In this document: piece after piece, positions 1-64,000 of the stretch
Layout of the letters: each line of letters begins with the position of its first letter
How positions within the stretch are numbered: position 1 is the first letter of the stretch
DNA from: Candidatus Latescibacterota bacterium
GTDB lineage: Bacteria; Latescibacterota; UBA2968; GCA-2709665
Assembly: GCA_965203805.1 (NCBI GenBank)
Contig: OZ241917.1
Location: forward strand, 2,816,001 to 2,880,000
Length of the DNA: 64,000 nucleotides
Direction: 5' to 3'
Notes under the pieces: generated by a model
Told to the model about the DNA's origin: nothing
What the model saw: only the letters and a program-made list of their open reading frames with translations
Database searches by the model: none
Program-made: the position numbers and the translations under genes

Positions 1-198
1 GCCACAATGACGGCATTCGGGTGCCAGGCGGGCGCGGGGCTGGACGTTCGGATGGGAGGGTCCGTTGTGATGAATGGTACCCTCGGATACAACCTGATGA
101 CGGACTTCTCAGAGGCTGTAGGCGGCCGGCGCAACTACAGCGGACTCGAATTCGGCCTGGGATTTGGCTGGCAATTCGGCGGGATCGCGGAAAACTGA
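1..198 (+). CDS. 3' end of a probable outer-membrane beta-barrel protein (partial)
   Basis: Alternating amphipathic strands ending LEFGLGFGWQFG; ORF runs off the window start. Confidence 0.5.
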   Translation, partial: ATMTAFGCQAGAGLDVRMGGSVVMNGTLGYNLMTDFSEAVGGRRNYSGLEFGLGFGWQFGGIAEN

Positions 199-220
199 GT
201 TCATTGTTGGTGGCATTTGA

Positions 221-1336
221 ATGAAAGAGGTCCTGATGGCGAATTACCGCGTGGCAATCATCGGCACGGGCCGGGTGGGATACCAGTTCAGTTTCGGGGA
301 CCTGCCGGACAACCACGCCGATGCGCTCCGGCAACATCCCGCCTGCGAACTGGTGGCGGGCGTGAACCGGGGCCGCGAAAAACTGGAGATCTTCGGGCGG
401 CGATACGGGATCGAGGCGCTTTACCACGACTACCGGCGGATGCTGGACGAAACGAAGCCGGACATCTGCATTGTGGCCACCCATCCGGAACTGCATTGCG
501 AGATGGTGGAGACATGCGCCGCGGCGTCCGCCACGAAGGCGATCATCTGCGAAAAGCCGATGGCCCTGTCGGTGGAAGAATGCGACCGGATGATCGAGGC
601 CTGCGACAACGCGGGCATCCTGCTGCAGATCAACCACAACCGGCGATGGTCTCCCGAATGGAACCTGGGACTGCAGTTGCTGCGTGACGGCGCGATCGGA
701 GAGCTGAACCACATCTACTGCTATATGGATGGCGGCAAGCCGGACCCGTCATGGCGAAGCGAGAACGAGGGTCCGTTTCTGCACGACTTTACCCATTACT
801 TCGACCTGATGGATATGTACGCCGGCGAGGTGGCCTGGCTGTGCGGGACGGCCGAGCAGCGGATGCGTCCCTGGGCCGTGGAGGATTTCGGCGCCGCGAT
901 CATGAAATTCAGGAACGGTACGACGGGTCTGGTCCACGGCGCCGAGTTGACTACCTATACGGACAACGCATTCGAGTTACGCGGGACCGAGGGCGTGATC
1001 CGTTTTCTCGGCGAACGAGTCCATCTGTACTGCGCGGTAGAGGACGACTACGAACCGGACAGCGGGTTTCAGTGGCATTCCCTGAAGCACACGCCCGTCG
1101 ACCATCCATCGCCCGCGTCGACCTACGTTCTGGCGCTGAACGAACTCGTCGATGCGCTGGAGGGCCGAGGGGAATTGCGGAGCGACGGACGGGTGGGGCT
1201 GCGATCATTGGAGATGGTTATGGCGATCTACCAGTCCCAGCTTACGGGCAATCGCCCCGTCCGGTTCCCGCTCGAGGCGCGCGGGTCGGGCGTGGCGGCC
1301 CTGCGGGATGCGGGACAGTTTGTAGATCGACAATGA
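221..1336 (+). CDS. Gfo/Idh/MocA family oxidoreductase
   Basis: Rossmann VAIIGTGRVG, CEKPMA motif, NHNRRW, HDFTHYFD; start may be ATG 236. Confidence 0.92.
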   Translation: MKEVLMANYRVAIIGTGRVGYQFSFGDLPDNHADALRQHPACELVAGVNRGREKLEIFGRRYGIEALYHDYRRMLDETKPDICIVATHPELHCEMVETCAAASATKAIICEKPMALSVEECDRMIEACDNAGILLQINHNRRWSPEWNLGLQLLRDGAIGELNHIYCYMDGGKPDPSWRSENEGPFLHDFTHYFDLMDMYAGEVAWLCGTAEQRMRPWAVEDFGAAIMKFRNGTTGLVHGAELTTYTDNAFELRGTEGVIRFLGERVHLYCAVEDDYEPDSGFQWHSLKHTPVDHPSPASTYVLALNELVDALEGRGELRSDGRVGLRSLEMVMAIYQSQLTGNRPVRFPLEARGSGVAALRDAGQFVDRQ

Positions 1337-1364
1337 GCGTTAGACGGCATTCGAAAGGATTGCG

Positions 1365-3200
1365 ATGGCGGAGTCCGAGGTGCGGGGATCGTGGATTGAG
1401 TACGATGTGATCGTCCGGCGGAACGTGATGGTGCCCATGCGGGACGGCGTTAAGCTGGCGACCGATCTGTATTTCCCGGCGAAGCACGGAGACATCGTTC
1501 AGGGCGCGTTTCCGGCGGTAATCGAGCGTACCCCATACGATAAGGAGTCGAAATTCAGCGAAGGGCGGTATCTCGCGCGGAGAGGGTACGTGGCCGTGCG
1601 GCAGGACGTCCGGGGACGTTTCGAATCGGAAGGCGTGTGGCATCCGTTCGCAAAGGAGGCGCCGGACGGGTACGATACCGTGGAATGGGTGGCCGCGCAG
1701 CCCTGGTGCGACGGGAACGTGGGTACCATGGGCGGGTCTTACTGTGGAAGCGACCAGAGCGCGCTGGCCACGCTGAATCCGCCCCACCTGAAGGCGATGG
1801 TTGTCGCGGTGGGTACGTCGAACTATCACACCAGTTCGATGCGGCAGAACGGCGCCCTGGAACTGCGGTTCATGATATACGCGTTCCGGATGGCGACAAC
1901 GAGCAAGGAGGCGCTCGCGGATGCGGCGCTGAAGGCCGCATTGGATGCGGATTTCGCAAGGGTCGGCGAATGGCTGACGCGGACGCCCTACAGGAAAGGG
2001 TCGTCCGCCCTGCGGTTTCTGCCCACCTATGAACAGTGGGTGCTGGATCTCCTGGGAGAAGGCGACTTCAACGACTATTGGAAGCAGCGGGGATACGCGA
2101 TCGACCACTACTACGACGAACACGCGGACGTGCCCACGATTTATCTGGGCGGGTGGTACGACTCCTACACCCGGGGAACCACGGCGAACTACGTGGCGCT
2201 TTCCAAACGGATGGAATCCCCGCAGCATCTGCTGATGGGTCCGTGGACCCACGGCGGATGGGGGAACTCCTTCGCGGGCGACGTGGATTTCGGGCAGGAT
2301 TCCGTCCTGGACGATTACGATGGCTACCGGCTGGGCTGGTTCGACAGGTGGCTGAAGGGGATCGAAAACGGCGTCGACCGCGAAAAGCCGGTACGGATAT
2401 TCGTGATGGGCGGCGGCGGCGGACGCAGAAACCGGGAGGGGCGACTATCCTATATGGGCGCCTGGCGCGACGTGGATGACTGGCCGCTGCCCGGGACGCG
2501 GTTCACGCCGTACTATCTGCAACCGGACGGCAAGATCGGAGAGGACATGCCGGAACCTTCCGAGCCGAGTCGTTACACGTTCGATCCCCGCGATCCGGTT
2601 CCCACGGTCGGCGGCAATCTGTCCGCCGGGGATCCAATTCTCGTTGCCGGTGCGTACGACCAGCGAGGCGATTCACGCTTTTACGGATGCAGGGACAGCC
2701 TGCCCTTGTCGGCCCGCGCCGACGTCCTGGTCTTCCAGACGCCAGAGTTAAAGGAACAGCTGGAAGCGACCGGGCCGTTGACCATGAAATTGTGGGCATC
2801 TTCCTCCGCGACGGATACGGACTTTACGGTCAAACTGATCGACGTGCATCCCCCTAACGAGGACTATCCCGACGGCTTCGCTCAGAATATAACGGACAGC
2901 ATCGTCAGGGGGCGTTATCGACGTTCGCGGGACAAACCCGAATTGATGGCGCCGGGCGAAATCTATGAACTGGAAATCGTCATGTATCCCACCTCAACCG
3001 TCTTCGGCGAGGGGCACCGGATCCGGCTTGACGTCTCCAGCAGTAATTTCCCCAGATTCGATATCAATCCGAATACGGGGGGCGCGTTGGGGCGGGATCG
3101 GCGGGTTGTTCCGGCGGAGAACGTGATTTATCACGACCCCGACCACCCCTCGCATATTGTCCTGCCCATTATCCCCGGGTGTCAACAGGCAGATGGGTGA
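1365..3200 (+). CDS. CocE/NonD family hydrolase (peptidase S15-like)
   Basis: VPMRDGVKLATD, RTPY, QDVRGRFESEG, GGSYCG nucleophile elbow, GWYD, GPWTH, SSSNFPRFD. Confidence 0.93.
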   Translation: MAESEVRGSWIEYDVIVRRNVMVPMRDGVKLATDLYFPAKHGDIVQGAFPAVIERTPYDKESKFSEGRYLARRGYVAVRQDVRGRFESEGVWHPFAKEAPDGYDTVEWVAAQPWCDGNVGTMGGSYCGSDQSALATLNPPHLKAMVVAVGTSNYHTSSMRQNGALELRFMIYAFRMATTSKEALADAALKAALDADFARVGEWLTRTPYRKGSSALRFLPTYEQWVLDLLGEGDFNDYWKQRGYAIDHYYDEHADVPTIYLGGWYDSYTRGTTANYVALSKRMESPQHLLMGPWTHGGWGNSFAGDVDFGQDSVLDDYDGYRLGWFDRWLKGIENGVDREKPVRIFVMGGGGGRRNREGRLSYMGAWRDVDDWPLPGTRFTPYYLQPDGKIGEDMPEPSEPSRYTFDPRDPVPTVGGNLSAGDPILVAGAYDQRGDSRFYGCRDSLPLSARADVLVFQTPELKEQLEATGPLTMKLWASSSATDTDFTVKLIDVHPPNEDYPDGFAQNITDSIVRGRYRRSRDKPELMAPGEIYELEIVMYPTSTVFGEGHRIRLDVSSSNFPRFDINPNTGGALGRDRRVVPAENVIYHDPDHPSHIVLPIIPGCQQADG

Positions 3201-4119
3201 CGATTCAGAGATCAGATACCGGGATCGAAGAACGGGACGGACGATAACAGAGCCGCAGTCGTACGCATTTTTTCAACGGGTATTCCAATCTTCGATCGTC
3301 CTTGGGCTTTTCCATCTGCTGCTGAATAATTCCGTATTTTGCCGGTTGTACGGATGGTTTCAGGCGCGCCACGGAAGTCGCCGGAAAATCTCCCGTTTCG
3401 TGCGGGACTACGGCATCGACGTGGAAGAGATCGAATATCCCCTGGATCGGTATCCGACCTTCAACGCGTTCTTCACCCGGCGGTTGAAACCCGAAGCCCG
3501 ACCGTTTGAACCGGAACCCGACGCGCTGTCCTGCCCCGCGGACGGGAAAGTCCTGGTCTATCAGCAACTCATCGACGGCGCCCGGATCCCTGTCAAGGGA
3601 GCCTCCGTTCCCCTGCAACGCCTGCTGGATTCCGAGGAGGATGCGCTTCCCTATCTGCACGGTTCGGCGCTGGTCGTGCGGCTTGCGCCCTACGACTATC
3701 ACCGGTTCCACTTTCCGGATTCGGGTACAGCCGCGCCGGCGCGCGTCACCCGCGGGCGGTATTATATCGTCAATCCGCTGGGCCTCGCGCGGGTGCCGGG
3801 CGTCTTCTGGCGGAACAAACGCGCGATTACGAGATTTGATTCGGACGGGTTCGGAAGGATCGCGTACCTGGAAATCGGCGGCTTTGCGGTGGGCAGCATC
3901 GTTGAGACGTACACACCGGGTCCGGTCGACCGGGGTCAGGAGAAGGGTTACTTTCAGTTCGGCGGGTCCACGCTTGTGCTGCTGTTCGAGCCGGGAAGGG
4001 TCGTCTTTGACGACGACCTGATGGAAGACTCCGGGCGCGGAATCGAAGTACACGTACAGGCGGGCGCGAGGATCGGCGGGCGATCTCAGGATCGAGAAAA
4101 CGGAACGCGTCAGCCCTGA
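3193..4119 (+). CDS. psd: Phosphatidylserine decarboxylase proenzyme
   Basis: FNAFFTRRLKP, PADGK, RLAPYDYHRFHFP, KGYFQFGGST self-cleavage motif; start moved to ATG 3193. Confidence 0.9.
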   Translation: MGDDSEIRYRDRRTGRTITEPQSYAFFQRVFQSSIVLGLFHLLLNNSVFCRLYGWFQARHGSRRKISRFVRDYGIDVEEIEYPLDRYPTFNAFFTRRLKPEARPFEPEPDALSCPADGKVLVYQQLIDGARIPVKGASVPLQRLLDSEEDALPYLHGSALVVRLAPYDYHRFHFPDSGTAAPARVTRGRYYIVNPLGLARVPGVFWRNKRAITRFDSDGFGRIAYLEIGGFAVGSIVETYTPGPVDRGQEKGYFQFGGSTLVLLFEPGRVVFDDDLMEDSGRGIEVHVQAGARIGGRSQDRENGTRQP

Positions 4120-4297
4120 GCCGCTCCCTGAGCTTGTCGAAGGGTCGGCGAATGGGTGGCGATTGGCCTATTACGGATTTGTGAAACGCGGGCATTTCGA
4201 CAAGCCGTTTCGACAGGCTCAACGCAAGCAATGACCACGTTTCATTGAGAAGGGATGAATCGGCCTGCCTGCAGCGCAGGGCACTGCGCAGGCAGGC
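4114..4297. repeat. Cluster of REP-like palindromic elements (CCCTGAGCTTGTCGAAGGG type and GCCTGCCTG...CAGGCAGGC type)
   Basis: 35-bp gcctgcctgcagcgcagggcactgcgcaggcaggc at 4263-4297 is identical to 54718-54752; the other motif recurs at ~21273-21330 and ~44700-44790. Confidence 0.75.
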
Positions 4298-4363
4298 GGG
4301 AGACTGGTGAGATAATTCTGGGACAGGACGCCAGATCGGGGCCATGTGCTTTTGCGCATGGCC

Positions 4364-6418
4364 TTATTCTTCTTCAGGCCCCAGACGGACGAATTCCCTC
4401 GGATTCGAGAGGTTCTGATACGTGGCATTGATCCACTGATGTGATCTGGCCGTCGTCGAGATTCGGACCTCATTGATTTCGCCCTGGAACGGCGCCCCGC
4501 CGCCCGCGAGCCGGCCGATGCTGGTCGGAGTCTGGCTGGACCGGACGGCGCCGGCTGCTTCGACCGAGTCCACGGGCGCGCCGTCAATATAGAGCGTCGT
4601 CCGTTCGCCGTCGTATACGCCCGACAGATGATGCCGGCCGGGGGTCAGCGTCCTGTTGGCGCGCACGCTCCGGGTGCCGTTTTCCGTATTGATGGTGAAG
4701 GTCGGACCCGGCAGCGAGGCGCAAAGCCCGCCGTTGTGCCCGCATTCGGCATATTTGAGCGCGAAAGAGGCCTCGTCCGCGGTATCGTAGCGCAACACCT
4801 TTCCATGGGGCGTGTATTCGCGGTCGTCGTTTTCATCCGGGTCTTCGCGCCACGGGGAGAAATACACGTAGCGTCCGTCGAACGCGCCGCCATTGAACCC
4901 GCCGGGATTCGGCGGATAGGTGAAGACGCCACCGTCGGCGGCATCCCACGCGGCCCTGTCGGTGAAATTCATGCAGGTGTTGTAGCGCAGGACGCGACAG
5001 TGGAATCCCCGCTGAGGCTCGTCGCCCTCGTAGAACGGAATGTAGTAGACGTACTGGCCGTCGAAGGCCGCGCCGTCGTAGCCTTTTGTGTGCAGGCCGG
5101 ACGTTCCGGCCGCGTTGTACGCCTCCCAGCTTTCCGGTTCCTTGAAGTCGCCGCGGGTATCGTATCTGACGGCGTTGCTGTGAGCGTAAGGGACGTAGTA
5201 GACATAGCGGCCGTCGAAAACGGCGCCCACGCACATTCCCATGCCGTGACTGCTGGCATCCAGCGCCTGCCATGCGGCCGGATCGTCGAACCCGCCGCGG
5301 GTATCGTGACGGAGCACGATGCCGCGGTCGTTGAGCGGCGAATAATAGACGTAACGTCCGTCGAAGGTGGCGCCGTCGTAGTTCTTCGACTCCAGTCCGT
5401 CGGTATTCCCGGCATCGTAAACCGCATAGCTCTCCGAATCCGTGAAACCGCCCCGCGTATCGAAACGGACGGCTTTTCCCGTTTCGCCGGAATCACCCTC
5501 ATATCCGGGCGACAGGTAGATATATCGACCGTCGTACGCGGCGCTCTGGCAGGCCATCGTCCTCCCGATGTCGTACGCCTTCCAGCTTCCGGGATCACGG
5601 AATGCCCCTTCCCGGTTATATCGCAGGATGCGGCTGTGCAGGTTCTCGCCATCGGTACGCGGGACAAAGTAGATGTGGTTCCCGGCGTGCACGACGCCGT
5701 AGTACCCCTTCGTGTTCAGGCCGTCCGTGCAGCCCGCGTCGTATCCTTCCCAGCTGGCGGGATCGTCGAACGCTCCCCAGGAGTCGTATCGCAGGACCTG
5801 GCCGTGACGGTCCTGCGATGCGTTGAGTTGCGGTGCGAAGTACACGTAGCGTCCGTCCGAGACGGCGCCGAAATAACCCCTGGTGTCCAGGCCGTCCGTG
5901 TTCCCGGCGTCGTAGGACTCGAACCGGTCCATTACCGGTCGCAGCGACCACCTGGACACCAGCACCTGAAAGGCGTCGGAATTCGACTGCTCGCTGTCGA
6001 TCCAGGCCTCCACGGTGAGGGCCCGGGCACCGTCGAGCGACTCGGTGCGCGCATCTGTGCTCTGGTGGCGGACCAGTTTGAAATGCGGGTCCCATACACT
6101 AGCCGGAGATGAAACCGGTCCTCCGCCATAACAAAGGTAGAGGCTTTGGGCCCCGGTAAAAGAAGGAATTCTGACCCGCGCCCCGAGAGCGCCGCTTTCG
6201 GGATCGTAGGACTCGATACGGTATGGCAGCGCATCGCCTCCGAGCGAGACAAAGTGGATGTCGCCGCCGTCGTCTCCACGAACACGCCCGCCGTTGTCGG
6301 CGGATTTGAGTCCATCGTCGCGCAGGACGACCAGAAGCGGGAAATCCTGAAGATTTCCGACGTCTCCGGCCGGGTTGATGGTGAGTTTTCTGCGGATGGG
6401 TTTGCCGGTCTCTTCCAT
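4364..6418 (-). CDS. DUF2341-like N-terminus + 7-repeat beta-propeller inserted in a LamG/concanavalin-like domain
   Basis: DFPLLVVL..DIHF..LPYRIESYD; seven (F/Y)DGRYVY-type repeats; LamG-like halves ALTVEAWI and HHLSGVYDG..LYIDG..FQGEINEVRIS; start after GGAGAGG. Confidence 0.7.
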   Translation of the reverse strand: MEETGKPIRRKLTINPAGDVGNLQDFPLLVVLRDDGLKSADNGGRVRGDDGGDIHFVSLGGDALPYRIESYDPESGALGARVRIPSFTGAQSLYLCYGGGPVSSPASVWDPHFKLVRHQSTDARTESLDGARALTVEAWIDSEQSNSDAFQVLVSRWSLRPVMDRFESYDAGNTDGLDTRGYFGAVSDGRYVYFAPQLNASQDRHGQVLRYDSWGAFDDPASWEGYDAGCTDGLNTKGYYGVVHAGNHIYFVPRTDGENLHSRILRYNREGAFRDPGSWKAYDIGRTMACQSAAYDGRYIYLSPGYEGDSGETGKAVRFDTRGGFTDSESYAVYDAGNTDGLESKNYDGATFDGRYVYYSPLNDRGIVLRHDTRGGFDDPAAWQALDASSHGMGMCVGAVFDGRYVYYVPYAHSNAVRYDTRGDFKEPESWEAYNAAGTSGLHTKGYDGAAFDGQYVYYIPFYEGDEPQRGFHCRVLRYNTCMNFTDRAAWDAADGGVFTYPPNPGGFNGGAFDGRYVYFSPWREDPDENDDREYTPHGKVLRYDTADEASFALKYAECGHNGGLCASLPGPTFTINTENGTRSVRANRTLTPGRHHLSGVYDGERTTLYIDGAPVDSVEAAGAVRSSQTPTSIGRLAGGGAPFQGEINEVRISTTARSHQWINATYQNLSNPREFVRLGPEEE

Positions 6419-6577
6419 TGTATCCTCTCCTGGTCGACGCTGAATCTGTGTTTTGCTCATCGAACGACGGTCCCTAGTCTGCCGGCCAGATCCACAGCCT
6501 GAATTTGGAGACCTGCAAGCTCTCGCAATCGAATCCCCGCGCTATAAAAACAACACATCAGGCATAAAAGTTCGCAC

Positions 6578-6946
6578 TTATAGATTCAGCGTATGACGGA
6601 GAGCCGCATCAACTTTGGCCATTGGAAGCGATCCAATGACGCGGTCAATTGCCGATTCCACAATTGTGGCAAGATTGTCAGCCATAACTACAGAATCTGT
6701 GAGTAGACCCGATTGTTGTCCTTCGGGGGTGGAAAGTAGAATGGCAACACGGCTCGAGTGATTGGCGCGAAACATCCTGCTGGTAATCATCGCCACGACC
6801 ACTTGGGATAAACCAGTCTGAAGATTATCAGATTGAACGATTAATCCCGGACGTGGCTTGGCTGTAAGCAAGTTAGAATCCGGAAAGAGCACTAAGACGA
6901 CGTCACCGCGACTATAGGTTGGATTTGGCTGCGTCATAGTTGTCAT
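6578..6946 (-). CDS. mazF: PemK/MazF family endoribonuclease toxin
   Basis: RGDVVLVLFP..KPRPGLIVQ..VVAMITS..GL..DS motifs. Confidence 0.88.
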   Translation of the reverse strand: MTTMTQPNPTYSRGDVVLVLFPDSNLLTAKPRPGLIVQSDNLQTGLSQVVVAMITSRMFRANHSSRVAILLSTPEGQQSGLLTDSVVMADNLATIVESAIDRVIGSLPMAKVDAALRHTLNL

Positions 6947-7172
6947 AAATACTCATTTCCGGGCTTTCCCAGTCTTCGGCAAAGGCCGTCAGGCGTTCGC
7001 GCAAATCTGCCGCCTGCGCCTTGTCAATACCGCGTCCTCGTAAATCGATAGAATGTGTTGGCAGAAATGTGACAATGACGGGCGTATCTTCATGTATATC
7101 GCTGGGTAATTCCGGAAGTTCAATCTTACCGCCGCGATACACTCCTTCAATCGTCGTGAGCATGGGGATCAC
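6912..7172 (-). CDS. Putative cognate antitoxin
   Basis: Small ORF overlapping the mazF start; N-terminal TIEGVYRGGKI, acidic C-terminus DWESPEMSIYD. Confidence 0.7.
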   Translation of the reverse strand: MIPMLTTIEGVYRGGKIELPELPSDIHEDTPVIVTFLPTHSIDLRGRGIDKAQAADLRERLTAFAEDWESPEMSIYDNYDAAKSNL

Positions 7173-7299
7173 TCCTTCTTAATCGATGGTCTGTCAACTG
7201 TTCATCCTTATTTCCCGGTGAACGGTTCTGGCCTGCGGCGAATTATTCACTGTTCCATGATTTTCGCACCAAGGTATTACGTTGGGAATCAACTTAGTA

Positions 7300-7923
7300 T
7301 CAAAACGCTTCGTTTGAAACCAACTTCTTGTAGAAATGCGCCTCCACAGTCTTCAGGCGTGACTGATAAATCGATTTTTCGGTTGGTCCGGTTGAATCAA
7401 ACACCCGAACAAAAAAGCGGCATTTTTTCGACTTAGACCTCTCAAACAAGTTGGATGTTGCCGAAAGAAAAGACGCTTCCGAGATGTCCTGATTCATCAC
7501 AATATTCTGCAATTTCAGTGCCCGCCGTTCCTCTCTCCGGTGAGGTAGGCCAGTCTCCCTAACGACCAGTCCCTTAGGGGTGAGATTTATGTCGAAAATG
7601 TACTCAATGGATTCATCGTCCCGAACCCAGCAGGACGGAACTTCGGTCCCTTTACCTGCTGATATGGGGCCCTCATGCTCCCGCGCTATCCGCAGAGCAT
7701 CCCTTACAGAATCGGGATCTGGCGAAAATCCGTGCTCTTGCGCGGCTTCCCGAAATTCTTCAAGCCGTTGCCTTGCCTCTTGGTTTTGCACAACCATCAA
7801 TTGGTTTTGCACAACCATCAATATGAGAAGAAACATCGCAAGAATAAAAATAGATGTGATCAGATCCGTAAAAGACGGCCATACATTGAGTGAGGTATCC
7901 CTACGAGTTCGTCTCTTATTCAT
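7300..7923 (-). CDS. MotB/ZorB-like single-TM protein with a non-OmpA C-terminal domain
   Basis: WPSFTDLITSIFILAMFLL (W-x-S-x-x-D-L TM motif with the conserved Asp); directly follows a MotA-like gene. Confidence 0.7.
   Translation of the reverse strand: MNKRRTRRDTSLNVWPSFTDLITSIFILAMFLLILMVVQNQLMVVQNQEARQRLEEFREAAQEHGFSPDPDSVRDALRIAREHEGPISAGKGTEVPSCWVRDDESIEYIFDINLTPKGLVVRETGLPHRREERRALKLQNIVMNQDISEASFLSATSNLFERSKSKKCRFFVRVFDSTGPTEKSIYQSRLKTVEAHFYKKLVSNEAF
7780..7821. repeat. Perfect 21-bp tandem duplication (LMVVQNQ x2)
   Basis: ttggttttgcacaaccatcaa at 7780-7800 and 7801-7821. Confidence 0.9.
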
Positions 7924-7939
7924 TGCCAGATACCTACCA

Positions 7940-9769
7940 TCAGAAGAAACGCTTCAGTTTGTCCATAAAACTTAACTTTGGCGGACGGTCATCCCTGCGT
8001 TTAAGTGCATCAGCCATATCGCTAAGTGTGCCCTCCATAGCCTTTACAGACGCCACAATCTGTTTTTGCTCGCCGACGACTTTGGGAAGATTACTCAGCG
8101 TTTGAATGACACCTTTCAAATTTCCAACAAGTGTCTGATCCAGACGCTCAATGGCACTTTCCACGTCCGAAAGGCCCGTGCGTAGCGTGCCCACCTTTTC
8201 ATCCAAGTCGGTGTTGTCTCTATCGCTAAATTCCTGCTGAAGCTTCAGCAGAGCTTGTTCTGTGGCGTGAATGGCGTCCAGTTGCGCCTTGATGTTGTCA
8301 AAAACGGGTTTGTACGTTGGCTCATCGGGGTTGAGTTTTTGAATCAACTGATATGTTTCCTCCATTGTCAAGCCCAAGGTATTCATTCTTGCATAAAAGC
8401 CATCCATCATTTTATCGACTGCGGATTTCAACTCTTCCAACGGCTCACTGAGCCTGGTAAAATTAGAAATGTGTTTCACAAAATTCTCGCCCGACTTACG
8501 TATATCATCGGCTCCAGAGTTGAGCGCATCGCAAGCAGTGTTGAGGGTGTCCAAAAGCGGTTTGAGCGCGACTTTGAGATGGTCTGAATGATCTTTGAGT
8601 GTCTTTATGAGAAGGTCCGCTTGCTCTGCCATCAATGCCGAATGTCGATACGAGAAATCCTCAAGTGTGCTGCTCCATTTCTCACTCACTTGCTCGTTGG
8701 AGGCACTCGCTTTTTTTAGCGTATCACTGGCGTCGTTAAGCGTTTTCAAAAAAGGGACAAAGGATGTCGAGACCTTTTCAAAATGCGCTTCGAGTGCTCT
8801 TTCTATAGAGTCTGCCTGACTTGCCATCAATGCGGAATGTCGATGCGAGAAATCCTCAAGTGTGCTGCTCCATTTCTCACTCACTTGCTCGTTGGAGGCA
8901 CTCGCCTTGTTGAGCATGTCACTGGTGTTGTTGAGAGTTTGCAGAAAAGGCCCAAATGAAGCCGATACCTTCTCAAAATGTGCTTCAAGTGTGGTTTTGA
9001 GATAGTCTGTCTGATCCGTCATAAATTCCGAATGTCTATCTGCAAGACCTTTAAAAGCTTCTTGAACCGCCTCTTTCAGATCCACCTCAGGCAAAAACAA
9101 TCTGAATTTGGGGGCGATTTCTTCATTGCAATAGGTTTCTATCTCGGCAATCAATACAAGCCTTTTCTTGCTGAGAATTAGGAAACAGATAGTCAATACA
9201 ATCATGCAACCTAACCCAGCGATGCTGGTTATAAAGGCAAACTCCATCCCAGAGAACGACTTGACGATATTTTTTAGCATATCCGGCAGGCTTTGTGTTG
9301 CATTGTCTCCGGTATTTTGGATAATGCTTTCAATCGGTCGGATGACTTGGTAAAGCCCGATAAATGTCCCGAGAAGACCCAATACGATCAAACTCACGCT
9401 CGTTGTGCGAATCGCTTCGTCATTTCCGCAAAGATCTTCCTCTTCTCTCTGTACCATTTCATCAACGACTGGTGGTTTATTTTGCCGAAACCCCGCCCAG
9501 AGCAACTTCAGCCATTGTTGTGTTTTCGGATTCGAAGTAGAATCCGAGGGTGCATTTGCTGCTCTGCTGGCAATAAATCCTTGATGATTTTTTTCCCAAC
9601 TTTCCAAGTCTGCAAGTGCATTTCTCGATCTGGTTATCTTGCGCCACATTTTTGCTAAAAACCAAAGGCCCAAGCAAAAAAATATGCCCATAACGAGCAA
9701 CCAAATTACCAAAAAATTCGATGGATTCGACCCAAAAAATAAATCTGACATATTGGTAAATTTCCTCAT
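7940..9769 (-). CDS. MotA/TolQ/ExbB (ZorA-like) 3-TM protein with a long helical tail
   Basis: TM motifs LGLLGTFIGL and GMEFAFITSIAGL; ~400-aa helical/coiled-coil C-terminus. Confidence 0.82.
   Translation of the reverse strand: MRKFTNMSDLFFGSNPSNFLVIWLLVMGIFFCLGLWFLAKMWRKITRSRNALADLESWEKNHQGFIASRAANAPSDSTSNPKTQQWLKLLWAGFRQNKPPVVDEMVQREEEDLCGNDEAIRTTSVSLIVLGLLGTFIGLYQVIRPIESIIQNTGDNATQSLPDMLKNIVKSFSGMEFAFITSIAGLGCMIVLTICFLILSKKRLVLIAEIETYCNEEIAPKFRLFLPEVDLKEAVQEAFKGLADRHSEFMTDQTDYLKTTLEAHFEKVSASFGPFLQTLNNTSDMLNKASASNEQVSEKWSSTLEDFSHRHSALMASQADSIERALEAHFEKVSTSFVPFLKTLNDASDTLKKASASNEQVSEKWSSTLEDFSYRHSALMAEQADLLIKTLKDHSDHLKVALKPLLDTLNTACDALNSGADDIRKSGENFVKHISNFTRLSEPLEELKSAVDKMMDGFYARMNTLGLTMEETYQLIQKLNPDEPTYKPVFDNIKAQLDAIHATEQALLKLQQEFSDRDNTDLDEKVGTLRTGLSDVESAIERLDQTLVGNLKGVIQTLSNLPKVVGEQKQIVASVKAMEGTLSDMADALKRRDDRPPKLSFMDKLKRFF
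8520..9050. repeat. 195-bp (65-aa) intragenic tandem repeat, ~2.5-3 units
   Basis: gagaaatcctcaagtgtgctgctccatttctcactcacttgctcgttggaggcactcgc at 8652 and 8847; LEAHFEKVS..KASASNEQVSEKWSSTLEDFS repeated; outer bounds approximate. Confidence 0.85.
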
Positions 9770-10644
9770 CCAGCAATGATCACTTTTGCTTTGAGATCTA
9801 TCTCATCGGTTTGTGAATTCTTAAGCCCATGCGCCAAGCACCTTACAATTCGGTCCCGGGGTTGTGTCCCGCTTGTATCCTGACTGGCAATTTGAAATCG
9901 GCGCCTGTCAAAAGAATCCCCTGGACGCGCTCCAATTATCTCTACTTCATCCCCTCCCAAATCCATCATCAGATCAAAAACACGCTGCGCGTCCTCCTGT
10001 CGATTCTGTGTTACTCGACTGTCGATTTCGGGTAAGAAGTATCGAATCATCTGTGCGGGACGGGTACGGCGTAGAAGGCTTTCTATTGAAGACGCATTGA
10101 AAACTTCCTCACCTATAAGAGCACCTTTGAGCCAAAGAACCGGATCATCTGAATCATCTTGCATTTCGCGCAACGTCAACAGATCCTGTATTTGTTTTAA
10201 TGGCTTCTCAACCTCCCGATCAACATATACAGCGAAAGATGCACGGTCATCCTGCGACATCGCGCTCTTTATTTCCTCTAAAGCCGACCGAAACTGCCTC
10301 AAATACGTTACACGGTCTTTCAATTCGCGCCAATTTTCTTCATCCAAATCATCTGAAAAGCTACCTACACTTTCTCTTATTCTTCTCTTCAACAATTTTA
10401 TCCATTCAATATCTTCTTTATTCTGACCATTTTCCAAATCTTTGATGTTTTCTACTTCTGTACGGAGATTTGAAACGTGGGTCGCATAAACCTGTACCCG
10501 GTCCGACACTATAGCCTTCACGTCTTCACTTGCTTCTGATCGGGATTTTAAAACCTGCTTTCTTAACCATATAACAGACAAGAGTGCTATTAGAGAAATA
10601 ATGAATGAAATGACATTCAACAATGAATCAAATTCCTTAAACAT
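9766..10644 (-). CDS. Membrane-anchored GrpE-like protein
   Basis: N-terminal TM, coiled coil, C-terminal PGDSFDRRRFQ..IVRCLAHGL..KAKVII resembling the GrpE head; GGAGGT RBS before ATG 10644. Confidence 0.65.
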   Translation of the reverse strand: MFKEFDSLLNVISFIISLIALLSVIWLRKQVLKSRSEASEDVKAIVSDRVQVYATHVSNLRTEVENIKDLENGQNKEDIEWIKLLKRRIRESVGSFSDDLDEENWRELKDRVTYLRQFRSALEEIKSAMSQDDRASFAVYVDREVEKPLKQIQDLLTLREMQDDSDDPVLWLKGALIGEEVFNASSIESLLRRTRPAQMIRYFLPEIDSRVTQNRQEDAQRVFDLMMDLGGDEVEIIGARPGDSFDRRRFQIASQDTSGTQPRDRIVRCLAHGLKNSQTDEIDLKAKVIIAG

Positions 10645-10664
10645 CAAGCTACCTCCAAGAAGCA

Positions 10665-13600
10665 TTATGTGTAGGAAAAGTTCATACACCTTCGATGTGC
10701 TTCCCATACGTATTCAAAATCACTGCCATCTTTTTCATTGCCAACCCGATAGTTATACAAAAGGTCCGCTTTCCCCGCTACATCACATTTCAGTTCCAGG
10801 CAGTAAGTCCAGAATTGTGCGTTTTGAAATACATCATCGTCTTTTGGCACAGTTAGATTGGCAACGACCCTATTTTCAGCCTGGGTTACTCTTGTGTTTA
10901 AGTCCCACCCAAAAAACTCAACAAGCGCGATTCGGCTACTTGCCCTTTCTATTTCTATGATGAGGCCTGGGTTTTCCGGAGTGATGGTCGTATCTGGCTC
11001 CAACGGCGTCCAGCGATCAAAAACGAGTACAAAATGGGTAAATGCACGCATGCAGATGGGATAATTTAATTTTCGTATCCCTTTTGGAGGCGAATAATAG
11101 AGATCGCTCAAACTCCTACCATACTCAACAGCACCCAAAGCCACGCTTTTTTTCAGTTTTTCTGGTTCGAAAATGATCTCTTTCGCCTGTACTCTTTCTT
11201 TCGCAACCGTTTTTACGAGCGGGAGACGAGAGGTGTTTCCTTCCAAGATCAGATAATCTAACTGAGTATCGGCGATCTGATTCTTGTTGAACAGATAGTG
11301 CTGCATCTGATTGAGCTTATCAAAGCCTTTTTTCAGCTCCTCGCGGACAGAATTATAGATGTCGTTAATAGCTAAAGGTGCCATATCTGGAAGTAAGTTG
11401 TCATTCAAAAAACGCAGCGTGCCTTCTATACTCAGAGTGGCATTCTCAGGACTTTTACTCTTGAGAGAAACGCGTGGCCAATTATCGGGGATATTGGAGG
11501 ATTCGATCAGATCTAAAATGCCGTTCTCTCCACCATGAAGATGTTCAGCATAATCTTCGGGTTCCAGAGCCTCTCTAAGAAAAGACGTTATTCTATTGTT
11601 CTCCTTTATTGTTTCTGCTAATCCATAGAGTTGGGAGAAATTCTCCTCTTCGATTTTTTCCAGTGGTCTCAGTGCCTTATCCAATGTATCGGGAAAAGGG
11701 AATTGGGTTCTGTAAACCTCAGGGACCATTTGAAAATACAGATATTGCGCGATTTTGAAAGACAGCAAGTCGCCACCCAGCGAAACATCTCCGTCAGAGG
11801 CGAGAATTTCAATGTCGGGTCGTCCATATTCTTGAGGGGTTAATCGTACAATTGAGATGTCCGTGGTCCCTCCTCCACAATCGAAGACGCCATAAACAAT
11901 ATCTCGACCAAGGTCCTGCTTGATAGCGATATCCAGTGCATAAGCAAGGGCGATGGCCTCCGGTTCACTAATCTCAAGAATAGGTTTGAGATTCATTCCC
12001 TGTGTCGCCCACGCAATGGCTTTTCTCATTGACTCCTTTTGGCGATTAAAAACTGCGGGATAAGTAAAAACGGCTTCTGAGGGCACATAACCCGTATTTT
12101 CTTGGAAACTCTCCAATAAGAAACGGATGTAAAGCCCTACCTTTTCAATCGCACCAACTTCAATATATCTATTGCCCTGGGTATAAATTCTTCCATTTAA
12201 GCTGAGGCTCCCTGTACCCAAATCATTATAAATAATCTGTTCGTGGGGCGTTCTCAAGGTGCGCTTAAAACCCCAAGAAATTGATGAGATATGTTCAGAA
12301 TGAAACCGCAGGTCTTTAAGTGTATGACCAAATTTGACAAGGGCTTCTTTTTCCTTCAAAACAGTCCGCCTTACGTCAGCCCCCGGCTCTTGTAAAACTT
12401 CCAAAAGATCATCGGGGTTTTTAATCGCCAAAAACTGAAACACAGTGGGTATTTCCGAGCCCATTTCCGAGACATCTTCGCCAAGGTCTATTTCCAGTAG
12501 TTCCTCTTTGTCTTGGGCGTCCTGATCTATATATGCGATACACGAGTTCGTGGTACCGAAATCTACTGCAATAGGAGAATCCAGAAGCTGAGGAGGTCGG
12601 ATTTGAACGGGAAGAGAGATGGATTGATGGAACGTTTCGCCTTCGCCAACGGTAGCTCCGTGAATGACCAGAGTTGCCTTATCAGTGGTGTTCTCCTCAA
12701 CTGTCGGAAGTGTGTCTTGATTGAGAATCAGGTCAATTGGAGAACTCGAATTATCTATAAGAATTGGCTCCTGATCTGTAATTTGAATTCTTGTATTGAG
12801 CCAAGGCTGATTTGATTCAACCCGAGTAATTCGAAGTGGTGGACCACTTAAGTGCTTTACCGTTACGGTAAAGCTCATCTTTTTGTTTCCTCCAGATACA
12901 AGTGCCTGCTCGTTGACAAATTGACGGCTGAACTTCCACTCAATCTTTGGCTTATTAACATAGCGCAACAACAACCTGAATGTTATCTCGCCCAAACTGT
13001 CAAAAGGGAAATTTAAAATAGCAGGGCAAGTCTCTTCAAAGTCCCGTCGCCGAGTGAGACTAAATCTAAATGGATGCTCAGGAGAAAGTTTATCGGGAAA
13101 TTCCTGGTCCGGCGGTAAGTCAAAATGACCTTTGCCTTCAGACAGGAAAGGCGCGGCCTGAAGCCTCAGCGGAGAATCGTGATGAACCGTAAGGGTGACC
13201 CGTCCGTCGTCAGGGTCTATTGCGCAGGGCTGATATTCGACTGTGTCGTGTTTAAACTCGTGCTCATCTGGTGAAACAAGCCAAATCTCCGGTGCTTTCT
13301 CGCATCGAACAAAAAAAACAACAGGTTTAATTGACGAAAGTGATGAAAGCAATTCTAATCGCCCGATATTGCGCTCATGTGCATTATGCGAACAACGGAG
13401 TTCTACACTTTCATCGGTATCAAGTCTATACGGTAGATCAATATCTCCGTGCCGTTGGGTGATTCCGAAGCCCTGAGCCTTTAATTCACGAATTTCTATG
13501 GGATTGACGCCTTCGTTTTTAACCTTTAGCGTGATGGGTATACCAGAAAAAATCGTCCAGGGAGCACCCCTAAGGTCTTCGTCCGGATCTGGAGTGACTG

Positions 13601-13715
13601 TTATTCTAACTAACTGATATGCACACCCCCCGCAGAAGATATCTTTGGGTGAAATTTGCCAGTGGCATCTGGGGCATACCGGTGTGTTGCCTATTGAGTT
13701 CATTTTGAAACGCAT
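10665..13715 (-). CDS. Hsp70-family (actin-fold) ATPase with N-terminal Zn ribbon and Ig-like domains
   Basis: CPRC..CGGC; VDFGTTNS, FTYPAVF, SEPEAIAL, FDCGGGTTDISI, LGGD, GNTSRLP, SVALGA. Confidence 0.88.
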   Translation of the reverse strand: MRFKMNSIGNTPVCPRCHWQISPKDIFCGGCAYQLVRITVTPDPDEDLRGAPWTIFSGIPITLKVKNEGVNPIEIRELKAQGFGITQRHGDIDLPYRLDTDESVELRCSHNAHERNIGRLELLSSLSSIKPVVFFVRCEKAPEIWLVSPDEHEFKHDTVEYQPCAIDPDDGRVTLTVHHDSPLRLQAAPFLSEGKGHFDLPPDQEFPDKLSPEHPFRFSLTRRRDFEETCPAILNFPFDSLGEITFRLLLRYVNKPKIEWKFSRQFVNEQALVSGGNKKMSFTVTVKHLSGPPLRITRVESNQPWLNTRIQITDQEPILIDNSSSPIDLILNQDTLPTVEENTTDKATLVIHGATVGEGETFHQSISLPVQIRPPQLLDSPIAVDFGTTNSCIAYIDQDAQDKEELLEIDLGEDVSEMGSEIPTVFQFLAIKNPDDLLEVLQEPGADVRRTVLKEKEALVKFGHTLKDLRFHSEHISSISWGFKRTLRTPHEQIIYNDLGTGSLSLNGRIYTQGNRYIEVGAIEKVGLYIRFLLESFQENTGYVPSEAVFTYPAVFNRQKESMRKAIAWATQGMNLKPILEISEPEAIALAYALDIAIKQDLGRDIVYGVFDCGGGTTDISIVRLTPQEYGRPDIEILASDGDVSLGGDLLSFKIAQYLYFQMVPEVYRTQFPFPDTLDKALRPLEKIEEENFSQLYGLAETIKENNRITSFLREALEPEDYAEHLHGGENGILDLIESSNIPDNWPRVSLKSKSPENATLSIEGTLRFLNDNLLPDMAPLAINDIYNSVREELKKGFDKLNQMQHYLFNKNQIADTQLDYLILEGNTSRLPLVKTVAKERVQAKEIIFEPEKLKKSVALGAVEYGRSLSDLYYSPPKGIRKLNYPICMRAFTHFVLVFDRWTPLEPDTTITPENPGLIIEIERASSRIALVEFFGWDLNTRVTQAENRVVANLTVPKDDDVFQNAQFWTYCLELKCDVAGKADLLYNYRVGNEKDGSDFEYVWEAHRRCMNFSYT

Positions 13716-13725
13716 CCCAAAAAAA

Positions 13726-16700
13726 TCACTTCATCACATAGATATCGTCTTTGCAGAACTTATCGCGATACGCCAATGGAGTAGCAAATGTATCGATTCC
13801 ATCCCTCATTTTTTCCAATTTTTCATTTAAGGCAGTTTCGTCCAAATTGAACTGCCTGAGCGTCTGATCGTAATCGCTCTGATATGACCTGTCCAGCAAA
13901 ATTCGAAAGGTATGATCTGCGGAGATATCCTCGTTCCCCACGCGAATCTGAGTACTTGGAAATACCTTGTTGAGCAGCCAGCTCTTTAATGCGAGCCGCT
14001 GAATAAAACACTCGTGGCGATTTTCTCTACGCCACTGCTCTTCCAATGTGCGGGTCGCAATATCTAGACGGTCTTTTGCGTCTGATTTGCTACCTATGAT
14101 TAACCGTGCGCGCTCGAGATTGTGACCGTATCTATCTAAATGCTCAATACCTCTTAGCTTAAACGGACGGCAGAACTCTCTCTGAATATTATCGTATTTG
14201 ATAATGCTCATAATTATCCCATTGATCAGGGAACTCTGTGCATTAATCAGTGATCGAACTTCCCCATCATTTTGGGGTGGCAGGATGTCGGCAAATTCCC
14301 AATAATCTTTGATCATGTGACGACGGTACACGTTGATAGGATCTGCTCCGGTATTTGCCCGGTAATCACGATCAAGATCAAAAATATTTCCAATAGATAA
14401 AATGGGAAATGCCATCCATTGGTTTACAAAAACAACGGCGTCATTTCTGTGTTCTGTTGCTTGATATGATTGTCCTTTGTGCGGAGCAACAAGATGGTTG
14501 ACTTGATTGACCCAGACATCGTCCTTAACGCCAATGCGATTATCGGAAATATCTGCCAGACCGGGCAATGCCAGACGTGTATCAGAAACACGAGGTTCAG
14601 CTCTCTGGCTTCGCTTGACAATTTCATCCCGCTCCTGGTCGGCGAAACGATTGCGTAACTCCTCAGTGGCGTGAATATCTGTTTTGAAATCCCCAAAAAG
14701 TTGAAATGTGTATTCATCAATAGTCCTGAGAACGGCATCCCAATTGCGAGGGGAATGACCTCGCCTGGCAGACCGGTTGAATATCTCTCTGGTGCCTGTG
14801 TTTATGGTGTCGATATCTTCACCCTGTGCCGTAGCAATATTGCCAAACAGGATTTTGGCTTCTTCAGAACGGAAATATTTCTCCAGCCCTCCTCGACATA
14901 GACGCGGCAAATCAGTTTCTGGCCATCTTCTTGCCTGTCGGAGATGGTCTTGAATTTCTTCAGGATAATTTAGATCAAGTGTGAGGTTCAGGTTTCTTTC
15001 TCCCGTTACGCGCTGAATATATGCCTGATGGATCTCCAAGAAACCTCTGGACATTTCCTGCAGGTTCTCGCGAAAACCTTGAACCTGTGCTTGCAGACCG
15101 CTCACTCTTACACTAACCTTACCATCATCTCCGGTAACCTCTGCACGACTCCCCAGCAAGCGGATGATTTGTCCCACCAAATCGACGAGAAATCGGGCAG
15201 CATCCTTGCGAAAACGCTTCCGCACCCAATCGGAGAGTTCCCGCTGAGTGGCGTCAACCTGATTTCGAAGGTCTCGATAGATCTTTTGGGCATCCTCGCG
15301 AAAAGCCCTGGCTTTTTCGTCTTCGTAGTGACGCAACGCTATCTTTTTTGTTCGCCAGGCCAGAGGGAGATCTCGCGCTTCTTTCAACCGCTGTTCAAAG
15401 AGACGAAAGTCTCCTGAAAACTCAATATTTATAGGGGATATTTGGGGGCCTTCCATTTGCTCGTTAGCCAGCCTATTCAAATCTCGAAGCACGGATGCCA
15501 ATGCCTCTTTGCTGTGTTCCAAGAAGCTTTCGACATAGTTGGGACCGCACTCTAAAGGATTGCAAAGCATCCCGATACAATAATCTTTTACTTTGTCTTC
15601 GAGTTCTGGAAGCAATCGATCTGCATTGTCGAGGATCTGTTTAATATCGTCCCCTTTAATAGTGCCTTCCTCTTTGAGCTTTTCAGATACCTTCTGTCGT
15701 ATTTCAAGTGTTAGGCCTTCAACTCTCGACCTGGCTTCTGCCACCTGTCGTTCAAGGATCGCAACATCCTGAGCCTCGGGTGCTTTATCGATGCTTTGCA
15801 ATAGATCGGTAAAAACCGGTTTCAGAGTCTCATTTATTGCATGATCCGCCAGCGTAAAGTCTGCACCGGGACGGTTTAAGGCACGGTTGATGAGTCTATC
15901 TGTGGTGAGCTCGATCTGTTCCAAATGGGGTCGTACATCGGCTGTAGAAAACCCAGGAGGAATTTTATTATCCGCCGCGATTATAAAATCCACCAGGTAC
16001 TGTGCGAATTTATTCGATGCAGCATTGGCAAGACGAGGTTGGTTGATCTCCATTTGAGAGAGACCAAATGAGGCATATCGGCATGGGAAGTACTGAACAT
16101 AGTTGTCGCTCTTATATCTCACCATTTGCTGCAAAAATTGCTCCATATTGGAGCGGGCACTGCGCTTGTCCATCGCGAAACGAGTCTGTTCGAAGTCGAG
16201 CAACAGAAACTCAGCGATCATCTGAAACACATCGGCAAAGTCTGCAATGCGGACCCCGGCAAGATTGCTATCATCAAGCAAATAGACAGTTGAGAATGGG
16301 GGTGCTGGAACGCTGTGTTCACTGCCATCCCACTCGAATTTGTGTCGAGTAAAATGGTCGTCGCCTGTACTCTGTGCATCAAAGTATGGCTGCATGTAGT
16401 GTTCGAGTTCTTTGAGGGCGGCAAAACCATTAGCCCGTGTAGTTTGGCGTGCTCCCCCCACAATCTCATCAAAGACAGAAGGTAGTACCAAATGGGCTGT
16501 GCAGACCGCATTTGGAAAAAGATATCGACACAAAAATCCCATGTCGATGAAAGAGCCTGAACCAGTTCCTCCTGCGACGGATGTGACGATTACGATTTCC
16601 AGATCGTTGGAATCGGCATCATAGTTGGGAAATCTCCGCACCATTTCTGTCCTTGCCTCTGCGCTTTGAACGCGGTTGACCTTTCTTTCTATTTCTTCTC

Positions 16701-17157
16701 GAAGTTTATCATAGTGATGAAAAAAGGCTAATCGGCCACAAGGTCGAATCTGCCCAGCTCCTTGTGTGATCGCTGTGGAGGGAAGGGAGTCAAGAGCTTC
16801 TGGAAACCACGACCAGATATGAGGATACATACCTTTGTTATTGCGATATCCTTCCAATTCTTGAGGCATAACTCTACCATCTACTTTTTCACGGGCAGAA
16901 AAGTCTATTCTCCGATCCAGAAGGTCTGTTTCATTCTCCATAATGTCAATATTTCGAATGTCGGTATCAAACCAGAGGTACTCCATCAGAGGCAAACCAA
17001 TCATCCTGTATTTTTCGTAAAACATTCGACGGAGACGCCGCAGAACTTCCTTACCCGTGCCTCCAAGACCAATCAGAACAGTTGGCCTGATGCTGATCCG
17101 ACCTTCTCCTCGCTGTGCTCCACCAAGGCGTTCTGCCGTAGCATTTGTTTCCATCAT
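13726..17157 (-). CDS. Tubulin/FtsZ-like GTPase (Tubulin_2/FtsZl1 type) with a large helical C-terminus
   Basis: VLIGLGGTG, GAGQIRPCGR, SVAGGTGSG signature, ANGFAALKEL. Confidence 0.9.
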   Translation of the reverse strand: MMETNATAERLGGAQRGEGRISIRPTVLIGLGGTGKEVLRRLRRMFYEKYRMIGLPLMEYLWFDTDIRNIDIMENETDLLDRRIDFSAREKVDGRVMPQELEGYRNNKGMYPHIWSWFPEALDSLPSTAITQGAGQIRPCGRLAFFHHYDKLREEIERKVNRVQSAEARTEMVRRFPNYDADSNDLEIVIVTSVAGGTGSGSFIDMGFLCRYLFPNAVCTAHLVLPSVFDEIVGGARQTTRANGFAALKELEHYMQPYFDAQSTGDDHFTRHKFEWDGSEHSVPAPPFSTVYLLDDSNLAGVRIADFADVFQMIAEFLLLDFEQTRFAMDKRSARSNMEQFLQQMVRYKSDNYVQYFPCRYASFGLSQMEINQPRLANAASNKFAQYLVDFIIAADNKIPPGFSTADVRPHLEQIELTTDRLINRALNRPGADFTLADHAINETLKPVFTDLLQSIDKAPEAQDVAILERQVAEARSRVEGLTLEIRQKVSEKLKEEGTIKGDDIKQILDNADRLLPELEDKVKDYCIGMLCNPLECGPNYVESFLEHSKEALASVLRDLNRLANEQMEGPQISPINIEFSGDFRLFEQRLKEARDLPLAWRTKKIALRHYEDEKARAFREDAQKIYRDLRNQVDATQRELSDWVRKRFRKDAARFLVDLVGQIIRLLGSRAEVTGDDGKVSVRVSGLQAQVQGFRENLQEMSRGFLEIHQAYIQRVTGERNLNLTLDLNYPEEIQDHLRQARRWPETDLPRLCRGGLEKYFRSEEAKILFGNIATAQGEDIDTINTGTREIFNRSARRGHSPRNWDAVLRTIDEYTFQLFGDFKTDIHATEELRNRFADQERDEIVKRSQRAEPRVSDTRLALPGLADISDNRIGVKDDVWVNQVNHLVAPHKGQSYQATEHRNDAVVFVNQWMAFPILSIGNIFDLDRDYRANTGADPINVYRRHMIKDYWEFADILPPQNDGEVRSLINAQSSLINGIIMSIIKYDNIQREFCRPFKLRGIEHLDRYGHNLERARLIIGSKSDAKDRLDIATRTLEEQWRRENRHECFIQRLALKSWLLNKVFPSTQIRVGNEDISADHTFRILLDRSYQSDYDQTLRQFNLDETALNEKLEKMRDGIDTFATPLAYRDKFCKDDIYVMK

Positions 17158-17185
17158 GGTTCTACTCCCAAGGCAATTGGTTATC

Positions 17186-18214
17186 TCAATTTTTCTGAGT
17201 CTGAATGCGTGTCATAAAAAACGTGATTACAAAGGCGACAACACCAACAAAGACACACGACCAGAACAAGGCACTTTCATAAGTGGTCTGCCAACCCAGC
17301 AGATAATCCAAATATCCACTGAGATAAAAGATGATCGTCAACGCACTCCCCACAACTGTAATCACAGCCGAACGCGCAAAAGCATGCGCGGGATGTCGCT
17401 CCCGATTTTTTATTTGGACCGTAAAAATCACATATGTGGAGAATAAGTAAATTCCGATAATGATGATCGCCAGCAAAGCCCACATTAGAGAACCAGAAAA
17501 AATAGACGGTCTGGATGCCGACATATAAGCAGGAGGCTCCATACCTGGAACAACCTTGTCCTCATAATCCGATTTGCCCAATAAGGGTCTGGCTTCATCT
17601 ATTGCCACAGCGTAATTGAGATTCTGGGCACGTCTGGCGGTGTCCTGTTTGGTAAATGTTACAATGCCTACTACCTCTCCTTGTTCATTGAACAACGGCC
17701 CTCCGCTATTACCCGGTGAGACGGGTGCCGTGGTCTGGACAACCTTGTATCCATCCTGATTTCGTATCTGCGAAATGATGCCATCGGTGACAGAAAACTC
17801 CTCGCCTAAGGGATTTCCGATCACGACCACAGGGTCGCCGGGTTTTACTCCTGCCACTGTCCCAAGACGCGCCTGGTGAAGGGTCTGTCCACCCAGATCG
17901 GCCTTCACAAGCGCGAGATCTTTGTGCTCATCTTTTGCCACAATTGCCACGATAGGCATCCATTCGGCTCCCTGTACGCGCACCCATCCTTCTCGAATAC
18001 CCTTGATCACATGCCAGTTGGTCAGAAAATAGCCTTTTGCACCATCAATAGATACTCCCGACCCCTGACTCTTTGCGCCATCTGTTTCAATTACCACGAA
18101 GGCGACAGCAGGACCTTCTTCCTCAGCAATCCGCGAAGCAGTGTTATTGCTCGTCCCCCCACAACCCCACAGGACCAATAAAAAACCTATACGCGCAAGA
18201 TGTGATGTCATCAC
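17186..18214 (-). CDS. Trypsin-like (S1C) serine protease, lipoprotein with C-terminal TMs
   Basis: Lipobox LWGC; triad TNWHV / DLAL / GNSGGP; no PDZ; three hydrophobic C-terminal segments. Confidence 0.88.
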   Translation of the reverse strand: MMTSHLARIGFLLVLWGCGGTSNNTASRIAEEEGPAVAFVVIETDGAKSQGSGVSIDGAKGYFLTNWHVIKGIREGWVRVQGAEWMPIVAIVAKDEHKDLALVKADLGGQTLHQARLGTVAGVKPGDPVVVIGNPLGEEFSVTDGIISQIRNQDGYKVVQTTAPVSPGNSGGPLFNEQGEVVGIVTFTKQDTARRAQNLNYAVAIDEARPLLGKSDYEDKVVPGMEPPAYMSASRPSIFSGSLMWALLAIIIIGIYLFSTYVIFTVQIKNRERHPAHAFARSAVITVVGSALTIIFYLSGYLDYLLGWQTTYESALFWSCVFVGVVAFVITFFMTRIQTQKN

Positions 18215-18226
18215 ATACTCTCCTAT

Positions 18227-19921
18227 TCAAAATCGTGCAGCCAAACGTTCAACCTTCATCGACATATCGCCCTTCTTTAATATCAGAGCTTTATAAGGCT
18301 CTAACAAAAGCTTGATATTTCTTGGCTGTTCTTCTACCTCCGACTCCAAGTCTTTCGACATATCATTACCCAAAGTATCTTCCACTATGACGTCCTCATC
18401 TGGACGGAAAGCGAACTGAAAAATAGCATCTCGCTTGATGTGTCCCAAACTGATTTCGTCGCCTGCGGCATTTGTTATTTTCAAATCAACCTGCTTGCTC
18501 GCGGGCCCCAATCGAAGCCGTTCCGTGTGTTCCTGAACTTGATTCAGGCTGTCTGTAACCCGATATTTCAACGGATAGTACATTATCCAAGCGATCATAG
18601 CAATCAAGATTATCAAGCCAACAAGGAGTGCGACCCAGGCGATCCAGGGACCTTTAAGGGGTGTGATTTGCAATTCGCCAGAAATCGTACCACCTATCGG
18701 CACGACAGTTGCAGGCTGTTGATGGAGGTACTGGATAATATCAGTAGGCGTATAGATGCGGTTCAACACACCCGGCTGGTCGGTGAAGTACCGCGCTTTG
18801 TAAGCCTCTGTCATGCGAAACGAATTAGGCGGAATTTCTATAGACACAGCGAAATAATAGTCCGCTGGCACAGGGCCAATACGGACGAGGCTCAAGTAGT
18901 CCCAGAAATTTCGATGGTCTGGATAAAAAGGGCCAAAGTGTACCAGGCAGGTATAGACAGAGGTATGTTGGGTCGCAGACATAAGTGTATCTACGAGTGC
19001 TGGGGGGCTTACCCGACCGTAGTGATACGATCTACGGCCTAACAAAATGCGATCCTGCACCTTGCGGGCGTATACCTGCGGAGGTTGGACTTTAAACTCC
19101 GATCCTGCAGGTTCAATGTTAATGTGGCTGAGTCGTGATTGTAGTGTAAAATTAAAACGCAGTCGGCTTTTTTCACTAATTTCCGCAACGATTGGTCTGA
19201 TCAACCCGGGAGCTAAAATAATGGTATCATCAATCGGCTTCATCACCATCGGCTCCATTCCCTCGTTCTGCAAAACTGTGACGAGATGCTCAAATTGGGA
19301 GCGGAATTGTGGCTGCGTAAGCAACAGATAAAGGACAAAACCTTTCATTCCCCGGTAGTAGAGCCGACGATCAGGACGGATCCGGATTTCGGAATTGGGG
19401 TTCATGCTTTGCAGTTCGCTATGTCCTTTATGTGGGACGGGATTAGACAGAAGCCCTTCAAACATCCGCTTAAGAGGGATAGCCCGCAAAACTTTGATCG
19501 TATCGCGGTTAAAACAAGCATAAAGTGCTCTGGCGTCGAGATCGCTGGCTGCCTGAACATTGTCCGTGAGCATCATCACAATCGGCGCCCTGTCATATCC
19601 CGTATTAAATGCCGCCTCAAGATTGGTATATCCACCCCAGGTCTTTGTCTTTTGGAAACTCTCGGCACCCTGCCAGGCTACTGTATCTGGCCGGCTTGAA
19701 ACAAAAAAAACTGTCTCTGAGGGAATGTCCTTCTGGTCGCACGCCTTTTTCAGGATATTGACCAGAATATTGAGTTCTTTACTGTTGTCGAAACCAGTCA
19801 TCGAACCAGAGCCGTCAATCTGTATGCTCACTCTTTGGGCATATACCGACGATGCTTGTGCGAACAATATGCCCAATATGATAATAAAATAGGCCACTGC
19901 CTTAGGCCTCTCTATCCCCAT
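18227..19921 (-). CDS. Signal-peptide vWA-domain single-pass membrane protein
   Basis: Signal peptide; MIDAS IDGSGSM, YTNL, LTDN; TM PWIAWVALLVGLIILIAMIAW. Confidence 0.72.
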   Translation of the reverse strand: MGIERPKAVAYFIIILGILFAQASSVYAQRVSIQIDGSGSMTGFDNSKELNILVNILKKACDQKDIPSETVFFVSSRPDTVAWQGAESFQKTKTWGGYTNLEAAFNTGYDRAPIVMMLTDNVQAASDLDARALYACFNRDTIKVLRAIPLKRMFEGLLSNPVPHKGHSELQSMNPNSEIRIRPDRRLYYRGMKGFVLYLLLTQPQFRSQFEHLVTVLQNEGMEPMVMKPIDDTIILAPGLIRPIVAEISEKSRLRFNFTLQSRLSHINIEPAGSEFKVQPPQVYARKVQDRILLGRRSYHYGRVSPPALVDTLMSATQHTSVYTCLVHFGPFYPDHRNFWDYLSLVRIGPVPADYYFAVSIEIPPNSFRMTEAYKARYFTDQPGVLNRIYTPTDIIQYLHQQPATVVPIGGTISGELQITPLKGPWIAWVALLVGLIILIAMIAWIMYYPLKYRVTDSLNQVQEHTERLRLGPASKQVDLKITNAAGDEISLGHIKRDAIFQFAFRPDEDVIVEDTLGNDMSKDLESEVEEQPRNIKLLLEPYKALILKKGDMSMKVERLAARF

Positions 19922-21149
19922 TGAGAGGATAACAGTACAGCATTGTGGAATTATCTTCTCTCATCAAGACATATACACTATGCCCAAAACCTGCTGGTGC
20001 GGTCACAGCAGTCAGACCAGTGTTGAACGACCAGAAGCGCGGACGAGAAATGCCATTGTTGCGGTCAAAATGGAATAGTGACACGAGGGGCAACCCATTA
20101 GGATCTTCATTATCTTGAAAACCTATGAGAACATTGCCAAAAGAGCTACACATGTCCGTCTGACTCATGAAGGCTGGATACGCTCTATCAACACTACTAT
20201 CCAGGGGATTCACTAAATTTACGCCTTCAGATGTGACCACAACGAACCAATTCTGATCGTCAATGTCTATGGAGTGAAGGGCTGTCGCACGGAGATCAGG
20301 TATGGTATCTGTAATGGGTTCGAGATTATCCTGAGTAAAAGAAATTATCCTGACATCACCATTCTCTTGTCTGGACGCTAAGCGAAGCAGGCCAGTGCAG
20401 TTTGATCCTACGCAATGGCTCTTGCCCCCTTCTTCAAATCCTTCATAAGGCTCCGAGACACCATCATCTGTCAACAAGGCCATGTTATACTCACCTACGA
20501 GCGCCACCATAAAATCTCCGCCTTGCAGTGGAACCAGCGTTTCAATATCAAATGGCGTGTCTATTTCTCGAGGTTTGTAAGCAGTTTCCTCTCCTTCTAC
20601 CCAAAAATTATTGATGGATGGTGTATCTCCTATTCTTATTCGACGATTTGCTTCGTCAAGTACGAGCAACCGATTTTTGAACAACCAAAATTTCTGTACA
20701 TTCTCGGCACATGGCCACCAATTCGTGCTCATAGCCATATAGTCGCTGCAGAGCGCAGACACCGGAAAAACATGGAGATTACCGTGAGTGTTCAGGACAT
20801 ATATCCAACACTGGTCAAAGCGAACTTCGGCGATTCCCTCGGTGATGTGTGAGAGAAAAAAAGGGGTGCTTTCGTGGAGAGGGTTGGGAAAAACGACCAT
20901 ATTTCCCGTAGCTTTCTCAACAACCAATGCAACGCCGAATATGTTCAAGAGCAAATCAGGTTTTCCTCTAAGCGGAACTATGTGTTCCTCGGGCGGGCGA
21001 CTTTCCGTGGGCGCTACGGGTGCTGCAACTAGAGTCGCTTTATCCGGGAGACTGCCACATTGAGAGCAGAAATTGGCGAGTGGCGGGTTGGTTTCTGCAC
21101 CACAGGCGTTACATTTCCACGTGTTTGTCGTCCAATTCCATTTGACCAT
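19902..21149 (-). CDS. Zn-ribbon protein with beta-rich (possibly propeller) C-terminus
   Basis: CNAC..CSQC N-terminus; 20-bp overlap with the next gene. Confidence 0.6.
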   Translation of the reverse strand: MVKWNWTTNTWKCNACGAETNPPLANFCSQCGSLPDKATLVAAPVAPTESRPPEEHIVPLRGKPDLLLNIFGVALVVEKATGNMVVFPNPLHESTPFFLSHITEGIAEVRFDQCWIYVLNTHGNLHVFPVSALCSDYMAMSTNWWPCAENVQKFWLFKNRLLVLDEANRRIRIGDTPSINNFWVEGEETAYKPREIDTPFDIETLVPLQGGDFMVALVGEYNMALLTDDGVSEPYEGFEEGGKSHCVGSNCTGLLRLASRQENGDVRIISFTQDNLEPITDTIPDLRATALHSIDIDDQNWFVVVTSEGVNLVNPLDSSVDRAYPAFMSQTDMCSSFGNVLIGFQDNEDPNGLPLVSLFHFDRNNGISRPRFWSFNTGLTAVTAPAGFGHSVYVLMREDNSTMLYCYPLNGDREA

Positions 21150-21272
21150 CGAGTCGGCCCTCGCCCCCAGGTAAGCGGGTTCTTGGAACTTACAGTAAGT
21201 CTTCTACGCAAGATGCGTTCATGTTTCTTCATGCTCCCAGCTAACGAAAAGCGTTGAAATCCCCCACCACGG

Positions 21273-21521
21273 TCGCCGACCCTTCGACCCTTCGGCAGGC
21301 TCAGGGCAACGCATGCTCAGGGAGCGGCTCTGAATGCAGGCTCAATGAGATTCGTCTCCTGTATTCCTTAATTTGCGCGATCTATGGTGAATCGATTCAC
21401 TGCCATTACTCGTTTTGCCGCGCTTTTTGGTTTTCATCCTGTCGATCTTGCCTGCCTGTGCCGCCTGCCTGTGCGTGCTGTCGCCCGCACGCAGACAGGT
21501 GCCCGGCACGGCAGACAGGCC
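21273..21521. repeat. Nested REP-like palindromes at the island edge
   Basis: Reverse complement of gagccgctccctgagc..gtcgaagggtcggcga (cf. 4118) with an internal copy; nested gcctgcctg..cagacaggc at ~21450-21521. Confidence 0.65.
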
Positions 21522-21559
21522 ATCCATGTAAGTTTCATTTTCCGAATTCAAAACGCCAT

Positions 21560-22651
21560 TCAAGGCTCAACCGTTACTTTGATGGACCGCTCACCGGCCG
21601 CGACGAGGTCGAAGCCATCCTGGAATCTCTCGAGCGGCAGGCGATGGGTCACGATGCGGTCCATCGGCAGGAGGCCCTTCCGGATCATATCGATCGCGAT
21701 GGGATAACATCCGGGCCCCAGGTGGGCGCCGTGGATGTTGAGTTCCTTGGTGTCGCCGATGATCGTCCAGTCCGTCGTTACGGGCTCCCGCATCACGCTG
21801 AATTCGACGAAAGTGCCGAGTTTGCAGATCATGTGCAGGCCCTGTTCCACGGCGGCCGGGTGCCCGGTCGCTTCGATGTAGACGTCGCATCCGTATCCAT
21901 CGGTGACGTGGCGCACTTCGCGGACGACGTCTGTTTTTCCCGGATTGAAGACCAGGTCCGCGCCGCAGGCTCTCGCCACGTCCAGGCGGTCGTCGTTAAG
22001 GTCCAGGGCGACGAGCAGCCGGGGGTTCTTGAGGCGGGCGGCGGCGACCATTCCCAGCCCCAGTGGTCCCGCGCCGGCGATGACCACGGTGTGGTCCAGT
22101 TCGACTTCGCCGCGTTGGACCGCGTGAACGGCGCAAGCCAGGGGCTCGATGTACACCGCGTGGTGGGCCGGAATCCCCGTGGGGACTCTATAATTGAGCG
22201 CGTCGGCGGGGAAACGCATGAATTCGGCCATCGCGCCGAAGGTGTTCTGCCGGAAGCCGTAAATGTCGTGACGCATGCACATCCAGTACTGGCCGCGCCG
22301 GCAATAGCGGCACGCGTGGCACGGGACGATCTGTTCGGAAATCGCCGTGTCGCCAATGGCCAGTCCGTATTTCTCTCCGGCGCCCGGACCGAGCATAACC
22401 ACCTCGCCGATGAATTCATGGCCCGGGACGACGGGGGCCTGGCAGTACCCCTTCCGGTGTTCGTCTCCCCAGAAGAGCGGTGCGCCGAGATAGCATTTGA
22501 GATCGCTGGCGCAGATCCCCGCGGACCTGACGCGGACAACGACCTCCTCCGGTCCCGGAAGCGGCACGGGGCGTTCTTCCAGCCGGTAGTCTTCGGGTCC
22601 ATGGCAGACAACCGCAGGCATGGTATCCGGAAGTCCGGTTTGCGTCGTCAA
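21560..22651 (-). CDS. Zn-dependent polyol dehydrogenase (erythritol/L-threitol dehydrogenase-like MDR)
   Basis: GICASD, GHEF, CHACRYCRRG..C Zn sites, GAGPLG. Confidence 0.88.
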   Translation of the reverse strand: MTTQTGLPDTMPAVVCHGPEDYRLEERPVPLPGPEEVVVRVRSAGICASDLKCYLGAPLFWGDEHRKGYCQAPVVPGHEFIGEVVMLGPGAGEKYGLAIGDTAISEQIVPCHACRYCRRGQYWMCMRHDIYGFRQNTFGAMAEFMRFPADALNYRVPTGIPAHHAVYIEPLACAVHAVQRGEVELDHTVVIAGAGPLGLGMVAAARLKNPRLLVALDLNDDRLDVARACGADLVFNPGKTDVVREVRHVTDGYGCDVYIEATGHPAAVEQGLHMICKLGTFVEFSVMREPVTTDWTIIGDTKELNIHGAHLGPGCYPIAIDMIRKGLLPMDRIVTHRLPLERFQDGFDLVAAGERSIKVTVEP

Positions 22652-22944
22652 CGGCGAACTCCTCCGAAGCCCGGCCAGGCTTTGAATTTCCTGCCTGCGG
22701 AGAACACGGACCCGTCCCCGACGGGCAGACGTCCGCGGGTTTCTTTACAATACCAGACAGTCGAATCCGTGCTTCGACAACAATCGTGCGTCTGCCGGAG
22801 ACACCAAGATAGGACGAAACAACACAGATGGCAACCGAATCGAATGGATTGGTCGCCAGGGTTTTTCCTTGTGTCCGCCTTATCCGCTTATTTACATTGT
22901 GGAGCAAATTTCCGTGCGCTTGAAGACCTGATTCAGAGGAGAGA

Positions 22945-25900
22945 TTGATGGACCGTCGTGATGCGATGTGGCTGCTGGTATTCGTGGTTCTGGGCGTGGG
23001 CGGGCTGGCGGTTTTTCTGAATTTCTATAACGAAGCGATTCCGTCCGCGTCGCTGGACTTCAAATTGAGCCGCGACGAAGTACACCAGAAGGCACAGGGT
23101 TATCTGGAGAGTCTGGGATACGATCTTGCCGACTACGAGAGCGCCCAGATATTTTCAAGCAGCCAGATGCAGCAGATCTTCCTGGAACAAACGCTCGGCC
23201 TGGAGGAGACCAACCGGCTGGCGCGGGAATGGCTGTCGGTCTGGTCCTGGAGCGTGCGGTGGTTCAGGCCGCTGCAGAAGGAGGAACTTCGGGTGGGGCT
23301 TGATCCGGGCGGGCGGATCGTCGGATTCTCGCACCGAATCCTGGAATCGGATGAAGGCGCCGGCATTGCGCAGGACGACGCCCTGGCAATAGCATCCGAT
23401 TTCCTGCGGAATACGCAGGGGTACGACTTGGGCGCCTACGAACTGATCGACCGTTCCAGCACGGAACGCAAGGCCCGGGTGGATCACCGGTTCGCCTTCC
23501 GGAAAAAGGACTTCACCGTAGGAGACGACGGACACTACCGGCTGGACGTCGTGGTTCACGGCGACCGTGTCGGTCGGTTCAGCGAGTACCTGAAAGTGCC
23601 GGATAGTTTCTCCCGGAGTTACCGCGAGGTGCGTTCAAGGGCGAATCTGTTGACTCAGGTTTTTTTGCCGTTCTGGCTCGCGCTCGGCGTCGCCATGCTG
23701 GTGATTCTGGTCAAGAACTATCGCCGAAAGCGGTTGCGCTGGCAAGCCGGCCTGGTCGTGGGAACACTCGTCGCCATCGCCTGGCTTGCGGCAAACGTCA
23801 ATGCCCTGCCTCTCGCGCTGTATAATTTCGATACAACGGTCACCTACGGCGCCTTTCTGGTGACACTGCTCTTCAGTGCCGTCCTGATCGCGGCGGTTTA
23901 CGGCGGGATCGTCTGTCTGGCCGGGACCGCGGGCGGCGTTCTCGAAAGAGACGTGTTGTCTGTGGGACGCGTGAGCCCGCTGGGGCGCCTGTCGCTTAGG
24001 GGGATATTTTCGGCAGGATTTCTGCGATCCACGGTTGTGGGTTACGGCGCCGCCGGGGCCGTGCTGGGTTACGTCGCTGTGTTTTACCTGCTTGGCGGGC
24101 GGTATTTCGACGTCTGGGTGCCAGCGGACGTCAGTGAGTACAACAATGCATTCAGCACGGCTATTCCCTGGATTTACCCGTTGCTGGTGGGATTGTCAGC
24201 CGCAGCGGTCGAGGAGTTTTTCTTCCGTCTGCTGGCGATTCCGCTGCTGATCAGATGGTTGAAACGGCCCTGGCTGGCGGTGTTGCTGCCGGCGGTGGTG
24301 TGGGCGTTTCTGCATTCCAATTATCCGCACGAGCCCATCTACGTACGCGGAATCGAGATTACCGTCATCGGGATCGTCTTTGGAATGCTGTTCTTGCGTT
24401 TCGGGATCTGGGCGCCCATTATCGCCCACTACGCGATCAATGCGTTCATCGTGGCATTGCCCATGGTGAAATCTTCGAGTCTGTACTTCCAGGTATCAGG
24501 GGTGCTCGTCATCGGGATTCTGCTGGTTCCGGCCATCCCTGCTGCGTTCGCTGTCCTGACAGGGAGCTCACGAACCGAGGAAGTTGAAGACGTAGCAGAT
24601 GAGGAGGCGCCTGATGAACCGGTCGAATTCGAGGAACCGGCGCCCGAGCCCGAACGGGCGTCCGTGACTCAAAGAGACCCCGAAGCGTATTTGCCGGATC
24701 GCCAGAGGTGGATTGTCACCGGGGTGTGTATCGTCGCAGGGATCGCGTTGATGATCGGTTTCCACGTGGACCGGTTCGGTTCTCGTACATTAAAGCTCGA
24801 AGTGACCCGGAGCCAGGCGACAGGGGTCGCGGAGGCGTTCTGTACGGAGCTTGGCCTGGATGTCTCGGAATACCGCAGGTCGGTGCAGTTTCGCAGCGGG
24901 GTCGGGGCCTCGCATAATACACATCTGATCCGAAACGCGGGGGTCGCGCGGGCGGACACCCTGATGGCAGAGAACACAACACCATGGTATTGGCACGTTC
25001 GCTGGTTCAAGCCGATGGAGAAAGAGGAGATCCAGGTCCGCGTGGACGCATCGGGGCGCGTTGCAGGAATAAACCATATCATTCCGGAGACACGGGCGGG
25101 GCCGGAATTGGAGACCGAAGCTGCGCGAGCGAAGGCGGAGGCGTTTGTTGTGGAGAAGTTCGAGCGGCCCGTGACGGATTCAACGCAATACAAGCTGCTG
25201 GAGGCCCGTTCTGAGAAGGAAAAGGAACGGATGGACCACCATTTCGTCTGGGAGCGGATCGACCGGAAAATCGAGGACGGCGAGTTCCGCGTCAATGCGC
25301 GGGTCCAGGGCGACGAGGTGGGATTCTTCAGTACCCGATACAAGGCGCCGGAGGCATTCCTTCGATCTCTCCGGGAACGCGGCGCCGGACGGGCGTTGGC
25401 TTCAATTGTGCCCGTCCTGCTGGTACTGGCGACGCTCATATTGGCAGGTGTTTATTTCTTCCGGTACTACCGCGCAAGTGAGATTCGCTGGAAGCTGCCG
25501 ATAGGCATCGGCATTGCGGTTGTGTTTTTGACCCTGTTGAACTGGATCAATTCCCTGCCGACCTTCTTCCACGGTTACGACACGAGCCAGGCGATGATGA
25601 CCTATCTGGGTATCCAGGGCGTCGGCCTGCTGATCGGGACACCGATGATGGGGCTCGCGACAGCGGCCCTGTTTGCGTTGATGACGGCGATGATGGGGTC
25701 GCTCTACCCGGAGGAGATGGGAGCCGGCAGGTGGCTGGGGCTCCTGCGGATGCGGGATGGCAGTGTGCGCTTCTGGTCGGGCACGCTGGTTCTGGCGGCG
25801 GCGTTTCTGCTACTCTGGAAGGGTACGGAGAGTATCGCAATGTACGTGAAATATAACGGCTTGACGGAGTATCTGGAGGCGGGCGGATTCAACCTGCCGC

Positions 25901-26358
25901 GAATCAATACCTATCTTCCCTTTCTTGACGCCGCATGTGACGCGGCCCTGGACCTGATCGAACCATTCGCCGTGCTGGCGATCCTGCTGGTCTGGAAGGC
26001 CGGGGTGAAACGAGCATGGTTGATTGTGGCGGGATTCGCGATCGCCATATTGTCCTCCGACGCGATCGAACCCGCCGAGAGCTTCTATCACTTTTCCGTC
26101 CTGGCCGGCCTGGCGCTCGTCAAACTGGGCGTGCTGGTTTTCCTTATTGCCTGGCTGGTCCGGTTCAATCTGATGGCCTATCTCGTCGCCGTCTGGTCCG
26201 CCACGCTCATCCCCGGCCCTGGAATCGGGTTCATTCAACGGACAACGGACACCGTCTACCAGTGGAATGGCATCGCGATGGTCGTGCTCGGCCTGGCGCC
26301 GCTGCTCTTCCTGATGGCTGCGTATCTGCGCGAGCGACGGGAACGCATCGCACGATGA
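22945..26358 (+). CDS. Large CPBP (CAAX/Abi) intramembrane metalloprotease with an internal duplication
   Basis: EEFFFR, FLHSNY, AHYAIN motifs; two copies of WxVRWFxPxxKEE. Confidence 0.85.
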   Translation: MMDRRDAMWLLVFVVLGVGGLAVFLNFYNEAIPSASLDFKLSRDEVHQKAQGYLESLGYDLADYESAQIFSSSQMQQIFLEQTLGLEETNRLAREWLSVWSWSVRWFRPLQKEELRVGLDPGGRIVGFSHRILESDEGAGIAQDDALAIASDFLRNTQGYDLGAYELIDRSSTERKARVDHRFAFRKKDFTVGDDGHYRLDVVVHGDRVGRFSEYLKVPDSFSRSYREVRSRANLLTQVFLPFWLALGVAMLVILVKNYRRKRLRWQAGLVVGTLVAIAWLAANVNALPLALYNFDTTVTYGAFLVTLLFSAVLIAAVYGGIVCLAGTAGGVLERDVLSVGRVSPLGRLSLRGIFSAGFLRSTVVGYGAAGAVLGYVAVFYLLGGRYFDVWVPADVSEYNNAFSTAIPWIYPLLVGLSAAAVEEFFFRLLAIPLLIRWLKRPWLAVLLPAVVWAFLHSNYPHEPIYVRGIEITVIGIVFGMLFLRFGIWAPIIAHYAINAFIVALPMVKSSSLYFQVSGVLVIGILLVPAIPAAFAVLTGSSRTEEVEDVADEEAPDEPVEFEEPAPEPERASVTQRDPEAYLPDRQRWIVTGVCIVAGIALMIGFHVDRFGSRTLKLEVTRSQATGVAEAFCTELGLDVSEYRRSVQFRSGVGASHNTHLIRNAGVARADTLMAENTTPWYWHVRWFKPMEKEEIQVRVDASGRVAGINHIIPETRAGPELETEAARAKAEAFVVEKFERPVTDSTQYKLLEARSEKEKERMDHHFVWERIDRKIEDGEFRVNARVQGDEVGFFSTRYKAPEAFLRSLRERGAGRALASIVPVLLVLATLILAGVYFFRYYRASEIRWKLPIGIGIAVVFLTLLNWINSLPTFFHGYDTSQAMMTYLGIQGVGLLIGTPMMGLATAALFALMTAMMGSLYPEEMGAGRWLGLLRMRDGSVRFWSGTLVLAAAFLLLWKGTESIAMYVKYNGLTEYLEAGGFNLPRINTYLPFLDAACDAALDLIEPFAVLAILLVWKAGVKRAWLIVAGFAIAILSSDAIEPAESFYHFSVLAGLALVKLGVLVFLIAWLVRFNLMAYLVAVWSATLIPGPGIGFIQRTTDTVYQWNGIAMVVLGLAPLLFLMAAYLRERRERIAR

Positions 26359-27012
26359 TCACTCGGATTCCAGAACACCGGGATCCATTTCATGCCAGAA
26401 CACGTCACCGGATTCGATGACATTCCGAATGCGGTGGTCTCGATATAAGCCGGCTACTGCCGCGTGGGCGCGTCGCTGAGTAAACCTCGTCAGGAATCCG
26501 GCGTTGCGAATGGCCCTGGTGGTGTCCCTGCCGTTGACCGTGAATGAAATCTCCACGGCGACGTAGCAGGTTGCTTCTGCGCGGTCTATGGCTTCCATAA
26601 CCAGATCCGCCCTTCGGAAACTCCTCAGTTCGTCTGTGGCAATATCCGATGTGTCGGCGGCGTCGACAAGGTCCCAGAGTTCTTCCTGAGAGAGTGTCTT
26701 CAATCGCCGCAAACCCATCTCCCTGGCAATGAGAGCGGCATCTTCGAGGGCGGCATTTCTGGCGAGGATGCCTTTGATCTGCCCCACGTCCGCCTCAAGT
26801 CTGTTGAACCGCTTGTCAATTTGCGCTTCGAGGGTATCGAATCGTCTGTTCGCGACTTCGGTGAATCTGTTCAATTCGGCGACGAACTGCGTGAACCGTT
26901 CGGGCAGTTCAATCAGTTCACGCGAGAGTAGCCGTGCGCGCATGGCGTCGGCCCATTCGGGCTTTTCGTCCAGCAATTGTATCAGGTCTTCTATGGTATT
27001 AATGGTATTCAT
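26359..27012 (-). CDS. Hypothetical coiled-coil protein with PD-(D/E)XK-like C-terminus
   Basis: Heptad region followed by ADLVM..YVAVEISFT..D..RA. Confidence 0.55.
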   Translation of the reverse strand: MNTINTIEDLIQLLDEKPEWADAMRARLLSRELIELPERFTQFVAELNRFTEVANRRFDTLEAQIDKRFNRLEADVGQIKGILARNAALEDAALIAREMGLRRLKTLSQEELWDLVDAADTSDIATDELRSFRRADLVMEAIDRAEATCYVAVEISFTVNGRDTTRAIRNAGFLTRFTQRRAHAAVAGLYRDHRIRNVIESGDVFWHEMDPGVLESE

Positions 27013-27644
27013 ACAATTTACCGGCTAATAGAGAGTTGCTGAATTAACCTGAATTATCAATGAAAACCGGTGGATTTGCTATATAATCGGTTGATTCTCA
27101 AAGGCACTGGCGGAGAATATAACGAAAACCTTGCAGCGTCCGGAATCCGGTTGGCCGGCTAACGTTGGGGTTCCACGACGGACGGATTTTTCATTCGCGT
27201 GTTTTGTAGTTTCCAACCTTGATTCGTCATTATTCGGGGACGTTAATTCGAATATGTGAAAGTGAATAAGGGTGATTTAACTGCTGATTTCTATGATCCT
27301 TCAGGTCACCGGACGTGAACGGAAAAAATGTCCTTCCGGACGACCTTTTCGGCCCAATTCGAAAGGTGTTGTCGCGACGCCGCGTTGCTGATTTTGTCGC
27401 ATTAAGGCTAATAGGGAATATGGAGCATTCTTCCACCTATTTGGCTTAATCCTGTCCCTCCATGTAAGTTCCGTCTTAGTGAATTAATGGGGATACGTGA
27501 ATGACCTTTCGAATGAGATGCGCCGTGTCAATTTCGAATATATCCTTCTTGGCTGCTCAAGTCAAATCGTCACGCCTTTCGCCTATTACTTTCTATGTCT
27601 CAAGTGGCCTTTCAAAAAAGCCCACTGCCAGATAGAACCGTTCG

Positions 27645-28685
27645 TCATTCTGGCGAACGCCGGAACGCGCTACCCTGAATCTCCAGAATTTCCCGCCAGC
27701 ATTCCTCCGAAACCGGGATACCCAGCTTCATATTCTCCTCCCGTGTCCTGAACATGCGCTCGCCTGGATAGGTCGCCGGTTCGTTGCCTTCGAGGGGCTC
27801 GGCGGCGTGAAAGTCGGCGAGCGTCTGGTCCACGAGTTCCCGCATCCGGTCTCCCGCGAACGCATCGGCATGGATGGCAATGAACACCTGGGACACACCG
27901 TATTCGGATTCCTCCTGGGCGATCTGGAAAGTCGAACGGCCGCCTGAAAGCAGTGATGCGACCAGGTCCAGCGACATCGCGAGTCCGATGCCCTTCCAGT
28001 GGCCGATGGGGAGCGGACGCCGTGCGGCCTGGATGGCGCCGGCGTCGAACGAGAGTTCTCCTTTGTCGTCGTAGCCGCCTGGGACCGGAAGGCGCCGGTT
28101 TGCGATGCGGTAACCGCCAAGCTTCCCGTGAGAGTATTGGCTCATCGCCATGTCGAGAAGAAAATGCCGGCCTTCCGGGCGGGGTATGGAAAAAACCAGG
28201 GGATTGTTTCCCACCTTGCGGTCAGCGGAACCGAACGGCGGGATCAGCTGGGTGGTATTCGTCCAGCAGATGCCGATGCACCCCGCGTCCGCCGCCCGCA
28301 ATCCATACGTACCCGCCCGCATCCAGTGGTTGGTGTTTCTGAGGGCCACACAGCCCATTCCCTGGTCTTTCGCGACTTCAACAGCGCGGTCCATGCTCGC
28401 GCAGGCGTTGAGGATACCGGGTCCCAGTTTTCCGTCCCACTGCTCCAGCACCCCGAACGCGGCCGCTTTTTCGGGCTCGGCGTGCAGATCCATGCCTTCG
28501 CCTGAACGGGCGTGCCTGACAAACGGCAGGAACCGGTTGACCCCGTGGGAATAGACGCCGTCGCGCGTGGTTTCGGTAAAAATCCCCGCCAGGCGATCGG
28601 CGCGTTCGTTCGTGAAGCCTGTTTTGAGCAGGGCGCGGTTCAGTTCCGCCGCCATGGTGTCGAAGTGGATGCGGCGCATTTCCAT
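27645..28685 (-). CDS. dlgD: 3-dehydro-L-gulonate 2-dehydrogenase (Ldh_2 family, YiaK)
   Basis: DGVYSHGVNRF, EQWDG, LRNTNHWMR, CWTNT, GNNPL, LDMAMSQYS, PIGHWKG. Confidence 0.88.
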   Translation of the reverse strand: MEMRRIHFDTMAAELNRALLKTGFTNERADRLAGIFTETTRDGVYSHGVNRFLPFVRHARSGEGMDLHAEPEKAAAFGVLEQWDGKLGPGILNACASMDRAVEVAKDQGMGCVALRNTNHWMRAGTYGLRAADAGCIGICWTNTTQLIPPFGSADRKVGNNPLVFSIPRPEGRHFLLDMAMSQYSHGKLGGYRIANRRLPVPGGYDDKGELSFDAGAIQAARRPLPIGHWKGIGLAMSLDLVASLLSGGRSTFQIAQEESEYGVSQVFIAIHADAFAGDRMRELVDQTLADFHAAEPLEGNEPATYPGERMFRTREENMKLGIPVSEECWREILEIQGSAFRRSPE

Positions 28686-28692
28686 CGTTTCT

Positions 28693-29100
28693 CTAATCCC
28701 TCTCGGTGTACCCCAGGACAACCAGCAGACATGGACCTCCCGAGATCACGCCGATGCCCGCTCGTTCAGCCTTGGCGACGGCAGCCTCGCTCTCGGCGCC
28801 GGGTTGCAGCCAGATGTATTCAACGCCGGCGTCTGCGGCGTCCGAAACGATCTCCTCCGTAACTTCCGGCGGTGTGATCACGGATATACGCGCCACGGGT
28901 TCTGGAAGCGCGGCGAGATCGGGATACGCTCTCCGGCCTTCGATTTCCGCGGAGCCCGGATTGACCGGATACGCCTTCAGGTTGTGCTGGAGATAGCATC
29001 TCAGGACCTTGTTGCCGTACTTGGCGCGGTCCTTCGACGCGCCGACGACGGCATAGGGTCCGGCCTCCAGGAATGCATCGATCTTTTCGTCGAGTGTCAC
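28693..29100 (-). CDS. CoA-binding protein (YccU-like)
   Basis: AVVGAS..KYG..PVNP..WLQPGAES..CLLV. Confidence 0.88.
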   Translation of the reverse strand: MTLDEKIDAFLEAGPYAVVGASKDRAKYGNKVLRCYLQHNLKAYPVNPGSAEIEGRRAYPDLAALPEPVARISVITPPEVTEEIVSDAADAGVEYIWLQPGAESEAAVAKAERAGIGVISGGPCLLVVLGYTERD

Positions 29101-29135
29101 GCTTGTTCCTCCGGGTGGCGCGGACTTATGGAAGA

Positions 29136-29588
29136 TTACAGATCTTCATATCTTGGCAGACTGGGCAGGAACCGGTAGCTGCGTTCCTTGCGGTCAAGTG
29201 TGTAACAGTAGTGCGTGATTCCATTGGTCACAATCAGGTAGTCGGTTCCCACGGAGGTGTTGTAGCGGGCGATCTGATCGAACGCTTCCTGTTTGATCTT
29301 CACGTCGGGCGCCTTGCATTCGGCCATGAGAACGGGTTCTCCACTCCTGTTATAGACGATAACGTCGGCGCGATGCTGGACGCCCTTATGCGAAAAGCCC
29401 GACTCGACGGCGGTACGGCCCGCCGGAAATCCCCTGTCTTGAACGAGGTGCTGTACCAGGTTCTGGCGGACCCATTCTTCGGGCGTGAGGCGCACATGTT
29501 TTCGTCGAAGCGGATCGAAAATCGTACTTCTCTCGCCGCTGGCGCGAATGTCAAATTCGTACTGACGTGGAAAGTTGAGAGGTTGCAT
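29136..29588 (-). CDS. Stand-alone HsdR N-terminal-domain protein
   Basis: IFDPLRRKHVRLTPEEWVRQ, RADVIV, ECKAP, QIARYN, TNG; start moved to MQPLNFP. Confidence 0.85.
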   Translation of the reverse strand: MQPLNFPRQYEFDIRASGERSTIFDPLRRKHVRLTPEEWVRQNLVQHLVQDRGFPAGRTAVESGFSHKGVQHRADVIVYNRSGEPVLMAECKAPDVKIKQEAFDQIARYNTSVGTDYLIVTNGITHYCYTLDRKERSYRFLPSLPRYEDL

Positions 29589-29664
29589 AGGTATCGGTTG
29601 CGAGGCGTACAGCCCCGGCGGTGGAAGCCTTTCGCACTGCCGCCCGGAACGCCGCTGTCCGCCG

Positions 29665-30825
29665 TCAGCGGGCATGCCAGAGTTCGGGGCGTTCGACGTG
29701 GCGGCGGATGGTGTCCAGGAACCGGGCGGCCGGACCTCCGTCCACGACGCGGTGGTCGAAGGTGAGGCTGAGGGCGACCATGTCGCGAGGCACGATGCGT
29801 CCCTGGTATACGGCCGGTTTCGCGACAATGCGGCCCACCCCCAGAATGGCGCATTGCGGCAGATTGATGATCGGCGTAAACGCGTCGATTCCGTACGCGC
29901 CCAAGTTCGTAACCGTAAACGTACCGCCCTGCAGTTGTTCCGGGCCCAGGTCCCCCTGCCTTGCCTTCTGAACAAGGTCCGAGGTTTCGCGGGCGAGATC
30001 GGGCAGGTCTCTGGCGCGGGCGTGCGTGATGACGGGAACGAGAAGGCCGGCGTGGGTATCCACGGCAATGCCGATGTGTATCTCCTCGTGCCTGCGGACG
30101 GACCCGTCCTGCCAGGAGGCGTTCAGGTCGGGATGGTCGGCGAGCGCGAGGGCGGTCACTCTTACGAAGAGATCGTTGTACGTCAGCAAGGGGATGTCGA
30201 GTTCCGCGCGCAAAGCAACAAAGTCCGTCGCATCGGCTTCGGTGGCAAGCGTCACGGGCGCCGTTCCAGTGTGACTCTCGGTCAGCCGCCGCGCGATGGT
30301 CCGTCGCACGGTTCCTTCGGTTCCTTTTCCGGACTGCACCGGGACCGCGGCCCGGACGTCGCGCTCAACGATACGGCCGTTTCGACCGCTTCCCTGGATC
30401 GTACTCCAGTCGACATCCAGTTCCTCTGCCAGGCGGAGCGCCCTCGGGCTGATCGCGGACCGTCTGTTTCTGCCTCGCGGTCGATCTTTGCGAGTCCGCG
30501 AGCCGGCGGGATCTCGCGGCCCGGCTTCTATTTCCTGTCCGACCGCCGGCGTCGCGTGCGCCTCCTCGGGCGGCGCTTCGCCTGGACCGAGCAGGTAGCC
30601 CAGTATGGCGCCGATCGGCAACGTGTCTCCGGGTTGCGGCGCGTCGGGCGGAATATACAGGGTTCCGCTGTCGAAGGACTCGATTTCGTTTATCGCTTTG
30701 TCGCTCTCAACGGTGAAGATGATGTCTCCCGACTCGATCCGATCCCCGTTCTGCTTGAGCCACTCGACCAGGGTGCCTTCCTCCATGGTCCATCCCAGGC
30801 GCGGCATGACGATTTCTATGGGCAT
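29665..30825 (-). CDS. 2-oxoacid/acetoin dehydrogenase E2 (dihydrolipoamide acyltransferase)
   Basis: Lipoyl ESDKA, E3-binding ISPRA..GSGRNGRI, catalytic DHRVVDG. Confidence 0.92.
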   Translation of the reverse strand: MPIEIVMPRLGWTMEEGTLVEWLKQNGDRIESGDIIFTVESDKAINEIESFDSGTLYIPPDAPQPGDTLPIGAILGYLLGPGEAPPEEAHATPAVGQEIEAGPRDPAGSRTRKDRPRGRNRRSAISPRALRLAEELDVDWSTIQGSGRNGRIVERDVRAAVPVQSGKGTEGTVRRTIARRLTESHTGTAPVTLATEADATDFVALRAELDIPLLTYNDLFVRVTALALADHPDLNASWQDGSVRRHEEIHIGIAVDTHAGLLVPVITHARARDLPDLARETSDLVQKARQGDLGPEQLQGGTFTVTNLGAYGIDAFTPIINLPQCAILGVGRIVAKPAVYQGRIVPRDMVALSLTFDHRVVDGGPAARFLDTIRRHVERPELWHAR

Positions 30826-30853
30826 GGAGATTTTCCTTCAGAAGCGTCCGCGA

Positions 30854-31849
30854 CTATTCTTCCATCAGGTCGCGGATGGCCTGCGAAACCGTCTCCGGTT
30901 GGGGCAGGCAGGCAGCCTCCAGAGGGGCGCTGTACGGGGTGGGGACATGGGCGCCGTTGAGGCGGCTTACCGGTGCGTCCAGGTCGTCGAACGCCATGCT
31001 CTGAACCTGTGCGGCGATTTCGGCGCCGATGCCGCATGGGCCGAAGGCTTCGTCCACGATGAGCAGACGCCCCGTCTTGTGTACGGATTCCTGAATGGTA
31101 TCCATATCCAGCGGCGCCACGGTGCGCGGGTCGATCAATTCAACCGAGATGCCCTCGGCGGCGAGCCGGTCGCAGAGTCTCCAGGTTATCGGAACCATAT
31201 TGGCGAGTGCGACAACGGTGATGTCATCGCCCTCGCGGCGGACCTCGGCGCGTCCGAAGGGGATGGCGTACGGCGTTTCGGGCACCGGGCCTCGATGGTT
31301 GAGGATGGATTTGTGTTCGAGGAAGAGTACGGGATCATCGCCTTCCAGGGCAGTCTTGAAAAGGCCCTTGGCGTCGTACGGCGTGGCAGGCAGGGCCACG
31401 CGGAAACCCGGCAGGTGTGCGAAAACGGGATAGTAGTTTCCCGAGTGGTGGGTGGCGGCGGCGCCTCCGATACCCACGCAACCCCGCAGGACAACGGGCA
31501 TGGACAGGCGGCCGCTGCTCATGTACTGCATCTTGGCAACCTGGTTGACCATCTCGCCGAAGCCGTCCAGGATGAAGTCAATGAACATGAAGTCCACCAC
31601 GGGCCGCGCGCCGGCCATGGCTGCGCCCGTGCAGAGTCCGATAAAGCCCCGCTCGCAAATCGGGGTATCGCACACCCGCATGGGACCGTAGCGTTCGTAA
31701 AGTCCGGTGGTGGTGTTGAAGTTGCCGCCGCGTTCGCCCACGCCTTCGCCCACAACGAAGATGGTCGGGTCCGCCGCCATGGCATCGGACAGGGCTTCGC
31801 GCGCGGCTTCCGTGAACGTGATCTCACGCATGGTCCGCTCCCGTTCCAC
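30854..31849 (-). CDS. 2-oxoacid/acetoin dehydrogenase E1 beta
   Basis: DTPICE, RPVVDFMF, DPVLFLEHK, IDPRTVAPLD. Confidence 0.92.
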   Translation of the reverse strand: MERERTMREITFTEAAREALSDAMAADPTIFVVGEGVGERGGNFNTTTGLYERYGPMRVCDTPICERGFIGLCTGAAMAGARPVVDFMFIDFILDGFGEMVNQVAKMQYMSSGRLSMPVVLRGCVGIGGAAATHHSGNYYPVFAHLPGFRVALPATPYDAKGLFKTALEGDDPVLFLEHKSILNHRGPVPETPYAIPFGRAEVRREGDDITVVALANMVPITWRLCDRLAAEGISVELIDPRTVAPLDMDTIQESVHKTGRLLIVDEAFGPCGIGAEIAAQVQSMAFDDLDAPVSRLNGAHVPTPYSAPLEAACLPQPETVSQAIRDLMEE

Positions 31850-32813
31850 CGAAGACGTGGTCCGTTACCGTGGCGGGGTCCGGCCACGGGCTCTTCCCGG
31901 CGAACTCGACGCCCTCTTCAACCGCGGACCGGACCTCGCTTTCGATCCCTTCGAGCGCCTCCCGGTCGGCGATACCTCCCTCAATCAGTTTTCCTGCCAG
32001 CAACGCGATCGGGTCTCTCTCTCTCCACGCGTCCACTTCGTCCCGCGTGCGGTAGCCGGTATCCCGCATGCCTTCAGCGTGGGGGCGGGTGCGATAGGTC
32101 TTGCAGTCCAGCAGCGTAGGGCCGCCGCCTTCCCGTGCGCGAAGGACGGCGTCGCCGGCTTTTTCATAGACGTCGAGGACGTCGTTTCCGTCAACCTGAA
32201 CGCCGGTGACGCCGTAGCCTTCCGCGCGCTCGGCGATATTCGTATTTCGGGTGGCGTACTCGAAGGCGACTTCGGTGGCGTACCGGTTGTCTTCGAGGAC
32301 GAAGAGCACGGGTAGCTGCCAGATGGCGGCCATGTTCAGGCCTTCGTGAAAGGCGCCGTTGTTGACGCCTCCGTCCCCGAAAAAAGCCACGCTGACGCGA
32401 TCGGTTTCGAGCATCCTGAACGTATACGCTGCGCCGGCGGCCTGGAGGATGCTGGGGCCCACGATGCCGCTTGTGCCCATCAGCCCGATTTCCGGCGAGA
32501 ACAGGTGCATGCTGCCGCCTCGCCCGCGGGCGCACCCCGTGGACTTGCCGTAGAGTTCGGCGATGAGTTCGCGTATGGGAACGCCCTTGGCGAGCGCGTG
32601 GCCGTGGCCCCGATGGGTGCTGAAGATGGTGTCATCGGTGCGCAGGTGGGCGCATACGCCCGCCGCGATGGCCTCCTCGCCCACGTACGTGTGGCAGGCT
32701 CCCGGAATGAGTCCGGCCTGGTACGACCTGGCAATCTGCTCCTCGGTACGTCGGATCGTGAGCATCTGCCGGTGAAGAGAAAGGAGTCGCTCGGTACTGA
32801 GGTCGCCTGGCAT
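31824..32813 (-). CDS. 2-oxoacid/acetoin dehydrogenase E1 alpha (ThDP)
   Basis: STHRGHGH, GRGGSMH, FGDGG..N ThDP motif, TYR..H. Confidence 0.92.
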   Translation of the reverse strand: MPGDLSTERLLSLHRQMLTIRRTEEQIARSYQAGLIPGACHTYVGEEAIAAGVCAHLRTDDTIFSTHRGHGHALAKGVPIRELIAELYGKSTGCARGRGGSMHLFSPEIGLMGTSGIVGPSILQAAGAAYTFRMLETDRVSVAFFGDGGVNNGAFHEGLNMAAIWQLPVLFVLEDNRYATEVAFEYATRNTNIAERAEGYGVTGVQVDGNDVLDVYEKAGDAVLRAREGGGPTLLDCKTYRTRPHAEGMRDTGYRTRDEVDAWRERDPIALLAGKLIEGGIADREALEGIESEVRSAVEEGVEFAGKSPWPDPATVTDHVFGGTGADHA

Positions 32814-32858
32814 GAAGGTCCCCTGCCTTGTAGATGGGGTGACGGGGATGGAACTCCG

Positions 32859-33671
32859 CTATCCGCTGACGATCGGGCCGCCGGGATAGGTGCCTCCCGC
32901 GTTCATCGCGAGGTTTCCGCCGTCCATGGGCAACATCACGCCGGTGACCCAGGCCGACGCGTCGGATGCCAGGAAGATAGCCACGCCCACGATATCCTCC
33001 GGCTCGCCGAACCGGCCGGACGGAATGCCGCCCAGCCACGTGTCGGCCATGCGTGGTTCGGCCCGCAGGCGTTTTTCCAGGAACGGGTTCATGACCTGGG
33101 CGGGCAGAATGGCGTTCACGCGCACGCCGCGGCTGCTCCATTCCGTGCTGAGTTCCCGGGTCATCTGCGCGACGGCGCCCATGCCGATGCTGTAAGCGAC
33201 GTGGCCCCGCCCGATCGCGGTCAGGCTCGCCAATGAGCCGATGTTGATAATGCTGCCCTTGCCCGCGGCGAGCATGCGTCTGCCCCCCTCCTGGCAGCTG
33301 CAGAATCGCGCGATGACGAGAGACTGCATGCTCTCTTGAAGCTGATCCAGGGTGAGATCCTCCGGTTTGCCCAGCATGGTGGCGCCGGCGACGTTGCCCA
33401 GGACGTGGATGCGGCCGAATTCCCTGTCCAGCCGGGAGAACATCCCGCGGACCTGGTCGACGTCGGAAACGTCGCACCGCACGGGAATGGCGCGCCGGCC
33501 CAGCGATTCGATCTCGTGGGCGGTTTCCTGCGCACCGGGTTCGTTGACGTCGGCCAGCATGAGATCCGCGCCGGATTCCGCGAATCCGATCGCCATCGCC
33601 TTGCCCATGCCGGCGGCCGCGCCCGTTACGATGGCGACGCGGTCGGTGAGATCGAAGATTGGATGCGACAC
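32859..33671 (-). CDS. SDR family oxidoreductase
   Basis: TGAAAGMG, IINIGS, VRVNAI; YSIGM in place of YxxxK; GTG start 33671. Confidence 0.85.
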   Translation of the reverse strand: MSHPIFDLTDRVAIVTGAAAGMGKAMAIGFAESGADLMLADVNEPGAQETAHEIESLGRRAIPVRCDVSDVDQVRGMFSRLDREFGRIHVLGNVAGATMLGKPEDLTLDQLQESMQSLVIARFCSCQEGGRRMLAAGKGSIINIGSLASLTAIGRGHVAYSIGMGAVAQMTRELSTEWSSRGVRVNAILPAQVMNPFLEKRLRAEPRMADTWLGGIPSGRFGEPEDIVGVAIFLASDASAWVTGVMLPMDGGNLAMNAGGTYPGGPIVSG

Positions 33672-33729
33672 GGTGGATCTCCGGTTTTTCGCGGCAACAC
33701 GCCTCCGCTTCCGTCCGCCCGGGGCGTTG

Positions 33730-34095
33730 CTACGCGCCCAGGTACGCGACGGCGTCGATTTCGACGAGAATGCCCTTATACATGTCACCGGCGCCGACCA
33801 GACGCCTGGTGGGCATCCGGCTCTTGTTGTTGAAATACCGCATATACGTGCGATTGAATTCGTCGCGGTCCGCCATGTCCAGGAGGAACACGTTGACGCG
33901 GACGACGTCGTCGAAAGAGGAGCCTTCGCTTTCCAGCACGCGCACCATGTTGTCCATGGTAAAGACGGTCTGTTCCTCGATGTTTCCGCCAACGACGTCG
34001 CCGCCCTCGACCGGGCCGAAGCCGGACAGAAAGAGCATATCGCCGGCGCGCCGGGACATGGAATAGAAAGGTTCGGGACTTGCTTTTTCGGCCAT
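33730..34095 (-). CDS. RidA/YjgF family protein
   Basis: YS..GDMLFLSG, FN..Y..YF, PTR, VEIDAVA. Confidence 0.88.
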   Translation of the reverse strand: MAEKASPEPFYSMSRRAGDMLFLSGFGPVEGGDVVGGNIEEQTVFTMDNMVRVLESEGSSFDDVVRVNVFLLDMADRDEFNRTYMRYFNNKSRMPTRRLVGAGDMYKGILVEIDAVAYLGA

Positions 34096-34193
34096 TGGTT
34101 TATCTCCTGGGTGATTCGTCTGTTGCCGCAGAGACGTCCGGAGCGGTACTGGAAATTCGTCTGCGCCGGCGTTGCGTTCCGATTGCGGCCCTT

Positions 34194-35291
34194 TCAACCC
34201 CCGATGGCGAGCATCTCATCCCTTCGATGATCGAACAGCGAGGGATCGTGTTCCTCCAGTTGGATTCGAGGGCGTACGCCGGTGTTGACGACGTTGTCGG
34301 GATGGGGCCAGCGGCCGCGGAGTACCGAGACGAGATTCTCCACGCCGGTGATCGCCACGTCCTGGCTGGCCTGTACCGAGAGGCCGGAGATGTGCGGGGT
34401 CAGGATCACATTCTCGAGCCTGGCGAGCGCGTGGTCGGGCGGCGCCTCCTGTTCTCCGAAGATCTCGATGTCGTCGAAGGTGTCCAGAGCGGCGCCGGCC
34501 AGATGGCCGCTTCGAAGGAGGCCGGCAAGGGCGCTCTCGTCCGTGATCGCGCCGCGGCAGGTGTTGATGAAAAAGGAGCCGGGTTTCATTTCCCTGAGGG
34601 TGGGCGCGTCCAGCAGGCGGTAGGTCTCCCGGGTGAGGGGCAGATGCAGAGAAACAAAGTCCGACTCCCCCAGCAGCGTGTCCAGGTCCACCATTCGGAC
34701 GCCCAGGGCATCGGCCTCGTCCCGCGGCGCGCGCATGTTTTTCCTGGTGGCCAGCAGTTTCAGGCCAAATGGCTTCGCCCGTTGCACGACCGCTTTGGCC
34801 GAGGCCCCGAAACCGATCAGACCGAGCGTGAGGCCGGAGATGCGATGAAGGCTGAGACCCTCTTCCCGCGCTGTCTGGAACCTGCCGGCGTAAAAGTGCC
34901 GTGACATTGTGGGAATTCGCCGGGCGAGGCCGAGCAGGCAGGCCATGACGTGGTCGGCCATCTCTTCGTTGCAGAACGTGGGGACGTTGGAGACGACGAT
35001 GCCGTCACGCGTGGCGGCCTCCACGTCGATCTTGTCCGTGCCGTTGCCCAGACGGGAAATGATCGCGCATTTGGCGAGGCTCTTAATGACCGGTTCGGGA
35101 AGGGACGCCGACACGACGGCCAGGGCGTCGCAATTCGCAACGCCCGCAATGATGTCGTCCGGTTCGTACGCGTCCACAAGGACAGGCGTGATACCATAGT
35201 GCCTGTACAGCGCCGTCTCGGTCGGATTTATCGGTATGACCTCGGCGTTGAGGCGGACGAATCGGATATCTTCGAAACCGGTACTGGGCAT
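34194..35291 (-). CDS. D-2-hydroxyacid dehydrogenase (SerA/CtBP-like)
   Basis: GLIGFG, SLHLPLT, INTCRG, LTPHISG. Confidence 0.9.
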   Translation of the reverse strand: MPSTGFEDIRFVRLNAEVIPINPTETALYRHYGITPVLVDAYEPDDIIAGVANCDALAVVSASLPEPVIKSLAKCAIISRLGNGTDKIDVEAATRDGIVVSNVPTFCNEEMADHVMACLLGLARRIPTMSRHFYAGRFQTAREEGLSLHRISGLTLGLIGFGASAKAVVQRAKPFGLKLLATRKNMRAPRDEADALGVRMVDLDTLLGESDFVSLHLPLTRETYRLLDAPTLREMKPGSFFINTCRGAITDESALAGLLRSGHLAGAALDTFDDIEIFGEQEAPPDHALARLENVILTPHISGLSVQASQDVAITGVENLVSVLRGRWPHPDNVVNTGVRPRIQLEEHDPSLFDHRRDEMLAIGG

Positions 35292-35395
35292 CGGAAAAAT
35301 CGTCGCAAATGGACCGCGTCCGAGCAACGGCGTATGCGGCCTGATTCAATCTCTAGAACGGATCAACTTGCGGAATGTTCGTCCCGTTCTCCCTG

Positions 35396-35809
35396 TTACC
35401 CTTGCGGCGTCGGCGCCTCCGGCGAAAGAAGAAGCAATCCCGGCACGGATGCAAAGTGGCGGTCCATCGAGGCCAGCCGCAGGCCGTGCTCCATGGTCTG
35501 AGCCGCAATCCAGATATCGTTTGTCGGGATCGGGGTCCCGGCACGCCTCAACCCGTCCAGAATCTCGGCATAGAACTCGGCCGTATCAACGCTGACGGAG
35601 CATGTCTGCACGCGCGGCGAATCGAGGAATTCGGCCAGTTCATCGCGGTTCTTCTGCTCCCGGACCCCTCCTTTGAAGCCCGATAGCAACTCTCCGATAC
35701 TGATCGAACTCATCACGATTCGCGAAGCTCGCTGCAGCAGAGACACAACCGCCGGTTCCGCGCGCAGGGCGTGCGAGTAGATATTGGTGTCGATCAGGAA
35801 TTCGTTCAC
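35396..35809 (-). CDS. vapC: VapC PIN-domain toxin
   Basis: LIDTN, GELLSG, PTNDIWIAA, DRHF. Confidence 0.9.
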   Translation of the reverse strand: MNEFLIDTNIYSHALRAEPAVVSLLQRASRIVMSSISIGELLSGFKGGVREQKNRDELAEFLDSPRVQTCSVSVDTAEFYAEILDGLRRAGTPIPTNDIWIAAQTMEHGLRLASMDRHFASVPGLLLLSPEAPTPQG

Positions 35810-36057
35810 TGCCAGAGTTCCGGATCGATGCGTCGCTCGGAGTCGATCTTTCCTTGGATCCGGGCAAACTCATCCTCGTCCCAACGTCCGAACAGGTGGT
35901 CCAGGTCGCTATGGACCCCGGTGAACCGGCGCGGCTTGTCCAATCCGAACTGCTGTCGCAATGCGTCCAGAGCCGTCTGGTTCATGCTCTTTCCTTCCCG
36001 CCTGGCCACCTCCCGCAATTTGGCGGCGAGCCGGGGGTCCAGCCCGCGCAGGGTCAT
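35806..36057 (-). CDS. Ribbon-helix-helix antitoxin (VapB/FitA-like)
   Basis: MTLRGLD..A..EGKSMNQ; 4-bp overlap with vapC; exact start uncertain. Confidence 0.8.
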   Translation of the reverse strand: MTLRGLDPRLAAKLREVARREGKSMNQTALDALRQQFGLDKPRRFTGVHSDLDHLFGRWDEDEFARIQGKIDSERRIDPELWQ

Positions 36058-36112
36058 ACTCTTCTGAACATCAGCCAGGGCGCACTCCCTTCTTTTGCAT
36101 GCAATCAATCTA

Positions 36113-36159
36113 TGATATCGAAATGATATTATCATACGATATCACGCCCCGCAGGTCAA
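36113..36159 (-). promoter_or_regulatory. Sigma70-type promoter with overlapping palindromic operator for vapBC
   Basis: Minus strand TTGACC-17 bp-TATGAT; inverted repeat TGATATCG..ATGAT-ATT-ATCAT..CGATATCA (36113-36144). Confidence 0.7.
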
Positions 36160-36445
36160 GCGTAATCCGCTTGCCGCCTTCGAAACAACGGGCATCGACG
36201 GGATTCGGCGCAGGTGCTGCCGCTCCATCGTCGAGTTCCTCACAAGCTGCTTTAGAATTTCCAGTGAGGGAGACGACAACATACTGATTGGCCATCCTCA
36301 GGCGAACTTGATGCACGGCTCTGGCCAGACGTTCATCCGTGCGCTCCATACCAAGCGGCATTGAGCGGGCTGACATCGCGGGGCAGGCCGCCGCGTTAAT
36401 GATTTTGTCGACACCGTGTCGAAGTCGAGATCGGCCGGCAGCGGT

Positions 36446-37270
36446 CTACAGTTTCAGGAACAGCCCGACTTCCCAGACAGGGGCATCGAGCAGGTTGTGG
36501 CTTCGCGTGAACCTCGAAATGCCGGCGGTAATTCCCGCGTTGGGAGAAACATGGAAATCGATCTGGGATCCAAAGGACAGGTACTCGAGATCGTTGCGCG
36601 GGTGAAACTCATCGTCTGCTCTGTCAAGGGCTTCGACCCCGCGGAGCCAGACCGAGACGTCTATTCGCTCGGCGATCGTATATCCAGCCTGCAGACTATA
36701 TCGAAACTCGTCCGCGTAATTGTCATCGCGATTGTCACTGCTCTTTCGGTTGTTGTATCCGATCTCACCTATCAGATAGGTAGGTGCGGGATAGAGCGAA
36801 TGGCCTACTTGAAGGGAAACATGTTGATTGAATTCGCCGTCGCCTGTCCAGAGGACGATATCCCCCCCCGATTCGCCCAGCGGTAATCCTGCCATGGCCT
36901 GCAGACTGACCACCGTTGGTCCCTTTGTCAGAATCCGGATCCTGACACCTGCGTCCCCATCGCCAACACCGGTCGTTGAATCGAACCCTTCGGCGTCCAC
37001 GCCGAAGTGCGTATAGACCGGCATGTAGCCCACCAGCGTCACCCGGTCAGTCACGCCGAATTCACCGTAAAGACTTGTCGTATAGCCGCTCACGGTCGGG
37101 ATCTCGGTCTTCGATCCATTCGCGACGAAAAGTGACTCGGCGCTGATTACCTGTTGGCTGAGTTTGAAATACCCCTTACCCTTCGGCTGCGTCCATCCGC
37201 CCGCGTGGGCGATGGAGAAATCGAAACTCATCACGCCCGTGAACAACGCGGCAAGAACAAACCTGTTCAC
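36446..37270 (-). CDS. Probable outer-membrane beta-barrel protein
   Basis: Signal peptide, GGWTQPKGKGY start, amphipathic strands, ends WEVGLFLKL. Confidence 0.65.
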   Translation of the reverse strand: MNRFVLAALFTGVMSFDFSIAHAGGWTQPKGKGYFKLSQQVISAESLFVANGSKTEIPTVSGYTTSLYGEFGVTDRVTLVGYMPVYTHFGVDAEGFDSTTGVGDGDAGVRIRILTKGPTVVSLQAMAGLPLGESGGDIVLWTGDGEFNQHVSLQVGHSLYPAPTYLIGEIGYNNRKSSDNRDDNYADEFRYSLQAGYTIAERIDVSVWLRGVEALDRADDEFHPRNDLEYLSFGSQIDFHVSPNAGITAGISRFTRSHNLLDAPVWEVGLFLKL

Positions 37271-37288
37271 GTAATACTCCTTTGCTTA

Positions 37289-39544
37289 TCAATTGCCCAA
37301 TGAAGCGCTTCCGACTTCACGGTTGATCAGCCTGCAATGAAGAATGAGGTGGCTCCATGAATCAATATTCTTTCCACTGGCAGGAGTAAACGTCCATGCC
37401 TTATTCCCCGACTCCCGTGTCACTTCACCAAATTCCACGGCGCCGGCAGGTAAAGAACCACGTATGGGCCAGTTAATACTGTTGCTGGTGTAGAGAGCCA
37501 CGAACACATCCGGCGCCCCGTTCGGCGTTGACAATCCGGTAATGCTGAGTTTGAGCTTCCCGTCGGAAGTTTCGCTCAGCGTGACCGATCCACCTGATGA
37601 ATAGTTGTTTCGACCGCTGATCGTACCGGTACGGCTTCGTGGCGCCGATTGGGTCACGGTCAGCGAAGCCGTACCGGATACGCCGTCCACCTTCGCCGTG
37701 ATCGTCGTGGAACCGGCGTCCACCCCCGTTGCCAAACCGGACGCGTTGATTGTCGCCACCGAGGTGCTGCTGCTCGTCCAGGTGAAGGTCTTGCCGGATA
37801 TCATCGTGTTGTCCGAGTCATAGGCGGTGGCGCTGAACTGGTGGGTCCCGCCCTCTTCGATTGATACGGACGATGGACTCACCGCGACACGGGCCACAAC
37901 CGGCGGCGGCTCGGTCACGGTCAACGCCGCCGTGCCGGATTTGCCGTCCACCTTCGCCGTGATCGTCGTGGAACCGGCGTCCACCCCCGTTGCCAAACCG
38001 GATGAGTTGATGGTCGCCACCGAGGTGCTGCTGCTCGTCCAGGCAAAGGTCTTGCCGGATATCATCGTGTTGTCCGAGTCATAGGCGGTGGCGCTGAACT
38101 GGTGGGTCCCGCCCTCTTCGATTGTTACGGACGATGGACTCACCGTGACACGGGCCACAACCGGCGGCGGCTCGGTCACGGTCAGCGTCGCCGTGCCGGA
38201 TTTGCCGTCCACCTTCGCCGTGATCGTCGTGGAACCGGCGTCCACCCCCGTTGCCAAACCGGATGAGTTGATGGTCGCCACCGAGGTGCTGCTGCTCGTC
38301 CAGGTGAAGGTCTTGCCGGATATCATCGTGTTGTCCGAGTCATAGGCGGTGGCGCTGAACTGGTGGGTCCCGCCCTCCTCGATCATTACGGACGATGGAC
38401 TCACCGCGACACGGGCCACAACCGGTGGCGACTCGGTCACGGTCAACGTCGCCGTGCCGGATACGCCGTCCACCGTCGCCGTGATCGTCGTGGAACCGGC
38501 GTCCACCCCCGTTGCCAAACCGGATGAGTTGATGGTCGCCACCGAGGTGCTGCTGCTCGTCCAGGCAAGGGTCTTGCCGGATATCATCGTGTTGTCCGAG
38601 TCATAGGCGGTGGCGCTGAACTGGTGGGTCCCGCCCTCTTCGATCATTACGGACGATGGACTCACCGCGACACGGGCCACAACCGGCGGCGGCTCGGTCA
38701 CGGTCAACGTCGCCGTGCCGGATACGCCGTCCACCGTCGCCGTGATCGTCGTGGAACCGGCGTCCACCCCTGTTGCCAAACCGGATGAGTTGATGGTCGC
38801 CACCGAGGTGCTGCTGCTCGTCCAGGCAAAGGTCTTGCCGGATATCATCGTGTTGTCCGAGTCATAGGCGGTGGCGCTGAACTGGTGGGTCCCGCCCTCC
38901 TCGATTGATACGGACGATGGACTCACCGCGACACGGGCCACAACCGGCGGCGACCCGGTCACGGTCAGCGAAGCCGTGCCGGATACGCCGTCCACCGTCG
39001 CCGTGATCGTCGTGGAACCGGCGTCCACCCCCGTTGCCAACCCGGATGAGTTGATGGTCGCCACCGAGGTGCTGCTGCTCGTCCAGGCAAAGGTCTTGCC
39101 GGATATCATCGTGTTGTCCGAGTCATAGGCGGTGGCGCTGAACTGCTGGGTCCCGCCCTCTTCGATTGATACGGACGATGGACTTACCGTAACACTGGCC
39201 ACGACCGGCGGCGGCGGCTCGCAGGTCGTGCCGAATACTTCGGCAAAGAGCACAAAATCACGAAAGCCGATCGCGTCATTGCCGTCTATATCCATCAGCG
39301 CGTTGAAATTGGCATCGCCCGAAGAGGTGTTAAACACTGCGACAAAGGAAAGAAAGTCCGCGAATTCAACGATACCATTGTTGTCAAAATCAGCCTGACA
39401 GGCACGATTCCCGTCTCCGCCGTCGGAGATTAGATCGTGAGACACGACGGCCCTCGCGTTGGGACCGGCAAAGTCCGATGCTGAGAAGACGTGCAACAAA
39501 ACGGCGAGAAGTAACAGCTTCCTGTTTGTCCTGTTCGTAAACAT
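37289..39544 (-). CDS. Secreted protein: dockerin-like EF-hand pair + 6 Big_2 (Ig-like) repeats + DM13-like domain
   Basis: ADFDNNGIVEFADF..DIDGNDAIGFRDF; six 87-aa VSPSS..WTSSSTSVAT..G.ATG repeats; C-terminal GSVTL..PDVFVAL..ILHC. Confidence 0.85.
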   Translation of the reverse strand: MFTNRTNRKLLLLAVLLHVFSASDFAGPNARAVVSHDLISDGGDGNRACQADFDNNGIVEFADFLSFVAVFNTSSGDANFNALMDIDGNDAIGFRDFVLFAEVFGTTCEPPPPVVASVTVSPSSVSIEEGGTQQFSATAYDSDNTMISGKTFAWTSSSTSVATINSSGLATGVDAGSTTITATVDGVSGTASLTVTGSPPVVARVAVSPSSVSIEEGGTHQFSATAYDSDNTMISGKTFAWTSSSTSVATINSSGLATGVDAGSTTITATVDGVSGTATLTVTEPPPVVARVAVSPSSVMIEEGGTHQFSATAYDSDNTMISGKTLAWTSSSTSVATINSSGLATGVDAGSTTITATVDGVSGTATLTVTESPPVVARVAVSPSSVMIEEGGTHQFSATAYDSDNTMISGKTFTWTSSSTSVATINSSGLATGVDAGSTTITAKVDGKSGTATLTVTEPPPVVARVTVSPSSVTIEEGGTHQFSATAYDSDNTMISGKTFAWTSSSTSVATINSSGLATGVDAGSTTITAKVDGKSGTAALTVTEPPPVVARVAVSPSSVSIEEGGTHQFSATAYDSDNTMISGKTFTWTSSSTSVATINASGLATGVDAGSTTITAKVDGVSGTASLTVTQSAPRSRTGTISGRNNYSSGGSVTLSETSDGKLKLSITGLSTPNGAPDVFVALYTSNSINWPIRGSLPAGAVEFGEVTRESGNKAWTFTPASGKNIDSWSHLILHCRLINREVGSASLGN
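37652..39217. repeat. 261-bp near-identical tandem repeat x6
   Basis: Antisense shadow ORFs start exactly 261 bp apart (37827, 38088, 38349, 38610, 38871, 39132). Confidence 0.93.
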
Positions 39545-39878
39545 GGCAGGCGCGTCCTGTTGTAATGGTTCGGGTCTGTAAAGCTTTGTTCGTGTTGCCG
39601 TCCGACGCTCCGCTCCCGTCCGTCGTCTACGCGGTCATGATCTGGATGATGTCGTTGCTGGTGACCGCGCCCATGAACTTATCCGAAACCCTGCAATCAT
39701 CAGAATGGGGGTATCGGGTGAGAAACCAAACGCTGCGCCAGCTTCGTCATTGCGTTTTCCTCACTGGCAGATTGTAGAGGCAAGGCCTAACAGTCCGTTG
39801 ATAAAGTCGCTCTGCTGGCCTGCCGGTGAAGTCTTGGCAGGCAGGTAACCCGGACGGGATTTTTCAACGGGCTGCTAA

Positions 39879-40940
39879 TCACCTAATCCGACCGCGCGCG
39901 TGTACCGGCCAGGTCGCTTCGACCATCCCGTTTCGGGTGGCAACCATTTCGTCGTGTTCGTTGACGCAGGGACAGGGGTGAACGGGAAGCACCTGCACGC
40001 GCTCGCCGATCTCCGGTTTGACCTGACACCGGGAAATATCCACGTGGCCGTGCTCTTCGGACGCGATTCCGATCAGGGCGTCGGGGTATTCGACGATATG
40101 CCCCATGCAGTCTCCCCGGTCGGTCTTGTAGATGGAGGCGCTCAACGCCTTGCTCCCCGCATCCAGAAACATACGGTCTCCGGTGGGCCTGCTCACCACG
40201 GTGGTGACCACCCGCAGCGCGCACTGCTCCAGGGTGTGTCGCCCTTCCGCAAGGTGCATGGCGCCGCCAACCGGATATTCGCCGGCGCGGTATTCCGTGA
40301 GTTCGGGGATTTCGTGCGCTTCAAGGGCGTGCGGGGTGCCGCCGCCGCTCACAACGTCGCGAGGAAGCCCGGCCCTGTCGAACCGGTCTATCGTCTCCTG
40401 GATGAGCGGTCTCGAATCGGGCGGCGTGGGAAAGCCCATGAATCCCCTGAGTTCCAGTCCGGGAAGATCGTGGACGAGCTTCGCCAGTTCCGTGGCCTCC
40501 CGGGGCGTGGGTACGCCCGTGCGTTCAAACCCCATTTCCACTTCGATAAGGATGCCGATGGAAACGTCTTCAGAAGCGGCGGCGCGGGAGAGTCCCCTGA
40601 CGGTGTATTCGGAGTCGGGTGCGAGGGTAATCGGCAGTCGTTTCGCCAGGGCGGTCAGACGGTCGAGTTTCTGTGCGCCCATGATATTGTACGGTATGAG
40701 CAGGTCGGTGTGGATGCCGCCCGCCGCCAGGACTTCGGCCTCCCCGAGCTTCTGGCACGTAAGGCCAATCGCACCGTGGTTCAGTTGCATATGGGCGACG
40801 GCCAGCGTCTTGTGGGTCTTGATATGGGGACGGAATCCGATGCCGTGTTCTCTGAAATAGCCGTGGTATCGCTCGAGGTTTTCTTCCAGCGCGTCCAGAT
40901 TGATGGCCAGGAAGGGCGTGTCCATTTCGTCGATGCGCAT
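39879..40940 (-). CDS. D-threonine aldolase/DSD1-type PLP enzyme (alanine racemase fold)
   Basis: TPFLAI, RPHIKTHK, SGGGTP, DAGSKAL, SEEHG, HPCP. Confidence 0.88.
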   Translation of the reverse strand: MRIDEMDTPFLAINLDALEENLERYHGYFREHGIGFRPHIKTHKTLAVAHMQLNHGAIGLTCQKLGEAEVLAAGGIHTDLLIPYNIMGAQKLDRLTALAKRLPITLAPDSEYTVRGLSRAAASEDVSIGILIEVEMGFERTGVPTPREATELAKLVHDLPGLELRGFMGFPTPPDSRPLIQETIDRFDRAGLPRDVVSGGGTPHALEAHEIPELTEYRAGEYPVGGAMHLAEGRHTLEQCALRVVTTVVSRPTGDRMFLDAGSKALSASIYKTDRGDCMGHIVEYPDALIGIASEEHGHVDISRCQVKPEIGERVQVLPVHPCPCVNEHDEMVATRNGMVEATWPVHARGRIR

Positions 40941-41259
40941 GCAGGGCTCCTTCGCCTGGAGTGGCCGGGTTGACCGCGGTGCCATTAAATAGCTTGCGCG
41001 CGGGCACAGGTCAAGGGATTTCGAAGGGGAGCCCGCGGGAACGCTTTTCGCTTGACATGCGGCGTCCCCGGCCCAAAGTTTAGTGGCATAAATGAGCCTC
41101 ATAAGCCTGTGGATCGGCTTCGCGGCGCCCCGTTGCCGGATTCCCGCGACCGACGACCGCCCGGCTTTCGTGCGATCATGGGCTGTTGACCCGCAACATC
41201 AGGTTGGATAGGTTTCCTGTAGAACGGTCCTCGCTGTCGACTCGATTTCCAAAAAACGG

Positions 41260-43746
41260 ATGCCCGGCTCGTGGAGTAAGGCTATGAAAAACCTGACCTG
41301 TCGTTGCGGCCCCTACCGTCCGGTCCGACTGTGTGTCTGGCTGTGGGTTCTCGCAGTTGCCGTGGTGCCTGAAACACCCGCGGGTGAGCAGTCTGAATCT
41401 TCCATTCGACCTGCCGCGCGCGACTCCCTGGTTTCCGTGTCCGAACAACACGTGCATTCGGGTGATTACGCGGAAGCTGCCCGGATTCTCGGGCAGCTCG
41501 TCGAGGCATTTCCGAAACACGTCGACCTCCTGACGCGCCAGGGGAACGCCCTGCTGAAAGCGGGGGACTTCGAATCCGCCATCATTGCATTTGAATCGGC
41601 GAAGAAACTCGACTCCGACCTTCCAGGCACGTACGTGGGGCTCGGACTCGCCAGATTACGAAACTCGGGAAGAGGGTTGGAGGCGTTTTTCAACTTTCGC
41701 CAGGCCGTGGGTGAAGCCAGGACCGCCATCGAGATCAACGCCGCATACGGGCCGGCATACCGGCTCCTGGGGGAGGCCTACGGACGATTTGAAGAAGACC
41801 ACGAAAAGGCCCTGGGCTACTATTCGACGTACATCGAGCTGGAACCCGACAATCCCGAAGGGCGCTACGAATTCGGACTTTCGCTGGTCCAACTCGGGCA
41901 ATTCGACAAGATCGACGAATACATTACCCCCTTAATCGAGACGCACCCGGCGGAAACCCGGCTGCTTCCACTGGCCGCGCAGGCGCATTTCTACCTGGAA
42001 CGGTTCGGACGGGCCCTGGAGCACTTCGACCGGTATCTGCAGACGCTGGACCCCGAGGAGCGCAGTCTCTATACAGACATCTCACTGGTCGCCTCCGCGG
42101 AGGAACTCGAAGCGTACCGGGCCGCCGCAGGAGAGGAAAAGGAGACCTTCCTCAAAAGGTTCTGGCTGAAGAGGGATTCCGACATCCTGACAGCGATCAA
42201 CGAACGGGTCATCGAACACTATCGCCGCGTCTGGTACGCCCGGACCTTCTTCGCGACGGGCGCCAGCCCCTGGGACAAACGCGGTGAGGTCTACATACGT
42301 TACGGAGAGCCCGATTTCCGGTCCCGGTCAACCCGCAGGCAATTTGTGCAGAATCCGAAAGTACAGGCCGTCCGCGACCGGATGGCCGTGGCTCTCTACG
42401 GAGACGAAGCCGCGCTGATGACGTTTACAGGCCCCGTGTTTCCGGTTCGCGCGAATCGCAGCCACCTGGAGGCCACGCTCTTCGACGAGAATGTCATCGC
42501 GGATGCAGCCGGCGCGACAACGGCTGACGACGACGTTGGCGTCGACGCCTCCCAGGTGTCAGCGCAGGCGGAAAACGAATACAACCCCATGGACATGATC
42601 AGGGAAGACAGCCGTTTCGACGAGTTCGGGAATCTGAATACCCGCCTCAATTTCGGCGGGTACGCCCCGGTCACACTGGACAATGAGGTCGGAACCGTCC
42701 CCTGGGAGACCTGGACGTACACACGTATCGGGAACGGCATGGAATTCACATTTACCGACGAGCGAGGTACCGGCGCGTTCGACTTCGCGCCCATCCCGCC
42801 ACCATCGCTGGACACGGACGTTTCGCGGCTGGCCCGGTTTACGGAATACGCCCCGCGCGTGGTTTTTCGCAACGCGGTCTCCCGCATGCCCGACGTCTAC
42901 CGTCCCAGGTTTCACCATCCCCCGCTGGACTTCTACTTCGATCTCGCCAGTTTTCGGGCTCCGGAGGGCGGGACCACGCTGGAAGTCTACTACGGGATAC
43001 CCGCCGCACAGGTGAGGGTCGGACAAAGGCGCGATGTGTCGTACATCCAGGTCAGGTGCGCGCTTGCCCTGGCCCCGGCGGATTACAGCGTTATCCATCG
43101 AACGTCTTCCAGCCGCGCCTACAGGGTCGCGAGCGATTTCAGCGGCGCACAGAAAGCGTTTATGCCGGAGCTTCTCAAACTCCAGGTCCCGCCCGGGAAA
43201 TACGACCTTCAGGTTCAGATCAAGGATCTGCTTTCCGGCCACAACGGCATCTACCGGCAGACGGTGGATGTGAAGGAATATCCCGAGGACCGGCTTCGGA
43301 TCAGCGATATTCAACTCGCCGCCACGATTGGTGAATCGAAGCTGCAGGAGCGTTTCAAGAAGGGAGACGTGTGGGTTGTGCCCATGCCAACCCGGAACTA
43401 CCGGGGCGCCCAGCAGGTATTCGCATATTACGAGATATACAACCTGAAGAAGGACCGTTTCGGCCAGACGCGCTTCAAGGTCAAGTACGTTGTGCGATAC
43501 GTCTCGAAGCCCATCCGAGGGGCGCTCGGCTCGGTGGCGTCCGGTCTCCGCTCGCTATTCAGAAGCAAGCGACCCTCGGTCTCGATTTCGTACGAACACG
43601 AGGGTACCGACCCGAACGAGCAGGGTTACCTGGAATTCGACCTCGACAAGGTGAAACACGGCGTGAATGTGCTTGAAGTCGAAATAAAGGATCTTGTCAG
43701 CGGCAAGAGCGAGGAACGCGAAATCCGCTTTCAGTACGGCGGTTGA
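41260..43746 (+). CDS. TPR-repeat GWxTD-domain protein
   Basis: Signal peptide, TPR helices, FW..RD..EHYRRV.YA..PWDKRGEVYIRYGEPD, E.W.Y; start may be 41284. Confidence 0.82.
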   Translation: MPGSWSKAMKNLTCRCGPYRPVRLCVWLWVLAVAVVPETPAGEQSESSIRPAARDSLVSVSEQHVHSGDYAEAARILGQLVEAFPKHVDLLTRQGNALLKAGDFESAIIAFESAKKLDSDLPGTYVGLGLARLRNSGRGLEAFFNFRQAVGEARTAIEINAAYGPAYRLLGEAYGRFEEDHEKALGYYSTYIELEPDNPEGRYEFGLSLVQLGQFDKIDEYITPLIETHPAETRLLPLAAQAHFYLERFGRALEHFDRYLQTLDPEERSLYTDISLVASAEELEAYRAAAGEEKETFLKRFWLKRDSDILTAINERVIEHYRRVWYARTFFATGASPWDKRGEVYIRYGEPDFRSRSTRRQFVQNPKVQAVRDRMAVALYGDEAALMTFTGPVFPVRANRSHLEATLFDENVIADAAGATTADDDVGVDASQVSAQAENEYNPMDMIREDSRFDEFGNLNTRLNFGGYAPVTLDNEVGTVPWETWTYTRIGNGMEFTFTDERGTGAFDFAPIPPPSLDTDVSRLARFTEYAPRVVFRNAVSRMPDVYRPRFHHPPLDFYFDLASFRAPEGGTTLEVYYGIPAAQVRVGQRRDVSYIQVRCALALAPADYSVIHRTSSSRAYRVASDFSGAQKAFMPELLKLQVPPGKYDLQVQIKDLLSGHNGIYRQTVDVKEYPEDRLRISDIQLAATIGESKLQERFKKGDVWVVPMPTRNYRGAQQVFAYYEIYNLKKDRFGQTRFKVKYVVRYVSKPIRGALGSVASGLRSLFRSKRPSVSISYEHEGTDPNEQGYLEFDLDKVKHGVNVLEVEIKDLVSGKSEEREIRFQYGG

Positions 43747-43909
43747 CGGACAGCCGCCGCGTGATTCAGACGATCATGGCGCTCGGCAGGGTCTGCGTGG
43801 TGCTGAAGACGCGCCGCAATCGTTCCATTACTGTGCTACCACCATCCGGACGAGGACCCACCCCGGTTTTCTTCTGCACGCTAACGGGAAGATTTGTCTC
43901 CGTTGACGC

Positions 43910-44290
43910 TTGGTGTTATATTTGCCATCATATCCCATTAGAAGCAGAGATACCCGGCCGATCTCCTGGATCAGGGCGGCCCGTAAAGCTTTCAACAGCT
44001 TTGCCCAGGGGCCGCAGAGCGCGATCCTGCGGGCGCTGACGGTCGCGGCCGAAGGCCGTAAAGCCGACATCGCCAAACCTCTGAAGGGTTTCGGCTCCGG
44101 CATATTTGAAGTGGCAATCAAACACCGCACCGATGCGTATCGGGCAGTCTACGCTGTACGATTCAGGGAGCAGATTTGGGTCCTGCACGCCTTCAAGAAA
44201 AAGGCGGGGCAGGGCATCAAGATCCCAAAGAAGGATATCGATCTGATCCGTGAGCGGCTAAAGCGATTGAAGAAGGAGTTACGGCAATGA
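43910..44290 (+). CDS. RelE/ParE-superfamily (Gp49-like) toxin
   Basis: KPLKGFGSGIFE..AYRAVYAV..VLHAFKKK; start uncertain. Confidence 0.85.
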   Translation: MVLYLPSYPIRSRDTRPISWIRAARKAFNSFAQGPQSAILRALTVAAEGRKADIAKPLKGFGSGIFEVAIKHRTDAYRAVYAVRFREQIWVLHAFKKKAGQGIKIPKKDIDLIRERLKRLKKELRQ

Positions 44291-44619
44291 GTACAACAGA
44301 AGACGATTTTGAGTTGGTGCATGGCAGCGGCAATGTTTTCCGCGACTTCGGCCGCGCTGACGCCGACGTACAGCAGACCAAGGCGCTTCTGGCTGCTCGC
44401 ATCATCGGCATTCTTGACGACGAAAGGCTTTCAACGCGCAAGGCCGAAGGGCGCACCGGTATCAACCATGCGGACTTTACTCGCATTCGCAACGTTCAGC
44501 TTGACCGCTTCACCATTGACCGTCTGATGACCGTCCTCAATAAACTCGGCCAGCACGTAGACGTACAAATCAACGTTCATCCGCGTGTGGCCGCTGAAGA
44601 AGTGCCGGCGCGTCGTTGA
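44287..44619 (+). CDS. XRE/HigA-type HTH antitoxin
   Basis: GSGNVFRDFG, HTH, FTIDRL; ATGA overlap with the toxin. Confidence 0.85.
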   Translation: MSTTEDDFELVHGSGNVFRDFGRADADVQQTKALLAARIIGILDDERLSTRKAEGRTGINHADFTRIRNVQLDRFTIDRLMTVLNKLGQHVDVQINVHPRVAAEEVPARR

Positions 44620-44699
44620 GAGCCTTGTCACGTTCAGCTTGAGCTATTACAGGGAGCACTCTACAGTTTCCATTATTACACACCATTGACCGGGCACCC

Positions 44700-44792
44700 T
44701 GCGCCGCTCCCTGAGCCGTTGTCCTGAACTTGTCGAAGGGTTGTCGAAGGGTCAAAAAGGTACCGAAACGCGGGCGCTTCGACAAGCTCAGC
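44700..44792. repeat. Nested REP-like palindrome
   Basis: ccgctccctgagcc-gttgtcctgaacttgtcgaaggg-ttgtcgaagggtc and ttcgacaagctcag. Confidence 0.65.
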
Positions 44793-44874
44793 GTCCCGTT
44801 CGGGCAAGCCCCTTTCCACCTTAGCAGGAGCTTGAGACGTCAACTATCTACTGCTCCTGGCAATAAGGGATGAT

Positions 44875-45621
44875 GTGATGACTGTGAGCAAGAGATACAA
44901 ATGGGCATTATTGTCCCTTGTGGCCCTTATTGCTGTCATCTGTAGATCGGGAGTGCTCTGGGCTCAAACTTGCGGACAGCTTCCACCTCGTGCCGATTTC
45001 AGCCAGCAAAGGCTTGCCGTCAAGTTATCCGGAAACTGGGAATTCTTCTCCCCCAATCCGGCGGGGCCAGCATACTTGATATCAGTCTCGGGAGCCCAGA
45101 CCCTCTGCCTCGCCTGGGAGGCCCCGCCGTACCCGCGCAAACGAAAACAGATTGTGTACACCAGCACTCAGTATCGAAAGAACCAGCCGATCTGGTTGTG
45201 GAGAAACAGCGCGCTCCAGATTCCGATTATTGGCACTCTTGTAGGTAACTGGAATAGAACTCCGGATTCTTTGGGACGCGATCCCGTGGAGACGTTCACA
45301 ACGTTCCATCGCGGTTTGCCCGGGAAGGTGGACATTACGCCGTGGAAGGTCTTGGCGGACTGGCACGACACTTCGGCATGGATGCCTAACCAGAGCAGTT
45401 ACAAAGTGGTTTCCGCCGCTTTGAGAAATATGGGGGACACTCTGCCTTACGGTACAGAAAGACTGTTGACGTTGAAAGCGGCACGTCCCCTAAGTTCCTG
45501 GGTTACGTTCACAACCTACACACCGTCGCCTCAGGATCAGCTTCTTGTGGCTGTGACATTCAGTGGAGATCTGGACAGCCGGGGACCACGGGTTTACCGC
45601 TACACCTTCGAGGTCCGGTGA
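44875..45621 (+). CDS. Hypothetical secreted protein
   Basis: Signal-peptide-like N-terminus; 248-aa ORF coupled to the next gene. Confidence 0.6.
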   Translation: MMTVSKRYKWALLSLVALIAVICRSGVLWAQTCGQLPPRADFSQQRLAVKLSGNWEFFSPNPAGPAYLISVSGAQTLCLAWEAPPYPRKRKQIVYTSTQYRKNQPIWLWRNSALQIPIIGTLVGNWNRTPDSLGRDPVETFTTFHRGLPGKVDITPWKVLADWHDTSAWMPNQSSYKVVSAALRNMGDTLPYGTERLLTLKAARPLSSWVTFTTYTPSPQDQLLVAVTFSGDLDSRGPRVYRYTFEVR

Positions 45622-45627
45622 TTTAAG

Positions 45628-46134
45628 ATGAAGGATATGACGGAACTCAAGAAAGTTCGAAAAACTCTGGATGATTTCGCGACTCTGCTTACCCAGGAGA
45701 TTGATCATCAGGATCTGCCGACATCCCTGAAAGCGGCCACCAGAGCCATCGGGCTTAGCACCCTCCCCGGCGTCGGTCTCGTGATCCGGCACGGAGTCGG
45801 CACTGCGGCCGAGATAGCAGGAACCAGCCTTGTGCTGGTGCTGAGCTGGATGGTGTTCACAGCCATCCTGTCCCGCGAGAAGAAACTGGCGATGGCGCGA
45901 AACCTGAACCTGCTATCATTTTGGATAGCCGCGACGCTTGTCTTCGTTTTTTTAACCGACCTTCTTTTTGACGACCCCCTCGAAAAGATGATCCGCTTCC
46001 TGAGTGTGGCTGGCGGGTTGTTTGTGTTTGTTCCGGTTCACCTGATCCGGAGTGCCCGCTCGTGGTCAATCTTGTGGCGGCTCCCGGCCCTGTGGCTCAC
46101 GATGGGCTACCTGGCGTGGAGCGTATTTTACTGA
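45628..46134 (+). CDS. Hypothetical multi-TM membrane protein
   Basis: About four hydrophobic segments. Confidence 0.6.
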   Translation: MKDMTELKKVRKTLDDFATLLTQEIDHQDLPTSLKAATRAIGLSTLPGVGLVIRHGVGTAAEIAGTSLVLVLSWMVFTAILSREKKLAMARNLNLLSFWIAATLVFVFLTDLLFDDPLEKMIRFLSVAGGLFVFVPVHLIRSARSWSILWRLPALWLTMGYLAWSVFY

Positions 46135-46324
46135 GGTTCGACGTATCACCAATCCCGGCCGGTTGAGCGAGGCTGGGTCCAGAAGCTGAACTCTTCGAGT
46201 TGCCACGTGCATCGCGCCGGAGAGAAACTCTTCACTCCTCAATCTGATCAAGCAGCAGGTAAAGAATAGCACCTTGTGATCGTAATCGTCGGAACGCCGG
46301 GGAGATCGGACGTACCAGTAACTG

Positions 46325-47920
46325 ATGAGATTGGATATGAAACGTCGCGCTGGATCCGCCATGGTCGCGGCGGTCGCCATCCTCGCGGTGCTCGCACGCC
46401 AGGAAACGCCGGCGCAGACCGCCGGGTTCGATCCGGAAGCCCTGGCGAAGCAATTCGTGGGCTTCGACGTCTCGCGAAACGCGGGAAAGGGATATTCCGA
46501 GAGCGCGAGTTCCGCCACGCTGGCGTGGGGCGAAAGTTACTACCTGAACGCCTACGTAAAGATGTACCGGACAACCCGGTATACACGGTGGCTGGACAAG
46601 ATCGTGGACCACTTCGACCGGATGGTCGCCAATATGAGCGACCACGACGGCGACGGCATCCCCGGGTGGCACACGGACCGGTATTCGGTGTCCCGGATGC
46701 GGGCCCGGGCGTTGCACAACCGGGGGACGGCGTCGATCAGGCCGGAAGAAGCCACGGTTACGAACATCGAGCAGGCCCACGAAGCGATCGACGGGGAGTT
46801 CATCGTCGAGCGGGTCGCATCGAACCGGTACGTGGTGCGGGACCTCACCCGTTCGGTAGTGGTCTATGACGGTCCATATTCTCTGGGCCAGGATATCCCC
46901 GGCATTCCGGGGTTCAAATTGCGCCTGGACAGGATCCCCGAGATCGGAGACAAGTTCCGGGTGGAGACGTGGGCGGTGCGTCCCCTGGAATACGCCGTGC
47001 ACGAGGGGATGATTCTGTACCCGATCGCGCAGTTTATCGAACTCGCCCTCAGGGACGATAGTCTGAAGGCGCGCTACGAGGAAAAGGCGCGCGATTACCT
47101 CGATCTGATCGAGGAGCGCGTGTTGAGAAAGCAGGAGCGCTACTGGGTACAGATGGCGCCCGGCATGGGGGCCTACCGGTTCACCGAATCGTCGGCCGAA
47201 CGATTTCCCAACCGCATCCTTCCGCATAACCAGTACCTCGCGCTCGGCCGCGTCTACCTGGTGCTGAAAGACGTTTCGGACGAGCCGCTGTTCGAGGAGC
47301 GCGCCGCCCAGATGGCCGCGTTCTTCAGGAATTCCTTGAAGGAAACGGGCGATGCGTATACCTGGGCTTATTGGGACTGGGTCGAGGCGGGCAGGCCGGA
47401 TCAGAGCGGCACGGAGGACACGAGCCACGGGCACATCGACGTGGAGTTCGCCGTCGAGGCCTACCGGCGTGGCGTGGTCTTCACGCGGGCGGACATGCTC
47501 CGGTTCGCCGGGACGCTCACGGACCAGATGTGGAACGGGTCCCTCTCGAACCCGAAGATCGGTTCCCGCGTGGACCGGCAGGACGGAGACGCGACGATCA
47601 TTCGCGGCTGGATCGAGCTCTGCCGGTGGGACCCGCGGATCTGGGACATCTACTGGGCGCTGTTCGACCGCATCGGCAGACCCGGGCTGGAAATTCCGCA
47701 CATCCTCTACACCAGATCCGTGCTCGACGGCCCCCCCGAGCTCAAGTCGCCGGACTTCAACGGCGACCGAACGGTTGACTTTCAGGACTTCCTTGCGTTC
47801 GCGCGGCACTTCGGTTCGACGTCGGACACCGGTTCGTTTGACGAAAGGTTCGATCTGGACGGCGACGGCAGCGTCAACTTCGCGGATTTCATTGCCTTCG
47901 CCGCTGCATTCGGCGCCTGA
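46325..47920 (+). CDS. Secreted alpha/alpha-barrel-like protein with C-terminal dockerin-like EF-hand pair
   Basis: Signal peptide; LAWGESYYL; EDTSHG; PDFNGDRTVDFQDF..FDLDGDGSVNFADF. Confidence 0.65.
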   Translation: MRLDMKRRAGSAMVAAVAILAVLARQETPAQTAGFDPEALAKQFVGFDVSRNAGKGYSESASSATLAWGESYYLNAYVKMYRTTRYTRWLDKIVDHFDRMVANMSDHDGDGIPGWHTDRYSVSRMRARALHNRGTASIRPEEATVTNIEQAHEAIDGEFIVERVASNRYVVRDLTRSVVVYDGPYSLGQDIPGIPGFKLRLDRIPEIGDKFRVETWAVRPLEYAVHEGMILYPIAQFIELALRDDSLKARYEEKARDYLDLIEERVLRKQERYWVQMAPGMGAYRFTESSAERFPNRILPHNQYLALGRVYLVLKDVSDEPLFEERAAQMAAFFRNSLKETGDAYTWAYWDWVEAGRPDQSGTEDTSHGHIDVEFAVEAYRRGVVFTRADMLRFAGTLTDQMWNGSLSNPKIGSRVDRQDGDATIIRGWIELCRWDPRIWDIYWALFDRIGRPGLEIPHILYTRSVLDGPPELKSPDFNGDRTVDFQDFLAFARHFGSTSDTGSFDERFDLDGDGSVNFADFIAFAAAFGA

Positions 47921-48020
47921 CGCGCGCGGCGCTACATGACGTAGCGGGAACGGAGAAACCGGACGACGACGACCGCGGGGCCGCCTGACGCGTACGTAAA
48001 GACAGATACGGAGGACGAAA

Positions 48021-50453
48021 ATGCTGAAATTAAGGGTCTTGCAGGCCGCAGTCAACCGGGTGCGGCTGGGAGTGGACCTTGCCGGTCAGACGGGAGCCCG
48101 CATATACAGGTCGCGCCGCGCGGCGGGTCCCTATGAAGAGGTCGGGGTGGCGTTCGAGGAGACGTACGACGATACGGCGCACCTGGAACCGGGAAAGACC
48201 TGTTACTATCTCGCGGCGGAATGGCGCGCCCCCAGCCTGATTCCGGAAACGAACAGTCTCAAGGGGGGCGACCCGCTACGGGTTGCGGTACCCCGGTCGC
48301 AGAAAGAACGGCGTTCGGTACTGACGGAAAAGCATGCGGAATTCACGATTTCCATGGGCGGGTACCTGGACGAATCCAATTCGGTCACCGTGGGCCCGGA
48401 AGTCTACTGTCCCGGTCCGAATTCGAGCATGCCACCGTACGACCAGGTCTTCGAGCCCAACCAGTACGTGGTCATCGAGAACCTGGGAGAGACCGACGTG
48501 GAGAACCCGTGGGTGGTGGCCAACGGGCAGCGGGACTGGTGGTCTGCGGAAACGATGACGAAAGAGATCGCCGGCATCGCCGGGGGCGGGCGGCTGGACG
48601 ACCGGGACAAGATGATGGCGATCTGGAAATTCGTGGTCGACGAGCTCTACGACAGCCGGATCGGACTGTCCTGGTTCGACCAGACCAGCGACCCCGTCAG
48701 ACTCTTCAATGTCTACGGTTTCGAGGGCTGCGTCGCCAACGCGATCACGAGCCGCCGCCTCGCCGAACAGATGGGCGTGAAGAGCCGGGAGATCTGGCTG
48801 GGCGGCACCATCGACGGATACGGGCGCGGGCGCAGTTGCGGGCACGATATCTTCGAGGCGTTCGCGGACGGGAACTGGCATTTTCTGGACACGGACCTGA
48901 TGGTGTTCTTCCTCAAGCGGGACAACAGGACGGTTGCCGGCTCCGAGGACCTTTCCCGGGATATCGACCTGCTGCGCCGCTCCCACCGCAACCTCGGCCT
49001 GTGCGGGCGAGACCTGCCCGAGAAGGACTATTACTACACGCCCTTCCGGGAGGGTCAGTACGTGTATCCCCCCAACAAGGGCGGCGCGTGGATGGACGCC
49101 GCGGGGAAGATAAAACAAACGCCGGGCGAATACCCTCCGGCGCAGACGATGGCGCTGCGGCTGCGGCCTGGGGAAAAACTCGTCCGCTACTGGGACAACG
49201 TTGGAAAGAACGTGATCCGGGGGAAGCGTCTCTATCCGACGGTAAGATATTCCAACGGGAAACTGGCGTACCGGCCCGACCTTCGGGGCCCGCATGCATT
49301 GAATGGGACAGAATCGGCGATCAACGTCGCGCAGGAGACTTCGGGGAGACGCGTCGCCCTGCATCCGGAAAAGAAAGAGGAGGTCTCGGAGGTGGTGTGG
49401 CGGGTGGCGTCGCCCTACGCGATTGCCGGGGCGCGGTTGGGCATCCGATGTCGATGCGATACGCAGGAAGACGGCCTGGAAGTCCTGTTTTCCAAAGATG
49501 GAGAAGACTGGCGGTCCTTGTGGGTCGCCATTGGACGGCGCCTGGACGCCTGCGTGGACCTGGACTGGTACCTGAACCCGGCGCTGAACGACTGGCGCGG
49601 GGAGACCGACCTCGGATGGCGGATGGGGCCATGTTACCAGTACTACGTCAAGGTGGCCATGTGGGCGGGGTCCCGGCCCCAGGCGGTGGGTCTGGACGCG
49701 ATCCGTTTCGATACGGATATCCAGTGCGCCACGCGGTCTCTGCCGTCGCTGTTCTGCGGCGACAATACGATCGCCTATCGGGACGACACTCCGGGGCCGC
49801 GGAAGGTGCGTGTGACGTACGGATGGCGCGAGGAACGGTCGATCCGTCCGCCCGGAGCGCCCGGGCTGATTTACCCTGACGATCGCGCCGACGTCGACCG
49901 GATGGATTTCGAATTCCGGTGGAAGCGCCCCCGCGGGGGCAGCGGAAACGTGGACGATTACCACATCCAGGTCAGCCGATACGCGGATTTCAGATGGAGC
50001 GTATGCCCCGCGTTCGACCGGTACGTTGGAAGGACCGCTTACGCCGGTGGGACGAAATGGCAGGCGGAGTTTCCCAATCTGTTGAATCCGGACGACGTCT
50101 ATTACTGGCGCGTGCGGGCACGGAACGAAAAGGGCGTGTGGGGAGACTGGAGTGAAACGCGTTCGTTCGTGCCCCACGGCCCGTGTCTTCCGGTGGACCT
50201 CAGGGTTGAGGGCCGGGGCCGAAAACGATCGCTGGTGTGGTCCGCAAACCAGAACGGGAACCCGGCGGTGCGCTATCTGGTTCACGGGTGCCGGGAGCCC
50301 GGCGGATTCTCCGCGACAGATGAGAATCTGTTGTGTACCGTCGATGAAGCCCGCTGGCCGCTGGACGACGCGGAGAAGGGGATGTCCTATCGGGTCGTGG
50401 CTGTGGATGCCGGCGGCGTCCCGAGTACGCCGTCGGAATACGTCACCGTGTGA
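48021..50453 (+). CDS. Transglutaminase-like (Cys-His-Asp) protein with FN3-like domains
   Basis: YGFEGCVANA, GHDIFE, WHFLDTD; YYWRVRARN..WGDWS. Confidence 0.6.
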   Translation: MLKLRVLQAAVNRVRLGVDLAGQTGARIYRSRRAAGPYEEVGVAFEETYDDTAHLEPGKTCYYLAAEWRAPSLIPETNSLKGGDPLRVAVPRSQKERRSVLTEKHAEFTISMGGYLDESNSVTVGPEVYCPGPNSSMPPYDQVFEPNQYVVIENLGETDVENPWVVANGQRDWWSAETMTKEIAGIAGGGRLDDRDKMMAIWKFVVDELYDSRIGLSWFDQTSDPVRLFNVYGFEGCVANAITSRRLAEQMGVKSREIWLGGTIDGYGRGRSCGHDIFEAFADGNWHFLDTDLMVFFLKRDNRTVAGSEDLSRDIDLLRRSHRNLGLCGRDLPEKDYYYTPFREGQYVYPPNKGGAWMDAAGKIKQTPGEYPPAQTMALRLRPGEKLVRYWDNVGKNVIRGKRLYPTVRYSNGKLAYRPDLRGPHALNGTESAINVAQETSGRRVALHPEKKEEVSEVVWRVASPYAIAGARLGIRCRCDTQEDGLEVLFSKDGEDWRSLWVAIGRRLDACVDLDWYLNPALNDWRGETDLGWRMGPCYQYYVKVAMWAGSRPQAVGLDAIRFDTDIQCATRSLPSLFCGDNTIAYRDDTPGPRKVRVTYGWREERSIRPPGAPGLIYPDDRADVDRMDFEFRWKRPRGGSGNVDDYHIQVSRYADFRWSVCPAFDRYVGRTAYAGGTKWQAEFPNLLNPDDVYYWRVRARNEKGVWGDWSETRSFVPHGPCLPVDLRVEGRGRKRSLVWSANQNGNPAVRYLVHGCREPGGFSATDENLLCTVDEARWPLDDAEKGMSYRVVAVDAGGVPSTPSEYVTV

Positions 50454-50469
50454 GCGCCAAGGGTGAACC

Positions 50470-52020
50470 ATGACCAGACGCAGACTGCCCATCGGCATTC
50501 AGACCTTCCGCAAAATTCGGGAGGACGACTGCTACTACGTCGATAAGACCGCCTACATCCGGAGGTTGCTCGACGAGGGTACTCATTACTTCCTATCGCG
50601 TCCTCGGCGCTTTGGCAAGAGCCTGTTTTTAGACACGATCAAGGAGGTGTTCGAGGGCAACGAGCCGCTGTTTGCCGGGCTGGCCATCCACGACCAGTGG
50701 GATTGGTCGGTGCGCCATCCGGTGCTGCGGCTCGACTTCAGCAGCGGCGCCTACCAGGGGCCGGACGACTTGCAAAAGGAAGTGGCGGCGCAATTGAACA
50801 CCCTGGAGGACGAGGCGGAGATCGTCTCGCGCGACGACGACACCGCTTCGGCTCGCTTCCGCCGCTTGATGAAGGTGCTGCACGAGCGAAGTGGTCAGCG
50901 CGTTGCCGTGCTGATTGACGAATACGACAAGCCTATTTTGGATGCGCTGGATACGCCGGAGGTCGCCCGTGCCAACCGCGACTTTCTACGCGGCCTGTAT
51001 TCGACCGTGAAGTTTGCCGACGCCCACGTCCGGCTCACGTTCATCACAGGGGTGAGCAAGTTCTCCAAGGTCAGCTTGTTTTCCGGCCTCAACAATCTCA
51101 AGGACATCACCCTGGACCCGCGCTATTCGGCTCTGTGCGGCTACACCGAGGCAGACCTGGATACGGTGTTCTCGCCGGAGTTGCCCGGCCTGGACCGGGA
51201 GCGGATCCGCGACTGGTACAACGGCTACCGGTGGCGGGGCGACGAGAAGGTGTACAACCCCTTCGACATCCTGCTGCTGTTCGACAGCCGCGAGTTCAAA
51301 GCCTATTGGTTCGAGACCGGGACGCCGACGTTCCTGATCGAAATGCTGCTCGAGCGCCGCGTCAGTTCCTTAGAACTCGGCGCGATGGAGGGCAGCGACG
51401 AACTCCTCTCGACCTTTGACGTCGATGACGTCGCCACGGAGGCCCTGCTGTTCCAGACAGGCTACCTGACGATCACCGACGAGGAGGACCTGGGCGGCGA
51501 GCCCGTCTATCGCCTGGACTATCCCAACCGCGAGGTGCGCCAGAGCCTGAACCGCAGTCTGCTGCGCTACCTGGTGCGGGATGCGACGCGGCAGCGGGCC
51601 AATAGCACACGGTTGTACCGGCTGTTGGAAGCCAACGACTTCGAGGGACTCAAGACACTTTTCCACGCTTTCTTCGCCAGCATCCCCTACGAGTGGTACA
51701 CCAACAACGACGTTGCCAGGTACGAGGGCTACTACGCCAGCGTTTTCTATTCCTATTTCGCGGCGCTGGGTCTCAATATCACCGTAGAAGACAGCAGCAG
51801 TCACGGGCGCGTGGATATGGCTGTACACTTCAACGACAACGTCTATCTGTTCGAGTTCAAAGTGGTAGAGTTGGCGTCTGATGGGGCTGCGATGGCGCAA
51901 TTGCGGGAGAAGGGATACGCGGACAAATACCGCGATTTGGGGCAGCCGATTCACCTGATCGGGGTCGAGTTCAGCAAGGATACCCGCAATATCACGGCCT
52001 TCGAGGCGGCCCGTGCGTGA
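50470..52020 (+). CDS. AAA-ATPase-like + PD-(D/E)XK nuclease (PDDEXK_9) protein, copy 1
   Basis: LPIGIQTF, YYVDKT, RPRRFGKSL, LIDEYDKP, GRVDM..FEFK..Q..KGY. Confidence 0.9.
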   Translation: MTRRRLPIGIQTFRKIREDDCYYVDKTAYIRRLLDEGTHYFLSRPRRFGKSLFLDTIKEVFEGNEPLFAGLAIHDQWDWSVRHPVLRLDFSSGAYQGPDDLQKEVAAQLNTLEDEAEIVSRDDDTASARFRRLMKVLHERSGQRVAVLIDEYDKPILDALDTPEVARANRDFLRGLYSTVKFADAHVRLTFITGVSKFSKVSLFSGLNNLKDITLDPRYSALCGYTEADLDTVFSPELPGLDRERIRDWYNGYRWRGDEKVYNPFDILLLFDSREFKAYWFETGTPTFLIEMLLERRVSSLELGAMEGSDELLSTFDVDDVATEALLFQTGYLTITDEEDLGGEPVYRLDYPNREVRQSLNRSLLRYLVRDATRQRANSTRLYRLLEANDFEGLKTLFHAFFASIPYEWYTNNDVARYEGYYASVFYSYFAALGLNITVEDSSSHGRVDMAVHFNDNVYLFEFKVVELASDGAAMAQLREKGYADKYRDLGQPIHLIGVEFSKDTRNITAFEAARA

Positions 52021-52240
52021 CCTGCGAAGCGGGGTTGCGCACGACGATAGCAGGAAAACATCTGACGCGGGCAGACAGGAATCCCCCGTTTCGGCAGGTT
52101 TTCGCCGTGACAACGAAAAAACTGCAGGATCACGGCGTTACGACACGCGCCGTTTCGCGCCGGTACCTTCTGTGCCCTTTGTGCATTTTGTGGCCGATGC
52201 ATTTTTCGACTTGAGGTAAATTGACATTCGGGGGTGATCC

Positions 52241-53290
52241 ATGTCCGAACGCGAATACAGCGGGGTTATCGTGGGCTTGACGGGAATCGGGGCCGGACGT
52301 CCGGCCGAAGCCGGGGGTCTGCCGCTATACGGCGCGATGCCGATGTCGCACGCCTCGGCCTATTACCGGTGTCCTCAGACCCGGCTGACGGCTGTGTGCG
52401 ACCTGCGTGAGGAGGCGCTGGACAGTTTCCGGGAGAACTGGAACGACGTGTGGCCCGAAATGCGCTACTACGTGGATTATCGGGAAATGTTCGAGGCGGA
52501 AAATCCCGAATTGGTGAGCGTCGCGACGTCGGACCACTTCCACGCGGATATCGTGGTGGATGCGGCCGAGCGCGGTACGGCCGCGATTCTCTGCGAAAAA
52601 CCGCTTGCGACAACGCTCGAGGACGCCGACAGGATGATCTCGGCGACCGAAGCGAACGGGACCGTACTTTCGGTGGATCATTCCCGGCGGTGGTACCCGC
52701 ATTACCTCAAGGCCCGCGAGATCGTCCGAAGCGGCGAGATCGGGCCGCTGCGCACCGTCGGGTGCGAGATGTTCGGCCTGCGTTCGATGTTGTTTCGCAA
52801 CGGGACCCACGCCCTGGATACGGTCTGCTTTTTTGCAGACGGAGATCCCCTGTGGCTGGTGGCGGACCTGGAGGACGGGTTCGAACACTTCACCGAGTAT
52901 CGGGGAGGCGGAGGAAAGGATGCCGCGAGTGATCCGTATGCCTCGGCCTATATCCGGTTCGGGAACGGCGTCAGGGCTTTTTTCAACTCCTACAAGACGA
53001 CGTTCGCCGGGTGGCGGTTCATTCTGACGTGTGAGGACGGGCGGGTGGAAGCCACCGATAAGACGGCCAGGCTGATTCGCGGCGCCTCGTTCGAGACCTC
53101 GGAGATCGTCCCGGAGCATTACATGCTGCATTCCAAGGGCGCCCTGGTGGCGGAACTGGTGCATCTGCTGGAACACGGCGGAGACCCGGTGTCTCCCGCG
53201 CGGGAGGCGCGGAAATCACTGGAGGTCATCCTGGGCATCCTGAAGTCTCATCACGCGGGCAACACACGCGTCGACTTTCCGCTGTCCTGA
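52241..53290 (+). CDS. Gfo/Idh/MocA family oxidoreductase
   Basis: CEKPLA, DHSRRW, NGTHALD. Confidence 0.9.
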   Translation: MSEREYSGVIVGLTGIGAGRPAEAGGLPLYGAMPMSHASAYYRCPQTRLTAVCDLREEALDSFRENWNDVWPEMRYYVDYREMFEAENPELVSVATSDHFHADIVVDAAERGTAAILCEKPLATTLEDADRMISATEANGTVLSVDHSRRWYPHYLKAREIVRSGEIGPLRTVGCEMFGLRSMLFRNGTHALDTVCFFADGDPLWLVADLEDGFEHFTEYRGGGGKDAASDPYASAYIRFGNGVRAFFNSYKTTFAGWRFILTCEDGRVEATDKTARLIRGASFETSEIVPEHYMLHSKGALVAELVHLLEHGGDPVSPAREARKSLEVILGILKSHHAGNTRVDFPLS

Positions 53291-53302
53291 GGAGATCACG
53301 AC

Positions 53303-54598
53303 ATGAAATCTGTCGATCCCGTCGCGGTCTGGGACGTGCGCCCATGGGGCTGCCCGGCGTTCACGATCCGTGACTTCAACGGAGACGGGAAGAACGAAAT
53401 CCTGTTCGTGCAAAACGCGGGCGCGCACGCCAACGAGGCGTTCGATCCCAGGTTCAAGGACGTGCAGGGGTACAAGACCGGCGTGGAAGACCAGGAGCTC
53501 TTCTGCCTGACGCTTACGGACGGCGAGGGTCAGATTCTCTGGCAGGTTGGGGAACCCTGGGCGCTGGAGCGGCCCTTTTCCTGGAACGGGAGCAATTTCT
53601 GCGAGGTCGTGGACCTGGACGGGGACGGGCAGATCGAAATCATGATCGTCTACAAGGCGGAATTGCTGGTCTACAAGGGAGCCACCGGCGAATTGTGCAG
53701 CCGGCATGAGCTGCCCCATTCGGGGTTCTATTACTCGCGGGCGGTTCGAACCGATCACTCCGGAAGGTATCACATTTTTACCAAGAGCGTCACGTCTTCC
53801 GCCACGCATGGCTACGGCAATCCCAGCCTGCTGCTGGACCATGACTTCAACGTGGTCTGGGAGAAGGAGGTGGACGGCGCCGGGCATGGCGGCGACTTTG
53901 CCGACGTGGACGGCGACGGACTGGACGAACTTCTGATCGGCTTCAGCCTGTTCGACCACGACGGCAGTCCCCTCTGGTCGCATCCCCCGATGTCGGAGAA
54001 CGACCACCTGGACGATTCTGTGATTGCCGATATCGACGGCGACGGACGGTTCGAGTTCGCGCTGGCCCACGACGGACACGACGCGGTCGTCCACAATTCC
54101 GACGGAACCGTGCGGTTCACCGTTCCGATGAATCACTGCCAGAACATCCTGCCGGGAAGATTCTTCGAAGCCGATCCGGGGCTTCAGCTGGCCTTTGTGG
54201 ACAAGGCGCTGGGACGCGCGGAGGAGCGGGAGGCAGCGATCGTCAGTGCCGACGGCCGCGAGTTGTCCCGGCATCGGACGATGGGTTATTACTCGGTCAT
54301 CGGGTGGTCGAGTGACGTGGGCGAGGACAGCCTGATGCGTCTCGAATGGCCGACCGAGCCCGACGCCGACCACCGCGTATTATGGGTGGGCCCCACCGGC
54401 CGGGAACTGGCGCGGCTGAACGTGCGGGAAAATTTCCACGACCGCTTTCAGAAGTTCGGCCTCGAAGACTATCCCGGCCGCGGCCGCTATTTCGGCACCA
54501 GCCACACCGCGGCCATTGGCGATCTCGACGGGGATGGACGCGACGAGTTCCTGGTAACCGATCGGGAGAAGGTATGGGTATTCAAGAAGCCGCAATAG
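53303..54598 (+). CDS. FG-GAP/VCBS-repeat beta-propeller (rhamnogalacturonan lyase-like)
   Basis: Five DxxGDGxxE Ca-binding repeats; GAGH, HLDD, HCQ. Confidence 0.65.
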   Translation: MKSVDPVAVWDVRPWGCPAFTIRDFNGDGKNEILFVQNAGAHANEAFDPRFKDVQGYKTGVEDQELFCLTLTDGEGQILWQVGEPWALERPFSWNGSNFCEVVDLDGDGQIEIMIVYKAELLVYKGATGELCSRHELPHSGFYYSRAVRTDHSGRYHIFTKSVTSSATHGYGNPSLLLDHDFNVVWEKEVDGAGHGGDFADVDGDGLDELLIGFSLFDHDGSPLWSHPPMSENDHLDDSVIADIDGDGRFEFALAHDGHDAVVHNSDGTVRFTVPMNHCQNILPGRFFEADPGLQLAFVDKALGRAEEREAAIVSADGRELSRHRTMGYYSVIGWSSDVGEDSLMRLEWPTEPDADHRVLWVGPTGRELARLNVRENFHDRFQKFGLEDYPGRGRYFGTSHTAAIGDLDGDGRDEFLVTDREKVWVFKKPQ

Positions 54599-54631
54599 AC
54601 TGCGTTCGACTCTCGCGATCGGAGCAGCCGT

Positions 54632-54752
54632 AGAAGCTACTTGGAAAATAACATCAGAAACTACAAAACACACGAAAAAAACGAAAAATCCGTGGCTTAA
54701 ATCAATTGCCACAAGAGGCCTGCCTGCAGCGCAGGGCACTGCGCAGGCAGGC
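54632..54752 (+). repeat. Dispersed ~120-bp element (A-rich segment + palindrome)
   Basis: agaagctacttggaaaataacatcagaaactacaaaacac..ccacaagaggcctgc; near-identical copies at 58103 and 59222. Confidence 0.85.
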
Positions 54753-54844
54753 GCGAAGACCGCTGGGGAGTTTAAAACAGCTTCTCAAGGAAACAAAAGC
54801 GTGAAGCAGGAATTACATCACCCAATGCCTGGAGGAAATTGCCG

Positions 54845-56392
54845 GTGACCAGACGCAGACTCCCCATCGGCATGCAGACCTTCCGCGAACTCCGAGAGCA
54901 GGACTGCTATTACGTCGACAAGACCGCACATATCCGGCGGCTGCTCGACGAGGGCAAGCACTATTTCCTGTCGCGCCCTCGTCGCTTCGGCAAAAGCCTG
55001 TTTCTCGACACGCTCAAGGAACTGTTCGAGGGCAACCAACCTCTGTTTCAGGGGCTGGACATCCACGGTTACTGGGACTGGTCCATACGTTGCCCCGTCC
55101 TGCGTCTGAGCTTCGGGAGCGGGCACTTCAAGGAGCCGGGCCACTTGCATACGAACCTGATGGCCCAATTGGACGCCGTGGAACGAAAGGCAAACGTATC
55201 CTCTGAGTACGTCACCGGTCCCGAACGGTTGCGGCATCTCCTGGAAGTGCTGCACGGCAAGACCGGTCGGCCCGTCGCAGTGCTGATCGACGAGTATGAC
55301 AAGCCGATCCTGGACGCCCTGGAGACGCCGGACGTCGCCCGCGCAAACCGCGACTATCTGCGGGGCCTCTATGCAGTCGTCAAGGACAGCGACACCGACA
55401 TCCGCTTCAGCCTTATTACCGGGGTAAGCAAGTTCTCCAGAGTCAGCCTGTTCTCCGGCCTCAACAACCTGGTCGACATCACCCTGGACGCGCGCCATTC
55501 GTCCATCTGCGGGTACACCGACGAGGATATCGACACCGTTTTCGCGCCGGAGTTGCCCGGCCTCAACCGGGAGGAGATCCGCTACTGGTACAACGGCTAC
55601 AGTTGGCGGGGCGATACAAGGGTATATAACCCCTTCGACATACTGCTGCTGTTTCGCAACCGAGAGTTCGCCGCCTATTGGTTTGAGACGGGCACGCCGA
55701 CGTTTCTGGTCGAAACGCTGTTCAAGCGCCAGGTGAGTTCTCTGGCTCTGGACGAAATGCTGGGCAGCAGCGATCTGCTGTCGACGTTCGACGTGGACGA
55801 CGTGGCCACCGAGGCGCTTTTGTTCCAGACCGGGTATCTCACAATAACAGAAGAGGAAGATCTCGGCGGCGAACCTCACTACCGTCTGGGCTATCCCAAC
55901 CGGGAAGTGCGGCAGAGCCTGAATCGGAGCCTGCTGCGCTACCTGGTGAAGGACGCGTCTCGGCAGATGGCGAACAGCGTCCGGCTTTACCGGCTGCTGG
56001 AGGCCAACGACTTCGCCGGGCTCGAAACGCTGTTCCAGGCGTTCTTTGCCAGCATTCCCTATGAGTGGTACACGAACAACGACATTGCCAACTACGAGGG
56101 CTACTACGCCAGCGTGTTTTATTCCTATTTCGCGGCACTGGGGCTGGACGTCACGGTGGAGGACGCCAGCAGTCACGGCCGGCTGGACATGGCGGTTCAT
56201 TTTAACGACAACGTCTATCTGTTCGAATTCAAGGTCGTCGAGATGACCTCGGAGGGCGCGGCGATGGCGCAATTGAAGGCGAAACGCTACGCTGACAAGT
56301 ACCGTGATCCGGGACAGGCGATCCACCTGATCGGCGTGGAGTTCAGTAAGGAGGCCCGCAACCTGACGGCGTTCGAGGTGGAGCGGGTTTGA
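54845..56392 (+). CDS. AAA-ATPase-like + PD-(D/E)XK nuclease (PDDEXK_9) protein, copy 2
   Basis: Same motifs as, and long identical stretches with, 50470-52020. Confidence 0.9.
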   Translation: MTRRRLPIGMQTFRELREQDCYYVDKTAHIRRLLDEGKHYFLSRPRRFGKSLFLDTLKELFEGNQPLFQGLDIHGYWDWSIRCPVLRLSFGSGHFKEPGHLHTNLMAQLDAVERKANVSSEYVTGPERLRHLLEVLHGKTGRPVAVLIDEYDKPILDALETPDVARANRDYLRGLYAVVKDSDTDIRFSLITGVSKFSRVSLFSGLNNLVDITLDARHSSICGYTDEDIDTVFAPELPGLNREEIRYWYNGYSWRGDTRVYNPFDILLLFRNREFAAYWFETGTPTFLVETLFKRQVSSLALDEMLGSSDLLSTFDVDDVATEALLFQTGYLTITEEEDLGGEPHYRLGYPNREVRQSLNRSLLRYLVKDASRQMANSVRLYRLLEANDFAGLETLFQAFFASIPYEWYTNNDIANYEGYYASVFYSYFAALGLDVTVEDASSHGRLDMAVHFNDNVYLFEFKVVEMTSEGAAMAQLKAKRYADKYRDPGQAIHLIGVEFSKEARNLTAFEVERV

Positions 56393-56681
56393 GCATCCGG
56401 ATGAGCATGAGGGGATGTGGCTGGATGGCCGTGAGGACGTTTCTCCGGCGGAAGTTATTACCGGAAGCGGTAAATAGTTTATATTTCATGCCTCTGCGAC
56501 AGCGCGACGGTGTCAACTATGCGCCCCGTGCCGCTCCGTGAACCCGTCGAAGTGCGTCGAAGGATTGGCGAAGAGCTGATGTAGACTATTTTCTTCTTCC
56601 CGTAGTATACGATTTCCAGCGCCTGCCTGCCGGTAGGCACGGCACGGGCGCCGGACGTTTCCGCGTCTGAGAAAGAAAAAA

Positions 56682-56951
56682 ATGGCTAGGGACAACGACG
56701 TAGAGCAGCCTTCGGGAAGCAAGGACAAGCCTGCTCGAACCACTCCTTCGGCGGCCAAACTCAGGCAGATTGTGGGCGCCTCGCCTGCTCCCAGGAATTT
56801 GACGCCGTACGAGGTCGACCTGCTACGGAAGGCCGCACGGGAAACTGCGGAGGTCGTGGACGAAGTCCTTGCAGAAGAAAAAGCGGCTCGAGATCAGGAT
56901 GAAACGCAAGCAACGACGGAAGCAGACGAACAGCAAGAGGAGTCCCGCTAA
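56682..56951 (+). CDS. Recurrent 89-aa hypothetical protein (MARDND family), copy 1
   Basis: Conserved PSAAKL..PRNLTPYE.DLLRK core; repeated at least five times. Confidence 0.55.
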   Translation: MARDNDVEQPSGSKDKPARTTPSAAKLRQIVGASPAPRNLTPYEVDLLRKAARETAEVVDEVLAEEKAARDQDETQATTEADEQQEESR

Positions 56952-56981
56952 GACGTTTTCCAACAACACACGGGGGGAACC

Positions 56982-57179
56982 ATGAACACCGCAACGCCCG
57001 AAGCACCCTCCGGCGCCGATTTCGAGGCACGCCTTGCGCGCCTGGAAGGTACCGTTGAGCAGCTTAGCCAGCGCATCGCTGCCCTCGAAACCCGCGTCGA
57101 TCAGGGTTTCCGCTGGATGATCGGCATTCAATTAACCATGTTCATCACGCTTGGCACGCTCATTCTCTTCAAACTATAA
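56982..57179 (+). CDS. Coiled-coil + C-terminal TM microprotein, copy 1 (65 aa)
   Basis: GGGGGA RBS; heptads then FRWMIGIQ..LGTLILFKL. Confidence 0.7.
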   Translation: MNTATPEAPSGADFEARLARLEGTVEQLSQRIAALETRVDQGFRWMIGIQLTMFITLGTLILFKL

Positions 57180-57228
57180 CCCTCGCACGGGCGCCGGACG
57201 TTTCCGCGTCTGAGAAAGATAAGAAAAA

Positions 57229-57498
57229 ATGGCCAGGGACAACGACGCGGAACAGCCTTCAGGGCGTCGGAACAAGCCTGCTCGAACCACTCCTTCGGCG
57301 GCCAAGCTCAGGCAGATTTTGGGCGACTCGCCTTCTCCCAGGAATTTGACGCCGTACGAGGTCGACCTGCTACGGAAGGCCGCACGGGAAACTGCGGAGG
57401 TCGTGGACGAAGTCCTTGCAGAAGAAAAAGCGGCTCGAGATCAGGATGAAACGCAAGCAACGATGGAAGCAGACGATCAGCGCGAAGAACCCCGCTAA
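57229..57498 (+). CDS. MARDND-family protein, copy 2
   Basis: Paralog of 56682-56951. Confidence 0.55.
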   Translation: MARDNDAEQPSGRRNKPARTTPSAAKLRQILGDSPSPRNLTPYEVDLLRKAARETAEVVDEVLAEEKAARDQDETQATMEADDQREEPR

Positions 57499-57531
57499 GC
57501 GGTTTTCCAACAACACACGGAGGCAGCCAAC

Positions 57532-57765
57532 ATGAACACCGCAACGCCCGATTTCGACGCCCGCCTCTCCCGCGTCGAGGGAACCGTCGAGCAGCTTAGC
57601 CAGCGCATGGCAAGCCTGGAAACCCGCATGGGCAACCTGGAAACCCGCATGGATCAGGGTTTCCGCGAAGTCAACGCACGCATGGATAGCGGGTTCCGTT
57701 GGATTGTCGGTATTCAGTTTACCACGCTGGTTGCGCTTGGCACGCTCATTCTCTTCAAACTCTAA
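57532..57765 (+). CDS. Coiled-coil + TM microprotein, copy 2 (77 aa)
   Basis: GGAGG RBS; extra heptads MASLETR/MGNLETR. Confidence 0.7.
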   Translation: MNTATPDFDARLSRVEGTVEQLSQRMASLETRMGNLETRMDQGFREVNARMDSGFRWIVGIQFTTLVALGTLILFKL

Positions 57766-57833
57766 CCCTCGCCTGCCTGCCGGTAGGCACGGCACGGGCG
57801 CCGGACGTTTCCGCGTCTGAGAAAGATAAGAAA

Positions 57834-58103
57834 ATGGCCAGGGACAACGACGCGGTGCAGCGTTCAGGGCGTCGGAACAAACACACTTGGATCAGTCCTT
57901 CGGCAGCCAAACTCAAGCAGATATTGGGCGACTCGCCCGCACCCCGGAATCTGACGCCGTACGAGATCGAGCTGTTGCGGAAAAGCAAGAAGGAGATGGC
58001 CCAGGTCCTGCGCGAAGTCCTTGCGGAGAAAAAAGTGGCTCGATACCAGGATGAAACGCGAGCAACGATGGAAGGAGAGGAGCGGCGCGAAGACTCCCGC
58101 TAA
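57834..58103 (+). CDS. MARDND-family protein, copy 3
   Basis: Paralog; protein identical to copy 4. Confidence 0.55.
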   Translation: MARDNDAVQRSGRRNKHTWISPSAAKLKQILGDSPAPRNLTPYEIELLRKSKKEMAQVLREVLAEKKVARYQDETRATMEGEERREDSR

Positions 58104-58302
58104 GAAGCTACTTGGAAAATAACATCAGAAACTACAAAACACGCGAAAAAAACGAAAAATCCGTGGCTTAAATCAATTGCCACAAGAGGCCTGCCTGCAG
58201 CGCCTGTCTGCGTGCCTGCATGCAGCGCAGGGCACTGCGCAGGCAGGCGTGCCACACGCACAGGCAGGCGCTGGTAGGACGGCGAATAAGGATATGGTAG
58301 CA

Positions 58303-58587
58303 ATGCACGCAATAATCGAACAACACCGCGCCGGGATTCTCGCCCTCGCTGAACGGCACGGTATTACCGACGTACGTGTGTTCGGGTCTATGGCGAGAGG
58401 CGACGCCGATGATTCCGGTGACGTCGATCTGCTGGTGTCGCTGCCGCCCGATAAAACGGGCCTCGCGCTCGGCGCGCTGTTGATGGACGTGCGGGACCTT
58501 CTGCAACGCCGCGTAGAAGTCGTCACTGAAAAGAGTCTTCATCCGGCCCTCCGCGAGCGCGTTCTGAACGAGGCGCAGCCGTTATGA
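58303..58587 (+). CDS. Minimal nucleotidyltransferase (MNT antitoxin), copy 1
   Basis: VFGSMARGD..DVDLLV..VEVVT..L. Confidence 0.85.
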   Translation: MHAIIEQHRAGILALAERHGITDVRVFGSMARGDADDSGDVDLLVSLPPDKTGLALGALLMDVRDLLQRRVEVVTEKSLHPALRERVLNEAQPL

Positions 58588-58671
58588 AACCCGAAAGTTG
58601 TAATCCGAATCCGTTGTGAATACTAAGCGAAAATTAGACGATTTCCAACCCAACACGCGGAGGCAACGAAC

Positions 58672-58884
58672 ATGAACTCCGCGACGCCCAATTTCGAGGC
58701 GCGCCTTGCGCGCCTGGTGGGTATCGTTGAACAGCTTAGCCAGCGCATGGGCAACCTGGAAACCCGCATGGATCAGGGTTTCCGCGAAGTCAACGCACGC
58801 ATGGATAGCGGGTTCCGTTGGATTGTCGGTATTCAGTTTACTACGCTGGTTGCGCTTGGCACGCTCATCCTCTTCAAACTCTGA
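58672..58884 (+). CDS. Coiled-coil + TM microprotein, copy 3 (70 aa)
   Basis: GGAGG RBS; one heptad fewer than copy 2. Confidence 0.7.
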   Translation: MNSATPNFEARLARLVGIVEQLSQRMGNLETRMDQGFREVNARMDSGFRWIVGIQFTTLVALGTLILFKL

Positions 58885-58952
58885 CCCTCGCCTGTCTGCC
58901 GGTAGGCACGGCACGGGCGCCGGACGTTTCCGCGTCTGAGAAAGATAAGAAA

Positions 58953-59222
58953 ATGGCCAGGGACAACGACGCGGTGCAGCGTTCAGGGCGTCGGAACAAA
59001 CACACTTGGATCAGTCCTTCGGCAGCCAAACTCAAGCAGATATTGGGCGACTCGCCCGCGCCCCGGAATCTGACGCCGTACGAGATCGAGCTGTTGCGGA
59101 AAAGCAAGAAGGAGATGGCCCAGGTCCTGCGCGAAGTCCTTGCGGAGAAAAAAGTGGCTCGATACCAGGATGAAACGCGAGCAACGATGGAAGGAGAGGA
59201 GCGGCGCGAAGACTCCCGCTAA
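58953..59222 (+). CDS. MARDND-family protein, copy 4
   Basis: Paralog. Confidence 0.55.
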   Translation: MARDNDAVQRSGRRNKHTWISPSAAKLKQILGDSPAPRNLTPYEIELLRKSKKEMAQVLREVLAEKKVARYQDETRATMEGEERREDSR

Positions 59223-59396
59223 GAAGCTACTTGGAAAATAACATCAGAAACTACAAAACACGCGAAAAAAACGAAAAATCCGTGGCTTAAATCAATTGCC
59301 ACAAGAGGCCTGCATGCAGCGCAGGGCACTGCGCAGGCAGGCGTGCCACACGCACAGGCAGGCGCTGGTTGGACGGCGCGTAAGAATACGGTAGCA

Positions 59397-59681
59397 ATGC
59401 ACGCAATCATCGAACAACACCGCGCCGGGATTCTCGCCCTCGCTGAACGCCATGGTATTACCGACGTACGTGTGTTCGGGTCTATGGCGAGGGGCGACGC
59501 CGATGATTCCGGTGACGTCGATCTGCTGGTGTCGTTGCCGCCCGATAAAACGGGCCTCGCGCTCGGCGCACTGTTGATGGACGTGCGAGACCTTCTGCAA
59601 CGCCGCGTGGAAGTCGTCACTGAGAAGAGTCTTCATCCGGCCCTCCGTGAGCGCGTGCTGAAAGAGGCACAGCCTTTATGA
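59397..59681 (+). CDS. Minimal nucleotidyltransferase (MNT antitoxin), copy 2
   Basis: Near-identical to 58303-58587. Confidence 0.85.
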   Translation: MHAIIEQHRAGILALAERHGITDVRVFGSMARGDADDSGDVDLLVSLPPDKTGLALGALLMDVRDLLQRRVEVVTEKSLHPALRERVLKEAQPL

Positions 59682-59842
59682 AACCGGACGCGCAGTCCGA
59701 TAGAGTATTGCTGGAACACATACGCGAGTGCATTGAACGCATTCGGGAATACACCGGCAGCAGGCGAGTTTCGTTCTACGGTTCACCTTGGTGTCCGAAA
59801 TCGGATGTAACCCTCACAGGAGCAATTGGGAAAGCAACGTAG
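59678..59842 (+). pseudogene. Truncated HepT/DUF86 toxin
   Basis: ATGA overlap with MNT; MKPDAQSDRVLLEHIRECIERIREYT..F, then unrelated sequence; no RxxxxH motif. Confidence 0.7.
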
Positions 59843-59958
59843 GAAATTTGATGGACGAAGCGTTTGGGAAGAATGTCATCACAGGGTCGGAGGAGTCCTG
59901 ATCCTGAAGGGGAACCGGCGAGTTCCTCGAAGTACGTCTCCACCTGAAAGAGACAAGT

Positions 59959-60266
59959 GTGAAAACGATCGAACAGGTCGGGCTCAACTGACCACAGGCG
60001 ATTTTGACTTTTCTCGCCACGCCTTCAAGCGAGCGGTTGAAAGAAACATCAGCGAACAGGAGATCAGACAGGCAGGATTGTGGGCAACAATCATTGAGGA
60101 ATATCCTGGCGATAAGTACGCCCCGAGTTGCCTGCTTTTGGGTTTCACCCAATCGGGTAGACCTCTGCACGTCCACGTTTCGCTTGCCGACACGGAGGAA
60201 GTGAGAATCATTACACTATATGTGCCAGATCCGGATAAGTGGATCGAATACTATAGAAGGAGGTGA
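59959..60266 (+). pseudogene. DUF4258 toxin-like gene, apparent frameshift near the 5' end
   Basis: FSRHA..R.I..IIEEYPGDKYAPSCLLLG..PLHV..IITLY.PDP; GTG-KTIEQV start lies in a different frame and stops at TGA. Confidence 0.6.
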
Positions 60267-60499
60267 GCATGTTTACTTGCCCGGTCTGCCATTCCCAGGA
60301 AAGCCGTGAGGAGTTGGTCGACGAGGTGTTTCGCGTTGATGGGCGTTATGCCCTGGTCGAGGGCATTCCGGCTCTCGTGTGCGTCCGGTGTGGCGAACAG
60401 GCCTTTAGTCGCGAGACGACGGAGAAGGTGCGATTGATGGTCCACGGAGAGGCTGAATCAACAACGTCCATACCCATGCAGGTCTTTGACTTCGCCTGA
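60263..60499 (+). CDS. YgiT-type zinc-finger protein (MqsA-like antitoxin)
   Basis: CPVC..VEGIPALVCVRCGE. Confidence 0.85.
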   Translation: MSMFTCPVCHSQESREELVDEVFRVDGRYALVEGIPALVCVRCGEQAFSRETTEKVRLMVHGEAESTTSIPMQVFDFA

Positions 60500-60685
60500 C
60501 GGATTTAGACTGCCATTTGGGTGAGAGGATGTTGTCCCTCTCGGCAGTCCGCCGATCGAAAATAGGCCACTCGAATCGGACTCATCGTATATGGCCCCGG
60601 CCATAGGTACATCTCTAACGCGGATTTGCTCAGCCCGAATCAAATAGACGGAAGTGAACGTCTGAGCCCGATTGACGTTGCAATC

Positions 60686-60741
60686 ACTCCCCCTTGAGGG
60701 GGAGTCGCCTGCCTGCCGAGCAGGTCTCGGCGCAGGCAGGC
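60686..60741. repeat. REP-like palindromes
   Basis: actcccccttgagggggagt followed by gcctgcctgccgag..ctcggcgcaggcaggc. Confidence 0.65.
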
Positions 60742-60803
60742 CGCCATTGGCGGCGGTGGGGGGTTACCTACTCTGAGCACGGCGTCTGAGAAAGATGAAG
60801 AAA

Positions 60804-61037
60804 ATGGCCAGGGACAACGACGCGGTGCAGCGTTCAGGGCGTCGGGACAAACACACTTGGATCAGTCCTTCGGCAGCCAAACTCAAGCAGATATTTGGCG
60901 ACTCGCCCACGCCCCGGAATCTGACGCCGTACGAGATCGACCTGCTGCGGAAGGCTGCGAAGGAAACTGCGGAGGTCGTGAGCGAAGTCCCGGCGAAGGA
61001 AAGAGTGGCTGGAGAGCAGGATGAAACCAGTCGATAG
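60804..61037 (+). CDS. MARDND-family protein, copy 5 (shorter C-terminus)
   Basis: Same leader gcgtctgagaaagat and core. Confidence 0.5.
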   Translation: MARDNDAVQRSGRRDKHTWISPSAAKLKQIFGDSPTPRNLTPYEIDLLRKAAKETAEVVSEVPAKERVAGEQDETSR

Positions 61038-61113
61038 GCTGTAAATTGATCTGGATCTATTGCGAATTATGTGCGGATATTATGGACGTTTAGTCATGAA
61101 CAGGAGGACGTCG

Positions 61114-61422
61114 ATGACCAACATGCGTTGGATGGAGGCCATCGAACAATGGCGCAGCCTCCCGGCGGAGGAACGTCGACGCCGGCATCTGGACGCGATT
61201 CCCCGTCACGTGGCGAATTCGATGGCGATGGAGGGCGAGCCGGTGGACGAGGCCTGGATTCGGGAAAGACTCGCCCGCGCCCCTGAATTTGACGCCGTAC
61301 GAGATCAAGCTGCTGCAGTGCAAGAAGGAGATCGCCCAATAGCAGTTGTTCCCCGGACGAAGAGCAATCGCCTGTTACTGCCAACTACTGCAATGAGGCC
61401 GGGCCTTGCGGCCCGGAAGTGA
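61114..61422 (+). CDS. Small protein with SxxxEG motif; 3' part runs into a MARDND remnant
   Basis: AGGAGG RBS before ATG 61114; VANSMAMEGEPV. Confidence 0.45.
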   Translation: MTNMRWMEAIEQWRSLPAEERRRRHLDAIPRHVANSMAMEGEPVDEAWIRERLARAPEFDAVRDQAAAVQEGDRPIAVVPRTKSNRLLLPTTAMRPGLAARK

Positions 61423-61470
61423 CACGCTCTACGCGTACATAACCGAAAACTTCTCTACTTCAATGAGGCC
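61388..61470. CRISPR. Degenerate CRISPR remnant (1 full 36-bp repeat, 34-bp spacer, 1 partial repeat), type I-G-like
   Basis: ctgcaatgaggccgggccttgcggcccggaagtgac with internal hairpin; cttcaatgaggcc 70 bp later; cas3 fragment nearby. Confidence 0.6.
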
Positions 61471-61511
61471 TAGAAACATGATAGCGTCCAGGAGATGGTT
61501 CAAATTAAAAC

Positions 61512-61540
61512 TTGACAGAAGTATTTGGTTATGATATTTT
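61512..61540 (+). promoter_or_regulatory. Candidate sigma70 promoter upstream of the cas3 fragment
   Basis: TTGACA-17 bp-TATTTT with upstream TG, in an AT-rich tract. Confidence 0.4.
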
Positions 61541-61633
61541 AATTTTTAAGCTTGATTCAGTCGATGCGATGCGGGCAAGCCCAATAGATGTACTACCTCG
61601 AGGGTTAAATCAAACAAAAAAGGAACACGCAGT

Positions 61634-61816
61634 ATGTCGTTTGAGCAATTCTTCTCCACAGCGTTCGGCAAAGACCTCAGTCCTTACGACTATCAGCACG
61701 CACTCGCAAAACAGGCATGGCCAGACGCACTCATCGCTCCGACAGGCCTCGGCAAGACCGACGTGTCGTGTTGTCTATTGTCTGCCCTTGAGTACACTCG
61801 TCGAGCATACGGGTAG
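61634..61816 (+). pseudogene. cas3: N-terminal fragment of a helicase-first Cas3 (type I-G/I-U-like)
   Basis: MSFEQFFSTAFG..PYDYQ..WPDALIAPTGLGKT (Q motif + Walker A), then truncated. Confidence 0.65.
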
Positions 61817-61825
61817 GCAATAGGC

Positions 61826-62110
61826 CGACTCGCCCGGCTGCCGGAGTTTGACGTATTACGAAATCGATCTGACGCGGAAAGGCAAGAAGCAGATAGCCCC
61901 GGTCGCGGGCGAAGTCGTTGCGAAAAAAATTGTGTCTGGAGATCAGGATGAAACACAAGCAACGATGGAAGCAGACGAACAGCGCGAGGAACTCCGCTAA
62001 GGATCGAGACCATCAGCGCGCCCTGCTCATCAAGCGCTGGCTGGACGGGCAGTAAGGATACGGTAGCAATGCACTCAATAATCGAACAACACAGCGCCGA
62101 GATTCTCGCA
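61826..62110 (+). pseudogene. Degenerate MARDND copy followed by a 5' fragment of the MNT gene
   Basis: gatcaggatgaaacacaagcaacgatggaagcagacgaacagcgcg; tacggtagcaatgcactcaataatcgaacaacac matches the MNT starts. Confidence 0.65.
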
Positions 62111-62174
62111 CAGAATACAAAAAGAAAACGGGCTAATACGCATTTGGACGTTGGCGGTTTTGAGGGAGAACACC

Positions 62175-62366
62175 ATGGAATCTATTCAATCTCGCGTATA
62201 CGAATATCTGAAGCGCCGGAAAAACGGCGCTTCCGTGCTGGACATGGCCACAGCCCTGAACTTAGACTGCAAACAGGTACGCGGCGGCATTGACCGATTG
62301 AGAGACCAAGGCATCGAGATCGACAACGAACCCCCGCGAAGTAAGAATTTCAAGCTTCGCAGGTGA
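62175..62366 (+). CDS. Small winged-HTH protein
   Basis: GAGGGAG RBS; VYEYL..SVLDMATALNL..VRGGIDRLR..G.EI. Confidence 0.55.
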   Translation: MESIQSRVYEYLKRRKNGASVLDMATALNLDCKQVRGGIDRLRDQGIEIDNEPPRSKNFKLRR

Positions 62367-62382
62367 GCCCATAGCTACTTAA

Positions 62383-64000
62383 CCCCAATTATTCACAAAA
62401 AAGGTAGTTTCCATACCCAAGTCATTGTATTATATTGTGGTTACGCAAATAACCATAACACAATGAAACAGGAGGAAACTACCGTGGAAGTTCAAGATAA
62501 ACAAGCCGCACTTCCTTTCGCAAGTATTTCTGGCAAGCAGGTAGAAGCGGTCTTCGATGGCGGTGTGCTCACCAGCGATATGGGTTTGATGCTGCTTCGA
62601 GAGGTGGAGTCCAAAAACGGCATCCTGTCTCGGATCGTCGAGGCGTTGCCGGACCGTCGGCATCCCAGTTACGTGGATCACCCGATGGCGGATCTGATCA
62701 GCCAGCGTGTCTTTCAGATCGCGTGCGCGTATGAGGATGCGAACGATTGCAATTTGCTGCGCTTTGACCCTGCGTTCAAGGCGGCCTGTGATCGGTTGCC
62801 GATATCAGGGGCGCCGTTGGCCAGCCAACCCACGATGAGTCGATTGGAAAACGGCATTCGTCGCCGGGACTTATATCGCATTGCCGAGGCCCTTGTGGAC
62901 GGATTCATCGCGTCCTACGATAGGCCTCCCGAAGGGGTCGTTCTGGATATCGATGACACCGATGACGAGGTTCACGGCAAGCAACAGTTGTCGTTTTTCA
63001 ATGGCTATTACAATGAACGCTGTTATTGTCCCTTGCACATTTATGAAGGCCGGACAGGAAGACTGATCACGACGCTTTTGCGTCCGGGCGCCCGTCCTAC
63101 CGGCAAACAGATTGTCAGCATTCTCAAGCGACTGGTGAAAATGCTTCGTGAGGCGTGGCCGGACGTGGGTATCTATTTACGTGGCGATGGCCATTTTTCC
63201 TGTCCTGAGGTCCACGACTTTTGCGACGAGCAAGCGGTGTATTTTACGCTGGGACAGACGGGCAATGCCAGGCTTGCACAACGGGGACACGCGTTGATCG
63301 AGCAGGCAAAGGCCCGGTATCGGGAAACCGGACAGCCCGTGCAGTTATTTGCCAGTTTCGATTACCAGGCAACGACTTGGGCCGTGCCAAGACGCATCAT
63401 CTACAAAGCTGAAATCACCGCCTCGGGGCAAGCCAATACACGCTTTGTCGTCACCAACCTGAAAAGTAGCCAGCCCTCATTCATCTACAAAACCGTCTAT
63501 TGTGCGCGCGGCAGGATGGAAAACTTCATCAAGAATCACAAAACCTTTCTCCATTCCGATCGCACCTCCTGCCACACCTTCGAAGCCAATCACTTCCGTC
63601 TCCTGCTGCATAGTGCCGCTTATGTCTTGATGCACACCCTTACCGAAAAAGGACTCCGGACCACCCAATGGACGCACGCCCAGTTTAATACCATTCAGAA
63701 TCGCATCCTCAAAGTCGCAGGGAGCGTGTCCGAACTCAAAACCAAAATCAAACTCCATTTGCCAACCTCATTTCCCTTGAAACACCTCTATGACACCATC
63801 CTCTGTAATTTGGCAATGGCAGTTCCATAACGCCGCTTCACGCAGGTCCCGCCATCCCTTGATCATAGCCGCCAGGTAAGACCAAGGCATCCGTCCGTCC
63901 TCTCAAACCACAAATTCACGAACTCGACACCCCTTGATGCTGACGGCCCAACCAAAATCACTCATCAACCCGCCAACAACACCTCATTCTATTGTTTTCT
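62383..64000 (+). mobile_element. IS1380-family insertion sequence (right end not located in the window)
   Basis: Transposase ORF; candidate left end ccccaattattcac at 62383. Confidence 0.8.
62463..63830 (+). CDS. IS1380-family DDE transposase
   Basis: FDGGVLTSD.G, YEDAND, LASQPTMSRLE, LDIDDT, LRGDGHF, Y..RG.MEN.IK. Confidence 0.93.
   Translation: MKQEETTVEVQDKQAALPFASISGKQVEAVFDGGVLTSDMGLMLLREVESKNGILSRIVEALPDRRHPSYVDHPMADLISQRVFQIACAYEDANDCNLLRFDPAFKAACDRLPISGAPLASQPTMSRLENGIRRRDLYRIAEALVDGFIASYDRPPEGVVLDIDDTDDEVHGKQQLSFFNGYYNERCYCPLHIYEGRTGRLITTLLRPGARPTGKQIVSILKRLVKMLREAWPDVGIYLRGDGHFSCPEVHDFCDEQAVYFTLGQTGNARLAQRGHALIEQAKARYRETGQPVQLFASFDYQATTWAVPRRIIYKAEITASGQANTRFVVTNLKSSQPSFIYKTVYCARGRMENFIKNHKTFLHSDRTSCHTFEANHFRLLLHSAAYVLMHTLTEKGLRTTQWTHAQFNTIQNRILKVAGSVSELKTKIKLHLPTSFPLKHLYDTILCNLAMAVP

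Follow-up and report, generated by a model that had tools for sequence, protein, structure and literature searches.

What function unites a tubulin-like GTPase, an Hsp70-type ATPase and a ZorAB-like stator in a single bacterial operon? The window, a 64,000-nucleotide stretch from a member of the Latescibacterota, contains at positions 7300-21149 eight co-oriented and tightly packed open reading frames on the minus strand, ordered from g1 at the 21149 end to g8 at the 7300 end. Neighboring genes are separated by 10-28 nt or overlap by 4-43 nt, in line with the overlaps and gaps under 30 bp noted in a previous reading based on the DNA only (the sequence-only reading). The features are:

g1, 19902..21149, minus strand: cytoplasmic Zn-ribbon protein, 415 aa (weak Pfam zinc-ribbon matches; invariant Cys and Trp residues)
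g2, 18227..19921, minus strand: exported vWA-like protein, 564 aa (invariant MIDAS residues)
g3, 17186..18214, minus strand: lipoprotein HtrA-like serine protease with a 3-TM C-terminal domain, 342 aa (Trypsin_2, 1.5e-29)
g4, 13726..17157, minus strand: Tubulin_2/FtsZl1-family GTPase, 1143 aa (Pfam PF13809, 1.7e-66)
g5, 10665..13715, minus strand: Zn-ribbon, about three Ig-like domains, Hsp70-type ATPase and C-terminal beta domain, 1016 aa (HSP70, 3.2e-14)
g6, 9766..10707, minus strand: N-terminal TM helix, long helices and GrpE-like C-terminal beta domain, 313 aa (Foldseek, hhalign)
g7, 7940..9769, minus strand: ZorA-like MotA/ExbB-type channel subunit with 3 TM helices, 609 aa (PADLOC ZorA, from 1.9e-13)
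g8, 7300..7923, minus strand: chimeric ZorB-like protein, 207 aa (PADLOC ZorB1, 2.7e-5, residues 3-60 only)
7780..7821, minus strand: 21-nt tandem duplication in two copies, repeating seven residues (read from the sequence)

The 43-nt overlap at the start of g6 is reduced to 1 nt if the protein begins at Met15 (10665), which is likely the true start and is equivalent to the start of the homolog in genome G029. The operon encodes a set of exported and membrane proteins, consisting of the vWA-like protein, the HtrA-like protease on its 3-TM anchor and the ZorAB-like stator of the 5:2 type, and a cytoplasmic set that consists of the tubulin-like GTPase, the Hsp70-type ATPase, the GrpE-like protein and the Zn-ribbon protein. 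In agreement with the previously noted absence of nuclease, helicase and small-GTPase genes, scans of all eight proteins against Pfam, PADLOC and NCBIfam recovered no nuclease, helicase or P-loop GTPase family, nor any recognisable killing effector (nuclease, pore, NADase).

The assignments of g1 to g7 in the sequence-only reading were all upheld, while that of g8 as MotB/ZorB-like holds only for its first ~46 residues; the OmpA domain has been replaced by a domain of another membrane-protein family, as described further below. The GTPase domain of g4 covers residues ~27-390, contains an invariant GGTGSG loop (196-201) and an invariant N-terminal Gly-rich motif, and is followed by a mostly helical C-terminal extension of ~750 aa. 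When used as the sole query, this extension retrieved 46 representatives at E<=1e-3, most of which are proteins of ~1150-1200 aa aligned at the same position. The g7 protein, identified as MotA/ZorA-like, has TM2/TM3 motifs that are invariant among its homologs and a long, helical, repeat-built cytoplasmic tail, the length of which varies from 450 to 633 aa among homologs via internal repeats; its matches to NCBIfam ZorA_1 (6e-11) and Pfam MotA_ExbB (22.7 bits; cut-off 22.9) are below the cut-offs. At E<=1, sequence-profile searches against the PDB yielded no FtsZ/tubulin chain for g4 and no ZorA/MotA chain for g7, and the family assignments of these two proteins thus rest on Pfam, PADLOC and NCBIfam models.

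The Ig-like domains of g5 are beta-sandwiches located N-terminal to the Hsp70-type ATPase, in which the phosphate-1 (385-391), phosphate-2 (612-619) and EPEA motifs are invariant. Its AF2 model (pLDDT 80.5) matched DnaK, BiP and Hsc70 in Foldseek at 7e-16 to 7e-13, with alignments of ~660-690 columns against full-length Hsp70s. For g6, the C-terminal domain was modelled with a pLDDT of 86-91, the top ten Foldseek matches were all GrpE (best match 1dkg, E 8.3e-4), and hhalign aligned the protein to the GrpE of the host itself (probability 66%, E 5.6e-5); a PDB sequence-profile search with g6 found no GrpE. As in the DnaK-GrpE cycle, g5 has the Hsp70 fold with its ATP-binding motifs, and g6, like GrpE, combines long helices with a small beta domain at the C terminus. 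Unlike in that cycle, g5 begins with a Zn-ribbon and three Ig-like domains, g6 has a membrane anchor in the clade of the window, the operon has no gene for a J-domain protein, and the pairing of g5 with g6 is putative.

Among the envelope proteins, g2 has an N-terminal signal or anchor and a single TM helix near residues 424-447, which is followed by ~115 aa of cytoplasmic tail. Its MIDAS residues (D36-x-S38-x-S40, T99, D120) are invariant in 15 of 15 sequences; searches of Pfam, NCBIfam and PDB profiles gave no match, and the neighbors of g2 in a language-model atlas, which serve as a lead only, include VWA_2 clusters (0.82-0.86). In g3, the catalytic residues H68/D99/S170 and the lipobox Cys18 are invariant, there is no PDZ domain, and matches to the DegP family score well below the NCBIfam cut-offs. 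The Zn-ribbon of g1 is indicated by C13/C28/C31 and several Trp residues, which are invariant in 14 of 14 sequences.

We compared the gene neighborhoods across the Latescibacterota and found the eight genes together and in identical order in all 15 loci examined (the window and 14 others that were fetched). Because the order is the same in all 14 other loci, the arrangement is beyond chance. The 15 loci fall into two clades that share 26-46% identity per protein, and all catalytic and ligand motifs tested are invariant across the loci. The g5 profile matches 16 of 168 Latescibacterota genomes, which belong to 4 of the 49 genera, and no tubulin gene was found in the 14 genomes of same-genus relatives. 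The GC content of the island is 43-48% (about 46%), as compared to ~60-61% in the flanks, and the operon is below both flanks in 14 of the 15 loci. A MazEF-type toxin-antitoxin pair adjoins the window operon, a tyrosine recombinase is located beside the operon in G029 and G089, an IS element is inserted inside the tubulin gene in G146, and the ZorB-like gene is truncated in G034. As judged from these sequences, the operon is horizontally acquired, accessory and mobile. Taken together, the patchy distribution, foreign composition and disrupted copies are more in line with an accessory system that is dispensable and often exchanged than with core cell biology, and may be compatible with a niche-specific function. 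The flanking genes are mostly housekeeping genes, such as the glycogen debranching enzyme and TonB-dependent receptor next to the g25-type loci, and no known defence gene or defence island was found in the flanks. The loci therefore provide no signal of the defence-island enrichment that the sequence-only reading had put forward as a check.

Beyond the phylum, we examined 81 distant tubulin loci. The tubulin gene has an Hsp70-like gene beside it in 23 loci and a vWA-like gene (a g2 homolog) upstream in 23; a ZorA-like gene is located downstream in 11 loci, and 8 loci have a ZorB-like gene. All of these counts are subject to possible drift, since the partner HMMs were iterated on the same locus set that they scored. 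None of the partner families was seen in 40 of the 81 loci, and many of these 40 are on short contigs. In L127 and in the group L148/151/152, the vWA-like, Hsp70-like and ZorA-like genes all occur together; L127 encodes a MotA_ExbB protein that passes the Pfam cut-off (36.5 bits) and has a helical tail, along with a MotB/OmpA protein. The theme of vWA, tubulin, Hsp70, in part a GrpE-like protein, and MotA/MotB is thus seen again in divergent metagenome versions, and a separate tubulin clade has the stator pair alone, directly downstream. That minimal pairings of tubulin with the stator, or of tubulin with Hsp70, are kept elsewhere argues that the tubulin-like protein would be the hub on which the stator and Hsp70 modules both act.

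The sequence-only reading recognised no described system that joins all of these parts. This holds in so far as PADLOC matched no system among the eight proteins, with ZorA/ZorB-type and protease-domain models as the sole matches, and a literature search found no paper linking a tubulin-like protein with ZorAB/MotAB; however, the FtsZl1/vWA and HSP70/GrpE themes have been published. By its predicted proteins, the operon is a variant of the FtsZl1 and tubulin/HSP70 conflict systems known from computational work, one in which a stator is added.

Operons in which FtsZl1 (Pfam Tubulin_2) is encoded with vWA and OmpA-family proteins, as the sequence-only reading had stated for the vWA partner, have been described and proposed to function in membrane remodelling (Makarova and Koonin, 2010; PMC2875224). 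Shared features are the central long Tubulin_2-family protein, the patchy distribution, the linked vWA protein, in which the MIDAS motif is intact, the many membrane partners and the OmpA-family protein, which here is present in relatives of the window operon. The frequent P-loop GTPase and protein kinase partners described there are both absent from the window operon. Conversely, MotA/ExbB/TolQ, Hsp70/DnaK and protease have no occurrences in the main text of that paper, a comparison of text only, as its partner families A1-A2 and B1-B9 (additional files) may include these genes unnamed.

Tubulin/vWA and HSP70/GrpE themes are also described in the GTPase-centred DO-GTPase/GAP1-N2 systems, interpreted by the authors as NTP-dependent conflict systems (Kaur, Burroughs, Iyer and Aravind, 2020; PMC7159879). 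The similarities include tubulin-domain proteins extended by helices at the C terminus, extracellular vWA domains on a TM anchor, HSP70 with GrpE, Zn-ribbons, beta-sandwich repeat modules, trypsin-like peptidases, and a site of action near the membrane. The defining DO-GTPase/GAP1 pair is missing from the window operon, and searches for DO-GTPase1 and DO-GTPase2 gave no match genome-wide or among the eight proteins. The authors present the tubulin theme and the HSP70/GrpE theme as non-overlapping and as found in Firmicutes and Actinobacteria, whereas the window operon, from a member of the Latescibacterota, combines both with a ZorAB-like stator.

Zorya anti-phage systems consist of ZorAB plus ZorC/D, ZorE or ZorF/G, and the ZorAB stator signals via its long tail to cytoplasmic effectors. 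The window operon resembles them in its MotA/ExbB-type subunit, the helical cytoplasmic tail of which is very long and varies in length, and in the MotB-type subunit encoded next, which has the proton-relay Asp and, in relatives of the operon, an OmpA domain. By analogy, the logic would also be similar, with envelope sensing relayed to cytoplasmic partners. In contrast to Zorya, the ZorA/ZorB matches score far short of the NCBIfam cut-offs, the PADLOC models for ZorC, ZorD, ZorE, ZorF and ZorG matched none of the eight proteins, and a tubulin-like GTPase and an Hsp70 pair take the place of nucleases or helicases as cytoplasmic partners. ZorAB is listed as a phage-defence 5:2 motor in PMC12204202, where membrane-tethered vWA proteins encoded next to TolQ-like motors are proposed to transduce force, perhaps in gliding. 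Both cases share a TM-anchored periplasmic vWA domain and a 5:2-type motor encoded with it. The proteins described there have either a TolA/TonB-like SHLS helix or a TolR-like pore helix and no tubulin or Hsp70 partners, whereas in g2 a C-terminal TM helix is combined with a cytoplasmic tail, and the operon encodes the MotB-like subunit as a separate protein.

The reading that we tentatively favor, at slightly less than even confidence, is that the operon encodes an accessory, horizontally transferred, envelope-spanning machine. The envelope-anchored, ion-driven stator and the vWA and protease ectodomains would report envelope disturbance, with phage attack as the leading candidate. Two tails, that of the ZorA-like subunit and the cytoplasmic one of the vWA protein, would relay the signal to the tubulin-like protein. 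As the output, this protein would assemble at the membrane in a GTP-dependent manner, and the Hsp70/GrpE-like pair would load, remodel or disassemble the assembly. A defence role is plausible but unproven, since the flanks are mostly housekeeping genes. We counted against this reading the lack of defence-gene flanks and of a killing effector, the window copy without an OmpA anchor, the lack of PDB matches for g4 and g7, and the 40 of 81 distant loci without partners.

It is also possible, if somewhat doubtful, that the same machine has a cell-biological rather than immune role in stator-powered membrane or envelope remodelling, for example in vesicle formation, envelope repair, or surface adhesion or gliding via the vWA ectodomain, with the tubulin-like filament as a cytoplasmic track or scaffold and the Hsp70/GrpE-like pair as its assembly factor. 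The proposals of membrane remodelling for FtsZl1/vWA/OmpA operons (PMC2875224) and of vWA force transducers with TolQ-like motors, perhaps in gliding (PMC12204202), are consistent with such a role, as are the housekeeping flanks, the locus position conserved within genus g25 and the lack of a killing effector. The very patchy distribution (16 of 168 genomes, 0 of 14 in the genus of the window), the foreign composition at nearly every locus, and the disrupted (G146) and truncated (G034) copies speak against it.

Whatever the family does, the window copy could be a decaying relic, in which recombination fused g8 to a part of another gene and the loss of OmpA inactivated the stator. Only residues 1-46 of g8 correspond to the ZorB/MotB-type TM segment, including the proton-relay residue Asp20, and this is the part for which the previous assignment stands. 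Residues ~50-207 form a non-OmpA periplasmic domain from another membrane-protein family, and the 21-nt duplication is located at the junction of the two halves. A C-terminal domain is present in 13 of 15 ZorB-like copies, with OmpA scored by Pfam in the three that were scanned. The truncation in G034 and the IS insertion in G146 show that decay does occur in this operon family. However, the other seven genes of the window are intact with all motifs conserved, and the g8 frame stays open across a domain shared, at 52-91% identity, with 37 other protein clusters, full-length members of which (251-318 aa) carry a different N-terminal TM helix. Furthermore, the same chimera is encoded by P0237, a diverged near relative (92% identical) without the second copy of the repeat, which suggests a retained domain swap rather than debris. 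We therefore consider a relic unlikely; in the window lineage, the predicted wall-binding OmpA domain of the stator has been exchanged for another periplasmic domain.

A chance juxtaposition of a Zorya-like pair, an FtsZl1/vWA operon and a chaperone pair without joint function is strongly disfavoured and highly improbable: other lineages do have tubulin with the stator only, or with vWA and Hsp70 only, but all 15 loci share one gene order across a protein identity of 26-46%, with overlapping or few-base junctions, the full theme occurs again in metagenome lineages that are unrelated (L127 and the L148 group), g4 is the only Tubulin_2 gene in the genome, and the canonical grpE of the host is located elsewhere, beside a DnaJ-like gene.

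In two of the distant loci, L128 and L139, small membrane proteins encoded just upstream of the tubulin gene weakly match the TM part of g3 (E 4e-4 and 6e-4). The most divergent of the eight genes is g1, with 26-29% identity between the two clades; its neighbors in the language-model atlas, again a lead only, include NHL/6-blade propeller clusters (0.80-0.82), and the protein outside the Zn-ribbon is possibly a beta-propeller.

The eight genes form a compact operon of co-oriented minus-strand ORFs that fill positions 7300-21149 of the window, with gaps of 10-28 nt or overlaps of 4-43 nt at the gene junctions. With Met15 as the start of g6, which is where its homolog in another genome of the phylum (G029) begins, the largest overlap shrinks to 1 nt. 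The GC content of the block is 43-48%, as compared to about 61% on either side, and a promoter and terminator scan gave signals at or below shuffle expectation. A zinc alcohol dehydrogenase gene is the upstream neighbor, and the operon and the two genes that follow it are arranged as listed here.

Genes of the operon and its downstream neighbors.
19902-21149, minus strand: g1, Zn-ribbon protein
18227-19921, minus strand: g2, vWA-like protein
17186-18214, minus strand: g3, HtrA-like protease
13726-17157, minus strand: g4, tubulin-like protein
10665-13715, minus strand: g5, Zn-ribbon/Ig/Hsp70 protein
9766-10707, minus strand: g6, GrpE-like protein
7940-9769, minus strand: g7, ZorA-like protein
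7300-7923, minus strand: g8, ZorB-like protein
6912-7172, minus strand: 86-aa ORF with no family match, overlapping the toxin gene
6578-6946, minus strand: PemK/MazF-family toxin gene (2.1e-14), directly downstream of the operon

The 86-aa ORF and the PemK/MazF-family gene (6578-7172), which are located in a zone of intermediate GC content, look like a type II toxin-antitoxin pair, and host-like high-GC genes follow beyond the toxin gene. No tRNA genes were identified in the window. Elsewhere on the plus strand, two paralogs at 50470-52020 and 54839-56392 each combine a Predicted AAA-ATPase domain with a PD-(D/E)XK nuclease domain (PDDEXK_9), and a DDE transposase gene (DDE_Tnp_1_4, 1.7e-152) was identified at 62463-63830 in a lower-GC stretch at the window end.

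The tubulin-like protein, g4, is encoded by the sole Tubulin_2 gene of the genome and is clearly assigned to the FtsZl1/Tubulin_2 family (PF13809, 1.7e-66; 225 bits against a cut-off of 27), and about 750 residues extend it at the C-terminus; a PDB sequence-profile search with this protein recovered helical designs only and no FtsZ or tubulin. Among the exported proteins, g2 had no match in Pfam, NCBIfam or the PDB profiles, but the residues of its putative MIDAS site (DxSxS, T, D) are invariant in 15/15 aligned copies, and its protein-atlas neighbors include VWA_2 bearers, which we take as a lead only. The protease, g3, has a trypsin fold (Trypsin_2, 1.5e-29) with an invariant H68/D99/S170 triad and a lipobox in its N-terminal part. 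It shares the triad with the HtrA/DegP proteases but lacks the one or two C-terminal PDZ domains of that family, for which no match was obtained; its C-terminus consists of three TM helices instead, and its scores against the NCBIfam DegP families (65-117 bits) are far under the cut-offs. The Zn-ribbon of g1 is invariant, a propeller for the remainder of the protein is a lead only, and a PDB sequence-profile search with g1 gave nothing useful.

In g5, the HSP70 family match spans only part of the ATPase (3e-14). In the AF2 model (pLDDT 80.5), a Zn-ribbon and about three beta-sandwich domains precede an Hsp70-type ATPase, which is followed by a C-terminal beta domain. Foldseek matched this model to DnaK, BiP and Hsc70 at 7e-16 to 7e-13 (DnaK 6.7e-16), in alignments long enough to take in the substrate-binding beta domain, while targets with only the nucleotide-binding domain aligned with a TMt of 0.62-0.68. 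The phosphate-1, phosphate-2 and adenosine motifs are invariant, as expected of an Hsp70 nucleotide-binding fold. For g6, there was no family match and no GrpE in the PDB sequence-profile search, and the whole model has a pLDDT of 65, although its C-terminal beta domain is modeled with confidence (pLDDT 86-91). All of the ten best Foldseek matches are GrpE (E 8e-4 to 3e-2, prob 0.85-1.00, with low TM-scores), the next fold has a prob of at most 0.16, and the last 64 residues of the g6 family profile align with the C-terminal domain of the GrpE encoded elsewhere in this genome (hhalign E 5.6e-5, prob 66%). The predicted structure of g6 thus points to a GrpE fold. The Pfam scan identified no J-domain family in the operon and no P-loop family in the eight proteins.

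The three-TM MotA/ExbB-type core of g7 scored 22.7 against a cut-off of 22.9 for Pfam MotA_ExbB. It was matched by the PADLOC ZorA models at 1.9e-13 to 1e-8 and by the NCBIfam model ZorA_1 at 41 bits versus a cut-off of 190, and the PDB profile search recovered no ZorA, MotA or ExbB chain. The architecture of g7 fits ZorA, and its membership of the family is putative, with scores near or below the cut-offs. The tail of g7 (7940-9769) and of the homologs aligned with it (alignment A5) is built from repeats of about 50 residues, the number of which varies by genome, so that the homologs span 450-633 aa; extra copies occur in the window and in two relatives.

The operon is an accessory and mobile unit with a conserved gene linkage. 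With the tubulin as query, it was identified in 0/14 genomes of the same genus and in 5/16 genomes of a single genus from a sister family, and with the g5 profile in 16/168 genomes of the phylum, representing 4/49 genera. The eight genes have an identical order in 14/14 other loci fetched, well above chance, which bears out the proposal that they are a real linked unit and rejects a chance juxtaposition of modules. These loci fall into two clades, a near clade with proteins 49-84% identical to those of the window and a far clade with 24-46% identity, in which g6 could be aligned by profile only. The GC content of the operon is lower than that of both flanks in 14/15 loci. The neighbors vary by clade and are mostly ordinary (glycogen debranching enzyme, TonB-dependent receptor, Ig-domain proteins), so the flanks at these loci do not support the defense-island context that the sequence-only reading had suggested looking for, and we reject it. 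A tyrosine recombinase adjoins the operon in two genomes (G029 and G089). In another (G146, locus L115, about 5285-6470), the tubulin gene is split by a 1.19-kb insertion, an IS element that encodes, on the opposite strand, an apparent DDE-type transposase recognized by eye only; the tubulin sequence on either side shares 99.6-99.7% identity with the uninterrupted gene of genome G141. None of the viral contigs scanned with the tubulin alignment matched, and a phage-borne origin is therefore unsupported in this set.

Beyond the phylum, full-length relatives of g4 with 24-31% identity were identified in records from Poribacteria, Sericytochromatia and Fibrobacteres, and the C-terminal extension used as a lone query recovered 46 representatives at E<=1e-3, 25 of them at <=1e-10. 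We searched for partner genes at 81 distant loci, comprising 80 with distant tubulins from a metagenome scan and one from a Poribacteria MAG (L090), using HMMs of the eight families that were iterated on the same locus set.

Partner families at the 81 distant loci.
Hsp70-like gene beside the tubulin gene: 23/81 loci
vWA-like gene upstream of the tubulin gene: 23/81 loci
ZorA-like gene downstream of the tubulin gene: 11/81 loci
ZorB-like gene: 8/81 loci
GrpE-like gene: 6/81 loci
No partner family: 40/81 loci, many of them on short contigs

The Poribacteria locus (2985-15143) has a pair of Tubulin_2 genes, of which the second seems to be broken into ORFs of 287 and 561 aa. Next come genes for a 1164-aa Ig-like/Hsp70 protein and for a 447-aa coiled-coil protein that weakly resembles GrpE at its C-terminus. 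At one of the distant metagenome loci (L127), the order is a 399-aa protein, a vWA-like protein, a small 4-TM protein, the tubulin, an Hsp70-like protein, three more proteins, a helical-tailed MotA_ExbB protein that passes the cut-off (36.5 bits), and a MotB/OmpA protein. The GrpE-like matches at both loci are weak (E 0.006-0.045), and so were most hhalign comparisons of distant-locus proteins with the g1, g3 and g6 families, among which the g1 Zn-ribbon gave the only match (87-92% probability over 27 columns). A scan of genome contigs with the g5 alignment was swamped by DnaK, with at least three true loci among the matches listed. At locus L118, a Latescibacteria-type metagenome contig, three ORFs of exactly 324 aa each are interspersed on the opposite strand after the Hsp70-like gene (16753-22329); no ZorA- or ZorB-like gene was detected in this locus.

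In the tubulin tree, the Latescibacterota clade is nested in a large clade with vWA, Hsp70, GrpE-like and stator partners, and has L127 and another distant locus, L126, as its sister pair, while a separate clade is associated with the stator pair only, located directly after the tubulin gene. These partner patterns identify the tubulin-like protein as the common hub.

We compared the operon to the systems described previously. It matched no PADLOC system, and literature on tubulin with Zorya, ZorA or ZorAB, on DO-GTPases and on PF13809/Tubulin_2 yielded no description of this combination, in agreement with the earlier suggestion that no described system joins all of these modules. The PADLOC models for ZorC/ZorD, ZorE and ZorF/ZorG had no matches in the eight proteins at E<=0.1, and a known Zorya type was rejected since no type-specific effector model matches. 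Likewise, the Pfam scan of these proteins (E<=0.1) showed no GAP1-named family, the GAP1 models presumably being contained in the Pfam copy scanned. PF19975 and PF19993, the DO-GTPase families, matched nowhere in the genome of 5.87 Mb (C. glutamicum gave a positive control for PF19993, and no control was positive for PF19975), and membership in the DO-GTPase systems was rejected because these GTPases are absent genome-wide and the operon has no P-loop family. In the part of their study available, Kaur et al. (2020; PMC7159879) describe three non-overlapping themes of DO-GTPase/GAP1-N2 conflict systems, mainly in Firmicutes and Actinobacteria, of which two are tubulin with vWA and HSP70 with GrpE. 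Those systems keep the two themes apart, whereas here both occur in one operon together with a stator.

The FtsZl1 operons, for which Makarova and Koonin (2010; PMC2875224) proposed membrane remodeling, share the Tubulin_2 protein with the operon in the window. They contain vWA, OmpA-family, GTPase and kinase genes, of which the GTPase and the Ser/Thr kinase are absent here and OmpA occurs only in the ZorB-like proteins of relatives; MotA/ExbB/TolQ, Hsp70 and protease are unmentioned in their text. A 2023 review of the FtsZ/tubulin family, in the section available, treats the Tubulin_2 group separately, as divergent outliers (PMC9871819), and the literature search found no experimental function for Tubulin_2/FtsZl1 proteins. 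The operon is best filed as a new version of the FtsZl1 and tubulin/HSP70 systems, which have been described by computation only, with the ZorAB-like stator coupling as its distinguishing mark.

Ion-driven stators of the MotAB/ZorAB type and the Hsp70/GrpE cycle are well-understood engines. Here they are tied to Tubulin_2/FtsZl1, a large branch of the tubulin superfamily, to which the operon and its distant relatives also tie exported vWA and protease modules. The stator and these exported modules would monitor the envelope, with the tubulin-like GTPase as the presumed output in the cytoplasm, and the Hsp70/GrpE-like pair may control the assembly of this GTPase. A more complete model, doubtful in its entirety, is that a proton-driven 5:2 stator is coupled by its long tail to the tubulin-like GTPase, the membrane-proximal assembly of which would be set by the private Hsp70/GrpE pair and the exported vWA/protease sensors. 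The operon might then represent an unrecognized class of envelope-to-cytoskeleton signaling or immune machines, modular in several phyla (tubulin with stator, tubulin with Hsp70, or all together), with Zorya as one branch of stator-based sensors.

A role in conflict or defense has a probability that we place slightly short of even; in that case, a sensor resembling Zorya would have an output that is cytoskeletal instead of nucleolytic. That the same machine has a non-immune function in the envelope or membrane is a serious alternative with a lower probability, and it would make the operon a new stator-powered bacterial cytoskeletal machine. Sites that could be mutated to study function are the Asp of the stator, the GGTGSG loop of the tubulin-like protein, the phosphate motifs of the Hsp70 protein, the Ser of the protease and the putative MIDAS site.

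The ZorAB-like motor of the sequence-only reading holds for g7, which is ZorA-like, and for residues 1-46 of g8, which include a TM segment with Asp20, but not for the C-terminal domain of g8, which is not OmpA. The PADLOC ZorB models match g8 in residues 3-60 only, so that the Asp of a ZorB protein is present in the window's copy and the peptidoglycan-binding domain is absent. A C-terminal domain is present in the g8 homologs of 13/15 loci, and was identified as OmpA by Pfam (3e-14 to 8e-11) in the three homologs scanned. The operon of genome G034 (L010) is a second copy without the OmpA domain; its ZorB-like gene (16049-16215) ends after about 55 residues and is followed by an unrelated 272-aa gene.

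Over residues of about 50-207, g8 shares 52-91% identity with the C-terminal portion of the proteins in 37 other clusters, in which the full-length members have 251-318 aa and a different N-terminal TM helix. The junction of the two halves carries a 21-nt tandem duplication (7780-7821). A relative with 92% identity (P0237) has the same chimera without this duplication, which argues that the periplasmic domain was exchanged and the product kept, and against debris. An inactive copy in the window is accordingly improbable, given that this relative conserves the chimeric g8. A full-length member of the donor family in genome G089 is located 0.54 Mb from the operon and overlaps the end of a gene for a 469-aa helical-repeat protein (L202, G089:C1:3908000-3924000), and may thus itself serve as the B subunit in a further stator-like pair. 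This second pair may lie in a conflict-type setting; its neighborhood encodes an FGE-sulfatase-domain protein, an 806-aa WD40/propeller protein and an AAA+PDDEXK_9 protein.
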